NCBI GenBank assembly: GCA_963733055.1
Contig: CAVTBR010000001.1
Location: forward strand, 128,001 to 192,000
Origin: Candidatus Bathyarchaeota archaeon
Lineage (GTDB): Archaea; Thermoproteota; Bathyarchaeia; 40CM-2-53-6
Direction: 5' to 3'
DNA length: 64,000 nt
In this document: one piece after another, positions 1-64,000 of the stretch
How positions within the stretch are numbered: the first letter of the stretch is position 1
How the letters are laid out: every line of letters begins with the position of its first letter
The notes under the pieces: model-generated
The model's input: only the letters and a program-made list of their open reading frames with translations
Database searches by the model: none
Told to the model about the DNA's origin: nothing
Program-made: the position numbers and the translations under genes

Positions 1-795
1 CTTCGCGGTGCCTTGCGAAGTCATGTACCGGCCGTTTCTCGCGAACAACGCGTACGAAGCCGAATCGAATATGTCGCAACCAAGCGCTACGGCGAAAGCG
101 AACATCATCGGATGTCCGGCCCCAAAGAGGTGAAGAGGCTTGTCTGGAGGGAGCTGCAATTTTGCCGCCATTATCATATCTACGAGGATATCGAAGCGAT
201 ACTGTTGCATGACCGGCGTAGGGCTCCCGAGGGCGTAGATTGAGAAATTCCGTTTCGCCATTTCTCGGGCAGAGTAGGACACTAGGTCCGGGAAGGCACC
301 TCCTTGGACCGGCCCGACCCAGAGAATATCCTCTCTGCTCACCAGCTTCAACGACTGGTCGGCTCTTCGAAGGGTTTCGTCGACAGTCCATTTTGCTCGT
401 TCTTTCGATGCCTCCTCTCCTGTGGGTACATCCAGGATTACTGCAATGTCGCTTCCCAGTCGTTCTTGGAATCGAATAATCTCACTCGGTTGAACCTCCA
501 CATCCCCGTACTGGAGAATCTGGTAGGCTCCCGAATCTGTTTCAATCACACCATTGAACCCTATCAGATCATGTATCTTCGGGACTTCCTTGTCTTCGCG
601 ATGCTTCCGCCATACCAAGTATGAGTTTGTGATAATCGCATCGAAGGAAAATGTATCCCGCAGTTGCTGAGGAGGGACCGTCTGTGAGTTTGGGTTAACG
701 ACAGGTAACAGTAGAGGAGTTTCTACAGAGCCGCTCTTGGTTCTGAGGTAACCTACCCTTCCAAGAAGGTCTTTGTGGCGAATCTCAAAGGACAA
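1..795 (-). CDS. tgtA: Archaeosine tRNA-guanine(15) transglycosylase (runs off the left window edge)
   Basis: Not in the ORF track; manually translated from TTG at 795: MSFEIRHKDLLGRVGYL..VETPLLLPVVNP..IITNSY..ETDSGAYQ..LDVP..GPVQGG..HLFGAGHP..GCDIFDSASY, the archaeal TGT motifs. Confidence 0.95.
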   Translation of the reverse strand, partial: MSFEIRHKDLLGRVGYLRTKSGSVETPLLLPVVNPNSQTVPPQQLRDTFSFDAIITNSYLVWRKHREDKEVPKIHDLIGFNGVIETDSGAYQILQYGDVEVQPSEIIRFQERLGSDIAVILDVPTGEEASKERAKWTVDETLRRADQSLKLVSREDILWVGPVQGGAFPDLVSYSAREMAKRNFSIYALGSPTPVMQQYRFDILVDMIMAAKLQLPPDKPLHLFGAGHPMMFAFAVALGCDIFDSASYALFARNGRYMTSQGTAK

Positions 796-847
796 TTGAC
801 AGTCAAGCTTCGACCGAACACACTCAGAAACACGATTCTAGTTTTCT

Positions 848-1276
848 TCAGGGTTGTGCAGCTGCGCGAGTGAATTCATCGTAAACTTTCTGAACTCTTT
901 CCGCCGCGGGTCCCGTTCCTTCGAGAATTCCCTTTTCCGAAACCCGTATTCGGTCCATCACGACGATTACGCCCGCACCTTCACTTACCTTCACCATGCG
1001 TGGAAAGACTCGTTCAAGCCTATCCGCTAAGGCTTGGAGGTTGAAGGGTTTCTCGGAGCTTGATATTTGTGCAACTTTGTTGCCGCTTAAGAAGAGTTTG
1101 TGAACAAGATGCCCGGACTCGTCCTTAACATCTGATAAGCAGACGCTCAGGGAGTGAGAGTCTAAGCCGGATAGGACTCCTGTGTAATTCTTTCCGTCGG
1201 TGGTCGAGATTGTGACCACTTTCTGCAAGAGTCCGCTGAGCTCTTCTAAGAATCTACGATCTGGTAATGAGGACAT
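848..1276 (-). CDS. Sm-like RNA-binding protein with C-terminal domain (SmAP3 type)
   Basis: Sm1 motif (VTISTTDGKNYTGVLSGLD) plus C-terminal domain (LERVFP..AGVIVVMDRIRVSE.G); likely ATG at 1276. Confidence 0.88.
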   Translation of the reverse strand: MSSLPDRRFLEELSGLLQKVVTISTTDGKNYTGVLSGLDSHSLSVCLSDVKDESGHLVHKLFLSGNKVAQISSSEKPFNLQALADRLERVFPRMVKVSEGAGVIVVMDRIRVSEKGILEGTGPAAERVQKVYDEFTRAAAQP

Positions 1277-1551
1277 GGAATTTCGTCCCACCCATGGTTG
1301 CTGAGGTTAGTAACATTATCGGCTGTTCTACGGCTTGCAGGTTTCTTCTGTTGGTCTTGTGTTTTTGCTTCCTGCAGCACACGCCTCGCCTCTTTCGGAT
1401 CTTCAGATCGAGCGATAACCCTTGCCTCCGCCGCTTTCACACGTTTACCACAGTAAGGGCACGTACGAGTTTCCTTGTCCGACGCACCTAGAAGGTAGCG
1501 ACCGCAATTCGTGCAAGCCAACACCAGATAATGCTTCTTGGGCTTCTGCAA
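1246..1551 (-). CDS. Zn-ribbon protein (DUF1922-like)
   Basis: CTNCG..TCPYCG knuckles in a small archaeal protein next to the Sm gene. Confidence 0.75.
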   Translation of the reverse strand: MQKPKKHYLVLACTNCGRYLLGASDKETRTCPYCGKRVKAAEARVIARSEDPKEARRVLQEAKTQDQQKKPASRRTADNVTNLSNHGWDEIPCPHYQIVDS

Positions 1552-1558
1552 TCGTCGA

Positions 1559-2155
1559 TTACTCCAGATATTTTTCCAAACCGTGTTCTCGCTTTAGGGT
1601 GGCGATCCAATTGATCGTAACGCTCTCGCTAGTCTGCTGCAGCACAATCTTCCTCGCTAATGCCACACATTTCTCGAGCCTTCGACTCGAAGTATCGAGC
1701 TGAAACACCTTTTTCGCTCCATAGTAGCTGATTGCGATCATGAAGCACGCATCAAGCATCTCGGCCAAGACGTTCTCACGCACCTTGTTCGCGCTCCAGC
1801 CTTTCCTTCGCAGCCTAGATTCGAGAATATTGGGGTGGCATCGTAGAACGATGACTCGTCGAGTGCGTTCCCTCGGAATACTATCCGCAACGTGCGTATC
1901 GACAATAATCATTTCGCCTCTCGAGGTTAGGTTCCTTAGGCTCTTCCTTGTTCTCTCTATGTCTACAATCTTCGAACTTCTTTCCCGATCAATTCCGCTG
2001 TACAGACTTTTTGCGGTAACGAAACGGGTTAGTGATAGGTAGTCAGCGTGAATGGCTTTGGCGATGGCTTTCGCGATTGTCGTTTTGCCTGTTCCAGGAG
2101 TTCCTGTAATGACAATCATATTGCGCCGCGAAGGCTGTCTGGAGATTGGTTTCAT
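1559..2155 (-). CDS. Adenylate kinase, AK6/Fap7 family
   Basis: ITGTPGTGKTT P-loop, hhhDTH, LRC.P..LE.RL..KGW...KV.EN..AE. Confidence 0.9.
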   Translation of the reverse strand: MKPISRQPSRRNMIVITGTPGTGKTTIAKAIAKAIHADYLSLTRFVTAKSLYSGIDRERSSKIVDIERTRKSLRNLTSRGEMIIVDTHVADSIPRERTRRVIVLRCHPNILESRLRRKGWSANKVRENVLAEMLDACFMIAISYYGAKKVFQLDTSSRRLEKCVALARKIVLQQTSESVTINWIATLKREHGLEKYLE

Positions 2156-2382
2156 TTCTTGGGGTTACCTCTCGTTTGCGTCATGTATTCCTGTATACCC
2201 TCTCTCACGATCTTGTAAAGTTCCGAATAGGCTACGGTTTGCGCATCCTTCTGTTCCTTCTTTGCAACGTATTTTCTGATGAACTCTTGAAAGCTCGGAT
2301 CCTCGGGGTTGATGTTGGCAGAGTAGTGTTCAAACATTCTGACTATGCGTGCGGTCACATGATCGAGGTAGGGTTCGGGCAA
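2152..2382 (-). CDS. Hypothetical protein
   Basis: 76-aa ORF with ATGA-type overlap into the AK6 gene. Confidence 0.55.
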   Translation of the reverse strand: MPEPYLDHVTARIVRMFEHYSANINPEDPSFQEFIRKYVAKKEQKDAQTVAYSELYKIVREGIQEYMTQTRGNPKK

Positions 2383-2408
2383 TGAGATGCGCCTCTTGGA
2401 GGATTGTG

Positions 2409-3248
2409 TTAGCTGAAGGTTTCACTAAGTTCGTCCTGATCTTCTTTGCTTAGTGTCCACCCCACAGCCGCAGCATTCTCCTTGACATGTTGTAAGTTCC
2501 CCGCCTTGGGTATTGCTATAATCTGCTCTTTGACGATCAACCAGTTCAGTGCAACTTGTGTTCTGGTCTTGTTATACTTCTCAGCGATTTTGTCGAGGGC
2601 CCGCCACCGCTTGTCACGTCCGCCCGAAGCAATGTTCCCATGCCCAACGGGGCTGTAAGCAATTACGGTAACGTGCTCTTTTGCGCAGTAAGGGAGCACG
2701 TCTTCTTCAATTGACCTCTCCACGAGGCTATACTCGACTTGATTGGAAACTAAACGTATCTTCGACAAAGCCTGTTGAGCGTCACGAGTTTGTTTTGCAG
2801 AGAAGTTGCTGACGCCCACATTCCGAACTTTCCCTTCTGCCACCAAGTTCTCCATAGCCCTCATCGTGTCTCGTATGGGGACTCGGGGGTTCGGCCAATG
2901 GACTTGGTAGAGATCAACGTAATTCGTTTTCAACCGCCTTAGACTTGACTCGCATGCGTGCAACACTCCGTCGTAGGATAGGTTCTCAGCTGAAACTTTG
3001 GTTGCGATGAAAACACTCTCACGCTCATCGCCTACCGCCCTTGCAACTATCTCCTCCGAATGCCCGCTCGCATACACCTCGGCCGTGTCGATGAAGCTCA
3101 TACCCAACTTCAAGCCCAGGCGAAGAGCTTCCACATCGCCCTCGTCTCCGCCGCCAAGGCGTCTGCTACTAAATCCACCCATTCCCCAAGTACCCAAACC
3201 TAGTACGGGGACCTCCACCTTGCTGTTTCCAAGCTTCTTGAAGTCCAT
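2409..3248 (-). CDS. Aldo/keto reductase
   Basis: LGLGTW, IDTAEVY, IATKV, DLYQVHWP, GVSNF, NQVEYS, AYSP, IPK motifs. Confidence 0.95.
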   Translation of the reverse strand: MDFKKLGNSKVEVPVLGLGTWGMGGFSSRRLGGGDEGDVEALRLGLKLGMSFIDTAEVYASGHSEEIVARAVGDERESVFIATKVSAENLSYDGVLHACESSLRRLKTNYVDLYQVHWPNPRVPIRDTMRAMENLVAEGKVRNVGVSNFSAKQTRDAQQALSKIRLVSNQVEYSLVERSIEEDVLPYCAKEHVTVIAYSPVGHGNIASGGRDKRWRALDKIAEKYNKTRTQVALNWLIVKEQIIAIPKAGNLQHVKENAAAVGWTLSKEDQDELSETFS

Positions 3249-3253
3249 ACGCT

Positions 3254-4174
3254 TCAGCTTCGCGTCCTACCTATTCGTTCGAGTATCCATTCAGCGCGCC
3301 TTTCTATTTGCTTTGACGACCCGAAATTTGCAGGGCCAAATCGTTCAACAACAAAGGACGCCACAGCAGAGCCCACCGAACTTGACCATAACAAATCGCC
3401 TGTTCTGATCCAAGTAACCAGGAACCCTCCCACGAAAGCGTCGCCGGCGCCTGTTGGATCCCGGATTCGAGTCGCATAAGCCGGGATTCTGAACGCCCCT
3501 TCATCTCTAGACCAGACCGCTGTTCCCTTTTCCCCTTGTGTAACAAGGATCATGCGTGGACCGAGCTTCGCAAGGTGTCGAGTCGCGACCTTCTGCACTC
3601 CCATGGCGCGAAGTTCCGGTTCTGAGACCTTCAGCACTTCCAAACGCTTCAGGAGGGCGGCATTGTTCCATCTCTTCCGACTTACGCGTCCCGAACCGTC
3701 CAACTTGCGCGTATAACCTTGAGCCTCCAGGCTCAGGACAGAGTCTCGGTCCGCTAGCTCCAAGGCGAGTTTCTCTGGAAAGTCGTCCAAGACAAGACCA
3801 ATGTGGATCGCTGACGCCTCAGGAAGGGATCGTAGGTCGTTGGCCGCGAGTGGTTCGCATCTTTGAGTAACTTTCATTGTCCTTCCAGCATCGCGATAGT
3901 CGATTCTGAAGCAGGTCGTTGGAAAGGAGGATGTACGAATTCTGTTGACCGCTATGCCGCGTTTGGCGATCCAAGCAAACTCGTTTCGTGTGAAATCTTC
4001 GCCCACCCGGCTGACCACGAGAACTGAGGCGTCAAGAGCGCGTGCGGCGAGGCTTGAGTAGATGCATGGACCACCGAGGCTCGGGCCTCGAACTCTCCCT
4101 CGGCGGGAGATATAATCTCGAACTATGTGACCAACTACTGCTAGGTCATATTTCACGGTTGAAAACCTGCTCAA
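3254..4174 (-). CDS. PfkB/ribokinase-family kinase
   Basis: GG motif, VTQGEKG and DPTGAGDAFVGGF signature. Confidence 0.92.
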   Translation of the reverse strand: MSRFSTVKYDLAVVGHIVRDYISRRGRVRGPSLGGPCIYSSLAARALDASVLVVSRVGEDFTRNEFAWIAKRGIAVNRIRTSSFPTTCFRIDYRDAGRTMKVTQRCEPLAANDLRSLPEASAIHIGLVLDDFPEKLALELADRDSVLSLEAQGYTRKLDGSGRVSRKRWNNAALLKRLEVLKVSEPELRAMGVQKVATRHLAKLGPRMILVTQGEKGTAVWSRDEGAFRIPAYATRIRDPTGAGDAFVGGFLVTWIRTGDLLWSSSVGSAVASFVVERFGPANFGSSKQIERRAEWILERIGRTRS

Positions 4175-4203
4175 TTGGCTTGATGGTAGAGGCTGCTATC
4201 GTG

Positions 4204-4953
4204 CTAGAACATGGCCTCGCCGCCATTGATATGTATCGTCTGACCGGTTATGAAACTCGCCTTCTCTGAAGCGAGAAAGACTGCGACGTATCCAATTTCT
4301 TTAGGTTGTCCCATCCTGCCTAACGGAATTTCCTCCAAGGCTTTCTTTCGCTCTTCGCCCACTGTTCCTGAGGTCATATCTGTTTCAAACCATCCAGGCG
4401 CGATCGTATTGACTGTGATGTTGTAAGGCGCGAACTCTAATGCCAAGGACTTTGTGAGTCCAAGCAACGCGGCCTTAGATGTTCCGTAGTGAGCCTCATG
4501 GTCGGTTCCGATAAACGCGTCGCTTGAGGAGATGTTGATTACTCTACCCCACTTTTTGATCCTCATCTCAGGGGTGAACGCCTTTGTGCAAAGGAATACG
4601 CCATCGACGTTTACAGCCATGATACGTCTCCATTCATCATCGTCAATTTCCCAAAATTTGAGATGATGGTGAATTCCAGCATTGTTGACTAGAATGTCTA
4701 CGCCCCTCTTGTATTGGGACATAATGGTTTGCCGCATCGCGAGAACCTCTTTGTGATTCGAGACATCGGCTCTAACAATCAAGCTGCGTCGTCCTAGCGC
4801 TTCGATGTCGCGTGCGACCTCAGCGGCTTTCTCCTTCTGGGTCGCGTAGTTCACTACCACATCAGCCCCTTCCCGTGCCAACTCCAAAGCGATTCCCCTT
4901 CCGATCCCTCTCGAAGCTCCGGTAATGAGCGCTAGTTTCTCCGAGAGAGACAT
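4204..4953 (-). CDS. SDR oxidoreductase, FabG-like
   Basis: TGASRGIG, NNAG, YGTSK, NTIAPG. Confidence 0.93.
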   Translation of the reverse strand: MSLSEKLALITGASRGIGRGIALELAREGADVVVNYATQKEKAAEVARDIEALGRRSLIVRADVSNHKEVLAMRQTIMSQYKRGVDILVNNAGIHHHLKFWEIDDDEWRRIMAVNVDGVFLCTKAFTPEMRIKKWGRVINISSSDAFIGTDHEAHYGTSKAALLGLTKSLALEFAPYNITVNTIAPGWFETDMTSGTVGEERKKALEEIPLGRMGQPKEIGYVAVFLASEKASFITGQTIHINGGEAMF

Positions 4954-5022
4954 TAGCGTCAACTCAGGTCGAAAATTTTACTGGGATGAGGCGGGAGACA
5001 ACATTCGTTTCATGGTCATGAG

Positions 5023-6348
5023 TCAGGACTTGAAATGTGCGACGGCATCCTTAACGCCGCGAAGGAACATGCCAATTTCCTCGACCGTGTTGAAGTGGAC
5101 TGGACTTGCACGGATCGCAATTGATTTTCCATACGTATTGAGGGTTTTGGAATAGAAGCCCCCGTGGTTTTCGGCTAGTACGGCTATCGCATGTTTTTCC
5201 CAAAGGAATTTGGCGACCTCCAGGGGGTTAGCGCCAACGATATTGAATGTGAAGGTTGGGACGCGGGCGTGAGCTTGTGCCAAGTCGGTTATTCCATAGA
5301 TTTCGACGTCAGGAATATTGCATAGTCCTTCAGCGCCTGAGGTACCTCTCAACATGGCAATTGACAAGGCATACTCGTAACTCTCAATCCAAGTGAGTGC
5401 CGCTTTCAAGAGGCGACCGCGACCTGCGTAATCGCCGATTCTTTCTCTTACTTGCGGCTCGACTCTGCTCCCCAACCAGGCGAGGTATTCCATGACTGCG
5501 CTTATCGAGGCGAAGAGTGATTGATCGCGGGTGCCCATCTCCCAGTTCGCGGGTGGGTCCTCCGGCGCGGGCACAACCTTGTACGGCTTAAGGGACCTGA
5601 GAAGTTCCTCGCGTCCGTACATGAAGCTGCCCCGTCTACTGAAGAGTTTGTACGCAGAGAAAACTACGAAATCGAAGGGTGTCTTTTGAATGTCCAGTGG
5701 AGTATGGGCAACGGTGTGCACTGCGTCTAGGACGGTGTAGGCGGACGCCCCTTTCGCGACCTGCAAGACCTGATCTAGAGGCGTCTTTGAGCCAAGAACA
5801 TTGGAGGCTCCAGCCACCGAAATTACTCTTGTATTCTCATCGACGAGGCTTTCGAGATGAGACAAGTCCAGCATTGCGGTTTTAGGGTTGAATCTTGCGA
5901 ACCTTACCTCCTTAACGAGACCTCGGCGTTTGAGTTCTAGCCATGGGCTTATGTTCGCATAATGCTCGTAATCGGTCGTAACTATGTTCTCTTTTCCTGA
6001 CAGTTCCTTCCCGATTGCGTAACTGAGTTGGAAGATTAGGCTGGTCGCTGATTCGCCGGAGACGATGCAGTTGGAGTTAGGTGCGTTCAGAAGATCGCTG
6101 ACCGCTTGTCTTCCTTCAGATATCACTTCTTCGTTTCTCTTGGATTCCCATGAAGGGCCATCAACATTTGCCGAACAGTCTATTCGCGCTTTTGCCTCGG
6201 CATCCACAGCACGTTTCAAAACCAGCGAACCGGCGGCGTTCTCGAAGAAGACTCTGCGTCTTCCATTCGCATCAGTGTCGGCTCGAGGAAACTCCTTCCG
6301 TATCAGCCGTAGGAGTTCGGATTGGCTTTCAATGCTCTGCAGAATCAA
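5023..6348 (-). CDS. Class V PLP enzyme, cysteine-desulfurase-like (catalytic Cys appears absent)
   Basis: FENAAGS, EHYAN, SNVLG, DAVH, FSAYK, E.GT; GGFY where SufS has HHC. Confidence 0.85.
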   Translation of the reverse strand: MILQSIESQSELLRLIRKEFPRADTDANGRRRVFFENAAGSLVLKRAVDAEAKARIDCSANVDGPSWESKRNEEVISEGRQAVSDLLNAPNSNCIVSGESATSLIFQLSYAIGKELSGKENIVTTDYEHYANISPWLELKRRGLVKEVRFARFNPKTAMLDLSHLESLVDENTRVISVAGASNVLGSKTPLDQVLQVAKGASAYTVLDAVHTVAHTPLDIQKTPFDFVVFSAYKLFSRRGSFMYGREELLRSLKPYKVVPAPEDPPANWEMGTRDQSLFASISAVMEYLAWLGSRVEPQVRERIGDYAGRGRLLKAALTWIESYEYALSIAMLRGTSGAEGLCNIPDVEIYGITDLAQAHARVPTFTFNIVGANPLEVAKFLWEKHAIAVLAENHGGFYSKTLNTYGKSIAIRASPVHFNTVEEIGMFLRGVKDAVAHFKS

Positions 6349-6455
6349 CGGTATATCGCGTCAGACACACCTAGCTCACTATAATCAGTTCCGGCAAATT
6401 CCTAACCGCTGTAACGAGTTTTGATGGCCCAAGTATCCCAGAAAGGTCGAGCATG

Positions 6456-7214
6456 CTACTCTGCCATATCGTCGGGCAACTTGTACCAGGGAACTTTTTC
6501 TCCGACCCTTGCACGCGCTTTCCAACCCATGCTCTTCGGTTCTTGTTCGATCATGTCGGAAATTCGCTTCATTCGTCCTCTCACAAGTTCTTTGTCGGCA
6601 GATGTCAACTCAAACCGCTCAAGCATGGAGGCGGTCTTGTCGAGAACGAGTGTGAAGGTCTTATACATTCCCCAATCCTTTGAACAAAGCTCCGCTAATC
6701 GCTTCCCGTTGATAGCCACGGGTTTGTCTGAATCCGCGACTTCGTGGTCCAGCAACATTGCCGTGATATCTTTGAAGTCTTTCTCGTTGGTTTTGAAGAT
6801 CTGTAATTTTGTCGCTAGGAGGTCTGCCATGGTCAGGGTTAATGGGTCTAGCGTTAATCTGTCTCTGAGGTCGATCTTGTGGCACATTTCGAAGTAGTCT
6901 AGGAATAGGTCGACTCTTCGCTTATTTGGCAGGTCGAAGAACATTAACCGAGTTGCACTGCGTAAGGCGTTGAAAATCTCGTTTGGGGAATAACCAAGCT
7001 TTGTAAATAATTCTCGAATCTTACGAGACTCCTTTCTGTACCCGACTAGGTCTATGTCCGGATACTTTCTTGAAACACTAGGCCTCTTTGCGCTCGGGCA
7101 TCTGAAGCCAATCGCCGTGCCTCCGAGCAAGCGCAGAGTGATCCCGTTATCTGCGGCGGTTGAGATAAGTCTGTTAGCTTCTCTCAAGATGTCGGATTCG
7201 GTTGTTACAGCCAA
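6456..7214 (-). CDS. Putative nucleotidyltransferase (Pol-beta fold), function unknown
   Basis: LLGGTAI..R.YPDIDL (GG..DxD) and a third acidic residue in VDLF; C-terminal KSMGWK.RAR.G..V.WY. Confidence 0.7.
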   Translation of the reverse strand: MAVTTESDILREANRLISTAADNGITLRLLGGTAIGFRCPSAKRPSVSRKYPDIDLVGYRKESRKIRELFTKLGYSPNEIFNALRSATRLMFFDLPNKRRVDLFLDYFEMCHKIDLRDRLTLDPLTLTMADLLATKLQIFKTNEKDFKDITAMLLDHEVADSDKPVAINGKRLAELCSKDWGMYKTFTLVLDKTASMLERFELTSADKELVRGRMKRISDMIEQEPKSMGWKARARVGEKVPWYKLPDDMAE

Positions 7215-7274
7215 GGCTAATCAGATCAATAAAAAAGAGAGGAGGGGAGTTGCGCTTAAGGTCTTTGACAGGGT

Positions 7275-8888
7275 CTAGGGTGGTGGAATCTCGCCGTAGA
7301 TCTGCGTTATTTTGATGCCGCGTTTCTCGTTCTTGGCGACGAAGATGATGAAGACTAGGACGCCGACTGCCATCCAGAGGACTGAAACGTTCCATGCGAG
7401 CAGTGAGATTCCTACTGTGCTGAGTGCCAGTATCCAGAACATGCCGACTACGCCAGCGGCACCGATTAGGCTCATTACTGGAATGCCGAACAACTTAGTC
7501 TTCATGCCTTTCTCCCAGATGTCAGGCCGTTTGAATGGGAGTACTGTGGCGGTGAATGCGACGATCAAGTAGGCGAAGGCGTACCAGAACGAGCTGTTGG
7601 CTGCAGCCGCAAGGAAGCCGTAGGAGGTTAGGGTTAGGAGTGCCACGATTATTCCGCCTATCATGCATGCGATGGTTGCTGGGACTGGCGTGTGCATTCT
7701 CTCGGACACTTTGCCGAATACCGCCGGGAACATTCGATCGAATGACATTCCGAACATGCACCTAGTTCCGGCCAGGTAAGTTACGATCACTGATGTGATA
7801 GGGTAAAACCACCAGGCCGCAAAAAATAGAACAATAGTCGAACCGGCTAAACTCGCTGAGAACAGAGGCATCGATGGAAGCAACATGTACGGAGCAACGT
7901 GTGCAGCGTCCGTCGCATTTAGTGTCCCGGCGCTATAGAGGTTGTAGACGTAGTTATACTGGAGTATGAAGCCGCCGTAGGCGTTGTAGGCCAGCCAAGT
8001 TACGAGACTGTACCATATTACGGTGCCAATCATGCCCGCCGTGAAGAAGTACATGAATGAGGAACGAGGATTCCTCAATTCTCCACCAACGTAGGCGTTG
8101 ACTTCGTAGCCTGTTAGTGCCCAGAAAATGTACGCAACAATCGCAAGGGTGTCGTTCCATGAGCCCGCCGAGACCCTTGAGACATACCCGGCCAGATTGT
8201 ATTTCGTGGCAAGGCTAGCTATCATCTCGAACGCGCCCGGACCCCACACGTGGTCCCATGCAGCGGGGACGGAACCTGGATTGTTTGTAGCGAAGAGTAT
8301 GGCCGATACGATTAAGCCGAGGGTGTTAAGGCCCCAGATCACCATCATGATCTTCATGTAATGTTTGATTTCGATCATAGCCAGCAATCCGAGGATGATG
8401 ATGATTAGAATGGTGAACTCCACTTGTGGTAGGGTACTGCTGAGCCACGAGCCGAACGAAGTGAGTGCAGGCATGTTGAAGGCGTTACCCCACATTGTAA
8501 ATATGGTTGAGCTTACTGCTCCCATAACGGATGCGACGAGGCCGATTGAGAATATTTGCGCTAACCAGTAAATCCATCCCGTCCCAATCCACCCTACGAA
8601 TGGGTCGACAAAACGGGATCCCCACACGTACGCACCCGCTGCTCTTGGAGTTGTAACGCCAAGCAATGCAAATGTGAAGACGCTGATGATTGTTGGTATG
8701 CCTACTAGTAGGAAAGCGCCGGGTACGCTTCCCATGGGATAGTTGTAGATGACTTCAATCGCGTAGAGCGTTATTCCACTGCCAGCCATAGAGGCCCACG
8801 GTAGCACGAATGAACCGACAGGTCCGATTTCCTTGACGAGCCCTGTAGATTTGCGCAGAAAAAGTTCTACTTTGAATTCTTCGGTCAA
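7275..8888 (-). CDS. APC-family amino acid permease
   Basis: FLRKSTGLVKE N-terminus, PRAAGAYVW, FGMSFDR.FP, multi-TM, C-terminal EIPP. Confidence 0.92.
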   Translation of the reverse strand: MTEEFKVELFLRKSTGLVKEIGPVGSFVLPWASMAGSGITLYAIEVIYNYPMGSVPGAFLLVGIPTIISVFTFALLGVTTPRAAGAYVWGSRFVDPFVGWIGTGWIYWLAQIFSIGLVASVMGAVSSTIFTMWGNAFNMPALTSFGSWLSSTLPQVEFTILIIIILGLLAMIEIKHYMKIMMVIWGLNTLGLIVSAILFATNNPGSVPAAWDHVWGPGAFEMIASLATKYNLAGYVSRVSAGSWNDTLAIVAYIFWALTGYEVNAYVGGELRNPRSSFMYFFTAGMIGTVIWYSLVTWLAYNAYGGFILQYNYVYNLYSAGTLNATDAAHVAPYMLLPSMPLFSASLAGSTIVLFFAAWWFYPITSVIVTYLAGTRCMFGMSFDRMFPAVFGKVSERMHTPVPATIACMIGGIIVALLTLTSYGFLAAAANSSFWYAFAYLIVAFTATVLPFKRPDIWEKGMKTKLFGIPVMSLIGAAGVVGMFWILALSTVGISLLAWNVSVLWMAVGVLVFIIFVAKNEKRGIKITQIYGEIPPP

Positions 8889-9095
8889 AGCAATTGACCG
8901 GAGGGAGGGTACAAGATAGTACGTTTATTAAACTAACTATGCTGGACCGGTCAAATATTACGACGGAAGAGCAACTATAGAGAATAACTGCGACTACTTA
9001 CCGCCTTGTTAGTTCTCGTGAAAGGCAAATTTGAAGCTTCATGCTTAACCGATTCATTTAACTTCAATTCGCCTACTACCCGAAACCGACGCGAT

Positions 9096-10043
9096 TTGTC
9101 TGAAACCAAGATTCTCTTCGCCACCGATCTTCACGGCGGAGATACATACTTTCTGAAGGTCCTGTCCCTAGCGAACAGTTCCAAAGTCAATATAGTGATG
9201 ATGTGCGGCGATCTTACAGGAAAGGCGATTGTGCCAATCGTTAAACTAAATGACGACCTATTCGTCACGAATTTCTTTAACACAGACTATCGGTTGAAAA
9301 AAGAAGAACTGCCGAAGATGGAGAAGGATATTCGGCAGGTTGGCTACTACTATTATCATTGCAGCAGAACCGAGTATGAGGAGTTCAAGAGTAAACCGGA
9401 TCGGCTAACAGAGTTATTCGATAAGCTGATGCAGCAAACAATCGAAAACTGGCTGATCAAGATCGACGAAATCCTCCCGAAGGACGTTCGTGTTTTGATG
9501 AACCCTGGCAACGACGACACATTCGCCATCGACGAAGTATTGAAGAAGTCTAACCGTGTTGAGTACACTCTGGAAAAGTGCGTCGAATTAGACGATAAGC
9601 ACTCGCTTGTAGCGTGTGATTGGGTCAACCCAACACCTTGGGACTCCCCGCGCGAGTGCAGTGAGCGTGAGTTGGAGAAACGTTTACGGACTGAACTTGG
9701 GCGGGCGTCTTCGATGGCGAACGTGGTTTGTGACTTTCATACGCCTGGGTACAATACCCCGCTGGACCTTGCACCACGACTTGGCAAAGACCTACGACCG
9801 AAGTACTTCATGGGCCAACCCATAATGGACCATGTCGGGAGCACCGCGGTTAGAAAAGTTCTAGAGGAGTTTCAACCGAAACTTGCCTTGCATGGACACA
9901 TCCATGAGTCACCTGGAGTTTGTAATATCAAGAGAACAACCTGCATAAACCCGGGTTCTGAGTATGTCGAAGGAATAATGCACGGCTGCTTCGTTACATT
10001 AAAACCGGAGGGTCTTGAACACCAACTAATATCCGGCGGTTAA
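9096..10043 (+). CDS. Calcineurin-like metallophosphoesterase
   Basis: DLHG, GDLTGK, PGNDD, HTP, HGHIHES, NPGSEY; likely TTG start at 9096 (ORF track starts at 9006). Confidence 0.9.
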   Translation: MSETKILFATDLHGGDTYFLKVLSLANSSKVNIVMMCGDLTGKAIVPIVKLNDDLFVTNFFNTDYRLKKEELPKMEKDIRQVGYYYYHCSRTEYEEFKSKPDRLTELFDKLMQQTIENWLIKIDEILPKDVRVLMNPGNDDTFAIDEVLKKSNRVEYTLEKCVELDDKHSLVACDWVNPTPWDSPRECSERELEKRLRTELGRASSMANVVCDFHTPGYNTPLDLAPRLGKDLRPKYFMGQPIMDHVGSTAVRKVLEEFQPKLALHGHIHESPGVCNIKRTTCINPGSEYVEGIMHGCFVTLKPEGLEHQLISGG

Positions 10044-10140
10044 GGAAGAGCGAACCAAGACCTATGAGCGAACTTTCGTCAACTTCATTTGAACTTAATC
10101 CTGATATGGATTGGCCGGACAAGTTACGTCCGCTACATTA

Positions 10141-11262
10141 TCAGAACAAGCACTGGCCATAATTAGGCCAGACGACTTCAACAACGCCATCCCTAATTCC
10201 ATAGTAACACGGATGAAGCTTTGCAGTCGTATCAGAATGCGCCGGGATAACCTCAAACGCATCGCCCACCTTTACATCATCTCTCGGTTGGTCAAATACG
10301 ACTAGTGCGAGCTCCTCACGTTCTGTTACACTTTCGACGCCATCTAGATCCTTGAAAAACGACCCTACTACCTTGTGATAATCCTCGCCGCACTCGTCTG
10401 AAGAGGAGTTCATTCCGAAATCAAACATCGCTTCGCCGGGTTTCGGTCTGCTGATGCATCTTGTCAGAACCGTGAGAGCGCAATCGAAGGCGTCGATCCC
10501 TTCAATGTGATTATGAGAGCACCAATCACTGAAAACGTAGCTACCCGCCTGTACCAGAACATCCTTCAGGCTATGCTCCGGGGTGATATTCCAAGTGCAG
10601 GTATAACCTGCGCTAAGAAATCGAACCTCGGTACCCGCATCTTCGATCTCATCCTTTATTCTCGACATTTCATCAAGCGTTTTGAAATGTACGATTTTTC
10701 TCTCAGCAAACTTGAGGATGCTGGACTCTTGACCGTGGTGCCAGAAGCCTTCGAATTGGACGCCCCGATATGCGCTCAACTCCTTCACGAAGTCTTTCAT
10801 CTTTGAGAATTCGACGCCGCAACTCGACCTTCCTGCGTATAATTCTGGCGCTACCTTGATCACCGTCTTGTTTTCAAGTGCCGTCTCAGAAAGTTGACGT
10901 ACGTTTTCGAGATTATCCACGCTAACTGTTATGTTGGCTTGCCTAGCCAATCCACACAGTTTGTCTATCTTTCTCTTTCCGTAAATTTCAGAGGTGATGA
11001 ATATGTTATCGATTCCTGATTGAACGTAGTATTCAGCCAGTCCTAGAGAGGTCATGGATACGCCTCTGGCCCCTCCCTCTAACTGCTTCTTCGCCACTAT
11101 GGGCAACCGGTGACCTTTCTGGTGAGGGATTATCCCCGCGTTCTTCCTCCCCCTATAATATTCACTCATCGTCCGTATGTTCTTCTCTAACGCGTCGAGG
11201 TCGATTAACAGGGCTGGGGTGATTAGCTCCTCCTTTCTCAATCCAACATAGTCGACCAACAT
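10141..11262 (-). CDS. Fold-type III PLP enzyme, D-threonine aldolase/D-serine dehydratase (DSD1) family
   Basis: TPALLIDLDALEKNI, PHQKGH (PLP Lys), AGSYVFSD, IPAHSDTT. Confidence 0.88.
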   Translation of the reverse strand: MLVDYVGLRKEELITPALLIDLDALEKNIRTMSEYYRGRKNAGIIPHQKGHRLPIVAKKQLEGGARGVSMTSLGLAEYYVQSGIDNIFITSEIYGKRKIDKLCGLARQANITVSVDNLENVRQLSETALENKTVIKVAPELYAGRSSCGVEFSKMKDFVKELSAYRGVQFEGFWHHGQESSILKFAERKIVHFKTLDEMSRIKDEIEDAGTEVRFLSAGYTCTWNITPEHSLKDVLVQAGSYVFSDWCSHNHIEGIDAFDCALTVLTRCISRPKPGEAMFDFGMNSSSDECGEDYHKVVGSFFKDLDGVESVTEREELALVVFDQPRDDVKVGDAFEVIPAHSDTTAKLHPCYYGIRDGVVEVVWPNYGQCLF

Positions 11263-11290
11263 ACTGCCATCCTTACCGTGTTGCAGCTGT

Positions 11291-12268
11291 TCACTTTTCT
11301 GATGTCAATATCCCTTGGAAAACCGCGTCGTCTATGTTTCCACCAGTGATTACTGCGACCGTTTGTTTTCCAGCGAAGCGTTTTGGTGTTTCAACAATTG
11401 GCGCTATGGAAATTGCTCCTGAAGCTTCGACGACTTGCCGCTCCTTCTCCCAGAGGAGCCTTATCATTCTCCTAATCGTGTCCTCATTGAAGAGCAGGAT
11501 TTCATTCACGTATCTTTGGACCAGTTCGAATGTTATGCAGCCTTGTTCGATGTTGCCATCCAAGCCATCAGCTATAGTATGCTTCATTTCCATGTTAATG
11601 ATCTTCCCCGCCTTCAAACAGTAGTACATAGCTGCAACATTCTCTGGTTGTGCTCCCAAGATTTCGATGCCCGGTTTGATACTCTTGGCTGCGACCGCAA
11701 CGCCCGACAATACACTTCCTCCACTTACGGGCACGATGATTGAATCAACGGTGGGTAAGTCCTCAAGGATTTCGAGTCCGACAGTCCCCTGTCCCGCTAC
11801 AACAAATGGATCATTGTATGATGAGATGAACGTTGCGCCCCTTTCTTTGGCTAACTTGTGAGCATACAGCTCAGCATAATCGTACTTTTCCCCATGCAGG
11901 ATCAATTCGACCTTGTGTTTTCCGATTTTCTCGACCTTTATTCTTGGAGTGGTCTCAGGGACGACTACTGTCGCAGTCAAATTGAGTTTCTCTGCGCCTA
12001 CAGCTACCGCTTGAGCGTGGTTGCCCGAAGAAGCGGCTACAACGCCGCGTGCCTTTTCCTCAGATGTGAGGTTCATCATCCGGTTGAGCGCGCCTCTGAT
12101 CTTGAAAGCGTTGGTTACTTGCAGGTTCTCGAGTTTGAGATAGACATCCGAACCGCATAGGCCCGAGAGATACTTAGAACGCACTAAGGGAGTCTTGTTT
12201 ATCTCATTTCGAATCAGTTTTCTTGCATCCTGAATTTCGCGTAGACCAATCATAATGAAACCACTCAC
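11291..12268 (-). CDS. Serine/threonine dehydratase family (no ACT domain)
   Basis: LKLENLQ..AFKIRGA, SSGNHAQ, GQGTVGLE, TGGNID. Confidence 0.93.
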   Translation of the reverse strand: MSGFIMIGLREIQDARKLIRNEINKTPLVRSKYLSGLCGSDVYLKLENLQVTNAFKIRGALNRMMNLTSEEKARGVVAASSGNHAQAVAVGAEKLNLTATVVVPETTPRIKVEKIGKHKVELILHGEKYDYAELYAHKLAKERGATFISSYNDPFVVAGQGTVGLEILEDLPTVDSIIVPVSGGSVLSGVAVAAKSIKPGIEILGAQPENVAAMYYCLKAGKIINMEMKHTIADGLDGNIEQGCITFELVQRYVNEILLFNEDTIRRMIRLLWEKERQVVEASGAISIAPIVETPKRFAGKQTVAVITGGNIDDAVFQGILTSEK

Positions 12269-12536
12269 CGAATCTTACGGCACGCGCTTTGCCTGAACCG
12301 CGCCAGATACTAAACTGTTAGCCGAACAAACCATCTTTGGTTTTCTTTGTCGAACGTCCAACGAGACAAGACCGATCAGGATGCTTCTGCTTTCTGAAAA
12401 TCTCACTATGACCTGGTTCGCCGGAATCCTTCGAACGCCATCATGAAGCATTCTCGTTGGTAAGTGTGCTCCAACGGTAAGAATCGTTATGCTTTAAGCG
12501 GCTACTTCATCAATCGACCATCAAAGGTGGTTACCC

Positions 12537-13610
12537 ACGCCCACTATCACAAGCCGGCAACTAACACTCATTTCCCAGAAACTTTTGAAAGCGGCAGGCG
12601 CTTCGGACGAAGAGGCGGAGGTCGTCACTAGGTTTCTCGTCAACGCGAATTTGGCAGGAGTTGATTCACATGGTGTTGCTCCGAACCTGGTTATTTACCT
12701 TCAAGGTATCCGAAGCGGCACCATCAAGCTACGAGCAAAGATTGAGGTTAAAGCGGACAGCCCCTCCACCGCGCTTATTGATGGAAATTGGGGCTTCGGT
12801 CAAATGGCTTGTTCAAAGGCGATGGAGGTTGCTATCGACAAGGCGGGTAAAACCGGGGTCGGGGCGGTTGGCGTTTTCGATTGCAATCACATAGGAAGAC
12901 TGGCGGAGTACAGCCAAATTGCAGCCAATAACGGCATGATAGGCTTCATCACTGCCAACTGCGAACCCTACGTCGCACCATTTGGAGGTAGAACGCCGGT
13001 TTTGGGCACAAACCCGATCTCTTACGCCATACCAGCGGGACAGGAGAAGACCCTCGTTGTCGATTACGCGACCAGTGCCGCAGCAGAAGGGAAAGTCCGG
13101 GCAGTTCTCCTCAAGGGGGAACAATTGCCATCTGGGTGGATCGTTGACTCTCACGGTCACCCCTCCACAAACCCCGCCGACCTCTACGAACCGCCCCTTC
13201 CTCCTGAGCGGATCAAATTGGCGGGCGCCTTGCTGCCATTTGGAGGTTACAAGGGGTATGGTCTAGGTTTGATGGTTGACATGTTGGCTGGCCTCCTTAC
13301 GGGAGCGGGCAGCAGTCAAGATATGACGTCGGGATGGTTGACAAATGGAGTATTCATGATGGCCCTGAAGATCGACAACTTCGTTCCGTTAGAGCAGTTC
13401 AAGCATCAAGCCGACAAGCTTGTAAAATCCGTTAAGAATTCCCCGAAAGCTGAAGGCTTCAAGGAAATTCTGATCCCGGGTGAACCGGAAAGTAACGAGC
13501 GAGAAAGAAGATTAAGAGACGGCATACCGATTTCTGAGAAGGCCTGGCATCCCCTAATGCAGGCTTGCAAAGAGCACGGAGTCGATGTTGAGAGCATTAT
13601 GCGAGTTTGA
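12537..13610 (+). CDS. Ldh2/AllD/ComC/DpkA-family oxidoreductase
   Basis: GVDSHG, NHIGRL, LGTNPI, D.ATS, GGYKGYGL; frame extends upstream of TTG 12585 to ACG at 12537 (xPTITSRQL) behind an AGGTGG SD. Confidence 0.9.
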   Translation, partial: TPTITSRQLTLISQKLLKAAGASDEEAEVVTRFLVNANLAGVDSHGVAPNLVIYLQGIRSGTIKLRAKIEVKADSPSTALIDGNWGFGQMACSKAMEVAIDKAGKTGVGAVGVFDCNHIGRLAEYSQIAANNGMIGFITANCEPYVAPFGGRTPVLGTNPISYAIPAGQEKTLVVDYATSAAAEGKVRAVLLKGEQLPSGWIVDSHGHPSTNPADLYEPPLPPERIKLAGALLPFGGYKGYGLGLMVDMLAGLLTGAGSSQDMTSGWLTNGVFMMALKIDNFVPLEQFKHQADKLVKSVKNSPKAEGFKEILIPGEPESNERERRLRDGIPISEKAWHPLMQACKEHGVDVESIMRV

Positions 13611-13645
13611 TTTTAATTCTCTCGATTCGGAACCGACGGGCGCAG

Positions 13646-14695
13646 TTACTTCTTTTTTCTGATTTTCTCTGCGGTTGTTTGCATGACTTCCAAGGTGTAT
13701 TCTATGTCGTCTTTCTCGATTCCGCGATGAGTGACCATCCGTACTCTACTCCCTTCAAGGGCCCCTGCCTTTACTCCGGAATCGTTCAGTTTCGTAATCC
13801 ATGTTCCCCCGTCAATCCCTAGGCGGGAGACGTCGTAAACGACGATATTAGTTTGAACTTGTGATGGATCGATGGATATTCCTTCGATCGAGGTTAATCC
13901 TTTCGAGAGCATCTGTGCGTTTGAATGATCGTCTTTGAGACGATCAACCATTTTCTCGATTGCGACGATTCCTGCCGCGGCTATTACTCCTGCCTGCCGC
14001 ATGCCTCCTCCAAGCATCTTTCTGTAACGCCTCGCACTGTCAACGAATTCACGGTCTCCGACCGCGAGAGACCCGATTGGTGCACTGAGGCCTTTGGATA
14101 GGCAGAACATCATTGAATCAACGAACTTGGTCAGTTCCTTCACATCTATGTTCTGGGCTATGGCGGCGTTGAATATTCTGGCTCCGTCCATGTGCACCTT
14201 CAAACCTCTCCCATGCGCGAACTCATAGCCAGCCCTAGTTTGAGAAGGTGTCCACACTGTTCCTCCCGCACGGTTGTGAGTATTCTCGATGCAAACCAAG
14301 CTCGTTGGCGGAAAGTGAATGTTCGGAGGCCTAAGGGCGGATTCGATATCCTTCGGGGTCAACACCCCACGTTGCCCTTTCACTAATCTCGGGATGAGCC
14401 CGCCAAGAACTGAGAATGCGCCTACCTCATAGTAGTACATGTGCGCTTCAGCTTCTAGAATTACTTCCTCGCCCCGCTTTGTTTGACTTAGCACGCTTAC
14501 GAGGTTAGCTTGTGTTCCGCTAGTTGTGAGGAGGGCCGCCTCTTTGCCCATCTTCTTGGCGGCAATTTCCTCCAGACGATTGACAGTAGGATCCTCACCG
14601 TAGACGTCATCGCCGAGTGGAGCTGATCGCATAGCATCCAGCATCTCCGTCGTGGGAAGGGTTACTGTATCGCTTCTGAGATCTACGACTCGCAT
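13646..14695 (-). CDS. ltaE: Low-specificity L-threonine aldolase
   Basis: DLRSDTVT, GDDVYGEDPT, SGTQAN, ENTHN, HMDGARIFNA, CLSKGL.AP.GS, GGGMRQAG. Confidence 0.96.
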   Translation of the reverse strand: MRVVDLRSDTVTLPTTEMLDAMRSAPLGDDVYGEDPTVNRLEEIAAKKMGKEAALLTTSGTQANLVSVLSQTKRGEEVILEAEAHMYYYEVGAFSVLGGLIPRLVKGQRGVLTPKDIESALRPPNIHFPPTSLVCIENTHNRAGGTVWTPSQTRAGYEFAHGRGLKVHMDGARIFNAAIAQNIDVKELTKFVDSMMFCLSKGLSAPIGSLAVGDREFVDSARRYRKMLGGGMRQAGVIAAAGIVAIEKMVDRLKDDHSNAQMLSKGLTSIEGISIDPSQVQTNIVVYDVSRLGIDGGTWITKLNDSGVKAGALEGSRVRMVTHRGIEKDDIEYTLEVMQTTAEKIRKKK

Positions 14696-14838
14696 CTACG
14701 ACCACGGAAGGTGAGCCATGAATCGATAACATATAGGCAGTATGGATGCAAGCTTCCCCGTATTATCTGGGTCAACGAGAAACATTCATGGTCTAGGAAT
14801 ATTCGGAATTGATCCAACGGCTGATTGGCATGCCTCAG

Positions 14839-16218
14839 TTAACCGCCGGCACGATCGAGAATTTTTCCGCATTGGTCGCAAAAATCAGCGCCTGATTCCA
14901 ACTCTCTACCACAATTTGTGCAATTAACCCGGGCTGAACTTCGGCGGCTGTCTGGCTTGCCGGTAGAGGTCACCTGATCGGAATCGAGTTTCGTGTTCTT
15001 GGGATTAAGAAGGCGTCCTAGTTTTGGCTTTAGGACCTCGCTAGACTTGGCTTCTCCCACACCTAGGCTCAATTCTTTAGCGCGAGCTTCAGTTACCGTC
15101 TTTTGTCCGTTCAGTTGTCGCGACATCTTTTGAATCGCCTCAGTTACCGCAGACGTGACGTCCCGATCCTCAACCTCTGCGCGAGTAGGCGGATTGTCAC
15201 GTTCTGAAATCTGCGGCTGTTCTTTCCCTTGCAGCAACGCTGGAATCTTCTTCGTGACTTCGATCTGATCCGCGCCTTCGATCACTTGGATACCGTATAG
15301 GCTAGCAACCTTCAATCCCTCCCGATTCATCTTTGGAATGGCCACGACAAATGACCTTTCGACCTCAGCGTCGAACTTTTTCGCGAACAAGGTCGCGACA
15401 ACGTCTTGGTTCACTTCGGTCGCGTTGGTAGCGATTGCGAACACGAAATTCTTGTCACCCTCCCTTGCTACTATGTCGAAGTCTTGCTCGATACCGGATT
15501 GACCTTTGATGAAGCCTGGAGATTGCACATTGAACCCCATTTCTCTCAAACGATTCACAATAGGAAACTGGACCACGCAGTTGGAGACCACTTCCTGTCT
15601 AAAGGCTTCATTGAACTCATAAATGTAAACCGGCGATAGTTTCGCGTTTTCGTAACTGAATTTGATCTTGCAGTTGAGGCAACGATGGATTATGCTCGGC
15701 GCCGAGAAGCTTCTATTGCATTTTTCACAACGAAAGGTATCTCGGATCTTGCTATAATCGGTGCCAATCAAGCGAAGTACGGACCTGCATTTCGGGCAGA
15801 TTAGATTGTCTGCCTGTGCAAATTCGTCCATTAATCCAACGTGACCGCATTTGTAGTGTTCGAGAAGGGTTCCGCGTTTTAACGTCGGTGACTTGCAAAA
15901 CGGACATGCATAGGAATCGTGGATGGTCATGCGAGATGCGCACTCGGGACAAGCGGCTTCCACGTCAACCGTTGTGCGTCGGAAGAGGCGGTGTTGTGAA
16001 ACCTCTTCCAGTAAAGATGAGCTTTCCAAGATCCTTAGTAGCCTATTGATCTCTGGATAGGTATAGCCCTCGCTCGTAACTGTTGGCGGTATCTCTTCGT
16101 GCCCATTGACAACATAGTCAAGCAACGCTCGAACGTCGGGGCGTTTGTATAATCTGAGCCTAGTCTCCGTTGCCGCTTCAGCGGTGGGATCCGCTTCCCT
16201 TCCAGACGAACCTAACAT
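14839..16218 (-). CDS. TackOD1 Zn-binding domain + restriction-endonuclease-like domain + C-terminal zinc ribbon
   Basis: CPEC..CPFC..EHYKCG..CPKC..IGTDY..C..C..P..C..C series; GQSGIEQDFDIVA; CTNCG..FCDQCG. Confidence 0.75.
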   Translation of the reverse strand: MLGSSGREADPTAEAATETRLRLYKRPDVRALLDYVVNGHEEIPPTVTSEGYTYPEINRLLRILESSSLLEEVSQHRLFRRTTVDVEAACPECASRMTIHDSYACPFCKSPTLKRGTLLEHYKCGHVGLMDEFAQADNLICPKCRSVLRLIGTDYSKIRDTFRCEKCNRSFSAPSIIHRCLNCKIKFSYENAKLSPVYIYEFNEAFRQEVVSNCVVQFPIVNRLREMGFNVQSPGFIKGQSGIEQDFDIVAREGDKNFVFAIATNATEVNQDVVATLFAKKFDAEVERSFVVAIPKMNREGLKVASLYGIQVIEGADQIEVTKKIPALLQGKEQPQISERDNPPTRAEVEDRDVTSAVTEAIQKMSRQLNGQKTVTEARAKELSLGVGEAKSSEVLKPKLGRLLNPKNTKLDSDQVTSTGKPDSRRSSARVNCTNCGRELESGADFCDQCGKILDRAGG

Positions 16219-16324
16219 TCCGGATATTACCTGCCTGTCTTCCTAGTTGGTACTTTACTTAGGTCTATATGCGTGCTTGAGGCATTAGCGAATTGGAAAG
16301 CGTGCACGCATTTAGAAATGTGCT

Positions 16325-17818
16325 TTGGGAGACTCAATATTGACGTCTAGGTTGCAACGCCGTTACCGCGACCCTCATCTGCTTGCCATTCAACTAACTT
16401 CGTGGGTTCTGACTATAGTCTTCTTTTACCTGCTGTATTTGTTTCTTTACCCAAACCTGAGATTAGCGTCTCCTTCTGGAAATGTTACTTCTCCCATCTC
16501 GGGCAATGGTAACGGAAGCCCACCGTCTTCATCAGCCTACTCGTTTTTCGTCGTATTTCTGGGACAGGTTAACGATTTTGCTAGACTGTTGGTTACTTTT
16601 TACATGTCATCAACCGGGGTCGCTCTCTTTTACATCATCGTGCTGGCCGCTGCGTTCCTTAATGAAATGGCATATCTACCTCTGGCGGTCTACCATGCTA
16701 GAATCGATAAAATCCGTGATCGACGAGCGGCGACGATTAGGTCATATCCTCTCGTCTCAGTCATAGTGCCGGCACACAACGAAGAGAAGACCATCGAGAC
16801 AACGATTCTCACCCTACGAGAATCAGATTATCCGAATTTGGAAATCGTGGTGGTGAACGACGGCAGCACGGATGGAACAAGGGAGGTTGTAGAACCTTTC
16901 GCTCAGCGCAGAGAGGTCCTACTCGTGAACAGGCCTCAGGCAGGTGGAAAGGCCGTGGCGTTCAATACTGGCTTGGCCGTTGCCGGGGGCGACATTCTCC
17001 TCATGATCGATGCTGACGTGGCGTTGGCTCGAGACGCGATAAGGAGGTTGCTGGTACACTTCGAGGACGCCCAAGTCGGCGCGGCATCAGGTAACGTTAA
17101 AGTCGGTAACCGAGTGAACACACTCACCAGACTTCAGGCCTTAGAGTACATTCGAGACCTTAGCATCAGAAGACGCGCTCTGGAACTGCTTCATTCGATA
17201 ATAGTCGTTCCTGGAGCTTGTGGCGCCTTCCGGAAGCAATCGTTGAGTCGAACTGGGACAATGGATCGAGATACCGTCGTCGAGGACATGGACGCGACTA
17301 TTAGATTGGTCAAGGCCGGTGAGGATATTCGCTACGAGCCCCACAGCCTAGCATACACCGAAGCACCCGAGACTCTCTCGGCGTGGGTAAGACAGCGAAA
17401 GCGTTGGTATGGTGGAAGCTGGCAGACGCTTTCCAAACATCGAAAGAACTGGTGGAAGTTCGGTCCGCTTAGCGCGTTCGGTTATCCTAGCCTCGTATTG
17501 GCCATGATCTTTACGCCAGTTGTCGAGCTGGTTACTGCGTCAATGCTATTCCTGTATCTATACACCGGATTGTTCTACGGCGTCCTGTTGGCATTCGCGA
17601 TAATCCTAGTGATTGAGTTTTTCATGGCCTCTTTCGCTATAGTAATCGATCACGAAGATCTCCGGCTCCTTCTCTATGTTCCGATTTACATCATTATTTA
17701 TCGGATAATGGTCGACGTGGTGAGGATTCAAGGCTACGTTCTTGCCGCCACCGGAAGATTGGGTTGGTACCGCACCGGACGTTATGGCGGGATGCTGGGA
17801 AGAATAAAGAAGGCCTAG
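16325..17818 (+). CDS. Processive GT2 glycosyltransferase (PgaC/IcaA/cellulose-synthase-like)
   Basis: PAHNE, NDGSTD, GGKA, DAD, VEDMD, QRKRW; N- and C-terminal TM segments. Confidence 0.92.
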   Translation: MGDSILTSRLQRRYRDPHLLAIQLTSWVLTIVFFYLLYLFLYPNLRLASPSGNVTSPISGNGNGSPPSSSAYSFFVVFLGQVNDFARLLVTFYMSSTGVALFYIIVLAAAFLNEMAYLPLAVYHARIDKIRDRRAATIRSYPLVSVIVPAHNEEKTIETTILTLRESDYPNLEIVVVNDGSTDGTREVVEPFAQRREVLLVNRPQAGGKAVAFNTGLAVAGGDILLMIDADVALARDAIRRLLVHFEDAQVGAASGNVKVGNRVNTLTRLQALEYIRDLSIRRRALELLHSIIVVPGACGAFRKQSLSRTGTMDRDTVVEDMDATIRLVKAGEDIRYEPHSLAYTEAPETLSAWVRQRKRWYGGSWQTLSKHRKNWWKFGPLSAFGYPSLVLAMIFTPVVELVTASMLFLYLYTGLFYGVLLAFAIILVIEFFMASFAIVIDHEDLRLLLYVPIYIIIYRIMVDVVRIQGYVLAATGRLGWYRTGRYGGMLGRIKKA

Positions 17819-17837
17819 ACCCAGTTTCTGCTGCCCG

Positions 17838-19695
17838 TTATTTCTTGCAGCGCCTCGCTAGCGCTAGCACCACTAAGCCCAGTATAAGCCCCGCAATTAT
17901 GGACTCCCAGGGGAACCCTGGGATCGGAGTCAGCGTCAACTGTGGAGGGACCGTTGATATCTGCGATGCTTGAAATGCGCTTGTCGTCGATTCTATCGTG
18001 CTGAAGACGGAGACGGTTGACGACGTCAGCGATGATGTAGTCAAGGTTGCAATTGACGATGTTGACATTGAAGTCGAAGTGACATTGACCGATTGGGCCT
18101 GTAGATTCAAGACGATACTTCCCGGGCCATTAATGGTCAGGGAGGCTGCATTTGATGTAGATGAGCAAACTAGTCCGCCGGTACAGTTCCAGCTGAGGAA
18201 TGTGTAGCCTGGTGGTAAATTGCACGCCGAGACCGTGGTGGCGCCGAATGTTGTGGTATAGAACGACCCCCCGTACCCCATCCCAAGCGAGCATGAACCA
18301 AGCGTGATTAGCGCGGATGACGTTGGATTCGTTGTGGCATTGATCAGAGTAGCGTATACGGCTATCAAGACTCCCCCCGAGTTGATGGCCGAACAACCTA
18401 CGGGGTTTGCGGTGTCGCTTGAGCAAGCCACTCCTCCCGCCCAACTCCAATGGTCGAACCTCCAACCGGTTGATGGGCTGGGTAGATTCGCCGTAGCTCC
18501 AAAGCTCACGTTGCAAGCGGCCGCTGATTGAGAATTCGTGAATGTGTTCCCGCAAGCGGTGATGGTGCCCGGAGAGGTTGCATCTGCGAAGTTTGTTGGT
18601 GCAGACTGGAACGTTACGAGTTGCAGTAACGGTGCAGTCGTGGATGAGGAAGAGGTCTGGGTCACTGTTTGGAATGAGGTTTGCGTCGTCGATGTCGTCG
18701 TTTGAACTAGTTGGTTTGTCGTTTGGGTTTGTGTAGTCGACTGAGATGTTGTTTGCGTGTAGGGCTCGGAAGTCGTGGTTAGGAGCGATGAGCCTTGAGG
18801 TGTGAAGTCTATTTTGATGTTGGTGCCCGTGAGTGTGATTGTCTTGGTGATTGGACCGAAACCAGCCCCTGAGGCGGTAACCGTGATTGTTCCGGATGTT
18901 CCGATTGGGATGGCGTAGCCTCCCGAGGAGGATGAGATCGTAGTAGCTCCCGGCACTTGGCGTGATGGTTACGCCGGCTATGCCTTCGCCGATGTCGTAG
19001 AAGTTGTTGCCGTTTGCGTCGTTATAGACCACACCCGTTAAGAATGGAACTGTGTTGACGTCTGTACCGAAATCTTGCGTAATAAACGCCTGACCGTTAG
19101 GGCCCTGATAGTAGCCAACTCCCATCTCATAGTAGGCTGGGGGTGGATAGGGGAAGATGTCGAGAAGATTGATCCTATGGCCGCGGCATCCGTATCCCGG
19201 ATCAGTCATCAGGAGGTCCTCCAAGGCGGTAGCGGTCATGTCCGTGCCGGCGCCTATGTTTTCACCCACGCTACCGTAGTTATAGCCAGCATTTGAGATG
19301 CGTTGGAACGCCGAGGTTCCGTTCGGATCGCTGTGAGAGAAGTAGTTTTGGGTGTACATGTCCTCACTATGTGCTCGTGCCGTCCCAAGCAGGATAGGGT
19401 TCATGGCTAACGGAGGTCGGACTCCAACATATTCCGGCCCATAACAGCCGTTCTGGGGATCATCCTGCAATCCCTCGTGGATATCGATACCCAACCGTTG
19501 ACCCTCCGCGATTGGATTTGCTCTGGCACGGTTGATGTATTCCAGCACTAGCTGCTCCGCCGGGGTTGGATCACCTGAATTATAGAGGGAAAGAGCTCTA
19601 GCGCTAGGGCTGAGGGAAATCAGAGAGAGAAACGAGATGGTCAGAATTAGTATAATGAAAGCGAGAGAGAGCCGACGGCGAGATTTCAAAACCAT
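17838..19695 (-). CDS. Secreted CAP/SCP-domain surface protein with Thr-rich linkers and PGF-like C-terminal anchor; frameshift near 18940
   Basis: Signal peptide; INRAR..ARAHSEDM..YFSH..GENI..GHR.N.L; ORFs 18130-19695 and 17838-18956 join as TITPSAGSYY/ISSSSGGYAIP; ends PIPGFPWESI-TM-RRCKK. Confidence 0.8.
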
Positions 19696-19922
19696 GCTCA
19701 GCTTCCTCTCCCTTTCAGATGAAATCGCAGTTGTGTATCGGGTTTCGATTAGACCCGTTCGGATAAGGGTTCGTTGAGGGATGACTAGATGTATGAAAAT
19801 GGGTTTGGAGGGGGATGGGTTAAAATGACATTTTTTTGTGGGGTGCGAAAATTGAACATTCTAGAACTGTGACGGCGCCATAGCTTACAGGTTCACTTCG
19901 TTCCACCTCTTCTTCTGAATCC

Positions 19923-20513
19923 CTAACCGCTGCTCTTCTTACCGTTGTCCACGTCCTCCAAGCTCTCCTCAACTCTATCCAACAAATCGTCGACCTGCGC
20001 CTTGTCCATGTCGGCGAGGATTGCACGCTCAGTCCGCGCCAGATTTGCGACGACCTCCAAGACGCGGAGCCGAGCCTTTGCATTTGCAGCTGCCTCTTCC
20101 GTCTGAAAAAACTCGTAAGCTCGCAGGAAAGCCTCCCAAGTTCTTCCCTCTAGTTCAGCTCGTTTAGGATTCCCAACTAGACCTCCAGCAACCCCCACCT
20201 CGCCGGGCTTCAAACCGCCTAGACCCTCAGCCTCCTTGCCTTCCTTCAAAGCGTCTTGAGTCGCACCCGCCTTGTACAGGAGGATGAATTCCTTCACAGC
20301 TAGGGTGAAGCTTCGCAGAGCCTGCTCTCCTTGTTTGAAAACGGCACCTTTTTCCCGGAAAGCGGTGCCGTTTTCGGCTATGTGGCGATTGAGAACGTGA
20401 CGTATGCATTCCGCTACCGGCATGTCAGAGCTAGCCGCTAGAACCCTCAACATGGCTCTGTAAGACTGGGGTATGCGAACAACCAACCGAGTCCCGACAC
20501 GTTCACGGGGCAG
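19923..20513 (-). CDS. Hypothetical protein with N-terminal ribbon-helix-helix-like segment
   Basis: LVVRIPQSYRAMLRVLAASSDMPVAECIRHVL; GGAGG SD precedes an in-frame CTG at 20513 (ORF track start 20486). Confidence 0.55.
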   Translation of the reverse strand: MPRERVGTRLVVRIPQSYRAMLRVLAASSDMPVAECIRHVLNRHIAENGTAFREKGAVFKQGEQALRSFTLAVKEFILLYKAGATQDALKEGKEAEGLGGLKPGEVGVAGGLVGNPKRAELEGRTWEAFLRAYEFFQTEEAAANAKARLRVLEVVANLARTERAILADMDKAQVDDLLDRVEESLEDVDNGKKSSG

Positions 20514-20668
20514 AGTCTACTGTCCTCCAACTTGAACTAGAAACGGTGTCATCTAGATTCACGGAATAGGTCAAGGGACGCAGGAAGTTAGTCAGTAAGG
20601 TTAGAGCGGCTAAGGGGCTGTGTTAGCTGAAACTGCTCGGGCTCCGAATGATTGTTGGCCCTCAAACT

Positions 20669-20695
20669 TTGCTCATCCCTTAGTTTATTGAGCAA
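20669..20695. promoter_or_regulatory. Inverted repeat TTGCTCA-N13-TGAGCAA upstream of the cupredoxin gene
   Basis: Perfect 7-bp arms in intergenic DNA about 70 nt before the start. Confidence 0.4.
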
Positions 20696-20762
20696 GTGCG
20701 ATCAAATCTAGTCAGAGAGTTATGCCGCGTTTCAAACTGAGAAATGGGCGAGGTCAAGTTGC

Positions 20763-21254
20763 TTGCCGAGAAGGCAGTTCGCAGCGCTGAGTATAGCGAT
20801 TATAGCAGCCGTAGCGTTAGTTGCGGTAGGATTTGTTTTCTACGGCAATCTGATTCCGACTAATCCGAATGAAGTAGTTGTAGTCATTGTTAATGGGGCC
20901 AGCGTGAACGCGAGTTTGGGATTCGAACCGTCGAGCATCACGATAGTGATTGGAGTCAACAATACAGTGGTCTGGAAGAACGAGGACTCGGATGGGCATA
21001 CGGTCACAAGCGACATTCCCGAGTTTGACTCTGGTATGGTTCCACCAGGCGGCACGTTCACCCATACGTTTCTGCGGGCTGGAACTTACCCCTATCACTG
21101 CGACCCACACCCATGGATGACTGGAGTGGTTATTGTGAAGGCCGCTACAACGACGGGCATAGTAACAAACGGGATGTCCGAACCAGGGCAGCAGCTTACC
21201 CTCACATCCTTGAACACGATATGCGTCGAGGAATTGGGAGATAGAATTACATAA
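20763..21254 (+). CDS. Membrane-anchored plastocyanin/halocyanin-like cupredoxin
   Basis: N-terminal TM; HTVT and YHCDPHPWM type-1 Cu ligands. Confidence 0.92.
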   Translation: MPRRQFAALSIAIIAAVALVAVGFVFYGNLIPTNPNEVVVVIVNGASVNASLGFEPSSITIVIGVNNTVVWKNEDSDGHTVTSDIPEFDSGMVPPGGTFTHTFLRAGTYPYHCDPHPWMTGVVIVKAATTTGIVTNGMSEPGQQLTLTSLNTICVEELGDRIT

Positions 21255-21287
21255 AGCTCCGAGCGATAAACTCCCTCCAGTGAGAAC

Positions 21288-21629
21288 GTGCGCGACGAAG
21301 AGATCGACAAGAAGCGATTACCGTCAACTCTCCAAGAATTCATCGAGAGATATCCAAAGGTATGGTCTGCCCATGAGAATCTAGGATTGGAGTGCAAACA
21401 AGCGGGTCCGTTGAGCGAGAAACAGATTCAACTCATCAAGATTGCCATTACTGGAACTCTGGCGCTCGAAACGGCATTCAAAACGCACGTGAAGAAAGCG
21501 GTGGAGACTGGTGCGTCGAAGGATGAAATCGAACACGCAATAATCCAATTACTACCAATTCTTGGAATGGGCCGGACGATGATGGCAATGAAGTGGTATC
21601 AGGAATCACTCCGCCGAAAACCAACCTAA
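21288..21629 (+). CDS. Carboxymuconolactone decarboxylase (CMD/AhpD-like) family protein
   Basis: GPLSEK..QLIKIAI..HVKKA...GAS.DEI.HA; no CxxC. Confidence 0.85.
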   Translation: MRDEEIDKKRLPSTLQEFIERYPKVWSAHENLGLECKQAGPLSEKQIQLIKIAITGTLALETAFKTHVKKAVETGASKDEIEHAIIQLLPILGMGRTMMAMKWYQESLRRKPT

Positions 21630-21656
21630 TACTCCCATCCTGGTTGCCGCTTCGAC

Positions 21657-22538
21657 ATGCAGAGAAAAAACCCTGTAACGATCTTCGTACTCGGGACGAG
21701 TGGTTCCGGCAAAACTACTACAATCGAGTACCTAACGGCACGCCTTACGAACCTAGGCATTCATGTTGGCGTCATCAAGCACATTCACAAGGGCGGTCTA
21801 ACCCTGGACACCCAAGGAAAGGACACATGGCGGCATGCAAAAGCAGGGGCAGAAATTGTTGTTGCCGTAGCCCCCAGGGAAGTTATGGCATTCAAGAGGA
21901 CATCGGCTGAAAATAACCTTGCCAATGCAATCAAGAGTTCGCTTACCGAGCCCATTGATGTTCTCTTCCTGGAAGGGTTCTCAACTGAAGCAACAAAACA
22001 CTCTTACAAGATCGTCACAGCACGCGACGCCACCGACCTCAAGTTTACGTTACGTAAGACCCCGCCTCCAATTCTCGCTGTGACTGGACTCGTGGCGCGA
22101 AGTTCGAACCGGAGACTCATGGCACTTGATCTACCCTCCCAAGGTGCCACGCTAACCTCCATCATCCGCCGCCTGCTCAGACCTTCTGAGTTGCAACGGT
22201 CATTGATGGGGGCGTCGAAAGACCACGGAGGTAAATGTGTAGGACTGGCAGTAGGGATGCGAGCCAGCTATCTGGCATCAAACATTCTCGGCGACCTATC
22301 CTCAAGCGGGGGCACGTTCGGAACAAAACACTGCATCGTGGACGCGTTTAGGTACATGTATCCGAAACTGAGGATCAAAGTGCCGAACAAACGGAACGAG
22401 ACGATCACAATTAAGAAGGAAGACGTTACTCTGTCAATCCGGTTGGCGCCCAAAAAGGAATACAAACGCCCTGAAGAGGTCCTAGACGTCCCGGACGACG
22501 AGTTATTTGAATCCGTAATAATCGTTCAGAGACACTAA
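21657..22538 (+). CDS. mobB: MobB fused to an FmdE/FwdE-like domain
   Basis: GTSGSGKTT, VIKHIH, GKDTWRH..AGA, LEGF; C-terminal HGGKCVGLAVGMRA...HCIVDA. Confidence 0.85.
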   Translation: MQRKNPVTIFVLGTSGSGKTTTIEYLTARLTNLGIHVGVIKHIHKGGLTLDTQGKDTWRHAKAGAEIVVAVAPREVMAFKRTSAENNLANAIKSSLTEPIDVLFLEGFSTEATKHSYKIVTARDATDLKFTLRKTPPPILAVTGLVARSSNRRLMALDLPSQGATLTSIIRRLLRPSELQRSLMGASKDHGGKCVGLAVGMRASYLASNILGDLSSSGGTFGTKHCIVDAFRYMYPKLRIKVPNKRNETITIKKEDVTLSIRLAPKKEYKRPEEVLDVPDDELFESVIIVQRH

Positions 22539-22543
22539 GTAGA

Positions 22544-22833
22544 TCAGTCTCTGATATCTTTGACGATTTCCGCTTTTGTCTTGCCTTCGGTGCTTATTCC
22601 CAACGATCTTGCGGCGACTATTAGCGGCTCAGGAGAAGACGCCCCGGTTCTGGCGTTGATGTTGATGGTAGAAGGTAACTGGAAGGTGAAGCCATTCCTT
22701 TGGAGGCCTTTTCGAACTCGCGCTTCGCCAAAGCCACTGATCTAGCCATCTCAGGAAGCTTTTGGGGCCCCCATAGGAATACGACTACTATTACGACCGC
22801 AACGGCGATTGCTTCGAATCCTACTAAGGCCAT
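22544..22833 (-). CDS. tatA: Twin-arginine translocase TatA; -1 frameshift, probably in the G-run at 22642-22645
   Basis: TM-LWGPQKLPEMARSVALAKREF; the alternative frame gives a typical tail LIVAARSLGISTEGKTKAEIVKDIRD*. Confidence 0.85.
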
Positions 22834-22842
22834 GTTCACAAC

Positions 22843-24259
22843 TCACGCGGTCGATGGTGGCGCGCTGTTGAAGATTTGTTCATAAATTTCAGCCTGCCTA
22901 CACTTCGGACAGAGCCTGATCACATCTTCGCTGCTTTCGATCATGCCAGAAACCTTCTTGAACATTTTCATGGAGATGTATGGAGTCTTGCATCTCGTAC
23001 AAGGAACCAGTTCATCTTTGTAGACAGTTTTTGTTGATAGCATGATTGGCCCATCCATTTGGGACAGCGTTATGGCATGTTCCGGACAGATTCTTGCGCA
23101 ATATCCACATCCTGTGCACTCTTCCGATGTGAAATCAAGTCTATCCTGTTGGATTGCGAGGGCTCGGTGGGGGCAGGATTCTACACACGCGTAACAGAGT
23201 GTGCATGAGTCGGCTATGTCCATCGTTGTTAGTTCCAAGCCTGATGCTTGTGCTTGCCTCTTTGATATCGATTCTAGAGAGACGACATAATCCTTCCACG
23301 CACTTCCCGTTGGGCTAAATGACGTGTCACGGGCTCGAACGGATTTGTGAATCTCGTTCATCTTCTCCAGCGTCAAGCGTTCCCTCGACGTAGGCCACGA
23401 TGGGCCCGTGTTCATCTAGAATTGATGAGACCTGGTTTGCTGCACGCTTTGCGTTTTCTTTGGCAGCGCACAATCCATCTGCGCAATGGACTAACACCGC
23501 ATCCAGTGAGGAATTCGCAGCCAACGCGAGTTGCCTGACACCCATGACTCCAACTCCTGGCACCTCTTCTACAACAGTCCACGGAGGCGGTGTTATGCTT
23601 CGTTTGTCACAGGTTACTATGAGCGTTTTCGTAGGCGCCGAAGAGGACCGTATTGCCGTTAGCAAGCCACGATAGGCGTCTTCTGAGAATTGTGGAATCT
23701 GGATAGCTGCCACCGGGCAGACACCCGCGCATAACCCGCACCTTATGCAGGCCTCACTCGAAACAGTTACCGAATCAGATTCGATCTTCAGAGCACCGGG
23801 CGCTGGACATGCATCAACGCACTTCGAGCAGCCGAACTTAGCTTCGCACGACTCGTCTACTACGATCGGTGTGTCGCTTGGGCTTGGAGAGTTGCCCCGC
23901 AATGGTAGGAAAAGAAGTTCTCGTCTTGAGATAACTTGCTTGCGCGGAGCCTCTCTCTTCGCGAATACCTTGTCTGACTTCGTGAGTCTGCCCAACTTTG
24001 CATCTACTAAGAAGAGTGCCTCCTCTAACGTAGCCGTCCTCTGCACCACGATTGTTTCCTTTAGAGGTGCATCTATCTCCCGTGTCGACGGTGACGCGTT
24101 TCTTATCAGGAGCACGGCTTGGGGGTCAGTGTCTGAGGAGAAATTGATGTTGTTGGTTTCGTCGTAGACGACTGCTTCGCTCCAATTGGAACGAATGTGC
24201 GCCGCTATATTCTCTCTGAGTGCCGGTTCCAAATCAGTAATGTAAACGGTCGCCCTCAT
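22843..24259 (-). CDS. Polyferredoxin (multi-4Fe-4S) protein; frameshift near 23375
   Basis: CSKCVDACP, CIRCGLCAGVCP, CTLCYACVESCP, CTGCGYCARICP, CTRC..CPKC spread over ORFs 23327-24259 and 22843-23415. Confidence 0.8.
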
Positions 24260-24897
24260 TCGGAGCTGCTTCCCAGGTAATCTGATTCATTCTTGAGGAA
24301 TGATTCCAATAATCCTGCTGCTGCACGGTAGAAGGATGAATTTGTCGATTTAAGAACGCAGTCTGCAAACCTATCAACCCAATTTTCGAGGTGTTCCTTT
24401 AGAAATTCCTGTTCCATCTTCCTTCTTCTTGCGGATTCTTGCGGGTTACCTTGCTGAATGGATTTGAGTTCCTCCGCGCAAAGAAAATGCATGAATTCCA
24501 TCTCGACGGCTATGTGGTCTGGCAAATCGCTGAAATTCTTGGGAAGTACAAGGCCCGCTTCTGCATACTTGTGTCGTACGTCGGCGGCCGACGGACCCAT
24601 TACCAGCCCCTTCTCCATTATCGGCCTGTCCTGCCGGTATACGGATTCGTATGGAGGACATGGAACCTTTCCTGGGCCGACGAACAATCTAAGATGTTCT
24701 TTGCTGAGGTTCTCTGTGGGCAGGTCCGGCTCTTTGGGAGCGGGCTGGTCGTTTAGGTGCAGCGAATGGTATGCTTCTAAGACAGCCTCGTATAGCCGTC
24801 CGGATTCCGTTCTTGGAGTAGAGAAGGCAAGGGTGAGTATACCGTACACGTTAGCTCTGAACTCGCTCTCTTCGGTTACTTTAAGACTCATCGTCAC
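24256..24897 (-). CDS. TorD/DmsD-family Mo-enzyme maturation chaperone
   Basis: LFVGP..PPYESVY..PDHIAVEMEFM..FLKEHL..W. Confidence 0.93.
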   Translation of the reverse strand: MTMSLKVTEESEFRANVYGILTLAFSTPRTESGRLYEAVLEAYHSLHLNDQPAPKEPDLPTENLSKEHLRLFVGPGKVPCPPYESVYRQDRPIMEKGLVMGPSAADVRHKYAEAGLVLPKNFSDLPDHIAVEMEFMHFLCAEELKSIQQGNPQESARRRKMEQEFLKEHLENWVDRFADCVLKSTNSSFYRAAAGLLESFLKNESDYLGSSSE

Positions 24898-24933
24898 CCT
24901 GCCCCCTGTTTCTACGATAATGTAACCCGTGGG

Positions 24934-25230
24934 TTACGGTAGTATAAGCGAGCCTATGGATGTTATCACGACGAAGACAGCGAGGTAGCCAACTATGAGC
25001 AACACCAACCATATGACGTAGTTCTTGAGGTGTAGCGTGTTTGCGAGCGCTGCCGAGAGCAGCACAATTATTCCCAACAACCAGAGTAGCGGTGCCCAAA
25101 GCACTCCTGTGCTTGCGAGTGGGATTGTCACTACGGGATTCGTTGAGTCTCCCAAGACCCAAAGCGCGACGCCAGCAATTACCAACAGCAGACCGAGGAG
25201 GCCGATTGCGATGGTCCTACCACTTGTCAA
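24934..25230 (-). CDS. Small 3-TM membrane protein inside the Mo-enzyme operon
   Basis: Three hydrophobic helices; 3 nt after the NrfD gene. Confidence 0.75.
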   Translation of the reverse strand: MTSGRTIAIGLLGLLLVIAGVALWVLGDSTNPVVTIPLASTGVLWAPLLWLLGIIVLLSAALANTLHLKNYVIWLVLLIVGYLAVFVVITSIGSLILP

Positions 25231-25233
25231 CTT

Positions 25234-26553
25234 CTATTCCCTCACAACATCCAATTCGATGATTGGAAACATTTTGACGAATAACACATACAGTAGAGCT
25301 GCCATCCAGAAAGTACCCAAGATGATGGATGCTTCGGTTACCGTTGGAATGTAAATGCCGGTTTGATACAGTGGTGGATTGAGTAGCGAGGGTACTACAA
25401 TTGTGAATCGTTTTATCCAGAAAGCGATGTTCAGAATTATTGATGCAACAAAGGTTAGCGTGGCGCTGAATGTTCGTTTCGCGAAGACCGGTTTGAGCAG
25501 GATTATTGCAGGTATTCCAAATCCTATAATTGCCATCGGCCAGAAGATTATGGCGTAGGGGCCGCTCCACAAGAAGTCGGAGACTTTCAGTTCGTCAGAT
25601 GGGCCCATGTAGCTTGTCGTTAGTACTTCCGCGATCCAGAGGTAGATGTATATGATTAGCACATTTCTGAGAGCCCACGAGATTCCTCTCAGGACTTCAT
25701 CAGTGATCAATGACTGCCATTTGTAGAGCCATCTGAATATCCACGCCAATGAGTAAACTGCAGCGACACCGCTAACGATTGCGCCGACTACGAAGTAGAT
25801 CGCGAATATCGTGGAGTACCAGCCTGATCTTGCAACCATTAGGCCGAAGACGAAGGAAACGACGCTGTGTACGGTGACCATTATTGGGATGATGGCGATT
25901 GCAAGCCACCACAAGGTCTGCGTGTGTCTCGCTTTGTCGGTTTCAGTTCCTTCGTAGTGCATGGCTAGGCGTTTGTAGAACCATTCCCGTTTCGGTAGCT
26001 TGTGAGCTAACTCGTCTATGTCGCCTCGTAAGCTGAGGTAGAGGTAGACGATTGTTGCCATGAAATATGTTGTAATTGCCGAGAGGTCCCATAGTAGGGG
26101 AGCTTGGAATCTGCCGAACTGTAGCAGGTTGAACAACCTATCTGGCCGTCCTACGTCAAAGACGATTGATAGTGCCGCCATCGGTAGTGCTACTAGAGTT
26201 AGAACTTCAGCCATTCGCACGACGACCTTGTACTTGTTTAAGCTCATGAGCCTGACGGAAGCTGAGATTGCTATTCCGGCGTGGCTTATTCCTATCCAGA
26301 AGATGAATGTGGTAACGTAGATGCCCCAAGGCGAACCACCGGCAACCCCATATGCCATGTAGTTGGGTGCGTTGTACACGCTACGCATACCAGTCACTAT
26401 GAGTCCTTCGCTTAGTTGTAGGTACCAGCAGTACAGGAACCACCCGGTTAACACCAGCAGGGCCCCGACGAAGACGTAAAATGCCGTACCTGTCGTGAGA
26501 AGCGGCTGTAGAAGCGACTTTTCGTCGACTTTCACGATGGAACCCTTCTTCAA
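25234..26553 (-). CDS. NrfD/PsrC-family membrane quinol-oxidising anchor
   Basis: PWGIY.TTF.FWIG.SHAG, DVGRPDR, PLLWD, VHSVVS, KRF.IVVP. Confidence 0.93.
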   Translation of the reverse strand: MKKGSIVKVDEKSLLQPLLTTGTAFYVFVGALLVLTGWFLYCWYLQLSEGLIVTGMRSVYNAPNYMAYGVAGGSPWGIYVTTFIFWIGISHAGIAISASVRLMSLNKYKVVVRMAEVLTLVALPMAALSIVFDVGRPDRLFNLLQFGRFQAPLLWDLSAITTYFMATIVYLYLSLRGDIDELAHKLPKREWFYKRLAMHYEGTETDKARHTQTLWWLAIAIIPIMVTVHSVVSFVFGLMVARSGWYSTIFAIYFVVGAIVSGVAAVYSLAWIFRWLYKWQSLITDEVLRGISWALRNVLIIYIYLWIAEVLTTSYMGPSDELKVSDFLWSGPYAIIFWPMAIIGFGIPAIILLKPVFAKRTFSATLTFVASIILNIAFWIKRFTIVVPSLLNPPLYQTGIYIPTVTEASIILGTFWMAALLYVLFVKMFPIIELDVVRE

Positions 26554-27218
26554 GTAGCGCTTACCTCCTGAGGCCTCGTAGGATTACGAGGTGGAATGTA
26601 ATACACGGAAGGCTCTGTGCCTAACTCTTCGCGAAGCCTGGTTGTGGGTCTCGTTTGGATTATTTGTGAGACTTGGCTGTTCGGGTCGTCGAGGTCGCCG
26701 AAGAAACGTGCGCCCGCAGGACAAACTTCTATGCAAGCGGGTGTGAGGTTCCCTACGTCGACTCTCTGGAAGCAGAACGTACACTTTTCGGCAACGCCAA
26801 CTGGTCTCACGGGAACCGCTGGATTTCCTAGCTGGAATTGGGAGTTGGGTGGGGCTTGGACTGGAGGCTTCCAGTTGAACGCGGGGATACCGTATGGGCA
26901 GGCGACTAGGCAGTAACGGCAACCGATGCACCTGTCCCAATCAAGGAACACAATCGCATCGTCGCGTTTTCGAAGGGCGCCTACTGGGCATACCTTAACA
27001 CAAGGCGCGTTGTCGCAGTGTTGACAATTGATCGGCAGATAGGTCATTCTTACATCCGGATAAGTGCCCGAAGGCGTGTCCATCTCTTTACCACCGGTAG
27101 TTAAGATACGGTTCCACCATATCCCGATGGGCTCGTTGTTCTCCGCTTTACAGCCGAGGGCGCATGTCCAGCAACCTAAGCATCTGCTCAGGTCGATTAC
27201 CATCGTTAGTTTTGTCAT
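26550..27218 (-). CDS. Four-cluster Fe-S subunit (DmsB/NrfC type)
   Basis: CLGCWTCALGCK, CQHCDNAPCVKVCP, CIGCRYCLVACPY, KCTFC..PACIEVCP. Confidence 0.95.
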   Translation of the reverse strand: MTKLTMVIDLSRCLGCWTCALGCKAENNEPIGIWWNRILTTGGKEMDTPSGTYPDVRMTYLPINCQHCDNAPCVKVCPVGALRKRDDAIVFLDWDRCIGCRYCLVACPYGIPAFNWKPPVQAPPNSQFQLGNPAVPVRPVGVAEKCTFCFQRVDVGNLTPACIEVCPAGARFFGDLDDPNSQVSQIIQTRPTTRLREELGTEPSVYYIPPRNPTRPQEVSAT

Positions 27219-27229
27219 TTCATCTCACC

Positions 27230-29725
27230 TTATGATTTTTTCACTTCTGCCAGACAATCGTAATATGCGGTGTTAGATTGGAAGAGGAACACGACGGATT
27301 GTGCGGGGTTAATTTTCTGGTGCGTGAGCATGTTTACTGTAGCGGTAGGGAATTCTTGCCAATCGCCTTGGTATGCGTTGATAACCCCAGGTCTGATACC
27401 ACTGGTTACTCGAGCTAGGATCTGAATTGAACCACGATCGTTGAACACCGTCACCGTATCGCCGTCATTGATTCCCCTAGCTTGAGCGTCAATCGGGTTT
27501 ATTTCAACAAAGGACTTGGGAATGATTTCTCGGAGCCATGGTAAGTTGTCCCATTGAGTGTGAGTTCTGAACTTTGTATGCGCCGTCAGGAAGACGAGCG
27601 GATATTTTTGGTAGAGTGGATTAGTCGGCGAAGCTTCAATCGGTTCATTGTAGATTGGGAGAGGCATTGAGTAAGGGACGAGGGATTCAGTGTAGAATTC
27701 TATTCTTCCTGACGGGGTAGGGAAGTGTTGTTGGTAGTACGGGACGTATGGAAGCGTGATGGGTTGGAATGAAGCGGTTCCAAAGTCTTTGGGTGTCAAT
27801 GCGACGACTCCTTCGCTCTTCAACGTATCCAACGTTAAGCCGGATGGAAGGCCGCTGAGCAATAGGCTAAGGTAGTCGTCGGGGGTTTTGTCGAAGTAGT
27901 TCCCCTGTCCCATCTTCTGGGCGACCTCGGCGAACATGTCAAGGTCGGATTTGCATTCCCAGAGTGGGTCGATTATTTTCGGCATGTACTGGAAGTAGTA
28001 GTTGCCTCCAGGGAGCATGTCCTCTCTCTCGTATTGCGTGGCGCATGGGAGAACTATGTCGGCGTACTGAGCCGTCGGACTCAGGAACATGTCTGAGACT
28101 ACGACGAAATCAAGCGCCTTTAGCGCCGCGATCGTGCGATTGGTATCTCCCTGTTGGTTGACGAAATTGTCTACTGGGAACCAAGCGGCTTTGATCGGGA
28201 ATGGTTTGCCTGTTTCCACCGTGGCGCAGAACGAAAGTGGAGGAAGGTACGTGTACGCCTTCTTGTCGGGGTTCAACCAGTCAGGAAGATCTAAGGCAGC
28301 ATCGAGAAGAGCGCCGTTGTAAGTTGTGACGCCTCCGCCATGTATTCCTATGTAGCCGCATATGGCGGAGAGTGTTATCATGGCCCTGTAGGTCAAGTCG
28401 CCGTAGTACCAATGTGATATTCCTCCGAAACCCGCTTTGATTGCCGCGGGAGACCTGGTCGCGAATTCCTTCGCGAGGTTCTCGATTGTGGACGCAGGGA
28501 TCCCCGTTATTTTCTCCGCTTCCGAAGGGGGGTACTGGCTCACCAAGTCGACGAGCAATTGAAAGGCGGGTTTGCACGTGGTTCCCGCAGCGGTGAATGA
28601 GCCTGCAAGAGCGGGGGTTATGCCGCTTTGATCATAAGGTACAATTGATTTGCTATTCGAATCATATACCATGTACTTAGTTGAGCTTCCGGCCGTCACC
28701 ACGTCTTTTTGCCTGAGAAAGAGCTGCGTATCTTGACGAACCAAGAATGGAGCAACGGTGTAGTTCGTCACATAATCTACATTGTGGAGCTGCTCGTTTA
28801 TGATCACATTAATCATGCTGAGCGCTAGCGCCCCGTCGGTTCCGGGACGAATGGAAATCCACTGGTCGGAGAGAGTTGCGGTAGAGGTGAATCTTGGGTC
28901 GATGTTGACTACTTTCGCTGTTGTGCCGTTCGGGTTCAGCTGGGTTACTCCTTCGGAGGTAATGGTGCCTTCTCGTGCGTCGAGGACGAATCGCATGTCC
29001 GGCACGTCAGTTTCTGCTAGATTGTTCCCCCAGAGGATGATCATACGTGAATTTCGTAAATCTGAGAGATCGTGACCGTCGAACGATCCTAAGATCTCAT
29101 TTGCGCCACACGGGCTAGCCGAGTCACCCTCATTGTCTCCTTCAAAGTCCCCGGCGCTCGCGCCTATCACACTCGCGAACCTGTAACCGGCGCCGATTAC
29201 CCCGTTTAACGCGGAGAGGCTTCCCGTGTAAGGTGCGATGTAGACCGCCGTCGGACCATACTTCTGGGCGGTTTCCATGAATTTGGTTGCGATCGTGGTT
29301 GTTGCTTCATCCCACGATATCTGTTCCCACTGCCCACTTCCGCGTGGGCCGACGCTTTTCATGGGATACTTCAGTCGGTCCGGGTGGTAGACGTATTGAA
29401 TGTTAGAGATCCCGCGCAAGCACACTCTTGGCGGAAAATTGGGGTCGTTGAATGTCGCGTTACTTATCCTCGTAATGTTACCGTCAATCACCGTAACCGA
29501 TAACCCGCAGGACCCGTCGCAATTGTTGCAGTGCGCGGTTCTGAAAATCTGAGGTATACTGCTCGCGTTGGCGAGCGGAATCTTGGACGACACTCGCTGT
29601 AAAGCGTTCAGAACAATACCGTCTGAAGATACTGAGCCGTATGCAAATAGCCCGCCCGTGATTGCAGATAGTTTGAGAAAGTCTCGTCGATCCAGTCTAG
29701 GTCCTGAATTCCTAGGTTTAGCCAA
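27230..29725 (-). CDS. Tat-exported DMSO-reductase-family molybdopterin catalytic subunit (substrate unknown)
   Basis: DRRDFLK Tat signal; HCNNCDGSC..CLRG; RLKYPM..ISWDEA; PGTDGA; ADIVLP; H.Q; V.VFNDRG. Confidence 0.95.
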   Translation of the reverse strand: MAKPRNSGPRLDRRDFLKLSAITGGLFAYGSVSSDGIVLNALQRVSSKIPLANASSIPQIFRTAHCNNCDGSCGLSVTVIDGNITRISNATFNDPNFPPRVCLRGISNIQYVYHPDRLKYPMKSVGPRGSGQWEQISWDEATTTIATKFMETAQKYGPTAVYIAPYTGSLSALNGVIGAGYRFASVIGASAGDFEGDNEGDSASPCGANEILGSFDGHDLSDLRNSRMIILWGNNLAETDVPDMRFVLDAREGTITSEGVTQLNPNGTTAKVVNIDPRFTSTATLSDQWISIRPGTDGALALSMINVIINEQLHNVDYVTNYTVAPFLVRQDTQLFLRQKDVVTAGSSTKYMVYDSNSKSIVPYDQSGITPALAGSFTAAGTTCKPAFQLLVDLVSQYPPSEAEKITGIPASTIENLAKEFATRSPAAIKAGFGGISHWYYGDLTYRAMITLSAICGYIGIHGGGVTTYNGALLDAALDLPDWLNPDKKAYTYLPPLSFCATVETGKPFPIKAAWFPVDNFVNQQGDTNRTIAALKALDFVVVSDMFLSPTAQYADIVLPCATQYEREDMLPGGNYYFQYMPKIIDPLWECKSDLDMFAEVAQKMGQGNYFDKTPDDYLSLLLSGLPSGLTLDTLKSEGVVALTPKDFGTASFQPITLPYVPYYQQHFPTPSGRIEFYTESLVPYSMPLPIYNEPIEASPTNPLYQKYPLVFLTAHTKFRTHTQWDNLPWLREIIPKSFVEINPIDAQARGINDGDTVTVFNDRGSIQILARVTSGIRPGVINAYQGDWQEFPTATVNMLTHQKINPAQSVVFLFQSNTAYYDCLAEVKKS

Positions 29726-29786
29726 CGCGAATACCTAACCCGAAGGGACGCGGAGAATGCGTTAAGAGACCTCTGCACTCATTCTA

Positions 29787-29839
29787 CATACGACTATGTT
29801 CTAGTACCGACGGTAACACAACCCATACGAATTTGTTGT
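29787..29839. promoter_or_regulatory. Two degenerate direct-repeat boxes (CATACGACTATGTT / CATACGAATTTGTT) upstream of the Mo-enzyme operon
   Basis: 37-nt spacing; each resembles the CKAA-N4-TTMG palindromes at 31188 and 31944. Confidence 0.4.
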
Positions 29840-29990
29840 GCAATTTGTTTGAAATAGTTACCGCGTGGAAGCGCACACAACGGCAACCGAATCGTAGTCG
29901 GCCCGCAACTTGAACTCTCGAGAAAAATAGAAGAAGCCGTATCTTGAATGAAACTATGATGACCTCGTCACCGCCAGGCAGGCACGGAGT

Positions 29991-30614
29991 ATGAGTTCAC
30001 CCCACAAAATAGGCGAAGGGCTAGGGGCAGTAATCCTCGCGGGCGGCAAAGCAACTCGGCTTCCCAACAAATGCTTGAGGTCAGTTGGCGGGAAGGAACT
30101 CGTTCTCCACGTTTTCGAGAGAGTCTCAATGGCAGTTTCGGAAATTGTGGTAGTCGGAAAAACCGTCCAGGACGTTATCCGCCTTCAGCAAGTCCTCCCC
30201 GCCGGTCAAATTATTCACGATGACTCGTTGGCCCAGAGCCCTTTGGTAGGCTTACTCTGCGGATTGCGCGCACTTCGGACCGAGTATGTGTTCGCAGCTG
30301 GTTGCGACATGCCTTTGCTAGAGCCGCAAATCATTCGCTCTCTTCACGCCAAAGCCTTAGGACAAGACGCCGCCATTCCATACTCGAACGGAAAACTCGA
30401 ACCATTATGCGCCGTCTACAAACGAGCTAGCGCTGTGAATGCTGCTTCAAACTGTCTACAAGGTAAACGTACGAGCATCCTAGAGATGGTCAGAGAGCTG
30501 AGGGACATCATCCGGGTTAGCAAGGAGGATCTTCGAAATCATGACCCCCGCCTCCTGAGCTTCATTAACATAAATACCGAGGATGACCTGAAAAATGCGG
30601 AAGCGTTCCTATAG
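29991..30614 (+). CDS. mobA: Molybdenum cofactor guanylyltransferase
   Basis: ILAGGKATRL.NK, PL.GL, GCDMP, EPL.AVY, NINTEDDL. Confidence 0.93.
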   Translation: MSSPHKIGEGLGAVILAGGKATRLPNKCLRSVGGKELVLHVFERVSMAVSEIVVVGKTVQDVIRLQQVLPAGQIIHDDSLAQSPLVGLLCGLRALRTEYVFAAGCDMPLLEPQIIRSLHAKALGQDAAIPYSNGKLEPLCAVYKRASAVNAASNCLQGKRTSILEMVRELRDIIRVSKEDLRNHDPRLLSFININTEDDLKNAEAFL

Positions 30615-30632
30615 CAACGCGATCCACAGCAG

Positions 30633-31127
30633 CTAGCGAAAAATCTCTCTCCCTGTCTTTTTGTTGGGTAAATTTAGGTTCAAGTACCAAAAGAGTACGT
30701 TCTCCTCTCTTGAAAAATGTCCATGCAACAACAGATTCAGCTTCAGGATAGCGCTTTTCTCGCCGTGGCTGATTTGATCGAACACCTGCCGCATTAGATC
30801 TCTGATCTCTTCGTGCTCTAACCTTATCCCTTCAGACACGCAGGCATCTAGGTAACGTTGCAGAAGAGGAAACAAAACACGCTCCTCTATTGTGCGATGT
30901 TGAATAAACAGCTCTTCAAGACGATTGACGTGTTCGAGTAGCTTCGGATTACTTCTGAACCCAACATGCTTGGAGGCATTCGTCAGTAGATCCATTTGTC
31001 GTCTCATGTCATCGTGATCGCTTTGAAGCTCGAAGAGTACCCTGCGATTCTCATCGCAGTCGGCTCTCAAATTCCTCTCTACGCCAAGACGATTCTTGGA
31101 ATTCGGTAAGTCACTTAGACCTTTCAA
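30633..31127 (-). CDS. Hemerythrin-like (HHE) domain protein
   Basis: DH..., H...EE.VLFP, EH..I, HFSREENVLF. Confidence 0.85.
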   Translation of the reverse strand: MKGLSDLPNSKNRLGVERNLRADCDENRRVLFELQSDHDDMRRQMDLLTNASKHVGFRSNPKLLEHVNRLEELFIQHRTIEERVLFPLLQRYLDACVSEGIRLEHEEIRDLMRQVFDQISHGEKSAILKLNLLLHGHFSREENVLFWYLNLNLPNKKTGREIFR

Positions 31128-31187
31128 GCAACCCAGATTCTCCAGCCGTTGGAGTCTGTTTACGGAATTTCCGGCTTAGGACTTGCC

Positions 31188-31201
31188 CCTAACGGGTTCG
31201 G
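31188..31201. promoter_or_regulatory. Palindromic site CCTAAC-GG-GTTCGG between the hemerythrin and regulator genes
   Basis: Near-perfect inverted repeat matching the nirK upstream site. Confidence 0.55.
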
Positions 31202-31255
31202 GCATACCCAAGAAATCCTATACGTTCGAATACGATTCTTCCTCTTGAATCAGTA

Positions 31256-31924
31256 ATGTTAGAAGCGGTTGTCAGCATCACCCCACCACACAGTTGGATT
31301 AAACGACTCACCAGCGAGTTTCCCGCTGTCATACGTGTATTGGACTGTCGAAGCCTACCTCACGGGAAAGGGGTTCAGGAGCTCTTCGAAATATCTAGCG
31401 CTCCCGAGAATTCAGAGAGGATTGTGGAACATCTTCGAGCGGACGCTTACGTGTACGACGTTGATATTGTGAAGGGCGAGCGCGGAAGAGTCGTTGGATC
31501 CCTCAAGACCCGTAAGTGTACCGCGTGTCGAACTTTCGCGGGTGCGAATTGCTTCCTAATCTCTGCCGCGAGTAAACCCGATGGGAGACTCGAATGGACA
31601 GTTCTAGGCAATGATACGGTAGTAAAGTCGTTAATGCACGAATTAGAGAAAGAAAACGTAACCGGAGAGGTCGTCAAGGTTTCGAAGTTAGAAGACGAGA
31701 AGCAGTTAACCGCGAGACAGGAGAATATTCTGCAGATTGCGCTGGAGAAGGGCTATTTTGAGTTTCCGAAGAAAATCACACTCCGCGAATTAGCGAAGAC
31801 GCTTGAAATCGCCCCCGCAACATTAACCGAGATCCTGAGGCGCGGACAGAAACGTGTGTTACAGGACCACTTCAAAGGCCACCCTTCGGTGCTGGGAAAA
31901 AGAACTTCCTCACACCTTTCTTGA
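31256..31924 (+). CDS. Bat-type HTH-10 transcriptional regulator, DmsR/NarO-like
   Basis: LTARQ..L..A...GYFEFPKKITLRELA..L.I...TL.E.LRRG; N-terminal domain has C..CTAC..C. Confidence 0.88.
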   Translation: MLEAVVSITPPHSWIKRLTSEFPAVIRVLDCRSLPHGKGVQELFEISSAPENSERIVEHLRADAYVYDVDIVKGERGRVVGSLKTRKCTACRTFAGANCFLISAASKPDGRLEWTVLGNDTVVKSLMHELEKENVTGEVVKVSKLEDEKQLTARQENILQIALEKGYFEFPKKITLRELAKTLEIAPATLTEILRRGQKRVLQDHFKGHPSVLGKRTSSHLS

Positions 31925-31943
31925 TTATCAGGACGGGTAATGA

Positions 31944-31957
31944 CCTAACAAGTTAGG
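31944..31957. promoter_or_regulatory. Palindrome CCTAAC-AA-GTTAGG upstream of nirK
   Basis: Perfect 6-bp arms directly upstream of an AT-rich TATA-like element. Confidence 0.6.
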
Positions 31958-31996
31958 GTATATCGCTATTCGAAACCATGGAGAGACTCCCTTCCC

Positions 31997-33604
31997 GTGA
32001 GAAAGATGCGGGAAGGTAAAGTTAGGAGTTCGCGGCTGGCGACCAGAGGTTACATTGCCAAAGCCTCATTGATCCTGTTGCTGATTACAATCTCTCTTCT
32101 GTCAATTCCATTTTTCACTCTCAACGTTTCGGGCGATACTAACTCTCCGGCGTATGCACCGAACCGCAGTAAGTCACCCACTGATATACCGTCAGTCCCC
32201 TCACCATCCGACAGAGTAGTGGTAAGGCTTGTTACGGAGGAGAAACTGGGGCAATTGGCCGATGGGGTCACATATAATTTCTGGACGTTCAATGGAACGG
32301 TTCCTGGACCGCTCATTCGGTTGCGTGTGAATCAAACGGTTGAGATGCATATCATTAACCCCCCGAACAGCACTATGACGCATTCGATCGATTCTCACGC
32401 AATCCTTGGCACCGGCGGTGGCAGTGCGTATTCACAAACGCCACCCGGTCAGGAATCAGTTTTCCAGTTCAAAGCCCTGAGAGTGGGGCTGTTCATGTAC
32501 CACTGTGCAAGCCCTGACATTCCCACACACATAGCGGAAGGAATGTATGGAATGATTCTCGTTGAACCGCCCGGTGGTCTATCAAAGGTTGACAGGGAAT
32601 TCTACATAGCCCAGGGCGAATTCTACACACTAGGGCCGTTCGGGCAGAAGGGTTTTCAAGGTTTTAGTTTTCAGAAGGCCAACGCCGAAACGCCAGATTA
32701 CATTGTGTTCAACGGCAGAGTGGGTTCACTAACTGGCAACGGATCGCTCAGCGTTAACGTGGGAGAGACGGTTCGCATCTTTTTCCTCAACGCTGGACCA
32801 AATCTCGATTCATCCTTTCACATCATAGGCGGAATGCTCGACAAGGTCTACGTTGAGGGATCGATTGCCTCGTCACCCTTACTGAACGTTCAGACAACCC
32901 TCGTCCCGGCGGGCGGGTCTGTAATGATTGAGTTCACAGCGGAAGTAGCCTCGAAGCTCACTCTAGTTGATCATTCTCTCTTCAGAATACACCAAGGAGC
33001 GTTAGGCATCATAAATGTGGTAGGACCGGCAAATCCCGCAATAATCTCCTCGATAAAGAACGCCACAATCACCCAAACGATGAACATGAGCATGACCACA
33101 ACGGAGAACGTATCCAATACTTCGAGCGTCGGGGCGTCAAATAATACGGTGTTAATACTGAACTATGCGTACGTTCCCTTGGACTTGACTGTCCCGGCGG
33201 GAACAACTGTAACGTGGGTAAACCAAGATTCGGTTGGGCACACTGTTACAGAAGGTGATCCGAATTCGCCTAAACAGGCCTCTCTTCGAGTCTTTGATTC
33301 TTCAGGCGAAGCTGTTACGGGTAAGGTTGCGTTGATCGGGGCAGGCGAGAGTTGGAGTTATACCTTCACGACTCCAGGCACTTACGAATACTATTGCATC
33401 GTTCACCCATACATGATAGGCCACATTATCGTCGGCCCAACTTCCGGGTCGAATAGTTCGCAGGGTTCAGGTTACGGTGATCTAACCAACTTTACGATAA
33501 CATTCACTGGCAGGGATCTAGTAGGCCTAAGCGCCGTGGGAATAGTCGTGCTCGTGGCCTTGATGCTCGTCTTCGCGAGGTCGGGCAGAAAGAAGACCCG
33601 TTGA
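31997..33604 (+). CDS. nirK: Copper nitrite reductase with C-terminal cupredoxin domain and membrane anchor
   Basis: HSIDSH, YHCA..THIAEGMYG, SSFHIIG, LVDH; then HTVT..YYCIVHPYM; C-terminal TM plus basic tail. Confidence 0.93.
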   Translation: MRKMREGKVRSSRLATRGYIAKASLILLLITISLLSIPFFTLNVSGDTNSPAYAPNRSKSPTDIPSVPSPSDRVVVRLVTEEKLGQLADGVTYNFWTFNGTVPGPLIRLRVNQTVEMHIINPPNSTMTHSIDSHAILGTGGGSAYSQTPPGQESVFQFKALRVGLFMYHCASPDIPTHIAEGMYGMILVEPPGGLSKVDREFYIAQGEFYTLGPFGQKGFQGFSFQKANAETPDYIVFNGRVGSLTGNGSLSVNVGETVRIFFLNAGPNLDSSFHIIGGMLDKVYVEGSIASSPLLNVQTTLVPAGGSVMIEFTAEVASKLTLVDHSLFRIHQGALGIINVVGPANPAIISSIKNATITQTMNMSMTTTENVSNTSSVGASNNTVLILNYAYVPLDLTVPAGTTVTWVNQDSVGHTVTEGDPNSPKQASLRVFDSSGEAVTGKVALIGAGESWSYTFTTPGTYEYYCIVHPYMIGHIIVGPTSGSNSSQGSGYGDLTNFTITFTGRDLVGLSAVGIVVLVALMLVFARSGRKKTR

Positions 33605-33682
33605 TATTCCCACTCGCGATAAGTTTTGACGGAGAAGAACCGTTTGAAACTTCAGAACGAACGCATATCACGGTCGCCTGAA

Positions 33683-34093
33683 ATGGAATCGCGGCGCAAG
33701 TTCCTTCGACGCGCGGCAGCCACCGCATTGGGGGCAGGGGTTCTGCTAGCTGGACTGGATTTAACCGGGACCTTTGCTGCCTCACACGAGGTGCGCTCCG
33801 TTGGAGCTTCGATAACGACAGGGGAGCAACCAAACACCCGAGCTCAACTCATCACTGTAACGGTCTTCTATTCCATGCTCACTCAGTTTACCTCTTTGAG
33901 CCAGGAAGTCTTTGTGTTACAGAGCCCCGCCTCGCTAAAGGACCTGATCAAAACCATCGCGATCAGACATCCATCCATGGCGCAGATGATGCAGATGATG
34001 TTGACGCTCGTGAATGGGGTTCCCACGAAGCCTAACGCATCCTTGGAAGGCGGAGATGTAGTGCAACTCATTCCATTGTCCGCGGGCGGATAG
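33683..34093 (+). CDS. MoaD/ThiS/SAMP-like beta-grasp protein with an N-terminal Tat signal
   Basis: MESRRKFLRR-hydrophobic-TFAA; ITVTVFY..LVNG..LEGGDVVQLIPLSAGG. Confidence 0.85.
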   Translation: MESRRKFLRRAAATALGAGVLLAGLDLTGTFAASHEVRSVGASITTGEQPNTRAQLITVTVFYSMLTQFTSLSQEVFVLQSPASLKDLIKTIAIRHPSMAQMMQMMLTLVNGVPTKPNASLEGGDVVQLIPLSAGG

Positions 34094-34098
34094 AGTCT

Positions 34099-34275
34099 AT
34101 GCGACTACAGAAACGCAAGACGCGGAAGACCGAGGGTGAAGAATACACCAAGTACGTAGTCGTAATCCCGTCGGAACATGTAGAAGAATTGGGATGGGAA
34201 GTAGGACAAGAACTGGAACCTGAAGTCAAAGGAAAGAAACTTGTGATCTCACGAAAGGAAACGAAACAAGGCTAA
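34099..34275 (+). CDS. AbrB/MazE/SpoVT-type DNA-binding protein
   Basis: Manual translation, 58 aa: MRLQKRKTRKTEGEEYTKYVVVIPSEHVEELGWEVGQELEPEVKGKKLVISRKETKQG. Confidence 0.8.
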   Translation: MRLQKRKTRKTEGEEYTKYVVVIPSEHVEELGWEVGQELEPEVKGKKLVISRKETKQG

Positions 34276-34512
34276 ACCGTTCCGCGTGGACGGATTAATC
34301 TCCCAAAACGCCTCCGAAAACTATCGGACCAATTTTGATGCCTAACCGAAAACATGAAATCCTTGGAAGCCCTCCCTTTAGTTGCTTCCGGAAATTCATC
34401 GCTAATCGGGTCACATATCAGGTGTGTTCACTCCTGCAAGACGGAGCGCCGAGGAAGGGCGCAATGATAAGAAATACCCAACCTTGACCGAGAAGAAGGA
34501 GGGAGGTAATCC

Positions 34513-34785
34513 ATGAACCAAATCGAAACGAGAATGCACATGCCGAATTTTGTTGAAGCGTTCAACGCGGGCATTCTACTTCAACTTGCAGGCGTGCGGC
34601 GTGCTAACGAATGCTCTACCTGTAGGGCCTACTTGACTAATAGTTGCCAACGATGTTCTCGATGCAGAACACCCAAGAATTCGCCCTGCCAACACTGTAA
34701 CTTTGAACTGGGCCGCCCAGATTACTCCGTTGTACCAAAAGCGACTTCAATAAGACGCCATCAAATTGGCGAGACGTACAACTAG
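34513..34785 (+). CDS. Small Cys-rich (zinc-ribbon-like) hypothetical protein
   Basis: CSTC..CQRCSRC..CQHC; GGAGGT SD. Confidence 0.55.
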   Translation: MNQIETRMHMPNFVEAFNAGILLQLAGVRRANECSTCRAYLTNSCQRCSRCRTPKNSPCQHCNFELGRPDYSVVPKATSIRRHQIGETYN

Positions 34786-34860
34786 GTTAGACTTGAGCCG
34801 ATTCAACCGTTCGTCTAAGTAAGTTTCGCGCTCTAGCTTTCGTCCCGCCTAGCTGCCTTC

Positions 34861-35857
34861 CTAGGGTCTTGTAAATACGTTCAAATTGACGACGCTTCGC
34901 GGCCGCTGATTTTCGAGAATCCGTTTAACCTCCTCCACCGCCATAGTTTGCCGATCCCGTTGCGACTCAACGGACAGAAACCCCGTGTGAGGAGTTGTTA
35001 CAACATTATCCATCTTCATCAGCGGGTCATTCATGTCTGGGGGTTCCTTCTCGAACACATCCAACCCTGCACCTGCCACTTTGCCGGATCTTAGAGCGTC
35101 TACGAGAGCATCGTGGTCTATGACCATGCCACGGGAAGTGTTTATGATGAAAACTCCGGTTTTCATTCTTTCAAACTCTCCGCCGCGTATCATGTGGCGT
35201 GTCTCGTCGGTTAGGGGAACGTGGAATGAGATTACGTCGGAGTCATGGAGCAGTATGTCGAAGTTTACGCCTTTGACACCTAACGAAGTGTCTCGTCCCA
35301 AGGGGATGTATGGATCATACGCAATTACGTTTAATCCGAACGCTTTCGCTCTGAGAGCCACGGCAGTTCCGATTCTGCCGAGACCAATAATTCCCAGAGT
35401 CCGTCCCCTAAATCGGTAAACTGGCTCTGCTGCTTCCCAATCGTCCCATTTTCCGCTTTTCGTAATTTTGTTGAGGATGAGAATCTTTCGCGCGACAGAG
35501 AGTAGGAGGCCAATGGTGTGATCTGCAACTTCCTCTGCGCAGTAGCCTGGAACATTGGAAACGTAGATGCCTTTCCCTCCCGCTGCGATAAGGTCGATGT
35601 GGTCGAATCCCACACTCGCGGCGACGATTATCTTGCAGTTTTTCATCTCGTCGATGACGTCTGCGTTCACAATAGTGTCAGCGTCGACGATGACCGCGGG
35701 TTGCGTCGTGTAGTATTCTTCCCAGTTCCCTTCCCGTCTTTTCCTGCTCAGTTCTTACAACCGCGAGGTCGCCTAGTTGCTCTTTCGATATGCGCTCGAG
35801 CTCGGGTAGATGAACTGTACGGACTAAGTACAGAACCGGTTTTTCTTTCACCGTCAT
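34861..35857 (-). CDS. D-2-hydroxyacid dehydrogenase (CtBP/SerA-like); +1 frameshift near 35699
   Basis: VGFDHID, GLGRIG, NTSRG, LDVFEKEP, TPH; N-terminus MTVKEKPVL..ILHDAT/AVIVDAD restored by removing one C. Confidence 0.88.
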
Positions 35858-35866
35858 CTCACGGGA

Positions 35867-37216
35867 TCAGTGAATCGTGCTGAGGCTTTGATCTGCTATG
35901 CTAATTGCTTCGTCGATTTGTTCTTGCGTTATTGTTAGAGGTGGTGCTTGCCTTACCGCCTGACTATGCGCCGCGCACGGGTACATCAGGACGCCTCTCG
36001 AGAGGGACTCGTTGAGAAACTTCTTCGCGGCTGTGGCGTTGGGTTCACGGTCCGTGTGTGGTACGATGAATTCGAGCGCTGTCATTAAGCCGACCCCCCG
36101 AGCGTCACCAATTACTTGATACTTGCCCTTCAATTCTTTGAGTCTGCTCATCAAATACCTTCCACTTTCCTTCGCCTTCTGAAGTAAACCCTCATTTCGG
36201 ATGGTTTCTATTGTGGCGACAGAGGCAGCGCAAGATACTGGATTGCCCCCAAACGTGGTCCCATGAACCGTCGGCTCCCACCGGCTCATGAGTTCCTCAT
36301 GAGCACAGACTGCTCCGAGTGGAAACCCGGATGCGATTCCCTTGGCGATGGCCATGATGTCGGGTTGAACTCCGAAGGTTTGAGCGGCAAACCAGTCACC
36401 AGTTCGTCCGAAACCGGTCTGTACCTCGTCGAAAATCAGCAGTATATCTCTTTCAGTGCATACTTCTCTCAGACGGACCAAGAATTCTTTCGGAGGAACG
36501 ATGTACCCGCCCTCTCCCTGGACCGGCTCAACAACGATTGCCGCAACTTGGGATGGAGCAATCAACCGCTTCAAAACTGTCTCAAGCGATTCAATGGATT
36601 CCTCAACGCATTTCTCTGGTTCGTTCGGATGCGGCGAGTGGTAAACGTCGGCATATGGAACGTGGTAGATGCCCGAGACGAACGGACCAAGTTCCGTTCT
36701 GTAAATCGCTTTTGAGGCGGTGAGAGAAGCCGCACCATATGTGCGGCCATGAAAGCCGCCCATGAAAGCGATAATGCCCGGTCTCTTGGTGACATTTCGT
36801 GCGAGTTTTATCGATCCTTCCACGGCTTCCGAACCGCTGTTACCGAAGAAGAACATATCCAAATGCCCGGGAAGTACCTCAGGCAACAGAGCAGCTAGAC
36901 GTAGAACGGATTCGTGCAGTGTGACTCCGACTGCACCATGAACTTGTTTCTCCATTTGTTCACGCGCAGCCTTGATTACTGCTGGATGGTTGTGTCCGAG
37001 GTTCACGACGCCGAAGGCGGACATGAAATCAATGTACCGTTTACCGTCAAGCCCATACAAGTACAAACCTTCGGCTTTGACCACTGGAAGGTTTGGCCAA
37101 TCCTGCGCAAAGCATGGGGCCAACATCTTATCGCGGCGTTTCACGAGTTCCTCATAAGTCGGTGACTCTGGCTTCGTCGTGCGATTTTTATCGTAAGCCG
37201 CAACGCTTCGGGTCAA
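35867..37216 (-). CDS. Class III aminotransferase (GabT-like)
   Basis: SGSEAVE, FHGRT, EPVQGEGG, FDEVQTGFGRTG, AKGIASG, TFGGNP. Confidence 0.94.
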   Translation of the reverse strand: MTRSVAAYDKNRTTKPESPTYEELVKRRDKMLAPCFAQDWPNLPVVKAEGLYLYGLDGKRYIDFMSAFGVVNLGHNHPAVIKAAREQMEKQVHGAVGVTLHESVLRLAALLPEVLPGHLDMFFFGNSGSEAVEGSIKLARNVTKRPGIIAFMGGFHGRTYGAASLTASKAIYRTELGPFVSGIYHVPYADVYHSPHPNEPEKCVEESIESLETVLKRLIAPSQVAAIVVEPVQGEGGYIVPPKEFLVRLREVCTERDILLIFDEVQTGFGRTGDWFAAQTFGVQPDIMAIAKGIASGFPLGAVCAHEELMSRWEPTVHGTTFGGNPVSCAASVATIETIRNEGLLQKAKESGRYLMSRLKELKGKYQVIGDARGVGLMTALEFIVPHTDREPNATAAKKFLNESLSRGVLMYPCAAHSQAVRQAPPLTITQEQIDEAISIADQSLSTIH

Positions 37217-37300
37217 GAATATGTCACGATCTCCGCATGAACCTAGCCAACTTATGAATGGTCTCCACCGCTTCTTTCGGTGAGAATAAGTACGTCCTCC

Positions 37301-38122
37301 TCAGAGGAATAAGTGAGGAGTAGAAGAATAACCCAGAACTTTCATCGCGACTAGAGTTCCAGTAATGATCACTATAATTATGATCGCCGTGTAGTCGCCA
37401 AATCTCAGCTTTGCTTCCTCAACGTAAGATCGTGTGACGGGAGATCCAAACGCCCTGCACTCGAGTGCTATCTGGAGCGTCTGCGAGAGTTTGAGCAGGT
37501 ATAGTAGTAGAGGTGTGAGGACACTCGTGTATACACTCGCTTTTTTCCAGAATGGCATTTTATCGATGTTTCGTCCCCTAAGTTTCTGCGCTTGGATGAC
37601 CCCTGTCCAGGTCTGGAAGACCAGCGGAACAAACCTAATGCCCGTCACGAAGATCATTGTGAACTGGTAAGGAACCCTCATTTTGCCGAGCGTTGCAGCT
37701 ATCTTGGTCATGGGCGTGGTCATTGTAAGTATTGGTAGCGTGAACACAACCGCAAGGACACGCATGAAAACCAATGTTCCGAATAGGAAGCCTTCCAACG
37801 TGTAAGCCGCGTAGTTGCGATTTCCTACCATCAATGTTCCTAACTGGAAAATTACTGTGCTTCCGAACCGATAGGTGAATCCCTGGAGGATGACGAAAAA
37901 GAGGTATGTTCCGACTAGTATCTTCAGGATGACGGCTATGCGTTTGATCTCTATGCCGCCTATGATCCACCATCCGAAGAGAAATAGAATCCAGAGTCCG
38001 AGCAGGACGAAATCTAGGGCAAAGAAGCTCACCACAAAGCTTGCGAGCACGAGTAGCATTTTCGTAACCGCCTGGAGATTGTGGACCGGCGTATTCTTTC
38101 GGACATATTCGATGCTCGCCAA
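37301..38122 (-). CDS. ecfT: ECF transporter T component
   Basis: RFVP..AQKLRG and ALECRAF motifs. Confidence 0.92.
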   Translation of the reverse strand: MASIEYVRKNTPVHNLQAVTKMLLVLASFVVSFFALDFVLLGLWILFLFGWWIIGGIEIKRIAVILKILVGTYLFFVILQGFTYRFGSTVIFQLGTLMVGNRNYAAYTLEGFLFGTLVFMRVLAVVFTLPILTMTTPMTKIAATLGKMRVPYQFTMIFVTGIRFVPLVFQTWTGVIQAQKLRGRNIDKMPFWKKASVYTSVLTPLLLYLLKLSQTLQIALECRAFGSPVTRSYVEEAKLRFGDYTAIIIIVIITGTLVAMKVLGYSSTPHLFL

Positions 38123-39829
38123 TTACTGTACCCCCGTGAGTGCGTGCACCATCGAATCGACGGTGAGGATTCCTTGAGGGACTCCGTTTGGTTCTAATTC
38201 CTTATCGAGAACTGCGATTGGCGGTGGTTTGATGAACGCTCTCTTTAGAGTCTCTTGCTCGGAGAATACTTTGCTTGTTGGCCCATCCAGGAGTATCTCG
38301 CCGTTGGCCATTACGACTGTTCTATCGGCATATTGGGTCACCAAGTTCATGTCGTGTGTTATCATGATGACCGTGTGGCCTTTCTCGTTCAACTTCTTTC
38401 CGAGCCGGGCAATCCTATGCCTTCCGAGATAGTCCTGTGCAGTTGTCGGTTCATCCATTACGATTATGTCTGGCCTCATGGCAATAACCGCTGCCACCGT
38501 TAGGCTTCTTCGATCGCCAAAACTCAGTCTAAATGGAAACGTGTCCCATTGCTCTTGGAGTCCGACGAAACCCAGTGCTTCGTCGACCCTTCCTTTGATT
38601 TCGTTTTCGGGAAGCTTAAGGTTTCGAAGGCCAAATTCAACCTCTTTCTTGCAGGAGATCGTGAAGAGTTGTTCATCCGGGTTTTGCAACGCGAGTCCAA
38701 TCGATGTCGCGAGTTCTCCCGTCGTGAGTCCTTGTATGTCATTCCCTTTGAAGAGGACTTTTCCTTTTGACGGCTTCAGGAGTTTGAGGAATTGTTTGAC
38801 TAAAGTCGTCTTCCCCGAACCATTTTGTCCTATTATCGCTATCATCTCTCCCCGCCGTATCGTTAGGTTCACGTTGCGGAGAGCTTGCACAGGTGGGGTA
38901 CCAGCGTAAACATATGATAGGTCAACACATTCGAGAATCGTTTCACCTTTCGGCGGTTCTACGGTTTGGGAGAGTGCACGGGAGACATGTTTCTGTTGAA
39001 GAAATTCGATTACTAGGTTCTTCCCTTCCTCGATTGTCATCGGTACGGCTCTTTCCGGTGCTAACCTGAATCCTAGCATCGGAATCTGGGGAACTTGGAC
39101 GCCCACAGAATCTAGCAATTTGACTTTGCTGAAAACTTCTCTAGGGGTTCCTTCAGCAACGATTTCTCCTTTGCTTAGCGCGATCGAACGGTCGGCGGTT
39201 CTAAGAACTTCTTCAGAGGCGTGCGTTGTCAAGAGGATGGTCATGTTGTACTTTTCTTTCAGTTGAACCAGGGCATCCAGAACCTCACCCGTTCCAATCG
39301 GGTCAAGCTGGGACGTGGGTTCGTCGAGCACAAGCAATTCTGGTTCCATGCTGAGACCAGCTGCGAGAACGAGCCTCTGTTTTTGTCCTCCTGAAAGTTC
39401 CGAGGGGGAACGCGATTCAAGTCCCGTTAGGCCGACTGCATCAAGGGCCCATTTGGCCCTTCGCAGGATTTCTTCTCTGGGTACGCCCAGGTTCTCCGGA
39501 CCGAAGGCGACTTCCATCAGGACATCGGGGTTGATCAATTGCCCCTCAGGGTCTTGCGTTACGAAACTAATCTTCTGAGCCAGTTCGTAGACTGGGTGCT
39601 CGTAAACATTCATTCCCGCGACGATAGCGCTTCCTTCCGTCGTTCCTTGGTAGATGTTCGGGATGATACCCGTCAGATGATGGCAGAGGGTTGTCTTGCC
39701 CGCTCCGTTTGCACCCAGTACCGCAATGATTTCGCCCTTAGTGACCTTGAAGCTGATATTCTTTAGCGCTTTAGCGCCGTCGGGATAAGAAAACGAAAGA
39801 TTCTGAACGTCGACGATCACATCGTCCAT
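38123..39829 (-). CDS. ECF transporter fused dual ATPase (A-A')
   Basis: GANGAGKTT/LSGGQKQR/LDEPT and GQNGSGKTT/LSFGD/MDEPT. Confidence 0.95.
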   Translation of the reverse strand: MDDVIVDVQNLSFSYPDGAKALKNISFKVTKGEIIAVLGANGAGKTTLCHHLTGIIPNIYQGTTEGSAIVAGMNVYEHPVYELAQKISFVTQDPEGQLINPDVLMEVAFGPENLGVPREEILRRAKWALDAVGLTGLESRSPSELSGGQKQRLVLAAGLSMEPELLVLDEPTSQLDPIGTGEVLDALVQLKEKYNMTILLTTHASEEVLRTADRSIALSKGEIVAEGTPREVFSKVKLLDSVGVQVPQIPMLGFRLAPERAVPMTIEEGKNLVIEFLQQKHVSRALSQTVEPPKGETILECVDLSYVYAGTPPVQALRNVNLTIRRGEMIAIIGQNGSGKTTLVKQFLKLLKPSKGKVLFKGNDIQGLTTGELATSIGLALQNPDEQLFTISCKKEVEFGLRNLKLPENEIKGRVDEALGFVGLQEQWDTFPFRLSFGDRRSLTVAAVIAMRPDIIVMDEPTTAQDYLGRHRIARLGKKLNEKGHTVIMITHDMNLVTQYADRTVVMANGEILLDGPTSKVFSEQETLKRAFIKPPPIAVLDKELEPNGVPQGILTVDSMVHALTGVQ

Positions 39830-39901
39830 ACATCACACCACAATATTTGAAATCGTCATAACTCGCCAGAAAAAAGAGGGGAGAAGCCTAGAAAGACGCG
39901 T

Positions 39902-40693
39902 TCACCAGATGACGTCCGGTGGTTTCGCCATTCCGCTTCTTCTTAGAGCTTCAGTGATTGGCACTGCAATCAGGGTCATCAGTACTGCGAAGAGTGGCAT
40001 GTACCACGTGTAGATTCCCCAAGCCATGAGGTAGAGTAACGCGGACGGGTATGCGAATAGTATCCAATATAGCCAGTAGGATGGGGAAATATACCACGCG
40101 TTCATTGCCATCCATGTTCCTATGAAGAGTGCGATTGTTCTTTGCCTTGGGCTAGCGCTCCTGGCCCAATCGTAGATGTATTTCGTGCCGATTGGCGAGA
40201 GAAGTAGGATTATGGGAAGAAGCCAGTAGTACAGGGTAGCAAGGAAGTACGAGCTCGTCGAAATTGGAGCCCATCCTCCACTGACACCTGGGTAGAAGTA
40301 TAGCGCTATGAAGAAAGTTGCTGTCATGAGAATCTGCCAGCCTAGAAAGATCCACTTTGTCTTTGTCTTCTTCATGTTGAATGCTAACGCCACGAAGATA
40401 GCAGGTAACATGACTACGAGTGTGGCGTCAATGATACCTAGCGGAAAGGCTGGTGGTGCGATGAACATGCCGATGATTCCTCCCACGACTGCAGCCGCGA
40501 TCCCTCCAACAGGGCCAAGAAGTAAGGGTGCAATTCCTGCAAGTACAGTTGCCAACGGCCAGAATCCTCCACCCCCAGCGTACGGTAGAACCGGTACAAG
40601 GGACGTAACCCCAATCAAGGCACCGTAAACGGCCACCCACGCGATTGGAGTCCCGAATATGTACAATCGGCCCTTAGCTTTGGATTGCGTCAA
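39902..40693 (-). CDS. Putative ECF substrate-binding S component
   Basis: Polytopic protein with LLGPVGG.AAA.VGG.IG motif, upstream of the ECF ATPase and T genes. Confidence 0.75.
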   Translation of the reverse strand: MTQSKAKGRLYIFGTPIAWVAVYGALIGVTSLVPVLPYAGGGGFWPLATVLAGIAPLLLGPVGGIAAAVVGGIIGMFIAPPAFPLGIIDATLVVMLPAIFVALAFNMKKTKTKWIFLGWQILMTATFFIALYFYPGVSGGWAPISTSSYFLATLYYWLLPIILLLSPIGTKYIYDWARSASPRQRTIALFIGTWMAMNAWYISPSYWLYWILFAYPSALLYLMAWGIYTWYMPLFAVLMTLIAVPITEALRRSGMAKPPDVIW

Positions 40694-40705
40694 TTACACG
40701 ACACC

Positions 40706-40978
40706 TTAACCTTTGACGGCGAAGGATACACCGGATAGCAATAGACCGGCTACGATTAAGCCGGCAGCGAACTCCCAGAATGGCGCAAAGAGACCCAGAG
40801 TAGGATCGGCGGGCCCCCAGAACCAAGCTACGGCTCCACTGTGAGTAGTCCACCAAGCGGGTGATCGTATCATTCGGTTGGCAGCATCTTCAAGATATGG
40901 GACGATGAAGGTGATCACACCAACGAGAAATACTGCGACACCTGAGTATAGCAAGAGGTTTTTTGTAGTTTTAGACAA
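40706..40978 (-). CDS. Small 2-TM membrane protein heading the ECF operon
   Basis: Two hydrophobic helices; 12 nt from the S-component gene. Confidence 0.65.
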   Translation of the reverse strand: MSKTTKNLLLYSGVAVFLVGVITFIVPYLEDAANRMIRSPAWWTTHSGAVAWFWGPADPTLGLFAPFWEFAAGLIVAGLLLSGVSFAVKG

Positions 40979-41264
40979 TTTTCATCGGCGCGCTAGCCTC
41001 GATTAGCGTTCAAAAGCATTGCCCGTGGGAACCAAGCTTGTTCACGAAGCATGTCGTACGATCCAGCCGTGGAGATTATTCCACTTAAGGTAGGTGCACT
41101 GGCAATGTTGAACTGATCAACCACGGCGTACCAGAGATGAGCCAAAAGAATTCAAACGACTTTCGTGGGAAAATTCCCAAAAGTGTGGAGCCACCGAAGA
41201 CATTATGGAAGGGGTCTCGGCAGTCCACTGAATTAGAAGGTCAACTAGCGAGGTAATCGCGTAA

Positions 41265-42464
41265 ATGCCGTTAGATTTTACGTTTACAGAAGAGCAGGAT
41301 CTTTTCCGAAAGGCTATTCGCGAATTCGCGGCTAGAAATGTTGCTCCGAAAGCGAAGGAGCTTCTTAAGGCTAGACTTGTCACGTCTGAGATTCATAGGG
41401 GTTTCAAAGATCTCGGCGTATTCGGATTACTGGTACCTCAGGAATATGGCGGCTCCGCGGCCGATTTTGTAACGTTCCTTATCGCAGTAGAGGAAATGAC
41501 GAAGGGCGACCCTACGGGCTTCGCGGGCCTCCCGATCTGGTACGGAGCCTCATGTGCACGCATTCTAGCGGTGTACGGAAATGCTGCGTTGAAAGACGAG
41601 GTCCTTCCCAAGGTGGCGAAGGAGGGTTGGATGACCCCGCTTCACTCCACAGAACCCAACTGTGGAACCGATTTCACATCGATAACCTCCACCGCCAAGA
41701 AGATTGGGAGCGAATTTGTGGTCAACGGTGAGAAGACATGCCTGAGTTGCGTGCCGGAGGTCATGAAGTATGGAGGAGGGTTCATCACTTCGGTGAAAAC
41801 GAATCCTGAATTGGGGAGCAAGGGAATGAGCCTTCTCTACATTCCATCAGACTCCAAGGGCGTGACTACGTCAAATTACTTGGGTATGGGGATAGATGTC
41901 GGTGGGGTCCGGTACGAGAATGCGCGTGTGCCCGAACGCTACCTAGTCGGCGCCGAAGGGACTGGATATCGGATGACCTATGAATCCTTCGTGCACGCAC
42001 GCGTCCCGACCACGATGAGCATCGTGGCCGCGGCGGAAGCGGCAATCGAGAGAGGCGTTGAATTTCTGAAGCAGAGGAAATCGTTCGGTCGACCCATTGG
42101 GGCGCATGAAGGCGTTCAATTCGAACTTGCTGAGGGGTACGCAAACGTTCAAGCTTCGAAGTTGCTGTGTTACCGCGCCGCGTGGCTCGTAGACGAATAC
42201 CACAAAGGGAAAGTCTCGTTCCAAGAGGCGATGAGTGCTGCCTCAATCGCGAAACTTGTCGCCTCAGAACTCTGTGTTAAGGCCGTCAGTGACGTTCTGG
42301 AATGGTACGGAGGACTGGGAACAACGACAGAATACGACATACAGCAAGTATACAGAACAGTAAGGCAAACCGTAATCGCCGAAGGAACGAAGAACGCCCA
42401 GAAAATCGTGATTGCACTTCAACTCCTCGGCAGAGAATTCGCGTCTTGGAAGGCCAATGAATAG
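41265..42464 (+). CDS. Acyl-CoA dehydrogenase family protein
   Basis: FTEEQ, PQEYGG, TEP..GTD, NGEK, R.SFGRPI...GVQF, IAEGT. Confidence 0.93.
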   Translation: MPLDFTFTEEQDLFRKAIREFAARNVAPKAKELLKARLVTSEIHRGFKDLGVFGLLVPQEYGGSAADFVTFLIAVEEMTKGDPTGFAGLPIWYGASCARILAVYGNAALKDEVLPKVAKEGWMTPLHSTEPNCGTDFTSITSTAKKIGSEFVVNGEKTCLSCVPEVMKYGGGFITSVKTNPELGSKGMSLLYIPSDSKGVTTSNYLGMGIDVGGVRYENARVPERYLVGAEGTGYRMTYESFVHARVPTTMSIVAAAEAAIERGVEFLKQRKSFGRPIGAHEGVQFELAEGYANVQASKLLCYRAAWLVDEYHKGKVSFQEAMSAASIAKLVASELCVKAVSDVLEWYGGLGTTTEYDIQQVYRTVRQTVIAEGTKNAQKIVIALQLLGREFASWKANE

Positions 42465-42516
42465 AACCGGTTTGTGCCGGGGACAGAAAAGTAGATGGAG
42501 CCTTCTTTCTTCTAAA

Positions 42517-43227
42517 TCAGCGTGGGTCAGCGTGTGGGCCGTTTCCAAGTAGAGCTTGCTTTATCTCGTCTTTTGTGAGCACAAGGGCGAACCCGCGCCT
42601 AAGTGTTTTGAGTTCTGCTTCCTGTAACTGTGGGTCATCGGTTGAGTTAACGTCGGATCCAAAGACGACTTTGTATCCGTGGCCGTGAGCTTCGCGGGCT
42701 GTGGTTCCGCAACAGTAGTTCGTCATTGTTCCGCAGATAATTACTGTCTCAACTTTTCGGTTCTTTAGAACGTAATCGAGTGTTGTGCCGGTGAATGAGC
42801 CGTAACTCGGTTTGGCAATCACGACATCCTTTTCATAATCCGGTTTGATCGAAGGGTCTATGCTTTCTTTCTGAAACAATAGTGGCCCGTCGTAGTCATC
42901 AAACTTATCCAACGATGTTACGCCGTCTCGGAAAGCCGGGTTCATGTCTATGTAGGTTGGGTGGAAAACATAGCAAGTGTAGACCACTTGCACTCCACTG
43001 TTGCGGCATGTTTCTATGAGATCTTTGATCTTCGGAAGTTGTTTTGTAGCGTCGGGAACCCAAGAGGGAGTCATGTTTGGTTTGGTGAATTCCTCGAGCA
43101 TGTCGACGACGATAAGTGCGGTGTGCTTAGGATTGATCTTAATGCTGGCTTGTCCCGTCTCATAATCTCGCTTCGCTTTGGAAAGAATGTATTCTTGGGT
43201 GAATTGGCCAGGCTTTCGCTTCTCCAA
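42517..43227 (-). CDS. Isochorismatase-family cysteine hydrolase
   Basis: ALIVVDM, K.SYGSF.GT.L, GTMTNYCC..TAR. Confidence 0.92.
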   Translation of the reverse strand: MEKRKPGQFTQEYILSKAKRDYETGQASIKINPKHTALIVVDMLEEFTKPNMTPSWVPDATKQLPKIKDLIETCRNSGVQVVYTCYVFHPTYIDMNPAFRDGVTSLDKFDDYDGPLLFQKESIDPSIKPDYEKDVVIAKPSYGSFTGTTLDYVLKNRKVETVIICGTMTNYCCGTTAREAHGHGYKVVFGSDVNSTDDPQLQEAELKTLRRGFALVLTKDEIKQALLGNGPHADPR

Positions 43228-43297
43228 ATTTGATTCGGCCTCGTTACTCCTCTAGAATCTTATATCGGTACTCCCGAGTTAGCATCCTCTGCTTTTG

Positions 43298-44455
43298 CTA
43301 CCAGAGCTTGCGTTCGTAATCCGTAAGTGTGGTAATTCCCGTGTCCGTTACTTCTAACGTATCCTCGACAACTGCCGTTCCTAACCCGAGACGAACGATC
43401 ATCGGTTCGTATGCGAATACCATCCCGGGTTCAAAGATGTCTTGGCTTGTTGGTGAGAACATTGGGATTTCACTGAATCCTGTGCCTAGACCATGCCCTG
43501 TCGCCCAAAAATCATTACGCCACCCTTTCGATTCGGCTAACCTCTCACCGATCTGAGCAACCTCTCCTGCGCGCATACCTGGGCGCATTCGATCGATCAA
43601 ATCGTTGTAAATGTCGAGAATCGAATCTAATGCATTTCTCTGTTTCTCATCCCCCTGGCCCATTAACACGGTTCGAGACATGTCGGATAAGTATCCGCTC
43701 AAGATCGCACCCAAATCAATGTAAACCATATCGCCGTCTTGGATTCTTCTCTTCGTCGGATAATCGTGCTTCGTTCCTGCACGGGGCCCTGCTACAACTA
43801 TTGGTTGAAAAGCTAACCGACTAGCACCTTCAACATACATCGCCTTACAGGCTTCAGCTACGACCTTATTCTCAGGTATTCCTACATTCATTGCTTCAAC
43901 TGCTGCACGCATCCCGCAGCTGGTAATGCGAGACGCTTCACGCATCACCTTTAGTTCGTTGACGGTTTTGCGACTCTTCATTTTGAGAAACAAACGTTCG
44001 ACATCAACCACGTTGACTCCAAGTTCGCGAGTCGGAAACGTGTACAAACCAACTGCACCTATCTTTCCCTTGATCATACGAATTGAGGCCTGCACTTCGG
44101 AGAAAAAGGATTGAAAGGACCACCCGGAGATTCTTACTTGGTCAATCCAAGTTCTCCAAATCAACGAGTGCATCGGTTCTCCGTGAAACGCTGAATCGGT
44201 TAGCAAGGTAACAGAGTCGGAGGTTAGCACAACGGCTCCACGGCCCATCATAGGTTCGAAATTTGCGAGATAGGTCAAGTAGCCTAGATCGTTCTGGTCC
44301 CCAAATACCACGAGCCCCTCAAGATTTTGCTCTTCCATTAATCGCCTAGCGCTGGCGACCCTTTGTTCATATTCCGTTATGGGAAACGGTAAATCAACGT
44401 ACTCCGTTCGTGTCGGACCATCAAATGGTACTCTTGGCTTCACGAGATGCATCAT
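43298..44455 (-). CDS. M24 (Xaa-Pro peptidase/creatinase fold) hydrolase
   Basis: DLG..GYLSD.SRT, GHGLG, YEP, EDT. Confidence 0.9.
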   Translation of the reverse strand: MMHLVKPRVPFDGPTRTEYVDLPFPITEYEQRVASARRLMEEQNLEGLVVFGDQNDLGYLTYLANFEPMMGRGAVVLTSDSVTLLTDSAFHGEPMHSLIWRTWIDQVRISGWSFQSFFSEVQASIRMIKGKIGAVGLYTFPTRELGVNVVDVERLFLKMKSRKTVNELKVMREASRITSCGMRAAVEAMNVGIPENKVVAEACKAMYVEGASRLAFQPIVVAGPRAGTKHDYPTKRRIQDGDMVYIDLGAILSGYLSDMSRTVLMGQGDEKQRNALDSILDIYNDLIDRMRPGMRAGEVAQIGERLAESKGWRNDFWATGHGLGTGFSEIPMFSPTSQDIFEPGMVFAYEPMIVRLGLGTAVVEDTLEVTDTGITTLTDYERKLW

Positions 44456-44608
44456 TCCCTAGATCACCCTTGAACGAAACTCCTACTCGCCCTAACCCAG
44501 TTAACACTTACAGTTTGTGGCAGGGAGTGGCGACTGGACCTATCGGTTATTCTGAAAATTCGATATTCATTAATAGTGAGTAATACCGCTGTGAGTCGGG
44601 TTGTTTGA

Positions 44609-45596
44609 TTGAAGCCGAAGTTCGGAATTGTTCTTCCCACCCGTGGAATGCTTTTCGCGAAGACGAGTGCACGGAAGGACATCGTTGAACTCAGCAAGCT
44701 GGTTGAAGAGTATGGGTATGATGCCGTTTGGGCCGGAGATAGCGTTCTCGCGAAACCGCAGGTTGGACTCAATCAGTGTGCTGTCCGCAGTAGCTGGAGC
44801 CACGGAAAGAGTCAAGCTAGGGACGGCTTGCTTTGCAAGTTTTCCACTACGTAATCCCATCATTCTCGCTTACCAATGGGCGACGCTCGATGTTTTGTCC
44901 GAGGGGCGAAGCCTGCTCGTCGTATGCCAGGGCACCCCAACCCAGCATGGTAAGATCTACCGGAACGAATTCGACGCCATAGGCGTACCACCCAAGGAAA
45001 AAATGAAAAGAAGTGAAGAAGCATTGGAGATTCTGAGAAAGCTTTGGGAATCGGATAACGTGAGTTACAACGGTGAGATTTTCAAATTCAAAGACGTCAC
45101 GATGTTACCTAAACCCGTCCAGAAACCGTGCCCGATTTGGATAGCATCTAACCCACGCTCCACGGGAGAACTAGAAGGCCCACCCGGAGAGATCGAGAGG
45201 AATTTCGATCGAGTCGGGAAATACGCAGACGGATGGATGACCACGATGGTTGACCCTGAAGAGTTTAGAGAAGATGCTGAAAGGGTCAGGGAGGCTTTGC
45301 GAAAACACCACCGAGAAAGTAACCAGTTCGGTATGTGTCTCTACTACAACGTAAACATGAACAAAGACAAACAAACAGCCGCTGCCGAGTCAAGCGACTT
45401 CCTAATGAAATACTACCGAGAAGACCCCTCAGGAATTCTAGATAAGTGGGTCGCGTACGGGAACCAGAAAGATTGCATCGACAAATTAGAAGGATTTGTG
45501 AAAGCAGGAGTAGACACGTTTTCAATCCGGTTTGTTGCCTGGGACCAGATTGAGCAGCTAAAGAGGTTTAGCGAAGAAGTTCTCCCGAACTTCTGA
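44609..45596 (+). CDS. LLM-class flavin/F420-dependent oxidoreductase; +1 frameshift near 44759
   Basis: FGIVLP..VWAGDS.LAKP/RLDS..LSAVA.AT..VKLGT..LDVLSEGR..PKPVQ.P.PIW. Confidence 0.88.
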
Positions 45597-45608
45597 ACCT
45601 TACTCTCT

Positions 45609-45806
45609 CTATCCCATGGTCCACATGAAGCCTCCCTCCCCCGGCTTTCTTGATATACGACCTAGACGGTAGAGCTTCATTGCGGTCTCGTAGACTTCAA
45701 CCCCACTCTTGCAATCGCGACAAATCCTCTCGAACTCTGGAGTTGAAGCAAGCTCGATGATTCGTTTGGTTGACGCTGAGCTTTCCTTGCGGAGGATACT
45801 CAGCAC
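45609..45806 (-). CDS. Small hypothetical protein (wHTH-like, CxxC)
   Basis: 65-aa ORF directly downstream of the M24 gene; start codon uncertain. Confidence 0.5.
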   Translation of the reverse strand: MLSILRKESSASTKRIIELASTPEFERICRDCKSGVEVYETAMKLYRLGRISRKPGEGGFMWTMG

Positions 45807-45993
45807 GCAGAGTTCACGGTCATTAGTATCACTCGTCGAACCGAGACCCCCTCAGATCTTACACACGAATTAGTTTATTGAAGATATCCTGTGAACGCCC
45901 AATGAAATTCGAATCCGTAGAAAGCCACTAGCCGTTGCGATTCGTCTCGGTTTCTTCTGAAACTTCTGAAAGTTATCTTCCGCTTCACGTTGA

Positions 45994-47136
45994 CTAGTCC
46001 CAGAAGACCGGAAGCTTCGTCATGACCTCCGGCTTCTTCCCTTTTACGATTACTTCGTTCTCTATCGAAGCGAATTTCCCTTTCCACCGAACGTCGGGTT
46101 CAATGCAGAGCACCATGTTCTCTCTGAGCTTCCCGGAGACTCCAGGAAACAGATACGGGTTCTCGACGATCTCAAGACCAATACCATGTCCGAAAGGAGA
46201 CACCTTGAACCCGTCTCGGTTGAATTTCTGCAGCGCCAATATTGAAGACTCAACCTCACCTTGGTCAACCAATTTTTCAGTCATCGCTTCCGTTGCTTGA
46301 CCAGCCACCTCAATGAGTCTCCGCTGTTGTCTGTTGGGTCGTCCTGCGCATCCGATTCTTAGTATGTCGAACCCATATTTCCCAACCCAACCCACGAAGT
46401 CTATAGAGACTAGTTCTCCTCGTCGAACCTTTCTTGAGGACGCAAAAGGCCATCTTAGTCGTCCCATTTCGCGGCCTGACTGGACCCTGTCCCGCACGAC
46501 ATAATCAGCCCCCGCCTCCATCGCAACCGCTCTGGCGAGGCTACCTATTGCACTCTCCCTCATACCGGGTTTGATTCTTTCAATCGCGGCACCCAGAGCT
46601 TTGTCAGCTATCTTCGATGCTTGCTTCATAAGGCGAAGCTCGTTTTCGCTCTTGATCATCCTGAGCTCTGTCAGCAGGCTGTCGTCGTATTCGAATCTGA
46701 TTTCCGGAAATTCATGTCTCATCTCGTCGAGGTAGATCGCGGGTATGACATCTCCCCCGGCAACAGCCAACTTAGTGCTATTCAATGCACTCTCCCTGAT
46801 CACGTCCGCTAAGTCGTGCGCGAAGTTCGTCCCTGTCCTACTCCGCTCTACGCCAACAACAGCATCAGTTTGAAATCCGAGAGGTGCGACGAGTGTAGCT
46901 TCACCTCCAGTGGGGACTAGGAGTGCACTGTACCCTAAGCCTGAGACCTGATCTGTCTTGGGGCTGTAGGGGAATGCATTCTTATGCCCACATAGGTAGC
47001 AAACATTTCCATCCCGTTCAGCATAACCTGAGAACGCCAACAATCCACCGTAACCACTCGTACGTAGTTGCTGACGAGTCGTATCCAACCTCGTCTGATA
47101 CTCTCGCTGAGGCAACGAGAAAATTCGACCTGACAA
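45994..47136 (-). CDS. M24 family hydrolase (second paralog)
   Basis: R.IKSENE, IDF..Y.FD, GHGIG.EIVE.P, IEP, IEN. Confidence 0.9.
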   Translation of the reverse strand: MSGRIFSLPQREYQTRLDTTRQQLRTSGYGGLLAFSGYAERDGNVCYLCGHKNAFPYSPKTDQVSGLGYSALLVPTGGEATLVAPLGFQTDAVVGVERSRTGTNFAHDLADVIRESALNSTKLAVAGGDVIPAIYLDEMRHEFPEIRFEYDDSLLTELRMIKSENELRLMKQASKIADKALGAAIERIKPGMRESAIGSLARAVAMEAGADYVVRDRVQSGREMGRLRWPFASSRKVRRGELVSIDFVGWVGKYGFDILRIGCAGRPNRQQRRLIEVAGQATEAMTEKLVDQGEVESSILALQKFNRDGFKVSPFGHGIGLEIVENPYLFPGVSGKLRENMVLCIEPDVRWKGKFASIENEVIVKGKKPEVMTKLPVFWD

Positions 47137-47251
47137 CTTCTATCCTCCATAGAGGCCATCATTCGAATCTATTATGGTTGTGAAATGTTCCGGATTCAAC
47201 CATGTCAATTGTTAAATCGGCCGCAGAATGACATTGCGGGCGTGCCCTGAG

Positions 47252-47656
47252 ATGACGAAGCAGGAAATTGAAGCCACGGTTAGAGCGATTTACGACGCCT
47301 TTGAAACACTAAGTGCCGAGAAGCTTGATGAGAATTTCTCCCATACAGACGAACTTACAGCGTTCGGCACTGACGATGATGAGTCCTTCTATGGCTGGAA
47401 AGCGTACAAGACCGTTCATGAAACTCAATTTAGGGCGGTGAAGAGTTTTCGGTTCACGTCTACAGACATGAGGGCGTTTGAGCACGGAGACACGGCATGG
47501 TTCTCTGACCGAGCCCAGTGGCAAATAGAAACAAAAGGCGGGGAAAAGGTTGACACGACAGTCAGAATTACGGGCGTTTTGCTAAGGAAGAACGGCAAAT
47601 GGGGAATCGTTCAGTGGCACGTATCGCAAGGCGTCAAACGGCTGCACGAATACTAA
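47252..47656 (+). CDS. SnoaL/NTF2-like protein
   Basis: FGTD..E...GW, GDTAW, RITGVL...NGKW.IVQWHVS. Confidence 0.85.
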   Translation: MTKQEIEATVRAIYDAFETLSAEKLDENFSHTDELTAFGTDDDESFYGWKAYKTVHETQFRAVKSFRFTSTDMRAFEHGDTAWFSDRAQWQIETKGGEKVDTTVRITGVLLRKNGKWGIVQWHVSQGVKRLHEY

Positions 47657-47731
47657 TCATGGAATACTTGTGGGAAACGGGGGCTGTGGTTTTGAGAATC
47701 CTGTGACGCTTTCCGAACCCTTCGACTTGGA

Positions 47732-49351
47732 TTATTCTGGTGGAATCTGTTTCTGTAATAGGTTTAAGTCGATTCCCTGACTGCGGCGTATGCCCCAAAC
47801 TACTGCGTATATGATCGCTCCGACTAAGAATGTGGGAATTATTCCAGTCAAGAAGACGGACTCGACGTTGCCGATAGCGGGCAAGAGTATAGCATAGACA
47901 GTATAGAGGGATACGATGACACCCAGTACGCCCATGATGGAGATAAGCGGAATCCCTGCTATCTTCTTTTGGCTCATTGGGTGGGCGGATTCGAAGATGT
48001 CTTTTCGGTTGAAGGGGTAGGCGATCGCTGCGACCGATACTATGAGGAAGACTATGAACGTCCCGGCGGTGCCGTAAGTGAATAGGGTAGCGAGTAGGCC
48101 GTATTGGAATATGGTTATGTAGGTAAAGAGTAGGCCGACAGCTGTCATTATCGCGATCGCGTAGACGGGAGTTCTAGTGCGGGGATTGATAGTGGCGAAG
48201 ACGCTCGGGGCCAGGCGGTCGAATGACCACGCAAAAAGGTTTCTGCTGAGGGTGAAGAATATCGAGATGTTCATGACCTCGGCGGTGAGGCCGAAGCTCA
48301 ACGTGAAAATTGCAATTAGCACTTGGTTCTGTGTCCAGAACATCGCAAGCCCCGACGCAAGAGGAGGAGTTGGCGCGAGGTACGGATAGGAAGAAGATCC
48401 TGAGATCCATAGCGCAGCCATCGAGTTCACGAATGACGGACCCTCGCCAAAATATTCCACGGCAATCATCGCTGTCACGAAGGCAGCAAATATCACCACC
48501 CCCCCTAGCTGGGCGATGATCTGTGTTCTGTGATTTCGCTTAGTCTCTCCAGCAAAATACGCAGAAGAATTGAACCCCAGGTACCCTAACAGCCCTAGAG
48601 CCGCTGCTGATACTGAAGCAGATGAGAGTAGTGGCGGGACACCGTTGTACGCTCCACTCTGTTGCCCTGCGCTAACAATCTGATCATAAGTCATGTTGGA
48701 ACCTGAGAGCGAGTTGAAGTTCTGAGCAAAAACGGAACTACCCGCCGAAACCACGGTTGCAATGAAGATAACTCCAATTATGACCGACAGGACGGTCCAA
48801 TACTTCACCGTCCTAGCGGCTAACCGAGTACTTGCAATGACGATGAGGCCCGCGATAATTATGAAGACCGCAGATATCCAGAACGTTAAGGTGGGGTCTT
48901 GAAGGGAACTTGCAATGCTAAGATACCCTGGGTTCTTATCGAGAATTCCCAAATCGTAGAACAGTTGAGCAATTGACCATTGCCCGATCCAAGGAGCGAC
49001 TGCTCCTATTACGGATATGCTCAGTATGGTAAATGCAAAATTGGCTATGAAGCCTATGCTTGGATGAAACACTCTTCCTACCCAAACGTAGTCTCCACCG
49101 CTTCGCGGTATCGCAATAGAGAACAAAACGTACATCGCCGTAATGGGGAGTATCAGAAGCAATCCAATGAAGGGACCAAGTAGCGGATTCGCCGTGGGAT
49201 AGAACGCTGGTGTGAATGCAACCACGTTGAACACGTAAAGTAGCCCCATCTGGGTTACGCACATTCCAAGCGCGTCCATTCCGGAAAGCTGCTTGACGAG
49301 GCCGGTTGCGTCTCTCACGAAAACTGTCTTACGAGGTTTCGAATCGGACAT
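47732..49351 (-). CDS. APC-family amino acid permease
   Basis: FVRDATGLVK, PRSGGDYVW, FAWSFDR..P, C-terminal IPPE. Confidence 0.93.
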   Translation of the reverse strand: MSDSKPRKTVFVRDATGLVKQLSGMDALGMCVTQMGLLYVFNVVAFTPAFYPTANPLLGPFIGLLLILPITAMYVLFSIAIPRSGGDYVWVGRVFHPSIGFIANFAFTILSISVIGAVAPWIGQWSIAQLFYDLGILDKNPGYLSIASSLQDPTLTFWISAVFIIIAGLIVIASTRLAARTVKYWTVLSVIIGVIFIATVVSAGSSVFAQNFNSLSGSNMTYDQIVSAGQQSGAYNGVPPLLSSASVSAAALGLLGYLGFNSSAYFAGETKRNHRTQIIAQLGGVVIFAAFVTAMIAVEYFGEGPSFVNSMAALWISGSSSYPYLAPTPPLASGLAMFWTQNQVLIAIFTLSFGLTAEVMNISIFFTLSRNLFAWSFDRLAPSVFATINPRTRTPVYAIAIMTAVGLLFTYITIFQYGLLATLFTYGTAGTFIVFLIVSVAAIAYPFNRKDIFESAHPMSQKKIAGIPLISIMGVLGVIVSLYTVYAILLPAIGNVESVFLTGIIPTFLVGAIIYAVVWGIRRSQGIDLNLLQKQIPPE

Positions 49352-49522
49352 GGTAGAGCCAGAACGTCAAACCATGTTAATATGTCTTAGCAACTTGCGA
49401 GTGCAACAACCCTTGTCCTAAGGTGGATAAGTGAAGGTGCAGCAGTAGGTGTGGTAGTCCTGGAAGGACGACTGCGGGGTTTTTCTTTACCCGGCCACGG
49501 TACAACGGTGGGCGGTAGCGGC

Positions 49523-51193
49523 TTGTCCTACGATGTACGGTTTGAGTTTGGAATAAAACAGGAAATGCGCGATGGAACGAAGCTCTCCTCCGACATATAC
49601 CGACCCGACGCCAAAGGAAAATTTCCGGCCATTATTACCCGATCACCATACATGACCGTAGAAGGGTTCCAAAAGCGCTTCTCCGAAGAAGCAAAATTCT
49701 TCGCAAGACAAGGTTACGTATTTGTTATCCAAGACTGCCGAGGGAAGAACGATTCTGAAGGAATATTCCACCCATTCTTTGATGATCCAACCGACGGATT
49801 CGACGCCCTGAGCTGGTGCGCGAAGCAAGAGTGGTCAAATGGCGAACTGGGCACGATCGGAGCATCATACCAGGCATGGAACCAATGGGCCACAGCAACT
49901 CTAAACCCTCCCAATCTCCGAGCCATGGTATCGATAGTAGCTTTACCAGATCCGGTCCTGAACGTCCCTTTTCAAAATGGCGCGTTAGTCTTGTGGATGG
50001 CTGAATGGATGGCGATGGTTGACGGAAAGAAGAACACTGATCCATCAATATACGATTCTATGAAGCTGTATAATCACTTGCCACTCAGGACAATGGATGA
50101 GGCATTTGGGAGAAAAGAATCATCAATCTGGCAAAATTGGATAAACCATCCTGCCGCAGACGACTACTGGAAAGCTTCATTCTATCAGGACGAATTTAGT
50201 CAAATTGACGTCCCAGCCCTACATGTTTCGGGATGGTATGACGACGACGTCATAGGCACCCACATCAATTACACCGGCATGAGAAAATCCGGCAAGTCAG
50301 AACATGCAAGAATTAACCAGAAGTTGATAATTGGTCCGTGGCAACACCACGTAAACGCGACTAGGCAACTAGGGACAATCGATTTTGGACAATCATCACT
50401 GATAGACTTACGAAAGGTAGAGCTAGAATGGTTTGACTACTGGCTCAAAGGGAAAGAAACCGGGATAATGAAACAGCCCAAAGTCGACATCTTCACAATG
50501 GGCAAGAACATATGGAGAAGGACGGATTCGTGGCCTCTCGAAAAAACTGAGTACGTGAAATACTTTATTCATAGCAACGGTAAGGCGAACACCTCTGCAG
50601 GAGACGGCAAACTCTCTACAGCCAAACCGAACATAGAAGAGCCCTACGACTCTTATACTTACGACCCAGCCGACCCGTCTCCAAACATATACGACACCTC
50701 CACAATGGCTGCAGAGGGCCCCTACGATCAACGACCAATCGAGAGACGCAATGACATACTCGTGTACTCCACTTCTGCCTTAGATGATGACTTAGACATT
50801 ACCGGTCCGGTGAGCGTCAAGCTTTTCGCCTCTACTTCTGCACGTGACACCGATTTTTGGGTGCAACTTGTTGACGTTTTCCCGAATGGGTATTCGATGC
50901 ACTTGACCGAGGGAATCATCAGGGCTAGATACCGTAACTCACTTGAAAAACAAGAGCTTCTGGAGCCGGAGAAGATCTATGAGTTTGATATCGATTTATG
51001 GGTCACGAGCAACGTCTTTCAACGAGGTCACCGGGTGAGGGTCGATATTTCGAGCAGCTCTTTTCCAAAATACGACCGCAATCCAAACACAGGCAATCAA
51101 TTTGGCACTGACACGACGCTGAAGGTTGCTGACCAAAGAATCTACCATAACGAAAAGCATCCGTCCCATATTCTCCTCCCCATCATCGCTTAG
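49523..51193 (+). CDS. CocE/NonD (S15) family serine hydrolase
   Basis: MRDG..L..DIY.P, RSPY, QDCRG..SEG, GASY, GWYD, GPW.H; likely TTG start at 49523. Confidence 0.93.
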   Translation: MSYDVRFEFGIKQEMRDGTKLSSDIYRPDAKGKFPAIITRSPYMTVEGFQKRFSEEAKFFARQGYVFVIQDCRGKNDSEGIFHPFFDDPTDGFDALSWCAKQEWSNGELGTIGASYQAWNQWATATLNPPNLRAMVSIVALPDPVLNVPFQNGALVLWMAEWMAMVDGKKNTDPSIYDSMKLYNHLPLRTMDEAFGRKESSIWQNWINHPAADDYWKASFYQDEFSQIDVPALHVSGWYDDDVIGTHINYTGMRKSGKSEHARINQKLIIGPWQHHVNATRQLGTIDFGQSSLIDLRKVELEWFDYWLKGKETGIMKQPKVDIFTMGKNIWRRTDSWPLEKTEYVKYFIHSNGKANTSAGDGKLSTAKPNIEEPYDSYTYDPADPSPNIYDTSTMAAEGPYDQRPIERRNDILVYSTSALDDDLDITGPVSVKLFASTSARDTDFWVQLVDVFPNGYSMHLTEGIIRARYRNSLEKQELLEPEKIYEFDIDLWVTSNVFQRGHRVRVDISSSSFPKYDRNPNTGNQFGTDTTLKVADQRIYHNEKHPSHILLPIIA

Positions 51194-51219
51194 CCCACTC
51201 CAACGAACGTGAACCGTGT

Positions 51220-51927
51220 TTGACTGGAAGAGTAGAGGCGGGAGCAGAGGCTAGGCCGGAATTTCTCGCCGGCGTGAGAGCTACGTTGCCCCTCCTTCTC
51301 GGCGCGATCCCCTTTGGAGTGACTTATGGTGTGCTGGCTTTTTCGGGTGGATTGAGCGTTTCCGCTGCACTTGGCATGTCTTCGATAGTATTTGCCGGCT
51401 CATCACAGTTTGTGGCCGTACAACTCTTCACCCTCGCCGTACCCGCTGTGGTCATAATCGTTACCACGTTTATGGTAAACCTGCGCCACGCCTTGTACAG
51501 CGCATCACTTTCCCCACATCTGAGGCATCTTCGCTCGCTCTGGAAGTGGGTTCTGAGCTACCTTCTTACCGATGAAGCCTACGCCGTAACCATTGTACAT
51601 TACGATCGTGTTGGGACTTCACGGAACGGACACTGGTTTTTCCTCGGAGCAGGACTAACGTTGTGGACTGCCTGGCAGGCGAGCACGGCCGCAGGAATTT
51701 TTCTAGGTGAGGTGATCCCGACAAGTTGGCCACTCGATTTCGCTATAACTTTGACTTTCATCGCTCTCCTCGTTCCAATGCTGAAAGATAGGCTCAGTGT
51801 GGGGGTGTCGTTGACCGCAGGAATGATCGCGGTACTTACGATTAACCTCCCACTTCGATTGAACCTCATACTCGCTGTCATCATAGCCGTTGTCATAGGG
51901 GTAGCGATCGATCGAATCAAGAGATGA
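51220..51927 (+). CDS. azlC: AzlC branched-chain amino acid exporter subunit
   Basis: FAGSSQF, VNLRHALYS, LTDEAYA, LDFA. Confidence 0.93.
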   Translation: MTGRVEAGAEARPEFLAGVRATLPLLLGAIPFGVTYGVLAFSGGLSVSAALGMSSIVFAGSSQFVAVQLFTLAVPAVVIIVTTFMVNLRHALYSASLSPHLRHLRSLWKWVLSYLLTDEAYAVTIVHYDRVGTSRNGHWFFLGAGLTLWTAWQASTAAGIFLGEVIPTSWPLDFAITLTFIALLVPMLKDRLSVGVSLTAGMIAVLTINLPLRLNLILAVIIAVVIGVAIDRIKR

Positions 51928-51934
51928 CATCGCT

Positions 51935-52264
51935 TTGCTAAATCCGGAAACTGTCTGGCTAACAATTGTCGCGATGGGCGTGATCACATTCGCTTTGAGA
52001 CTATCGTTCATCGTATTCCTTGGACACATCAAACTCCCAGCCTCAGTAAGGCGTGGCCTAGACTTCGTCCCGCCGGCCGTCTTTGCCGCATTGATCCTTC
52101 CGGACCTCCTTCGAAACACGATGATAGCTCCCCTTTCTATTCACATGGAGGCCCGTCTCATTGCGGGGATAGTTGCCGTGATCGTGGCCTGGCGCACGAA
52201 AAACGTTGTGTTGACGATTGGCGTGGGATTCGCGTTTTTGTTCCTATTGCAAGCATTCACGTGA
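51935..52264 (+). CDS. azlD: AzlD exporter small subunit
   Basis: T.ALR, VPPAV.AALI.P, AWRTKN...TI..G; follows azlC. Confidence 0.9.
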   Translation: MLNPETVWLTIVAMGVITFALRLSFIVFLGHIKLPASVRRGLDFVPPAVFAALILPDLLRNTMIAPLSIHMEARLIAGIVAVIVAWRTKNVVLTIGVGFAFLFLLQAFT

Positions 52265-52299
52265 GAAACACTTATCGCCCAAAATAACAGAAAAGTGGT

Positions 52300-52947
52300 T
52301 TACTCGATGCGTCGGCCGGCCTCGTTACGGAGGCAATCGAACATGAGCATCGTAACGTAGGCTCCTGGATCTGGCTTTCCGAGAGTCTGCTCTCCAAGAT
52401 ACCGCGCCTTTCCCCGCTTTGCCACAAAGCTCTTGGTCAATTCATAGCCAGCTTCAGCAGCATTCGCCGCATCTTCCAAAGCCAACAGAAGAGGCGTATT
52501 TTTCGAGGCCGAATTCTTGAGCGATGCCACTGCCGGATCGAGCACGTCGATAAGTGTCTTCTCGCCTGCATGTGCACCTCCACGGGCCTCCACTTTTCCC
52601 ATGGACGCCTCAAACATCGCCGCCAAGTCCGATACCCTTAGCTCGCTTCTCGATTTGGCAACATCTCCTGCCGACGCGAATAACGTACCGAATATCGGAC
52701 CCGCAGCTCCGCCAGCCGAGGAGAGTATCGCCCGCCCAGCCTCTGATAAGAGAAGGCCTGCATTATTGCTCCCTGGAGATTCGAGAACTTTCATGACTTT
52801 CTCGAAGGCTACGTGCATGGTTGTCCCAAAGTCCCCGTCTCCGCATGCCGCGTCCATTTTGTTCAATTCATCTTTTGATCCAAGAACACGGCGTGCAAAA
52901 TTCAGAAGGAAATCTCTGAACTGTGCGTAGGAGAGGGACTCTTCCAA
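52300..52947 (-). CDS. dhaL: Dihydroxyacetone kinase L subunit
   Basis: D...GDGDFG, GGAAGP.FG, GEKT.IDVL, RGKARYLGE..G.PDPGA; TTG start at 52947. Confidence 0.9.
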   Translation of the reverse strand: MEESLSYAQFRDFLLNFARRVLGSKDELNKMDAACGDGDFGTTMHVAFEKVMKVLESPGSNNAGLLLSEAGRAILSSAGGAAGPIFGTLFASAGDVAKSRSELRVSDLAAMFEASMGKVEARGGAHAGEKTLIDVLDPAVASLKNSASKNTPLLLALEDAANAAEAGYELTKSFVAKRGKARYLGEQTLGKPDPGAYVTMLMFDCLRNEAGRRIE

Positions 52948-52960
52948 CAGGCAACGCCCG

Positions 52961-53975
52961 TTAGGACTTCGGGACCGTTCCGCACCAGCGATACGCTGGC
53001 GTGACCAGCGGGTGCATCGAAACACTTCTTCAACTCTGGGTCGAGACGCATCAATGTCACCGAGCATCCTGCCATTTCTTGAGATGTTAGGAAATTGCCG
53101 ACTTCAGTTCGATGAATTGAGATCCCTAATTCTTTCAAGAGCTGATGGGTTTTTCGGTTTATGATGAAGAGTTCCATTAGCGTTGTGGAACCGTAGCCAT
53201 TGACGATAACGTTCACTTCATCGCCTTCCTTGAAAGGCAAATCCTTGACTACTTCATTCACGAGAGCTTGGGCGGTATCGTCCGCTGGAAGCAGCCCCGT
53301 CTTTCTGGTTCCTTTCTCTCCGTGCGCTCCGATTCCAAAATACATCTCCTCCGGCCCGATCGTGAAGGTCGGTTGTCCGCTCGTGGGGACTGTGGCGGGT
53401 GACAGGCCGACAGCGAAAGTGCGTGAGTTATCTCTAGCGCCCTCTGCCACTCTCCTCACTTCCGAAAGGCTTGCTCCCTCCTCGGCTTTCGCTCCTGCCA
53501 CTTTGATTACGAACAGATCACCAGCTAACCCACGCCTCTCCTGAACCGAATCGGGGGACGCCGAGGCTACATCGTCCCAGACGCGAACCGTAGCTGTCTC
53601 AATTCCGTCCTCTTTCGCATTTTCCGCAGCGATATCGAAGTTCATGTTGTCCCCCGAATAGTTTCCATAAACATACAAGATACCCTCCCCACCGTCTACC
53701 GCCTTGGTCGCATCGAGAATCATTGGCGGGGATGGGGCTGAGAAAACGTCGCCAAGCACCGCCGCATCAGCCATCCCGTACCCTACCCAGCCAAGGAAAA
53801 GTGGTTCATGCCCGCTGCCACCGCCTACGACCACACCAACTTTACCGGAAACGGGTGCACCTTGCCGCGCGACGACGTGTGGATTGACGAGCTTGACCAA
53901 CCGGTTGTATGCGCAGGTGAAACCTTCGATGCTTTCCACCGTCACGTTAAAGGGATCATTGATGAGCTTCTTCAA
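52961..53975 (-). CDS. dhaK: Dihydroxyacetone kinase K subunit; probable +1 frameshift near 53005
   Basis: KKLINDP, GGGSGHEP, NYSGD.MNF, RRGLAG, G.HGE.G, TSQEMAG; alternative frame restores DAPA/VTPAYRW..* ending just before dhaL. Confidence 0.9.
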
Positions 53976-54114
53976 TCGACCATCACTGAAAAGGCTGGAT
54001 TCGTAATCCAGCACGACTTAGCTTTAGCCTATCGGTACAGTGACTAGAAACATTCGACCGGCTATCGCAGTCGCGGTAATGATTGAAATCGGCGGATTCC
54101 GAAATTGATCGAGG

Positions 54115-54495
54115 CTACGCTGCCTTTGGTTTTTGCAACAGTACGTAGGCTGTCAGAGCCATTATGACAACCTGGGCGATGAAGACCTCAACGCTTCCAG
54201 GTGGGAACAAATCTGTGGAGAACCCAAATACTTGACCGCCTGACAGAGGTGTGGGAATTGTGGCGGTTATCAAGATCAATATGTTGTCGATGAGTGACAA
54301 GACGAAAAGGCCAATGGCAGCAGGTTTGAACAGCTTACCTGATGTCAGCACCGCGACGGCGCCCGCTGCAAAGAGTACTGTGGTAACCGAGAAGTAGAGT
54401 CCGATGGGGTCGGAGAATCCGGCCAAGGTCGTGTGCGCATAAGCGTTGTACAGTGCAACTATTAGAATCACGATCTTAACGGGAGAGACTTTCAT
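54115..54495 (-). CDS. Hypothetical 4-TM membrane protein
   Basis: Hydrophobic ORF from ATG at 54495, with TTTAAA TATA-like elements upstream. Confidence 0.7.
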   Translation of the reverse strand: MKVSPVKIVILIVALYNAYAHTTLAGFSDPIGLYFSVTTVLFAAGAVAVLTSGKLFKPAAIGLFVLSLIDNILILITATIPTPLSGGQVFGFSTDLFPPGSVEVFIAQVVIMALTAYVLLQKPKAA

Positions 54496-54667
54496 AACAT
54501 CTGACCTAGCTAGGCGATGATGTTTTAAACTATTTAAACTTACTATGTCTGTAGTAGGATGAAACAGAGCTTTCCGGACCACCGCGGGCCGGCGCCTCAT
54601 CAATTCTCCGAGTCGATTCGCTCACATGCTTGTCGGCCGGTACAAAGTTTCTTACCGTTTTCTGCGT

Positions 54668-54712
54668 ATTCCTTTAGGAATGAATTCCGATGGCTGAAAT
54701 TCCTATAGGAAT
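54668..54712. promoter_or_regulatory. Tandem palindromes ATTCCT-WW-AGGAAT, 31 bp apart, upstream of the thrC-like TATA box
   Basis: ATTCCTTTAGGAAT at 54668-54681 and ATTCCTATAGGAAT at 54699-54712; TATTAATA near 54729. Confidence 0.7.
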
Positions 54713-54780
54713 ATCGAGTTCAACCATCTATTAATACCGCTCTCGCATGCGGCGAATCAAATTCGGGTTGTTGTTGAAAT

Positions 54781-56007
54781 TTGGGAGTTGTACAATCACT
54801 CGTCTGTCGTCGCTGTGATGCTGAAAGCCCGCCGCAAAGAACCATCTCATGTCCACAATGTTTTGCGCCACTTGACGTCACTTACGACCTTGATTCAATA
54901 GAGCTTACTCACTCTTCGTTTGAATCACGGGCGAGAACACTCTGGAGATACAAGGAGCTGCTCCCTGTTCAAGATTCGAAGAACATTGTTGATTTGAACG
55001 CTGGATTTACTCCGCTTCATCGGTGCAGAAATCTTGAGCGAGTTCTTGGATTACAGGAGCTGTACGTGAAGAATGATGGTTTGAACCCGACTAATTCTTT
55101 CAAGGACAGACCTGCTTCTGTGGCTATCTCCAAAGCGATCGAATTTCAGCTCGGGGTTGTTGGTGCAGTCTCGACTGGAAACCTCGCAGCCGCAATGTCC
55201 GCTCATGCAGCTAAAGCAAACCTACCCTGCTACATATTCATCCCTGAGGGGATAGAGGCAGGCAAGATCGCGCAGATCAACGCTTACGGCCCTCATATAT
55301 TGAGCGTCAGGGGGACCTACGATGACGCCAACCGTCTCGCGTACTTGGCTTCAGAGGAGTATGGTTGGACGATTGCCAACATAACCATGCGTCCCTACTA
55401 TGTCGAGGGTTCCAAGACTCTTGCTTTCGAGGTTTGTGAACAGTTAGGTTGGCAGGCTCCGGATCATATGATTGTAGCCGTTGGAAGCGGCGCCCTGATG
55501 CGAGCAATCTGGAAAGGGTTTGATGAATTTCACAAGATTGGCCTAATCGGGAATCGAACTCCGTCCATTCACGGCGCTCAAGCATCGGGATGCGCTCCTG
55601 TCGCCACAGCTTTCGAAAATAACACCGAAAAAATACGGCCGGTACCAAAACCCGACACAATAGCAAAGAGCATAGCGATCGGTGATCCGGGGGATGGAGC
55701 TTACGCCATCGAGGTTGCCAAGAGAACTAGTGGCACGATAGGCCAAGTGACGGATTCCGATATTCAAAAAGCCATAACCCTTCTCGCATCCAAAGAAGGA
55801 ATATTCGCTGAACCCGCCGGCGCGGTAACCATTGCATTACTCAACAAACTTGTCGACGAGGGACGTATCGATACCGATGAAAGCGTCGTCTGCTGCGTAA
55901 CGGGTAACGGGCTGAAGTCCGTCGAGGCTGTTCCAACCTACAACCAGCGTTGGCATACCCTCGACCCAACGCTTCAATCATTGAACGCGATTGTAGAAAA
56001 TGGGTGA
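54781..56007 (+). CDS. thrC: Threonine-synthase-like PLP enzyme
   Basis: N-terminal CxxC..CxxC, LWRY..LLP, NPTNSFKDR, STGN, EG.KT, EPA, TGNGLK. Confidence 0.88.
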   Translation: MGVVQSLVCRRCDAESPPQRTISCPQCFAPLDVTYDLDSIELTHSSFESRARTLWRYKELLPVQDSKNIVDLNAGFTPLHRCRNLERVLGLQELYVKNDGLNPTNSFKDRPASVAISKAIEFQLGVVGAVSTGNLAAAMSAHAAKANLPCYIFIPEGIEAGKIAQINAYGPHILSVRGTYDDANRLAYLASEEYGWTIANITMRPYYVEGSKTLAFEVCEQLGWQAPDHMIVAVGSGALMRAIWKGFDEFHKIGLIGNRTPSIHGAQASGCAPVATAFENNTEKIRPVPKPDTIAKSIAIGDPGDGAYAIEVAKRTSGTIGQVTDSDIQKAITLLASKEGIFAEPAGAVTIALLNKLVDEGRIDTDESVVCCVTGNGLKSVEAVPTYNQRWHTLDPTLQSLNAIVENG

Positions 56008-56295
56008 ATCATCTTCGGACAAATAACCGTTAAACTGTACGGGGCAGCGGTCGAAGCCGCGAAACGGCAGACCGAGACAAAAGTTGAAGCGTCAAATGTT
56101 CGCGAACTTCTCGGCAGGCTCTGTGACGATTTCGGCGACTCATTCAAACGCAAGGTTATCGATTCGAAAGGTGGACCTCAACCTTTCGTGAGTGTCTACG
56201 TCAACAACACTGACATACGTCATCTAAACTACGTCGAAACAGAGTTGAAGGATGGCGATGAAGTTCTGATTCTTCCCGCCGTAGCAGGCGGTTAA
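56000..56295 (+). CDS. MoaD/SAMP ubiquitin-like sulfur carrier (start disrupted)
   Basis: Not in the ORF track: ITVKLYG..VYVNNTDIRHL..ETELKDGDEVLILPAVAGG*; ATG at 56000 needs one more A in the A-run near 56021. Confidence 0.85.
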
Positions 56296-56373
56296 TCAGG
56301 AAACCGAATTGGCGTCTATCAAAGAGGGCGGGACACAGATCCTACAGGCACTACTCCAACCAAGACTGACGAC

Positions 56374-56522
56374 CTCTACAGAGGGGAGATCAGTCGATAC
56401 GGACGACCCTCATTAATCCTAAAGTCGGCGCAAAAGAACGGAAGTGACTCAAAGCAACAAGCCTAGTCGTGGTCGCCGCGGAGGCTTGGATCGCTAACTT
56501 GGTTTACCTGACAACAGCCGTT
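56374..56522 (+). pseudogene. Decayed N-terminal fragment of a MoeB/UbaA (E1-like) gene
   Basis: Across frames: EISRYGR/LINPKVGAKERK*LKATSLVVV/AGGLGS../YLTTA, matching the ERYSRHL..VG..GQ.RL...V.VVGAGGLGS..YL.AAG pattern. Confidence 0.65.
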
Positions 56523-56600
56523 CAAATCCTGAAAACTGGGGGCCTGAGAGCAAATCCGCTCACAAACCGCATTCTAACTGGATCGTTGTTACCTGAGAGT

Positions 56601-57449
56601 TTAGCCGTGGGGCAATTCCTTCTCGGCCTGCGTTAGCGTACATCCGACTGAACCACCTGGCTTAGATTGCGATTTGTGAGACCGATCGGATATGACGGCG
56701 ACAGTCGCTAACAATTCTTTACCGATTGCTGGGCGGGTTTCCGTGGGATCCATGTTGGTGTGGGTATTGCAATTTGGCTGACAGCGAAAAACATTGTCGG
56801 CTAATCTGCCCTCTACGTTTGTCCATTTTGACGTGTAATGCTCAGCGTTTAGTGAAGCGATTCGGAACTGGCGGTTCATCTTGCCGTTGCGTTCGGTGCA
56901 TTTCATTTCGAAGATGCCGTCGAAGAGGGGTTTGAGCATGCTCACGAAATTTGGTGGGTGGACGCCCTCTTCCAAGGTCAATATGCTTGGTACGTGGTCT
57001 TTGCGTAGACGTGCGGTCAGGACCTGGAGAAACTTGTAGGTAGCGGCAGGGCCAGCTTCTAGACTTAAGGTTGTGATGGAATCAAGTGCAAACGCGTAGC
57101 TTCTCATCTCGAGTCGAGCTTTGTCGATTACTATGCTCACCTCGCCTAAGCTGAGCCCGTTAGCCGACCAAGTAGCAGCTGGATCTTTCTCACCGAAGCG
57201 CCACGAATAGCTGTCGACGATCCGGAGAATGTTTTCTACATTACTGAACTTCGAGCGTTTTGAGAGAAGTTGGAGATGATGTGATGGGGGCTGATCGGTC
57301 ACAACGTAAAGGCATCTTTTCTGCTCTTCCAAGTAGTCGTGTAGAAACCTTAGGATGTAGCTAGTCTTGCCCGCGGTTGGTGGGCCAGTCAACAGCCACA
57401 CGCCCTCGGAAACATTCCCTTTGGTGAGCTGATCTGAACCTGGAAACAT
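56601..57449 (-). CDS. KaiC/RAD55-like RecA-superfamily ATPase
   Basis: LLTGPPTAGKT, IVDSYSW, LDSIT, FDGIFEM, R.FRI. Confidence 0.85.
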   Translation of the reverse strand: MFPGSDQLTKGNVSEGVWLLTGPPTAGKTSYILRFLHDYLEEQKRCLYVVTDQPPSHHLQLLSKRSKFSNVENILRIVDSYSWRFGEKDPAATWSANGLSLGEVSIVIDKARLEMRSYAFALDSITTLSLEAGPAATYKFLQVLTARLRKDHVPSILTLEEGVHPPNFVSMLKPLFDGIFEMKCTERNGKMNRQFRIASLNAEHYTSKWTNVEGRLADNVFRCQPNCNTHTNMDPTETRPAIGKELLATVAVISDRSHKSQSKPGGSVGCTLTQAEKELPHG

Positions 57450-57452
57450 GTC

Positions 57453-58526
57453 TCAAGTTACCTTCTTTTCTAGAAGTGGAGCGACTCCGCGAAGTACGTT
57501 GGAAACCATGTATTCACGATCGGTCCTCCACCGTCCATTTTGGAACGGATCGGGATCAATGCCCCAGCGGAAGCTGGATAAGTAATCGCACCAGAACATT
57601 TCTACCAGAGAACAATGCAGCTTCAAGATACCGTACACGAGTGGGATATCGAGTGATGATAGCGTTGCATATAGTACGAAGCCGTCTTGTTCCGGCCACA
57701 GTGTGGACTGGAAAGGCAGCTCCGATACGGCAGCGGAGACTTGTTTCACGACACTGAAATTGCATTTGCAACGAAATAGTGCGATCGTCGCTAGCCCCGT
57801 TAGGAATGCGCCCGCTAGCACCCTGTAGCCTAGGATCACCTTTTCCGACTGTAAGAAATCCAATCTACGGCTCAAGGTGGATTCCGAAACTCCTACGTGT
57901 CTGGCTATGTCGCGTTGAGCTCGTAATATGTCGATAGAAACTTCACTTAGAATTCTCAAGTCGATTATATCAAGTCGATCAAGGATTGATGGCAAAGGGG
58001 CGGCCGGGGGAGGAGGGGCTGAGGACCAATTCCGCTCCCAAGTTTTCCAATCAAACGTCCAGCCTTTTCCAGGAGTGTAACGAGAGTAGTCCGTTTCAGG
58101 CATAGCTATATCGGCAATTGGGAAGTGGAGATCGTAGCTCTCTATTTTTCCTAAGCCTACTAGATTTTCAAACAATTCTAGTAGCAGGGCAGTGGTTCCG
58201 GGTGGAATTGCGAACCTCACAAAGAGAGCGCTCTCTGAGCCTGAACAGCGAATACGATACTGCGTGTACGGATGCTCGAGGCAAAGCGCTTCAAGGAGCG
58301 GCCATGAATCGGGCTGACAGCGAAGTATGCAGGCTACTGATTCTAAACCTACTCTACCGTAATTTACCTGGGCTGAAACTCCCAAGAGATTTTTTTCTGA
58401 CTTTAACCGTTCAATGGTTTTCGCCACATTCCCGCACGAGACTCCCAGCCGACCCGCAATGGCAATGTTTGATTGAAGCGGATTCTCTCCCAAGTACGAA
58501 AGCAGATTTAGCTCGAATTTATCCAT
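57453..58526 (-). CDS. Tandem Lrp/AsnC-like winged-HTH regulator
   Basis: Two HTH units: IAGRLGVS..VAKTIERL and LD.IDLRIL..IARHVGVSESTLSRRL. Confidence 0.8.
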   Translation of the reverse strand: MDKFELNLLSYLGENPLQSNIAIAGRLGVSCGNVAKTIERLKSEKNLLGVSAQVNYGRVGLESVACILRCQPDSWPLLEALCLEHPYTQYRIRCSGSESALFVRFAIPPGTTALLLELFENLVGLGKIESYDLHFPIADIAMPETDYSRYTPGKGWTFDWKTWERNWSSAPPPPAAPLPSILDRLDIIDLRILSEVSIDILRAQRDIARHVGVSESTLSRRLDFLQSEKVILGYRVLAGAFLTGLATIALFRCKCNFSVVKQVSAAVSELPFQSTLWPEQDGFVLYATLSSLDIPLVYGILKLHCSLVEMFWCDYLSSFRWGIDPDPFQNGRWRTDREYMVSNVLRGVAPLLEKKVT

Positions 58527-58553
58527 CTATAGCTCCTCCCTTCCCACCCGCAT

Positions 58554-58613
58554 GAGAAAAAGAGAACGCATCTCTAGTTAGGGGAGAAAACATAGAGGCT
58601 CCCCTACCTAGAG
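58554..58613 (-). terminator. Stem-loop followed by a U-rich tract after the peptide gene
   Basis: CTCTAG-G-TAGGGGAG / 12-nt loop / CTCCCCTA-A-CTAGAG, then TTCTCTTTTTCT. Confidence 0.7.
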
Positions 58614-58625
58614 CGCGCTTATTGG

Positions 58626-58838
58626 TCACCTAGTACCTGGACCCACATTACCCGGACCAATGCTCCCGCCGCACCTTGGATTGGGTGAGATACCGAAGTT
58701 CACGCCCTCTCCGACGCCAGGTTTAGCAAGAACGCATATGGGGCCTACCTGTACAAGGCATGCGAACACTGCACTGGCTTGTATCAGACCCACCACGATG
58801 ATCACGGCTAACACTAGGCCCAACGTTTTGCCCCGCAT
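58626..58838 (-). CDS. Small secreted Cys/Gly/Pro-rich peptide (70 aa)
   Basis: Signal peptide MRGKTLGLVLAVIIVVGLIQASAVFA plus a 44-aa mature part; GGTGA SD and strong TATA upstream. Confidence 0.75.
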   Translation of the reverse strand: MRGKTLGLVLAVIIVVGLIQASAVFACLVQVGPICVLAKPGVGEGVNFGISPNPRCGGSIGPGNVGPGTR

Positions 58839-58862
58839 TTCTTTCACCTACCTGCATAAATT

Positions 58863-58880
58863 GCTTAATATATATAAAAA
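58863..58880 (-). promoter_or_regulatory. Strong TATA box of the peptide gene
   Basis: TTTTTATATATATTAAGC about 30 nt upstream of the ATG. Confidence 0.7.
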
Positions 58881-58939
58881 ACTTGCGCCCCACATGTTTA
58901 AAATCGTCATTGTCTTGGAAAAGTTTTGTTATTATTTTG

Positions 58940-61900
58940 TCAAAGTTTAGCTTCTGTTATCATCAGGTCGCGTTTTGCACCGAGTTTCCTGAAGAGTTCC
59001 GATGCCTCCCCGAGTCGCTTCTTCGATTCTTCAACCTTCGTCGTTCCTAGAAATTCAGCGTATGCTGCGAGGGCCTTGGCCTTGTAGTACGGCCAACCCG
59101 CCTTATCCCACAAAGCTAGGCATCCGAGATAAGCTTCCTCCGCTCCTTTGAGATCGCCAGTAGCAAGTAGGAGGTTTGCTTCAGCCTGCATAGCCATTGC
59201 CATGCCTGCTTGGCCATTCAGTTGCGCCGCAAGTCGTTTCGCCCACTGAGAACTGTTCCGTGCCTTCTCGATTTCTCCTTGCCTAGCATAAACTTGGGTT
59301 AAGTAGAGCAACGTTTCGATGTGATTTAATGGCTGAGTGCTGAATTCGGCATCTTTGAAGGCCTCAACATTTGATTCGAAATAAGGCTTAGCCTCATCGT
59401 CCCTTCCCTGTGCCATTCGGAGTTGGCCCAACTCCAGATTAACTTCAACAAGAGAGGCCAATGTTGAATCTCGCTTGATCAAGGATCGAAGATACCTTTC
59501 GAATTCCTCAGACTTTCCTTCCAACAGATGTCGAAGCTTTTCCCTTCGGAGTTTGTAGTATTCTGAGGGAGCCGCTCCGAGCCGGTCGAAGACTTCGAAG
59601 GCCTTGTCGGCTTCATTACGCGCCTTCCCCCAGTCTCCTCTTAGCATGTCCACATACGACAACCATCCCAGTGAGGTAGCTTGCATCATAATGTCGTTCA
59701 ATCTGGCTGCTAACTCGAATCGTTTCAGCATGAATTCGCGGGCTTTCGTGAGGTCTCTGGGATACCAGTATACACTCAAGTTAAGGGAAGCACGGAAGGC
59801 TTGAATGTATTGTTCGTGTTGCAGCGATAACTCGAGAGCCTTTTCCCAGAGCGTAAGGCCTTCGTCGATTTTGCCTGTGTCAGTTAGGAGCGCACCCTTA
59901 TTGCCAATTGCCATTGAGATGGCTTCGAAGTTCCCGCTTTTCTCTCCCGCCTTTAGACCACGTTCCGACCAATTAGCGACTTCGCTACGCTCCTCGCATA
60001 GACCATGGAACCAAGCTAATCTTGAATAGATCGCTGCGGCCTCAAAGCTTTCCTGATCGGATTCAACATTTTTGAGACCTCGTTCAAGCACCGAGATCGC
60101 TTCATGGTACGCTGTCGATTCGATAGTACTGAACCCTCCGCGGCCGATCGCGTCTGATAGTCTGACAGAAATTCGTGCACATGCCGTGAGGTTGTTCAGT
60201 CGGCTGAAGATTGAGCGGGCTAGCTCATAATCGCGCGCGCTTTCTTGAAGCCTACCAGCGTAAAAGTAGCATTCCGCTAGCTTCTCGAGGGCGCCCGCCT
60301 TAATCTCGTTATTTTCCCCTTCAAGATCCATTAGATCAGATGCGAGTTTGAAGTCGTGGATGGCAGCATCATATGCATGAACAGACCTGTTCCTATCTCC
60401 CGCCATGATTGAATACTTGACCGTCCGCTCCTTGTCGCCGCCCTCAGAGTAATGACTCGCTAACGCTTCAGCGTGGGATTCAAGGGTCTTCGAGTAATGC
60501 TTCTCCATAGACTCCGCAATCTTCAGATGATACCTCCGACGCTTCAGCAGGATCAGGTCTTCGAGTAACAGCTCCCGAACCCGTGGGTCTGCGAACCTTA
60601 GTCTGCCATGCTCCATCTGGAGCTCAACGACCAGCCCCTGATTTATAGTGGCTTCAAGCTTCTCGAGCAGTGTGTCTTCAGTGAGTTGCAAGGCTTCCTT
60701 TAGAATCTCGAAATCAAACTCGGACCCAATGACCGCCGCCCACTGGAGGATTGAGAGAGTTTCGGGGTCGAGTTTCGTAAGCCGAGCCCTAAGCGCCGTC
60801 TTTACACTTCTTGGAATGGTCAGGTCTTGGATTGGTTTTCGTTCCCATCCCTTGTCCGTACGATAGATTGTTCCATCCTCTACGAGTGATCGGAGAACCT
60901 CCTCAACAAAGAATGGGTTCCCGCCTGTTCTCTCAAAGAGAAGCTCCGCGAACTCGCCAGAGAGTGTTTGTTCGCCGAAAATGCCTTTGATCAGCTTTGT
61001 TGTACCCTCTAGGTCCAGACCTTTTACTGAAATGGTCTCCAGAAGCCGTTGCTTGTTGAATTTCATCATGGTCTGTTCAAGTGGGCTGTCAGCTTCAATA
61101 TCACGTTCCGGAGGCAGAGAGCAAACCATCAAGACGCGTGAGTCGGTACTGCTCCTGACCAAATATTCGAGCAAATCCAATGATGGCTGATCGGCGAATT
61201 GCATATCATCAAACAGCAAGAGGAGCGGAGATTCCTTACAAATGGAAATGAAGAACTGTGTGACAGCCTCGAAGAAGCGCAGCTTATCCTGTTGCTCTCC
61301 GAGGGACTTGGGTGGCGGAATAGTTCCAACCTTCACAGCGAGGTCCGGAACCAACTTCACAAGCTCAGAAGCGTTGGGACCCAGCATTCTTTGCAAAACT
61401 TCTCCAGCGGCTTGTGCCACATATTGCCTTGCAATTTCGATCCAAGGAGCGTAGGCTACTCCCTCCTCGGATGCGGTACCGGACAAGACCAATGAGATCT
61501 TGGATCTCGCGTAGGTTGCCAGCTCGTGCATGAGGCGTGTCTTGCCTACACCCGCCTCACCCTGCATCGCAACCACCGACCCTCGACCACCAAGTGCACT
61601 GTCAAACGATGCCTTGAGCCTGGAGAGTTCCTCTTTTCGACTCACGAAGGACGTTGCCCAACGGGGTTCCTTGGACGGAGCGGCTGCGACCGTACCAGAT
61701 GTTTCAGATACTCGTGTCTGAGCGGTCAAATCGACCAGTGACAGCTCTTTCTCCACAACCTCGACACCATGCATCCATTTTACTCGAAGTGACTTCTGTC
61801 CCTCCCCCTCGACGATCTCCAGATTACCATCAAAGAGACCAACAACGGCCTGGACATCTTCGCCGGAATGCATGTATGGATTCAAAACAGCGAGGGTCGT

Positions 61901-62473
61901 GATTGACTTTGATCTCAATCGTTCTAGTAGTTCTGTTAGCCATTTTCGTGTTTGGAGGCCCTTGTGGCGAAGCAGAACGTCGGACAGGATGTCGAGTACA
62001 ATACGTTTCGGTTGAATCGAGATTAAGGCGTCGTTCATCTGAAGGTTCAGGTCTGTGAGACTATCAATTCCCTTACCCGGAATCACGTTCTTTGAGGGTG
62101 GAACAGGTTTGTCGCTGCAAACAAGAACCTTGACGCCCTGAGTTGAATCATGCGTCACGATTTCGGCGGATGAAGACGTCCGACAGATCAGCAGACTCTC
62201 ATCCGATTCAACTCGCAGAAACCGTTTGAGAAGTATCGGCACCTCATCGCTTGCGGGAGCATTCAACACAATCATCGAACCCGCGAGGAATCCGCCCTGA
62301 AGAGCCTTGTCTAAGGTAGCGTACCCAGTCGAAACCTTACTCTTCATTGAAGTGGCAGGAGCTGGCTTTTCGGTCAAGTTTGCGAGGGCCCTAAACCTGC
62401 AAGCGTGTATGCTTCCCAAAAGAGGTTTACGGTCCGAGACAGCAAAAAGCTCATCATCTGACCCATTGTCCAC
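58940..62473 (-). CDS. STAND-type NTPase with N-terminal degenerate KaiC-like domain and C-terminal TPRs
   Basis: VSTGYATLDKAL.GG (KaiC start, no Walker A); FVSR..EL, GEAGVGKTRL, LLLFDDMQ.AD, TGGNPFFVEE; TPR helices; true start may be TTG at 62377. Confidence 0.85.
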   Translation of the reverse strand: MDNGSDDELFAVSDRKPLLGSIHACRFRALANLTEKPAPATSMKSKVSTGYATLDKALQGGFLAGSMIVLNAPASDEVPILLKRFLRVESDESLLICRTSSSAEIVTHDSTQGVKVLVCSDKPVPPSKNVIPGKGIDSLTDLNLQMNDALISIQPKRIVLDILSDVLLRHKGLQTRKWLTELLERLRSKSITTLAVLNPYMHSGEDVQAVVGLFDGNLEIVEGEGQKSLRVKWMHGVEVVEKELSLVDLTAQTRVSETSGTVAAAPSKEPRWATSFVSRKEELSRLKASFDSALGGRGSVVAMQGEAGVGKTRLMHELATYARSKISLVLSGTASEEGVAYAPWIEIARQYVAQAAGEVLQRMLGPNASELVKLVPDLAVKVGTIPPPKSLGEQQDKLRFFEAVTQFFISICKESPLLLLFDDMQFADQPSLDLLEYLVRSSTDSRVLMVCSLPPERDIEADSPLEQTMMKFNKQRLLETISVKGLDLEGTTKLIKGIFGEQTLSGEFAELLFERTGGNPFFVEEVLRSLVEDGTIYRTDKGWERKPIQDLTIPRSVKTALRARLTKLDPETLSILQWAAVIGSEFDFEILKEALQLTEDTLLEKLEATINQGLVVELQMEHGRLRFADPRVRELLLEDLILLKRRRYHLKIAESMEKHYSKTLESHAEALASHYSEGGDKERTVKYSIMAGDRNRSVHAYDAAIHDFKLASDLMDLEGENNEIKAGALEKLAECYFYAGRLQESARDYELARSIFSRLNNLTACARISVRLSDAIGRGGFSTIESTAYHEAISVLERGLKNVESDQESFEAAAIYSRLAWFHGLCEERSEVANWSERGLKAGEKSGNFEAISMAIGNKGALLTDTGKIDEGLTLWEKALELSLQHEQYIQAFRASLNLSVYWYPRDLTKAREFMLKRFELAARLNDIMMQATSLGWLSYVDMLRGDWGKARNEADKAFEVFDRLGAAPSEYYKLRREKLRHLLEGKSEEFERYLRSLIKRDSTLASLVEVNLELGQLRMAQGRDDEAKPYFESNVEAFKDAEFSTQPLNHIETLLYLTQVYARQGEIEKARNSSQWAKRLAAQLNGQAGMAMAMQAEANLLLATGDLKGAEEAYLGCLALWDKAGWPYYKAKALAAYAEFLGTTKVEESKKRLGEASELFRKLGAKRDLMITEAKL

Positions 62474-62477
62474 AAAT

Positions 62478-62493
62478 CAACATCTAGATGTTG
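62478..62493. promoter_or_regulatory. Perfect 16-bp palindrome CAACATCTAGATGTTG
   Basis: Intergenic, upstream of the STAND gene. Confidence 0.4.
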
Positions 62494-62559
62494 CCCGAGA
62501 GTTAGCAACTAGCACAATTAGAAAAGGATATGATTCATTCGATCTTGATGACTTCGGTC

Positions 62560-62631
62560 TTCTTCCACTTCAGTGTACCATTTCTGTTTGGTTCCCATTC
62601 GACTGCGAATTTTCCAACCCATGGATTTAGG
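62560..62631 (-). pseudogene. C-terminal remnant of a paralog of the 6456-7214 nucleotidyltransferase
   Basis: PKSMGWKIRSRMGTKQKWYTEVEE versus PKSMGWKARARVGEKVPWYKLPDD. Confidence 0.7.
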
Positions 62632-62860
62632 ATTTATGACCCAACGACGAGCGCATATTCGATGTTCAAATAACAATAGATGATATTGCAACTGATAAAA
62701 GATAACGCGGGACCGAGGACGAAGAATTGATTGCTCCTCGCAGAAACCACACCGGGCCAAGGGTGCTACGATGACGCCTAACTTTTTCACGCGTCTTCAA
62801 CTGCATTGATGTCCGCAAAGGCATAAATACAAATCGAATGCAGCCTGTTGCAGGTTCGGT

Positions 62861-64000
62861 TTGTCCAAATCCAAGATTTTCGTTAGAGACGCTACTGGCC
62901 TAGTACGTGAAATATCTGGTTTCCGGGCTTTCGTTCTAAGTTTGTTCGTTATCGCACCCGCCCTCGTGCTGTTGTGGATCGTTGTTGGACAGGCGATTTT
63001 TCCGGGCGCCAACCTATACATATCAACCCTGCTCGCCCTCCCTTCGAGCTTGATTATGGGGCTAATTTACGTTCAGTTCGCAAGCGTCTTCCCGCGGTTC
63101 CGGAGGGGATTACGTCTACATCGGCAGGACATTGCACCCGTCCCTCGGGTTCATGTCGAATTTCGTTGTCAGCTTAATCTTCCTGTCCGCGGCGGGCTCT
63201 TTTGCGGTTTACATTAGCACCTTCGGCTTTGGCCCTATGCTCGGCGTTCTAGGAGTGCTTTATGCGAATCCAAGTTACTCATCCATGGCCGGAATTTTCA
63301 ATGTCCCGCTGAATCAACTAATCATAGGCGTCCTATTCGTTATCGGACTCAACCTCTTCGTCTTCCTCGGAACCCGCACCACATTCCTAGTCAAGAACGC
63401 ACTGTTCATAATCACCTACATCGGAATCATAGCTTACATCGTGGCGATGGCCGTTACCTCAAACTCTTCGTTCGTATCCAACTTCAACTCTGTCTCAACC
63501 CTGCCCTACGACAAAGTGATCTCTACCGCCCAATCGGCGGGCGCCAACCTCGCGTTCAACTGGAGCGACACGGTCGGAGCGGTAGTATACATGAATCTAG
63601 CTGTACTAGGTTACGTGGCCAGCAGCTACACCGGTGGCGAAGTCCGGAATCCCCAGAAATCCCAGATGATAGGTATCGTTGGTTCATTGCTCTTCTACAT
63701 CTTTTTCCTGTTCTTGGCAATCGGGGTAACTTACACGACGATGGGGCATGATTTTCTTGCATCGATCGGCTACTTAGGTGTCACCGCAAACCCGGCCTAC
63801 ACAATTCCGGCTCCTCTACCAATACTCACCGCCCTAGCGGGCTACGGTACCCTCAGTCCCGCCCTGGAAATTCTTCTTGGGATCGGAATCATAACGACAC
63901 TGTTTGGTGTCATCATTGCATTGACTTTCGCCTCGAGCCGAATGATCTTTGCCTGGAGCTTTGACGCCGTTATCCCAACAAAGTTCGCTGACGTGAGCGA
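62861..64000 (+). CDS. APC-family permease (runs off the right edge; +1 frameshift near 63098)
   Basis: FVRDATGLVRE; PR/SGGDYVYIGR; SRMIFAWSFD. Confidence 0.88.

What the first reader, a model, noticed from the sequence alone, without database searches (positions are those of the whole stretch)
33683..34093. Ubiquitin-like/MoaD protein with a twin-arginine export signal and a Met-rich patch
Seen: SRRKFL plus a hydrophobic core and FAA cleavage site, followed by a beta-grasp domain ending in AGG and containing SMAQMMQMML, directly downstream of nirK in a locus with tatA. Established: MoaD/ThiS/SAMP proteins work in the cytoplasm with ATP-dependent E1 enzymes; Tat exports folded, pre-loaded proteins; Met clusters bind Cu(I). 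Inference: a Ubl that is charged (thiocarboxylate) or conjugated inside the cell and then exported. It could deliver sulfur or copper to extracellular Mo/Cu enzymes, or act as a piggy-back export tag on conjugated cargo. I know of no described system like this.
Basis: partly seen in the sequence, partly recalled or inferred. Interest (0 to 1): 0.85.

Follow-up and report, generated by a model that had tools for sequence, protein, structure and literature searches.

The report
Tat-exported MoaD-like partner of NirK
Soil archaea encode, right after their copper nitrite reductase gene, a small ubiquitin-fold (MoaD-like) protein that carries an export signal for folded proteins and keeps its Gly-Gly tail, so a protein type known only from inside cells seems to work outside the membrane as a helper of a copper enzyme.

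Summary
Window 33683-34093 (+) encodes a 136-aa protein. It has a textbook twin-arginine signal (ESRRKFLRR plus an h-region), a short linker, and a MoaD/ThiS beta-grasp domain ending in SAGG (Pfam ThiS above cut-off; AF2 model matches MoaD, TM 0.87).

It is not a one-off. I collected 180 non-identical relatives down to about 25% identity. They keep [S/T]-R-R-x-[F/A/L]-L-[R/K], an uncharged stretch of about 18 residues, a Ser/Thr-rich linker and a terminal GG.

The gene sits directly downstream of a membrane-anchored NirK-cupredoxin fusion in 42 of 50 assessable metagenome loci. Other contexts hold cupredoxins, a TlpA-like thioredoxin and a CtaG-like factor.

Three Met residues (M66, M102, M106) are 94-98% conserved in the family, against 7-25% in the closest cytoplasmic MoaDs. 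No E1 or MoaE is linked, and E1 counts do not follow the gene.

Best reading: a Tat-targeted, probably membrane-tethered NirK accessory factor that acts outside the cell, most likely in copper-centre maturation.

My five literature searches found no paper on a Tat-bearing MoaD/ThiS protein. Verdict: a real, conserved, new variant of a known fold. The mechanism is inferred.

The parts
33683..34093 (+). Tat-MoaD gene (136 aa plus stop)
   Evidence: ORF and translation. Pfam ThiS above cut-off. 22 close homologues and 204 representative clusters at E<=1e-3, 93 of them at E<=1e-10.
33683..33784 (+). Twin-arginine signal peptide or signal anchor, aa 1-34 (E-S-R-R-K-F-L-R, h-region AAATALGAGVLLAGL, c-region to FAAS)
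   Evidence: The motif is conserved in alignment A1. Family-wide, 128 members have RR and 7 have KR, of the 135 with an N-terminal region. L follows at +3 in 121 of 135 and R/K at +4 in 114 of 135. The uncharged stretch has a median of 18 residues. AF2 predicts a helix at 4-17.
33785..33838 (+). Linker, aa 35-52 (low confidence in the model; Ser/Thr-rich and longer in distant relatives)
   Evidence: pLDDT is 52-60 over residues 21-50. The linker has a median of 29 residues in the family.
33839..34090 (+). MoaD/ThiS-type beta-grasp domain, aa 53-136
   Evidence: AF2 pLDDT is 88-98 over residues 51-130. The top Foldseek hits are MoaD 6jbz_B (TM 0.87, E 5.6e-8), P. furiosus MoaD 1vjk and SAMP1 3po0.
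33974..34003 (+). Met-rich stretch S98-L107 (SMAQMMQMML). It includes the family-wide Met at columns 102 and 106.
   Evidence: Column statistics: M102 97% and M106 98% in 180 family members, against 20% and 25% in 41 canonical MoaDs. M99, M103 and M105 are at only 14%, 37% and 11%.
34085..34090 (+). C-terminal Gly-Gly, immediately before the stop codon
   Evidence: 77 of 79 metagenome ORFs end in GG; the other 2 are cut by contig ends. GG is at 100% in the 180 aligned members, but those were selected for ending in GG.
31997..33604 (+). nirK: membrane-anchored Cu nitrite reductase fused to a C-terminal plastocyanin-like domain and a C-terminal TM helix
   Evidence: TIGR02376 325 bits; PF00127 over residues 390-479. 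The T1/T2 ligands and catalytic Asp/His are invariant (H129 D132 H134 H169 C170 H178 M183 H275 H326), as are the cupredoxin residues H415 C467 H470 M473. N- and C-terminal hydrophobic anchors are present.
31256..31924 (+). HTH_10 regulator, part of the conserved nirK neighbourhood
   Evidence: PF04967, E 1e-17. Syntenic in the genus loci and near the Tat-MoaD gene in 25 of 79 metagenome loci.
30633..31127 (-). Hemerythrin-domain protein, part of the conserved nirK neighbourhood
   Evidence: PF01814, E 2.7e-12. Syntenic.
22690..22812 (-). tatA-type gene (Tat machinery; TatC and two further TatA genes lie elsewhere in the genome)
   Evidence: PF02416 33.1 bits at G000:C1:150690-150812, which is window 22690-22812. 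TatC is at G000:C3:238843-239523.

Best explanation
The gene encodes a MoaD-fold protein that the twin-arginine (Tat) pathway sends across the membrane already folded. Outside the cell it is either released or, more likely, stays tethered by its uncleaved signal helix and a flexible linker.

There it serves the copper nitrite reductase encoded just upstream. That enzyme is itself anchored in the membrane and faces outward.

The mechanism I commit to is copper-centre maturation. The beta-grasp domain binds Cu(I) at a Met-lined surface (M66, M102, M106) next to its flexible Gly-Gly tail. It passes the copper to the type-1 and type-2 sites of NirK and its fused cupredoxin, which are threaded out unfolded and must be metallated outside.

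Shown: the architecture, its conservation, the operon link to NirK, and the family-specific Met residues.
Inferred: export, tethering, copper binding and copper transfer.
For: (1) The Tat signal is real and under selection. Of the 135 family members (out of 180) that have an N-terminal region, 128 have RR and 7 have KR. S or T precedes the pair in 110, L is at +3 in 121, R/K is at +4 in 114, and the uncharged stretch has a median of 18 residues. TatC and three TatA genes are in the genome.

(2) The fold is MoaD. Pfam ThiS is above cut-off. The AF2 domain has pLDDT above 90 and a TM of 0.87 to MoaD.

(3) The NirK link is strong. NirK lies directly upstream on the same strand in 42 of 50 loci that have at least 400 bp upstream. 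Those loci were retrieved with Tat-MoaD patterns only. Gaps are mostly under 70 bp. The same synteny is seen in 4 genus loci. Within the 61 relatives searched, 7 of 10 NirK-positive genomes carry the nirK-type gene and none of the 51 NirK-negative genomes does. In G413 both genes are decayed.

(4) The non-NirK contexts are also about copper. L069, L070, L071 and L076 hold a plastocyanin-like protein, a thioredoxin-like membrane protein and a Caa3_CtaG-like factor. The paralogue cluster holds proteins with weak CuA/COX2 similarity (E 4e-4) and weak similarity to the NirK N-terminal cupredoxin (E 0.01).

(5) Three Met residues are family-specific: 94%, 97% and 98%, against 7%, 20% and 25% in the closest canonical MoaDs.

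(6) All 38 full-length NirKs have a basic-plus-TM N-terminus without a conserved RR. They are therefore probably exported unfolded.

(7) The genome is 96% complete and shows no PCuAC and no Sco family protein.

(8) There is a precedent for a dedicated extracytoplasmic Cu(I) chaperone for NirK: AccA for AniA, which uses a His/Met motif (PMC13006917; abstract and outline seen).
Against: There is no direct evidence of copper binding.

Columns 102 and 106 are hydrophobic (L/I/M) in canonical MoaDs too. Those two Met may therefore be partly buried and structural. I could not get model coordinates to check that the three Met are close together.

A pure copper chaperone does not obviously need a strictly conserved terminal GG. 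Nor does it obviously need Tat rather than Sec.

The family has no Cys. Its only near-invariant His (H96, 94%) is equally conserved in cytoplasmic MoaDs (95%).

A CopC-domain protein exists in the genome, so other copper-handling proteins are present.

The copper assignments for the paralogue cluster's neighbours rest on weak hits.
Confidence: 0.4

Rival explanations
1. Non-catalytic subunit or regulator of NirK. The tethered beta-grasp domain docks on NirK or its cupredoxin. Its Gly-Gly tail inserts into a narrow pocket, as the MoaD tail inserts into MoaE. That pocket could be the substrate channel to the type-2 copper, where a terminal carboxylate could mimic nitrite. The effect would be to stabilise, gate or protect the enzyme.
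For: The terminal GG is strictly kept (77 of 79), although no E1 is linked. Gene order with NirK is fixed and gaps are short. Both proteins have an N-terminal anchor followed by a Ser/Thr linker. The family-specific hydrophobic and Met positions could form a protein-binding patch. The MoaD-tail-in-MoaE and carboxylate-at-type-2-copper analogies are recalled knowledge, not tested here.
Against: It does not explain the contexts that lack NirK: cupredoxin with TlpA-like and CtaG-like proteins, and the NrfD/FeS cluster. No interface was obtained.
Confidence: 0.2
2. The GG terminus is activated in the cytoplasm by a housekeeping E1 (adenylate, then thiocarboxylate). The charged, folded protein is then exported by Tat, and the thiocarboxylate serves outside as a Cu(I) ligand, sulfur donor or reductant.
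For: It explains both odd features at once: Tat (the protein must be finished inside, where ATP is) and the invariant terminal GG. The genome has four ThiF-type E1s and about nine other ThiS/MoaD genes.
Against: No E1, rhodanese or MoaE is in any of the neighbourhoods; BLAST of the four E1s found none. E1 counts do not track the gene: carriers G405, G419 and G422 have 2, the same as most non-carriers. The tail differs from the canonical one: PPV(S/A)GG becomes IPxxAGG, and the second Pro falls from 90% to not being among the top residues. NirK needs no sulfide.
Confidence: 0.15
3. Tat signal donor (hitchhiker carrier). The small protein binds a folded, signal-less partner in the cytoplasm and takes it through Tat, as MelC1 does for Streptomyces tyrosinase.
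For: In the paralogue cluster, the NrfC/PsrB-like 4Fe-4S protein has no signal peptide, and no Mo subunit with one is present. In the window, the PsrA-like subunit carries RLDRRDFLK. MelC1 is a helper encoded with an extracellular copper enzyme (PMC2758597; search listing and start of the abstract only. Its Tat signal is recalled knowledge).
Against: All 38 full-length NirKs have their own N-terminal membrane anchor, so the main partner does not need a carrier. The orientation of the paralogue cluster's FeS protein is unknown.
Confidence: 0.1
4. Covalent Ubl-type conjugation (sampylation-like) to a target before export, or to a lipid or cell-surface component.
For: A terminal GG on a SAMP1-like fold. 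E1s are present in the genome.
Against: No linked E1 or JAMM gene. NirK is separately anchored. There is no precedent, and nothing in the data points to a target.
Confidence: 0.05
5. An ordinary cytoplasmic MoaD whose true start lies downstream of the RR motif, or whose N-terminus is not a working export signal.
For: In-frame TTG (L16) and GTG (V37) codons exist downstream. NCBIfam TAT_signal_seq is 0.1 bit under its cut-off. A Mo-enzyme cluster with MobA and MobB lies nearby.
Against: The N-terminal motif is conserved at the protein level across 135 divergent members, and distant relatives keep long Ser/Thr linkers. The Mo cluster is not syntenic in other loci. A canonical 84-aa MoaD exists elsewhere in the genome. 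TIGR01687 moaD_arch scores 21.4 against a cut-off of 49.5.
Confidence: 0.03

Closest known systems
MoaD / SAMP1 (ThiS-MoaD superfamily of sulfur carriers and archaeal ubiquitin-like modifiers)
   Same: Beta-grasp fold (TM 0.87 to MoaD 6jbz_B; SAMP1 3po0 is also a hit). Pfam ThiS above cut-off. The conserved H-P motif and the terminal Gly-Gly are kept.
   Different: It has an N-terminal Tat signal and a linker. It has no linked E1 or MoaE. The tail reads IPxxAGG instead of PPV(S/A)GG, and three Met are family-specific. It is operonic with NirK instead of with cofactor biosynthesis genes. It falls below the moaD_arch cut-off.
AccA (PCuAC family), the periplasmic Cu(I) chaperone of Neisseria NirK (AniA)
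   Same: A small extracytoplasmic protein dedicated to loading a Cu nitrite reductase, using Met/His chemistry (PMC13006917; abstract and outline seen). This is the proposed functional analogue.
   Different: The fold and family are unrelated. There is no HXnMX21/22HXM motif. PCuAC was not found in this genome. Copper binding by the archaeal protein is untested.
MelC1, the 'caddie' helper of Streptomyces tyrosinase
   Same: A small helper encoded in a two-gene operon with an extracellular copper enzyme (PMC2758597; listing and start of abstract). That it carries the Tat signal and helps copper insertion is recalled knowledge.
   Different: The fold is different. The helper is encoded upstream, not downstream. 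Tyrosinase has no signal of its own, whereas NirK here has its own membrane anchor.
Rieske iron-sulfur proteins (Tat-inserted, uncleaved N-terminal signal anchor)
   Same: An RR motif followed by a hydrophobic helix that may stay as a membrane tether. The Atlas feature search placed a Rieske Tat-signal cluster among its weak neighbours (score 0.77, a lead only).
   Different: The domain is unrelated and has no cofactor. Whether the signal here is cleaved is unknown.
Met-based periplasmic Cu(I) sites (CusF, CusB, CopC type; recalled knowledge)
   Same: Thioether-rich Cu(I) binding in an oxidising compartment. Three near-invariant Met are present here.
   Different: No sequence or fold relationship. 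The geometry of the three Met was not verified.

Membership tests
ThiS/MoaD superfamily (PF02597) | Sequence match above the curated cut-off | tested here: met
   28.4 bits against a cut-off of 22.5, residues 69-136.
ThiS/MoaD superfamily (PF02597) | Beta-grasp fold | tested here: met
   AF2 domain pLDDT 88-98. Foldseek: MoaD 6jbz_B E 5.6e-8, TM 0.87; SAMP1 3po0 E 2.7e-5.
ThiS/MoaD superfamily (PF02597) | C-terminal Gly-Gly at the very end | tested here: met
   The protein ends SAGG. 77 of 79 metagenome relatives end in GG.
MoaD proper (molybdopterin synthase small subunit; TIGR01687 moaD_arch) | Score above the subfamily cut-off | tested here: not met
   21.4 bits against a cut-off of 49.5.
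MoaD proper (molybdopterin synthase small subunit; TIGR01687 moaD_arch) | Cytoplasmic protein linked to MoaE, MoeB or another E1 | tested here: not met
   It carries a Tat signal. BLAST with the genome's four E1s found no E1 among the ORFs of the loci compared. MoaE was not searched as a family. A separate canonical 84-aa MoaD lies at G000:C2:64715-64939.
Ubl modifiers (SAMP-type conjugation) | E1-dependent activation and isopeptide conjugates | not testable with these tools
   E1s exist in the genome, but their number does not follow the gene. Conjugation needs experiments.
Tat substrates | S/T-R-R-x-F-L-K motif followed by a weakly hydrophobic h-region | tested here: met
   The window protein reads E-S-R-R-K-F-L-R. 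TIGR01409 scores 16.6 against 16.7, borderline under.
Tat substrates | TatA and TatC present in the organism | tested here: met
   One TatC (145 bits) and three TatA genes.
Tat substrates | RR-dependent export of the folded protein | not testable with these tools
   Needs reporter or fractionation experiments.
Known periplasmic Cu chaperones (PCuAC, Sco, CopC, CusF) | Family sequence match or signature motif | tested here: not met
   Only ThiS was found by Pfam. There is no H/M signature of the PCuAC type. Any chaperone role would be analogous, not homologous.

The most novel reading that the evidence does not exclude
A ubiquitin-like protein is activated at its Gly-Gly end in the cytoplasm, as a thiocarboxylate or as a conjugate made by a housekeeping E1. 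The Tat pathway then carries it, folded and charged, to the outer face of the membrane, where the activated C-terminus does chemistry on copper enzymes as a Cu(I) ligand, sulfur donor or reductant. That would be the first Ubl/sulfur-carrier chemistry outside a prokaryotic cytoplasm. It would also be a new reason for using Tat: export of a post-translationally charged carrier.
Probability: 0.17. Interest if true: 0.95.

Novelty: new variant of a known kind. Interest (0 to 1): 0.74.

Why it matters
MoaD, ThiS, SAMP and ubiquitin-type proteins are textbook cytoplasmic proteins, because their chemistry needs ATP and E1 enzymes. A conserved branch with a canonical Tat signal and an intact Gly-Gly tail, encoded in an operon with an outward-facing copper nitrite reductase, has two possible meanings. 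Either the fold was recruited for an E1-independent job outside the cell, or a charged carrier is exported. Both would be new.

It also gives a concrete candidate for an open question: how archaeal extracytoplasmic copper enzymes (NirK, cupredoxins, CuA-type proteins) get their metal in organisms where I found neither PCuAC nor Sco.

The family occurs in many peat, wetland and soil metagenome contigs. It therefore bears on NO and N2O formation by uncultured soil archaea.

Tried and rejected
Complex prediction. I submitted the NirK ectodomain (residues 50-485, alignment A5) with the MoaD domain (residues 53-136, alignment A3). The verdict was 'no answer' (score 0.01, mark 0.32). This is not evidence either way. 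Only a NirK monomer was given, so the trimer-interface type-2 copper channel was not modelled.

Expression. No RNA holder was listed, and only one soil DNA run held a share of 0.25.

Taxonomy of the distant relatives:
- A phylum sample of 400 genomes and a class sample of 400 found signal-bearing members only in the window's own genus.
- The class of G046 (351 genomes) had none.
- The distant-type NirK was not found in a phylum sample of 250 genomes.
- The only leads are NCBI names 'Nitrososphaerales archaeon' on NirK relatives at 73% and 62% identity, and an Atlas cluster of 71 members labelled mostly Candidatus Bathyarchaeota, with the phylum known for only 4.
- The host range outside the genus stays open.

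Dedicated E1. I looked for an extra E1 that co-occurs with the gene. A high-scoring E1 class is in G407, G410, G412, G413 and G414, but not in the carriers G000, G405, G419 and G422. I rejected it as a partner.

Mo-enzyme link. The Psr-like cluster (25234-29725) with MobA, MobB and a NarJ/TorD-like chaperone is next door. It is syntenic only in the broken G413 locus. I rejected it as the conserved partner.

Geometry of the Met triad. The tools return no coordinates (one search found no model file), so the geometry was not tested.

Literature. Searches found no paper that joins a Tat signal to a MoaD, ThiS or ubiquitin-like protein. Term searches ('find') in PMC2948915 and PMC1949818 gave no 'signal peptide' hit and no secreted ThiS/MoaD. 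Supplementary tables are closed and may list such arCOG neighbourhoods.
Full report
**1. What is there**

Window 33683-34093 (+) is an intact ORF of 136 codons. It has four parts:
- MESRRKFLRR followed by the weakly hydrophobic AAATALGAGVLLAGL and DLTGTFAAS;
- an 18-residue linker;
- a domain that Pfam recognises as ThiS/MoaD (28.4 bits against a cut-off of 22.5);
- the C-terminus SAGG, directly before the stop codon.

An AlphaFold2 model built on 59 relatives gives a helix at residues 4-17, a low-confidence linker and a beta-grasp domain with pLDDT 88-98. Foldseek places that domain on MoaD (6jbz_B, E 5.6e-8, target TM 0.87; P. furiosus 1vjk) and on SAMP1 (3po0).

**2. It is a family, and the signal belongs to it**

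The 22 close homologues (49-74% identity) keep E-S-R-R-x-F-L-R. The exceptions are one K-R variant and one N-terminally truncated entry.

A profile search of 1.84 billion cluster representatives found 204 clusters at E<=1e-3 and 93 at E<=1e-10. A metagenome scan with a sub-alignment of distant members returned 80 loci, of which 79 carry the ORF.

After removing identical cores I had 180 members, with identity to the window protein down to about 25%. Of these, 135 have an N-terminal region long enough to judge. Their statistics are:
- 128 have RR and 7 have KR;
- S or T precedes the pair in 110;
- the residue two after RR is F, A or L in 108;
- the next residue is L in 121, and the one after that is R or K in 114;
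- the uncharged stretch that follows has a median of 18 residues (IQR 15-21.5);
- a linker with a median of 29 residues, Ser/Thr/Ala-rich in the distant members, leads to the domain.

This is the Tat consensus, not a chance RR. In the metagenome set, 77 of 79 ORFs end in GG, and the other two are cut by contig ends. The genome has TatC and three TatA genes, one of them in the window at 22690-22812.

**3. What it goes with**

The upstream gene (31997-33604) is a genuine copper nitrite reductase: TIGR02376 at 325 bits against a cut-off of 296.3. All type-1 and type-2 ligands and the catalytic Asp and His are invariant across 31 aligned homologues. So are the four ligands of a fused C-terminal plastocyanin-like domain.

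All 38 full-length NirKs of these loci begin with a basic stretch and a TM helix, without a conserved RR. Many continue with a coiled-coil-like segment and Ser/Thr linkers. The genus form adds a C-terminal TM helix.

The 80 metagenome loci were retrieved with Tat-MoaD patterns only, so the linkage count is unbiased from that side:
- NirK is the immediately upstream gene on the same strand in 52 of 79 loci.
- It is so in 42 of the 50 loci that have at least 400 bp upstream.
- The gaps are mostly under 70 bp.

In the genus, hemerythrin, HTH_10 regulator, NirK and Tat-MoaD are syntenic. Among 61 relatives searched, 10 have NirK, and 7 of those carry the nirK-type gene. None of the 51 NirK-negative genomes carries the nirK-type gene, though some carry the paralogue. 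In G413 the NirK frame is shortened and below cut-off, and the partner gene has a frameshift and a TAG. This looks like joint decay.

**4. The other contexts**

The window's genome has a second member of 117 aa (ERRSFLR…VAGG) at G000:C3:12543-12890. It and its orthologues sit beside a cluster made of:
- a protein with weak CuA/COX2 similarity (PDB hits at E 4e-4 to 1e-3);
- a 4Fe-4S protein without a signal peptide;
- a 645-aa NrfD protein;
- an Ig-like protein whose N-terminal part weakly resembles the cupredoxin extension of NirK (E 0.01);
- an unknown 186-aa protein.

Four metagenome loci (L069, L070, L071, L076) place the gene between an unknown secreted protein and a membrane thioredoxin-like protein plus a Caa3_CtaG-like assembly factor, with a small plastocyanin-like protein nearby. 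The common theme is outward-facing cupredoxin-type copper proteins and their assembly. For the paralogue cluster, that theme rests on weak hits.

**5. What sets the family apart from cytoplasmic MoaDs**

I compared column statistics for 180 members against the 41 closest signal-less MoaDs:

| Feature | Family | Canonical MoaDs |
|---|---|---|
| Met at column 66 | 94% | 7% |
| Met at column 102 | 97% | 20% |
| Met at column 106 | 98% | 25% |
| Pro at column 82 | 96% | 34% |
| Gly at column 112 | 98% | 44% |
| Asp at column 128 | 78% | Ala in 73% |
| Tail | IPxxAGG | PPV(S/A)GG |

The H-P motif is shared (94% against 95%). The rest of the window's SMAQMMQMML run is lineage-specific: M99 14%, M103 37%, M105 11%.

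Columns 102 and 106 are hydrophobic in canonical MoaDs too. Only M66 sits at a position that is otherwise variable.

**6. What is not there**

No E1 was found among the ORFs of the loci compared, using BLAST with the genome's four ThiF-type proteins. E1 copy number in the 23 genomes of the genus does not follow the gene. The genome has a separate canonical 84-aa MoaD. It also has another ThiS next to a PLP enzyme, at window 56029-56295. PCuAC and Sco families were not found in this 96%-complete genome; one CopC-domain protein was.

**7. Interpretation**

Shown:
- a conserved Tat-signal plus MoaD-fold plus GG architecture;
- operonic linkage to an outward-facing, separately anchored NirK-cupredoxin;
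- family-specific Met residues.

Inferred:
- The protein is exported folded.
- It probably stays tethered. A long Ser/Thr linker makes little sense on a freely released 84-residue domain, and NirK is built the same way.
- It acts on NirK.

I commit to copper-centre maturation (Cu(I) held by the Met-lined surface near the flexible tail and passed to NirK and its cupredoxin) at about 0.4. The reasons are these:
- NirK appears to be exported unfolded and so needs loading outside.
- The alternative contexts are copper-assembly contexts.
- The usual chaperones were not found.
- A dedicated NirK chaperone with Met/His chemistry is known in bacteria (AccA; PMC13006917, abstract and outline seen).

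This reading does not explain the invariant GG or the use of Tat well. Very fast, tight folding of a beta-grasp domain could by itself force Tat use; that point is inference.

The rivals, with my odds:
- a structural or regulatory subunit whose tail plugs a pocket (0.2);
- charging in the cytoplasm before export (0.15);
- a Tat hitchhiker carrier (0.1), suggested by the signal-less FeS protein of the paralogue cluster;
- covalent conjugation (0.05);
- a non-exported MoaD (0.03).

**8. Comparison with what is known, and novelty**

By fold and Pfam score it belongs to the ThiS/MoaD superfamily. It is not MoaD proper, because it scores below the moaD_arch cut-off, has no MoaE or E1 link and carries an export signal. 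It may work like AccA/PCuAC or like the MelC1 caddie, but it is homologous to neither.

Five full-text searches found no description of an exported MoaD, ThiS or Ubl protein or of its NirK link. Neither did term searches ('find') in two surveys, one of archaeal Ubl proteins (PMC2948915) and one of beta-grasp proteins (PMC1949818). Their supplements could not be seen. One source labels such proteins simply 'molybdopterin converting factor small subunit' and another 'MoaD/ThiS family protein'.

I rate it a new variant of a known kind, with interest 0.74. If the C-terminus turns out to be charged before export, it would be categorically new.

Noticed in passing
G000:C3:12543-12890 (-) and neighbours; locus L046 4812-11044: A second Tat-MoaD paralogue (117 aa, ERRSFLR…VAGG) sits beside a cluster of a CuA-like protein, a 4Fe-4S protein without a signal peptide, a 645-aa NrfD, an Ig-like/cupredoxin-like protein and an unknown 186-aa protein. 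The same arrangement is seen in L038, L044, L045, L122 and L127. How the FeS subunit would reach the outside is unexplained.
   Followed up: partly
L069, L070, L071, L076 (metagenome loci): A variant context without NirK. It holds a small plastocyanin-like protein, an unknown secreted 277-aa protein directly upstream, then Tat-MoaD, a membrane thioredoxin-like (TlpA-type) protein and a Caa3_CtaG/DUF1404-like protein.
   Followed up: partly
L040 (G413:C15:26000-44000), about 7200-8900: In this relative both nirK (350-aa frame, below the family cut-off) and the Tat-MoaD gene (frameshift plus an in-frame TAG) look decayed together.
   Followed up: partly
window 21657-30614: A complete Tat-dependent Psr/DMSO-reductase-type cluster. 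It comprises MobB-FmdE (21657-22538), TatA (22690-22812), two ferredoxin-like proteins, a NarJ/TorD-like chaperone (24256-24897), NrfD (25234-26553), an FeS subunit (26550-27218), an 831-aa Mo subunit with RLDRRDFLK (27230-29725) and MobA (29991-30614). The substrate is unknown.
   Followed up: partly
window 54781-56295: A canonical 88-aa ThiS-family protein lies immediately after a PLP-dependent (PALP) enzyme. This is a CysO/CysM-like sulfur-carrier pair and is unrelated to the finding.
   Followed up: no
window 34099-34275 (+): A 58-aa AbrB/MazE-type (SpoVT) ORF starts 6 bp after the Tat-MoaD stop codon. It is not conserved in the other loci.
   Followed up: no
P0092 (representative library hit): A 750-aa protein made of about 9 repeats matches profile positions 83-107 (the …RHP-x-M… helix region) nine times. 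It looks like a repeat artefact or an unrelated repetitive protein and was left out of all counts.
   Followed up: no
G407, G410, G412, G413, G414: An extra high-scoring ThiF-type E1 (286-296 bits, frames of 399-492 aa) occurs in five genomes of the genus. Four of them have NirK, but it is missing from four other Tat-MoaD carriers. Its role is unknown.
   Followed up: partly
NirK N-termini in L054-L125: The distant NirKs share a conserved 'GMSSV-x-AL' start of the TM helix, followed by a heptad-like LDTTQSL-x-x-QISSLQSQ segment and Ser/Thr linkers. This may be a trimerising stalk.
   Followed up: no

Follow-up and report, generated by a model that had tools for sequence, protein, structure and literature searches.

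Do the four co-oriented minus-strand genes at 56601..62473 of the 64-kb stretch of DNA analysed here (the window) form one archaeal peptide-signalling system, as the original prediction held, and which of them belong together? All four open reading frames are present, and the predicted TATA box, the Shine-Dalgarno (SD) motif and the 3-nt gap between the regulator stop codon and the KaiC start were each confirmed in the sequence. The features discussed below are as follows.

54563..58965, no strand: segment of 4.4 kb missing from the syntenic region of genome G013 (blastn synteny)
56601..57449, minus strand: single-domain KaiC/GvpD/RAD55-family ATPase of the DUF7504 type, 282 aa (Pfam)
57453..58526, minus strand: tLrp1, fused tandem Lrp/AsnC-type protein, 357 aa (Pfam, AF2, Foldseek)
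58572..58613, minus strand: hairpin 3' of the peptide stop codon, candidate partial terminator or attenuator with a T5 run
58626..58838, minus strand: pre-peptide gene, 70 aa from ATG, 73 aa from an upstream GTG
58844..58848, minus strand: GGTGA, SD-like motif, 5 nt before the peptide ATG
58871..58878, minus strand: TTTATATA, TATA-box-like, 32 nt upstream of the peptide ATG
58940..62473, minus strand: iKaiC + AAA_16 STAND NTPase + TPR gene, outside the cassette, 1177 aa (Pfam)

Gene order and limits of the cassette

The sequence common to the window and loci L036 and L035 comprises only 58866..56784, and that common to the window and L037 only 58829..56812. Flanks diverge in each case, and close relatives share the peptide, regulator and KaiC genes alone (~2.1 kb). 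In G013, a STAND ortholog with 85% identity lies in the same synteny block without these three genes. The segment missing there carries a PALP (threonine-synthase-like) gene in addition to the KaiC, tLrp1 and peptide genes, and its place is taken by ~590 bp with a 127-aa ORF, which we take, by its motifs rather than a family scan, to be pterin-carbinolamine-dehydratase-like. L036 and L037 carry the cassette with no STAND gene within 7 kb. The STAND-TPR gene is thus an unlinked neighbour and no cassette member, and its predicted place in the system falls away. The conserved Bathyarchaeia cassette consists of an exported-peptide gene, a tandem Lrp regulator and a KaiC-like ATPase, and could be an archaeal peptide-signalling unit.

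The peptide gene and its expression signals

The small ORF, predicted to encode a signal peptide, is a real, conserved gene. Homologs with 41-51% identity occupy the equivalent position in four loci (L034-L037), indels are in frame, and dN/dS, at 0.30-0.59 for the whole gene and 0.24-0.26 for its signal peptide, compares with 0.12-0.17 for the regulator and 0.14-0.27 for KaiC. The N-terminal segment is strongly hydrophobic (best 15-aa Kyte-Doolittle mean, 3.05) and is followed by V-F-A and then C, and from this sequence a Sec-type signal peptide with cleavage after V-F-A is predicted. The predicted mature part has 44 aa, is Gly/Pro-rich, and contains three Cys and the tail N-P-R-C-G-G-x-x-G-P.

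TTTATATA has a single exact match in the 64-kb window, an unremarkable count (0.66 expected; at least one in 49 of 100 shuffles). Its distance from the ATG would imply a very short leader and, since almost none would be left, the readings of TATA box and SD motif as functional may be incompatible. GGTGA is kept in two relatives, L036 and L037. The predicted 14-bp hairpin is real, with 15-nt arms at 58572-58586 and 58599-58613 (93% complementary, 12-nt loop; -29.6 kcal/mol, z = -4.1; equally good folds in 0 of 200 shuffles), but the U-tract assigned to it, a T5 run at 58557-58561, begins 10 nt past the stem and so lies close to it without abutting. L036 and L037 have hairpins of other sequence at the equivalent place (z -2.35 and -2.08, respectively). 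Together, the hairpin and T5 run are likely a partial terminator or attenuator.

An exported protein family paired with tLrp1

The tLrp1 family is present in 20 of 401 Bathyarchaeia genomes, and its partners in most relatives are folded beta-sandwich proteins of 145-190 aa, predicted to be exported by the Sec route. Their ~100-aa body has a generic Ig-like fold, with likenesses to matrix or chaperone-like proteins (CsgH, RbmA, ApaG, GH2 domains). All 41 database homologs carry the tail D-P-x(1-2)-G-G-x(1-3)-G at the C-terminal end; tails are Gly-rich with His or Cys, and their last 3-4 residues differ between clades while D-P-P-G-G is constant.

Within the genomes sampled, the pairing of this exported tail protein with tLrp1 is exclusive. 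The exported family occurs in 16 of the 401 genomes, all of them among the 20 with tLrp1, and 16 of its 18 places directly adjoin tLrp1, the other two lying at contig ends. Seen from the regulator, where homologs without an adjacent peptide would have spoken against the prediction, a tail protein adjoins tLrp1 in 18 of 19 judgeable species-genome loci, the sole exception being L088 (G133), and a co-oriented upstream gene with the tail was found in 13 of 13 judgeable metagenome or genome loci among L031-L046, a set that overlaps the former. The tail-protein gene is divergent from tLrp1 in L003 and L004. Of the 20,021 ORFs in G000 that reach 40 aa or more, only 4 carry a relaxed tail motif near the C-terminus; two of the four have a signal-like N-terminus, and both of these precede a tandem Lrp gene.

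By position and motif, the 70-aa window peptide looks like a shrunken family member reduced to signal peptide and tail, although its tail starts with N instead of D and statistics do not support homology between the window-clade peptide and the beta-sandwich family (hhalign E 0.023, probability 2%, 9 columns). The family HMM gave E 0.18 for the short peptide of L037, 1.1 for L039 and 1.3 for L036, and no match to the window peptide at E<=10. In the regulator tree, the window clade (100/100) is nested as sister to a clade with 174-182-aa partners. L039 (82 aa) and L079/L081 (108 aa) have separate short partner forms.

Regulator and ATPase

tLrp1 contains two AsnC-type/HTH_24 wHTH domains (Pfam) in the architecture 2 x (wHTH + RAM-like alpha/beta domain), with a conserved linker, W-x-F-D-W-x-x-W-E (AF2 model, pLDDT 89, pTM 0.87). 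It shares the AsnC-type HTH and RAM-like domain with Lrp/AsnC (feast/famine) regulators, and the duplication of this unit in one chain with the fused siroheme decarboxylase NirDL. Unlike Lrp/AsnC proteins, it has no match to AsnC_trans_reg (PF01037), and it differs from both groups in its family-specific motifs H-P-Y-T-x-Y-R, D-Y-x-S-S-x-R and the linker motif (alignment A1). Assignment as an AhbA/NirD equivalog was rejected on the NCBIfam AhbA score of 13.2 bits (cutoff, 140), a further difference from NirDL. Outside both HTH domains lie 44 of 51 invariant columns, clustering in the RAM-like domains, linker and C-terminus; this fits a ligand pocket, but would also suit a protein that, like NirDL, does not act by binding DNA.

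The ATPase scores above cutoff for both KaiC (PF06745, 44.4 bits) and DUF7504 (43.5 bits), has an intact Walker A motif (GPPTAGKT) and yields PDB profile matches to KaiC, PH0284 and SSO2452; the JGI label of its orthologs is "KaiC/GvpD/RAD55 family". The predicted regulator-KaiC pairing was borne out in the close clade, where orthologs with 74-81% identity directly follow the regulator in five loci (L034-L037 and L042). Outside the window clade, KaiC adjacency to tLrp1 was seen in 0 of 20 species-genome loci, and because of this restriction we regard the ATPase as an accessory rather than a core part.

An archaeal KaiC-centred signal-transduction network was reportedly described by Makarova, Galperin and Koonin in 2017. 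Judged by the part of PMC5847659 available, the locus resembles that network in three respects: a single-domain KaiC-like ATPase adjoins a wHTH regulator, the STAND protein joins an inactivated iKaiC to other signalling modules, and NitrOD5-like ("Death-domain-like") small helical proteins, also part of the network, adjoin tLrp1 in other clades. Neither the exported tail-protein partner nor its pairing with a tandem Lrp was found described in the literature searched, including the available part of PMC5847659.

Proposed mechanism

We give an even chance to a model in which the functional unit is three genes (~2.1 kb), not four, comprising an exported tail peptide, tLrp1 as its dedicated regulator and an ATPase modulator. 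A strong promoter would drive the small gene, whose product would be exported by the Sec route and cleaved, and the hairpin and T-run would pass part of transcription on into tLrp1 and the ATPase gene, the latter being translationally coupled to tLrp1. tLrp1 would bind at the peptide promoter and serve specifically to regulate transcription of the exported-peptide gene and its own operon. The active part of the product, acting outside the cell, would be the conserved C-terminal D-P-x-x-G-G-x-x-G tail, and the window peptide would be a reduced member of a Bathyarchaeia-specific, tail-bearing exported beta-sandwich family found only beside tLrp1.

The ATPase may adjust the amount or activity of tLrp1 in an ATP-dependent manner, as GvpD does with GvpE. 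As described in the available part of PMC4390858, GvpD is a P-loop ATPase that associates with the activator GvpE and reduces its level, and the two genes are adjacent in haloarchaeal gas-vesicle clusters. Both loci encode a P-loop ATPase (JGI group "KaiC/GvpD/RAD55") beside a transcription regulator, and ATP-dependent control of regulator amount or activity is the role proposed here. GvpE, however, belongs with leucine-zipper-like activators rather than Lrp proteins, and GvpD is larger; the putative interaction here is read only from the 3-nt gene spacing in five loci.

Alternative explanations

Distinctly less probable than the three-gene model, yet the strongest of its competitors, is peptide signalling with the tandem Lrp as receptor, a logic like that of RRNPP systems with a different receptor fold. 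The precursor would be cut at D-P-x-x-G-G, and a C-terminal oligopeptide would accumulate outside, be taken up and bind the RAM-like domains of tLrp1, switching transcription of the cassette and other targets. RRNPP peptide quorum-sensing pairs are known from Firmicutes and their phages (Rap-Phr, NprR-NprX, PlcR-PapR, AimR-AimP). The locus shares with them a small Sec-type pre-peptide gene adjoining a cytoplasmic regulator gene, a conserved, potentially active precursor C-terminus and a compact peptide-regulator cassette in varied genomic contexts. It differs in its archaeal host, in an adjacent regulator that is a fused tandem Lrp/AsnC protein without a TPR domain, in partners that are mostly 145-190-aa beta-sandwich proteins, and in having no linked Opp-type importer, sensing being only a candidate role here.

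Further evidence for signalling comes from a paralog. In the window's genome, a 43-aa pre-peptide whose mature part would be roughly 15 aa precedes a second tandem Lrp (tLrp2); across tLrp2 loci, pre-peptides have 43-72 aa, with a ~15-aa mature part after a V-S-A/G-D cleavage-like site, and the L098 (G015) precursor contains two tandem copies of the mature unit. Exclusive pairing would thereby extend to two paralogous families, yet a peptide is present at only 8 of 20 tLrp2 loci. Body shrinkage to signal peptide and tail, variable final residues after a fixed D-P-P-G-G, regulator invariants concentrated in the RAM-like domains, linker and C-terminus, and the layout of an abundant peptide ahead of an attenuated regulator all favour signalling. 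On the other hand, the sandwich of most members would be superfluous for a pure signal, no conserved transporter for peptides and no conserved processing protease lies nearby, and the known ligands of RAM domains are amino acids, not peptides. Peptide sensing by the exported-peptide/tandem-Lrp module is plausible but unproven.

Somewhat less probable again is an independent extracellular role for the exported product, as a surface or matrix protein, an antimicrobial or a Gly/His/Cys peptide that binds metal, in which case tLrp1 would do no more than govern how much of it is made according to an unrelated small ligand. The generic Ig-like sandwich and the Gly-rich tails with His or Cys would suit such a role, and local regulator-target pairs are common. 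This reading leaves unexplained an invariant tail on a dispensable body and a family never found without tLrp1 in 401 genomes, and no immunity or transport genes lie nearby.

It is improbable that tLrp1 is a NirDL/AhbAB-like enzyme or chaperone acting on the precursor tail before export. NirDL is its best structural match (Foldseek E 1e-13, TM 0.55-0.62), ahead of Lrp/AsnC regulators, and the residues invariant beyond the HTH domains include His, Tyr, Asp, Glu and Arg; against this stand the 14% identity to NirDL, the low AhbA score, the match of both HTH domains to AsnC-type models and the lack of haem-pathway genes nearby. Very improbable is classical attenuation, in which translation of the small ORF as a cis-acting leader peptide controls the hairpin terminator: short ORF, hairpin, T-run and regulator do lie in series, but the dN/dS values indicate protein-level constraint, the signal peptide and tail are conserved, and most relatives have a 145-190-aa folded protein at the equivalent position.

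We give equally little credence to a four-gene system in which the STAND TPR array reads the peptide and signals to the stand-alone KaiC. The genes are adjacent in one orientation in the window genome and the STAND N-domain is homologous to KaiC-like ATPases; the G013, L036 and L037 loci described above argue against linkage, and the STAND sequence has no signal peptide or membrane segment with which to meet an exported peptide. With the STAND gene unlinked, the predicted TPR receptor coupled through KaiC-KaiC contacts finds no comparative support. The protein matches AAA_16 (87.7 bits) and several TPR families, with a partial KaiC match at residues 134-234 (25.7 bits, just below the 26.6 cutoff); its only Walker A motif is at residue 305, that of the iKaiC domain being lost. 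Two more STAND paralogs of full length are encoded elsewhere in G000, one of them broken by an in-frame stop, and in the genus, where the STAND family is expanded, fusions join the iKaiC N-domain to many other proteins.

A peptide gene, a tandem-Lrp regulator and a KaiC-like ATPase

The Bathyarchaeia genome holding the window comprises 2.88 Mb in three contigs. ORF calling confirmed the four minus-strand genes of the original prediction.

Genes of the peptide cassette and its upstream neighbour (window positions)
56601-57449, minus strand, KaiC-like ATPase (282 aa)
57453-58526, minus strand, tandem Lrp/AsnC regulator tLrp1 (357 aa)
58626-58838, minus strand, peptide gene (70 aa)
58940-62473, minus strand, STAND-TPR protein (1177 aa)

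The promoter and terminator features that had been described for the peptide gene (TATA box, SD motif and 3' hairpin with a U-tract) were found as described, except that the run of five T residues starts 10 nt past the stem. The TATA box is just 32 nt from the ATG, which leaves room for only a very short leader. The N-terminus of the window peptide is signal-like; a class III (pilin-type) signal peptide was rejected by eye, as no K/R-G/A cleavage motif stands ahead of the hydrophobic stretch.

As a direct query against 60 relatives, the peptide gave no credible match (best non-self E 0.0088, with stop codons), and phmmer against 1.84 billion representatives returned only the peptide itself and three long repetitive proteins judged spurious. 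Using regulator homologs as anchors in tblastn, we found a homologous peptide ORF at the matching position in the four closely related loci L034-L037 (41-51% identity), and a pre-peptide of 70-86 aa lies directly 5' of the regulator in these and in the window. The signal-peptide region of the homologs is nearly invariant and their length differences are in frame. dN/dS was 0.30-0.59 for the whole ORF (0.24-0.26 for the signal peptide, 0.29-0.72 for the mature part), in comparison to 0.12-0.17 for the regulator and 0.14-0.27 for the KaiC-like gene. The GGTGA motif of the peptide gene is kept in the relatives L036 and L037, and each has a hairpin 3' of the peptide stop codon, differing in sequence. 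Judged from these sequence comparisons, the peptide gene is real.

The stretch from the STAND stop codon to the peptide TATA box holds two 21-nt direct repeats (window 58906-58948; 76% alike, spaced by 22 nt). These are a possible operator, or may be chance because the family has just two copies. The TATA box and the SD motif flank a short palindrome (58851-58861) of the form GCA-N5-TGC in both the window and L036; its L037 counterpart, GCG-N5-CGC, carries a symmetric change that preserves the palindrome, on visual reading of the alignment. A scan for sigma-70 and terminator consensus sites found them no commoner than in shuffles, and the only Rfam match, to an sRNA on the opposite strand inside the regulator gene, was sub-threshold (27.2 against 37 bits) and dismissed.

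The regulator has AsnC-type winged-helix domains (PF13404, 50.1 bits, cutoff 27; PF13412, 48.4 bits, cutoff 21.9), each matching in two stretches, with no Pfam match to PF01037 (AsnC_trans_reg). Its AF2 model, built on a 12-sequence alignment (pLDDT 89, pTM 0.87), consists of two successive units, each with a three-helix HTH and a beta-alpha-beta-beta-alpha-beta domain. NirDL, a fused siroheme decarboxylase, was the best PDB match (E 1e-13, TM 0.55-0.62, 14% identity), with single-unit Lrp/AsnC regulators next in Foldseek (TM 0.6-0.8, normalised to target). With AhbA, AhbB and NirDL, tLrp1 has only the fused fold in common; an AhbA/NirD equivalog was rejected on the NF040708 score (13.2 bits, cutoff 140) and on neighbours unrelated to haem synthesis. 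The regulator alignment holds 51 invariant columns. With domain limits taken from the AF2 model, 7 belong to the two HTH domains and the other 44 are spread over the RAM-like domains, linker and C-terminus.

The 282-aa ATPase matched KaiC PF06745 (44.4 bits, cutoff 26.6) and DUF7504 (43.5 bits, cutoff 27) and keeps an intact Walker A motif, GPPTAGKT, at residue 22. Its closest solved structures in a PDB profile search were KaiC, PH0284 and SSO2452. Circadian KaiC proper has two tandem KaiC domains with KaiA/KaiB partners; this assignment was rejected for the ATPase, which has a single domain and scores 23 bits against the NCBIfam KaiC equivalog cutoff of 408. The gene lies 3' of tLrp1 only in the five loci of the window clade, and at none of 20 species-genome loci. 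Its C-terminal ~60 residues (window 56601-56783), which have no counterpart in the 241-264-aa orthologs, are a predicted lineage-specific extension or read-through.

The neighbouring STAND-TPR gene

Pfam searches of the 1177-aa protein identified an N-terminal KaiC-like domain (KaiC, 25.7 bits, just below the cutoff of 26.6, residues 134-234), a STAND NTPase domain (AAA_16, 87.7 bits, cutoff 32.6) and TPR arrays (TPR_12, 52 bits; MalT-like TPR region). With the NCBIfam KaiC model, which covers residues 41-195, the KaiC alignments together span 41-234. By its predicted domains, an AAA_16/NACHT-type NTPase followed by a repeat array, the protein is a STAND NTPase with a TPR sensor. Its sole Walker A motif is at residue 305, with no G-x4-G-K-[ST] ahead of it, making the KaiC-like domain an inactivated KaiC (iKaiC), defined in PMC5847659 as a KaiC-like fold that has lost its P-loop.

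The STAND-TPR gene had been proposed as a member of the peptide system, and this part of the original prediction did not survive. A sister species of the same genus (G013) keeps the gene without the cassette: window 49649-54563 aligns to its contig positions 1-4934, and window 58965-62441, the STAND gene at 85% identity, to positions 5526-8998. The 4.4 kb between these blocks in the window (54563-58965) encodes a PALP enzyme as well as the KaiC-like ATPase, tLrp1 and the peptide; its place in G013 is taken by ~590 bp with an unrelated 127-aa ORF. No full-length regulator homolog was found in that genome (best match E 6e-5). The surroundings of the cassette differ among its other carriers. Loci L035 and L036 have in common with the window only 58866..56784, and L037 only 58829..56812, in each case the peptide, the regulator and most of the KaiC-like gene; no STAND gene occurs in the 7 kb examined around the L036 and L037 cassettes. 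By this comparison of neighbourhoods, the STAND-TPR gene is a bystander to the cassette. A mobile element was rejected for the 4.4-kb indel, with neither integrase nor transposase among the neighbours scanned by Pfam. The PALP gene inside it encodes a threonine-synthase-like protein of 408 aa (window 54781-56007, plus strand).

Within the genus the STAND family has expanded. The genome of the window holds three full-length iKaiC-STAND-TPR paralogs, one of the two further copies being broken by an in-frame stop, and across the genus the iKaiC N-domain is joined to many different C-terminal parts.

Further STAND paralogs in the genome of the window
C1:97700-101155, STAND paralog
C3:497290-500724, STAND paralog

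A conserved, presumably exported partner of tLrp1

The original prediction called, as a check, for a search for small signal-peptide ORFs 5' of regulator homologs, and we found an adjacent gene for a signal-bearing tail protein in 13 of 13 judgeable loci among L031-L046 and 18 of 19 judgeable species-genome loci. In the first set, this gene is 5' of the regulator and co-oriented with it, and its product has a signal-like N-terminus and ends in a D-P-x-x-G-G-x-x-G tail. The judged loci had enough upstream DNA, with L042, L044 and L046 not judgeable; L034-L036 are near-identical copies, and L031-L033 duplicate species genomes of the following count. Among 401 genomes sampled evenly across the class, 20 carried tLrp1. 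The 20 tLrp1 loci outside the genome of the window include 18 with a partner (16 co-oriented, 2 divergent), one without (L088) and one lacking upstream DNA (L091). Sixteen partners were recognised by the family HMM (E no worse than 1.9e-5), and those of L079 and L081 by motif and signal-like N-terminus only. The partner family was found in 16 of the 401 genomes, all within the 20 with tLrp1, and 16 of its 18 places directly adjoin tLrp1, the other two being at contig ends. Its 41 database members are all unnamed and without Pfam domains, and every one carries the tail, in the form D-P-x(1-2)-G-G-x(1-3)-G. In an AF2 model of the partner (pLDDT 72), a signal helix is joined to a seven-strand sandwich and the tail is disordered; the model bears likeness to generic Ig-like domains only.

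At L003 and L004, which carry same-genus regulator homologs (31% identity), the tail-protein gene is divergent. These two loci also have a conserved 56-62-aa ORF without a signal peptide immediately 5' of the tLrp1 homolog (L003 2615-2803; L004 2622-2792).

The window peptide looks like a reduced member of this tail family, a homology drawn from position and motif only. Its place beside tLrp1 and its signal peptide agree with the family, and its tail opens with N-P-R in place of the D-P-[PR] of the family; profile tests of the window-clade peptide against the beta-sandwich family were not significant. In a midpoint-rooted regulator tree of 26 rows (3 rows filtered out; paralogous tLrp2 sequences added as outgroup-like rows), the window clade (100/100) is sister to L038-L040 (100/100), and both are nested in clades with full-length partners. 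Partners in the L038-L040 clade have 174-182 aa, apart from 82 aa in L039, and those of L079 and L081 are of a 108-aa form. The tree and the short partners of the window clade, L039 and L079/L081 suggest that shrinkage of the body took place three or more times, sparing the signal peptide and the tail.

A second peptide/tandem-Lrp module

Four of the 20,021 ORFs of 40 aa or longer in the genome of the window had a relaxed tail motif near the C-terminus. The two with a signal-like N-terminus were the window peptide and a 43-aa ORF, which directly precedes a second tandem-Lrp gene, tLrp2, in the same orientation.

The second module, outside the window
C1:1348420-1349812 (equal to L093 2421-3813), peptide/tandem-Lrp module
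C1:1349681-1349812, 43-aa pre-peptide ORF with SD motif and A/T-rich upstream box

Here a 1-nt frameshift breaks tLrp2 into two ORFs (245 and 178 aa); its orthologs elsewhere are single ORFs of ~390-420 aa. The family is homologous to tLrp1, the W-x-F-x-W linker included (hhalign probability 98.3%, E 1e-14). Among 61 relatives sampled, 33 carry tLrp2; within the taxonomic family, 32 of 36 genomes do. A 43-72-aa pre-peptide precedes tLrp2 at 8 of 20 loci, these being the closer ones (at least 58% identity) except L097; its mature part starts G-D-[PG]-x-G-G-G and has a conserved His within. No pre-peptide was found at the other 12, of which L105 is ambiguous. At L098 (1259-1477, genome G015), the pre-peptide 5' of the tLrp2 ortholog holds two tandem 16-17-residue mature units, resembling multi-copy pheromone precursors. 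Two loci without a pre-peptide, L107 (2141-2395) and L109 (2129-2386), have an 85-aa co-oriented upstream ORF with a weak NitrOD5-like HMM match (E 6e-4 to 9e-4).

Proposed mechanism and possible signalling role

We propose a model which, taken as a whole, we give even odds. The promoter would yield abundant pre-peptide transcript, and the hairpin and T-run would act as an attenuator, letting just a fraction of transcription reach tLrp1 and the ATPase. As a putative DNA-binding protein, tLrp1 would bind the promoter region and set cassette output, and the ATPase may contact tLrp1 and act on it as GvpD does on GvpE (PMC4390858). The pre-peptide would be exported and cleaved after V-F-A, and the exported tail would be the active product.

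A bolder reading, which we consider rather improbable, is that Bathyarchaeia signal from cell to cell with oligopeptides that are exported by Sec and cut from the C-terminal end of D-P-x-x-G-G-tail precursors, and that re-enter the cell to bind the RAM-like pseudo-dimer of tandem Lrp/AsnC proteins as cytoplasmic receptors. This would be archaeal peptide quorum sensing convergent with RRNPP, to which the window variant would add a KaiC/GvpD-type ATPase as second input. In favour of such signals are a pairing that is exclusive in both paralogous families, the dispensable precursor body, mature peptides of ~15 residues, a precursor with tandem units and variable extreme C-termini; however, neither importer nor protease is linked, RAM domains are not known to bind peptides, and the peptides beside tLrp2 are patchy. 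As in RRNPP systems, a small exported pro-peptide gene adjoins the putative receptor gene, here tLrp1. By contrast, RRNPP receptors are of TPR type, whereas the conserved neighbour here is a tandem Lrp/AsnC protein without TPR. In RRNPP systems a mature C-terminal oligopeptide is re-imported for receptor binding; no linked importer was found here. Because the TPR-receptor feature is absent, the cassette is not an RRNPP member, even if it works alike.

Every protein of the cassette falls in a known superfamily. Full-text literature searches found no description of the exported tail family, the two tandem-Lrp families or their pairing, nor of any archaeal peptide-regulator pair, and archaeal quorum sensing is called largely unexplored in PMC13464002. 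Our analysis provides a concrete candidate with a sharp signature (signal peptide, D-P-x-x-G-G-x-x-G tail and tandem-Lrp neighbour), which recurs in dozens of Bathyarchaeia genomes and in both paralogous families. At only ~15 residues, some of the predicted mature peptides are easily synthesised. Bathyarchaeia are hard to grow, and peptide-protein and protein-DNA binding are accessible with recombinant proteins. Should signalling fail, a new exported protein family and a new tandem-Lrp family would still be defined, the latter tied to KaiC-like and NitrOD5-like signalling proteins.

Links of tLrp1 to KaiC-type signalling

In clades other than that of the window, a small helical protein adjoins tLrp1 at 9 of 20 loci, two of which helped build its HMM. 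It is closest to NitrOD5 (TM 0.80, Atlas), a likeness that is a lead only because Pfam gives no match. The KaiC-like and NitrOD5-like neighbours suggest that tLrp1 connects to KaiC-type signalling by more than one route. In L036, a separate cluster five kb downstream of the cassette encodes a NitrOD5-like protein, a wHTH protein and a canonical KaiC.

Features beside the L036 cassette
4234-6362, divergent genes
11583-12962, NitrOD5-like/wHTH/KaiC cluster

The divergent genes encode an Lrp-type regulator, a 361-aa tandem-Lrp paralog and a 145-aa protein, which resembles a 117-aa protein near the L004 tLrp1 homolog.
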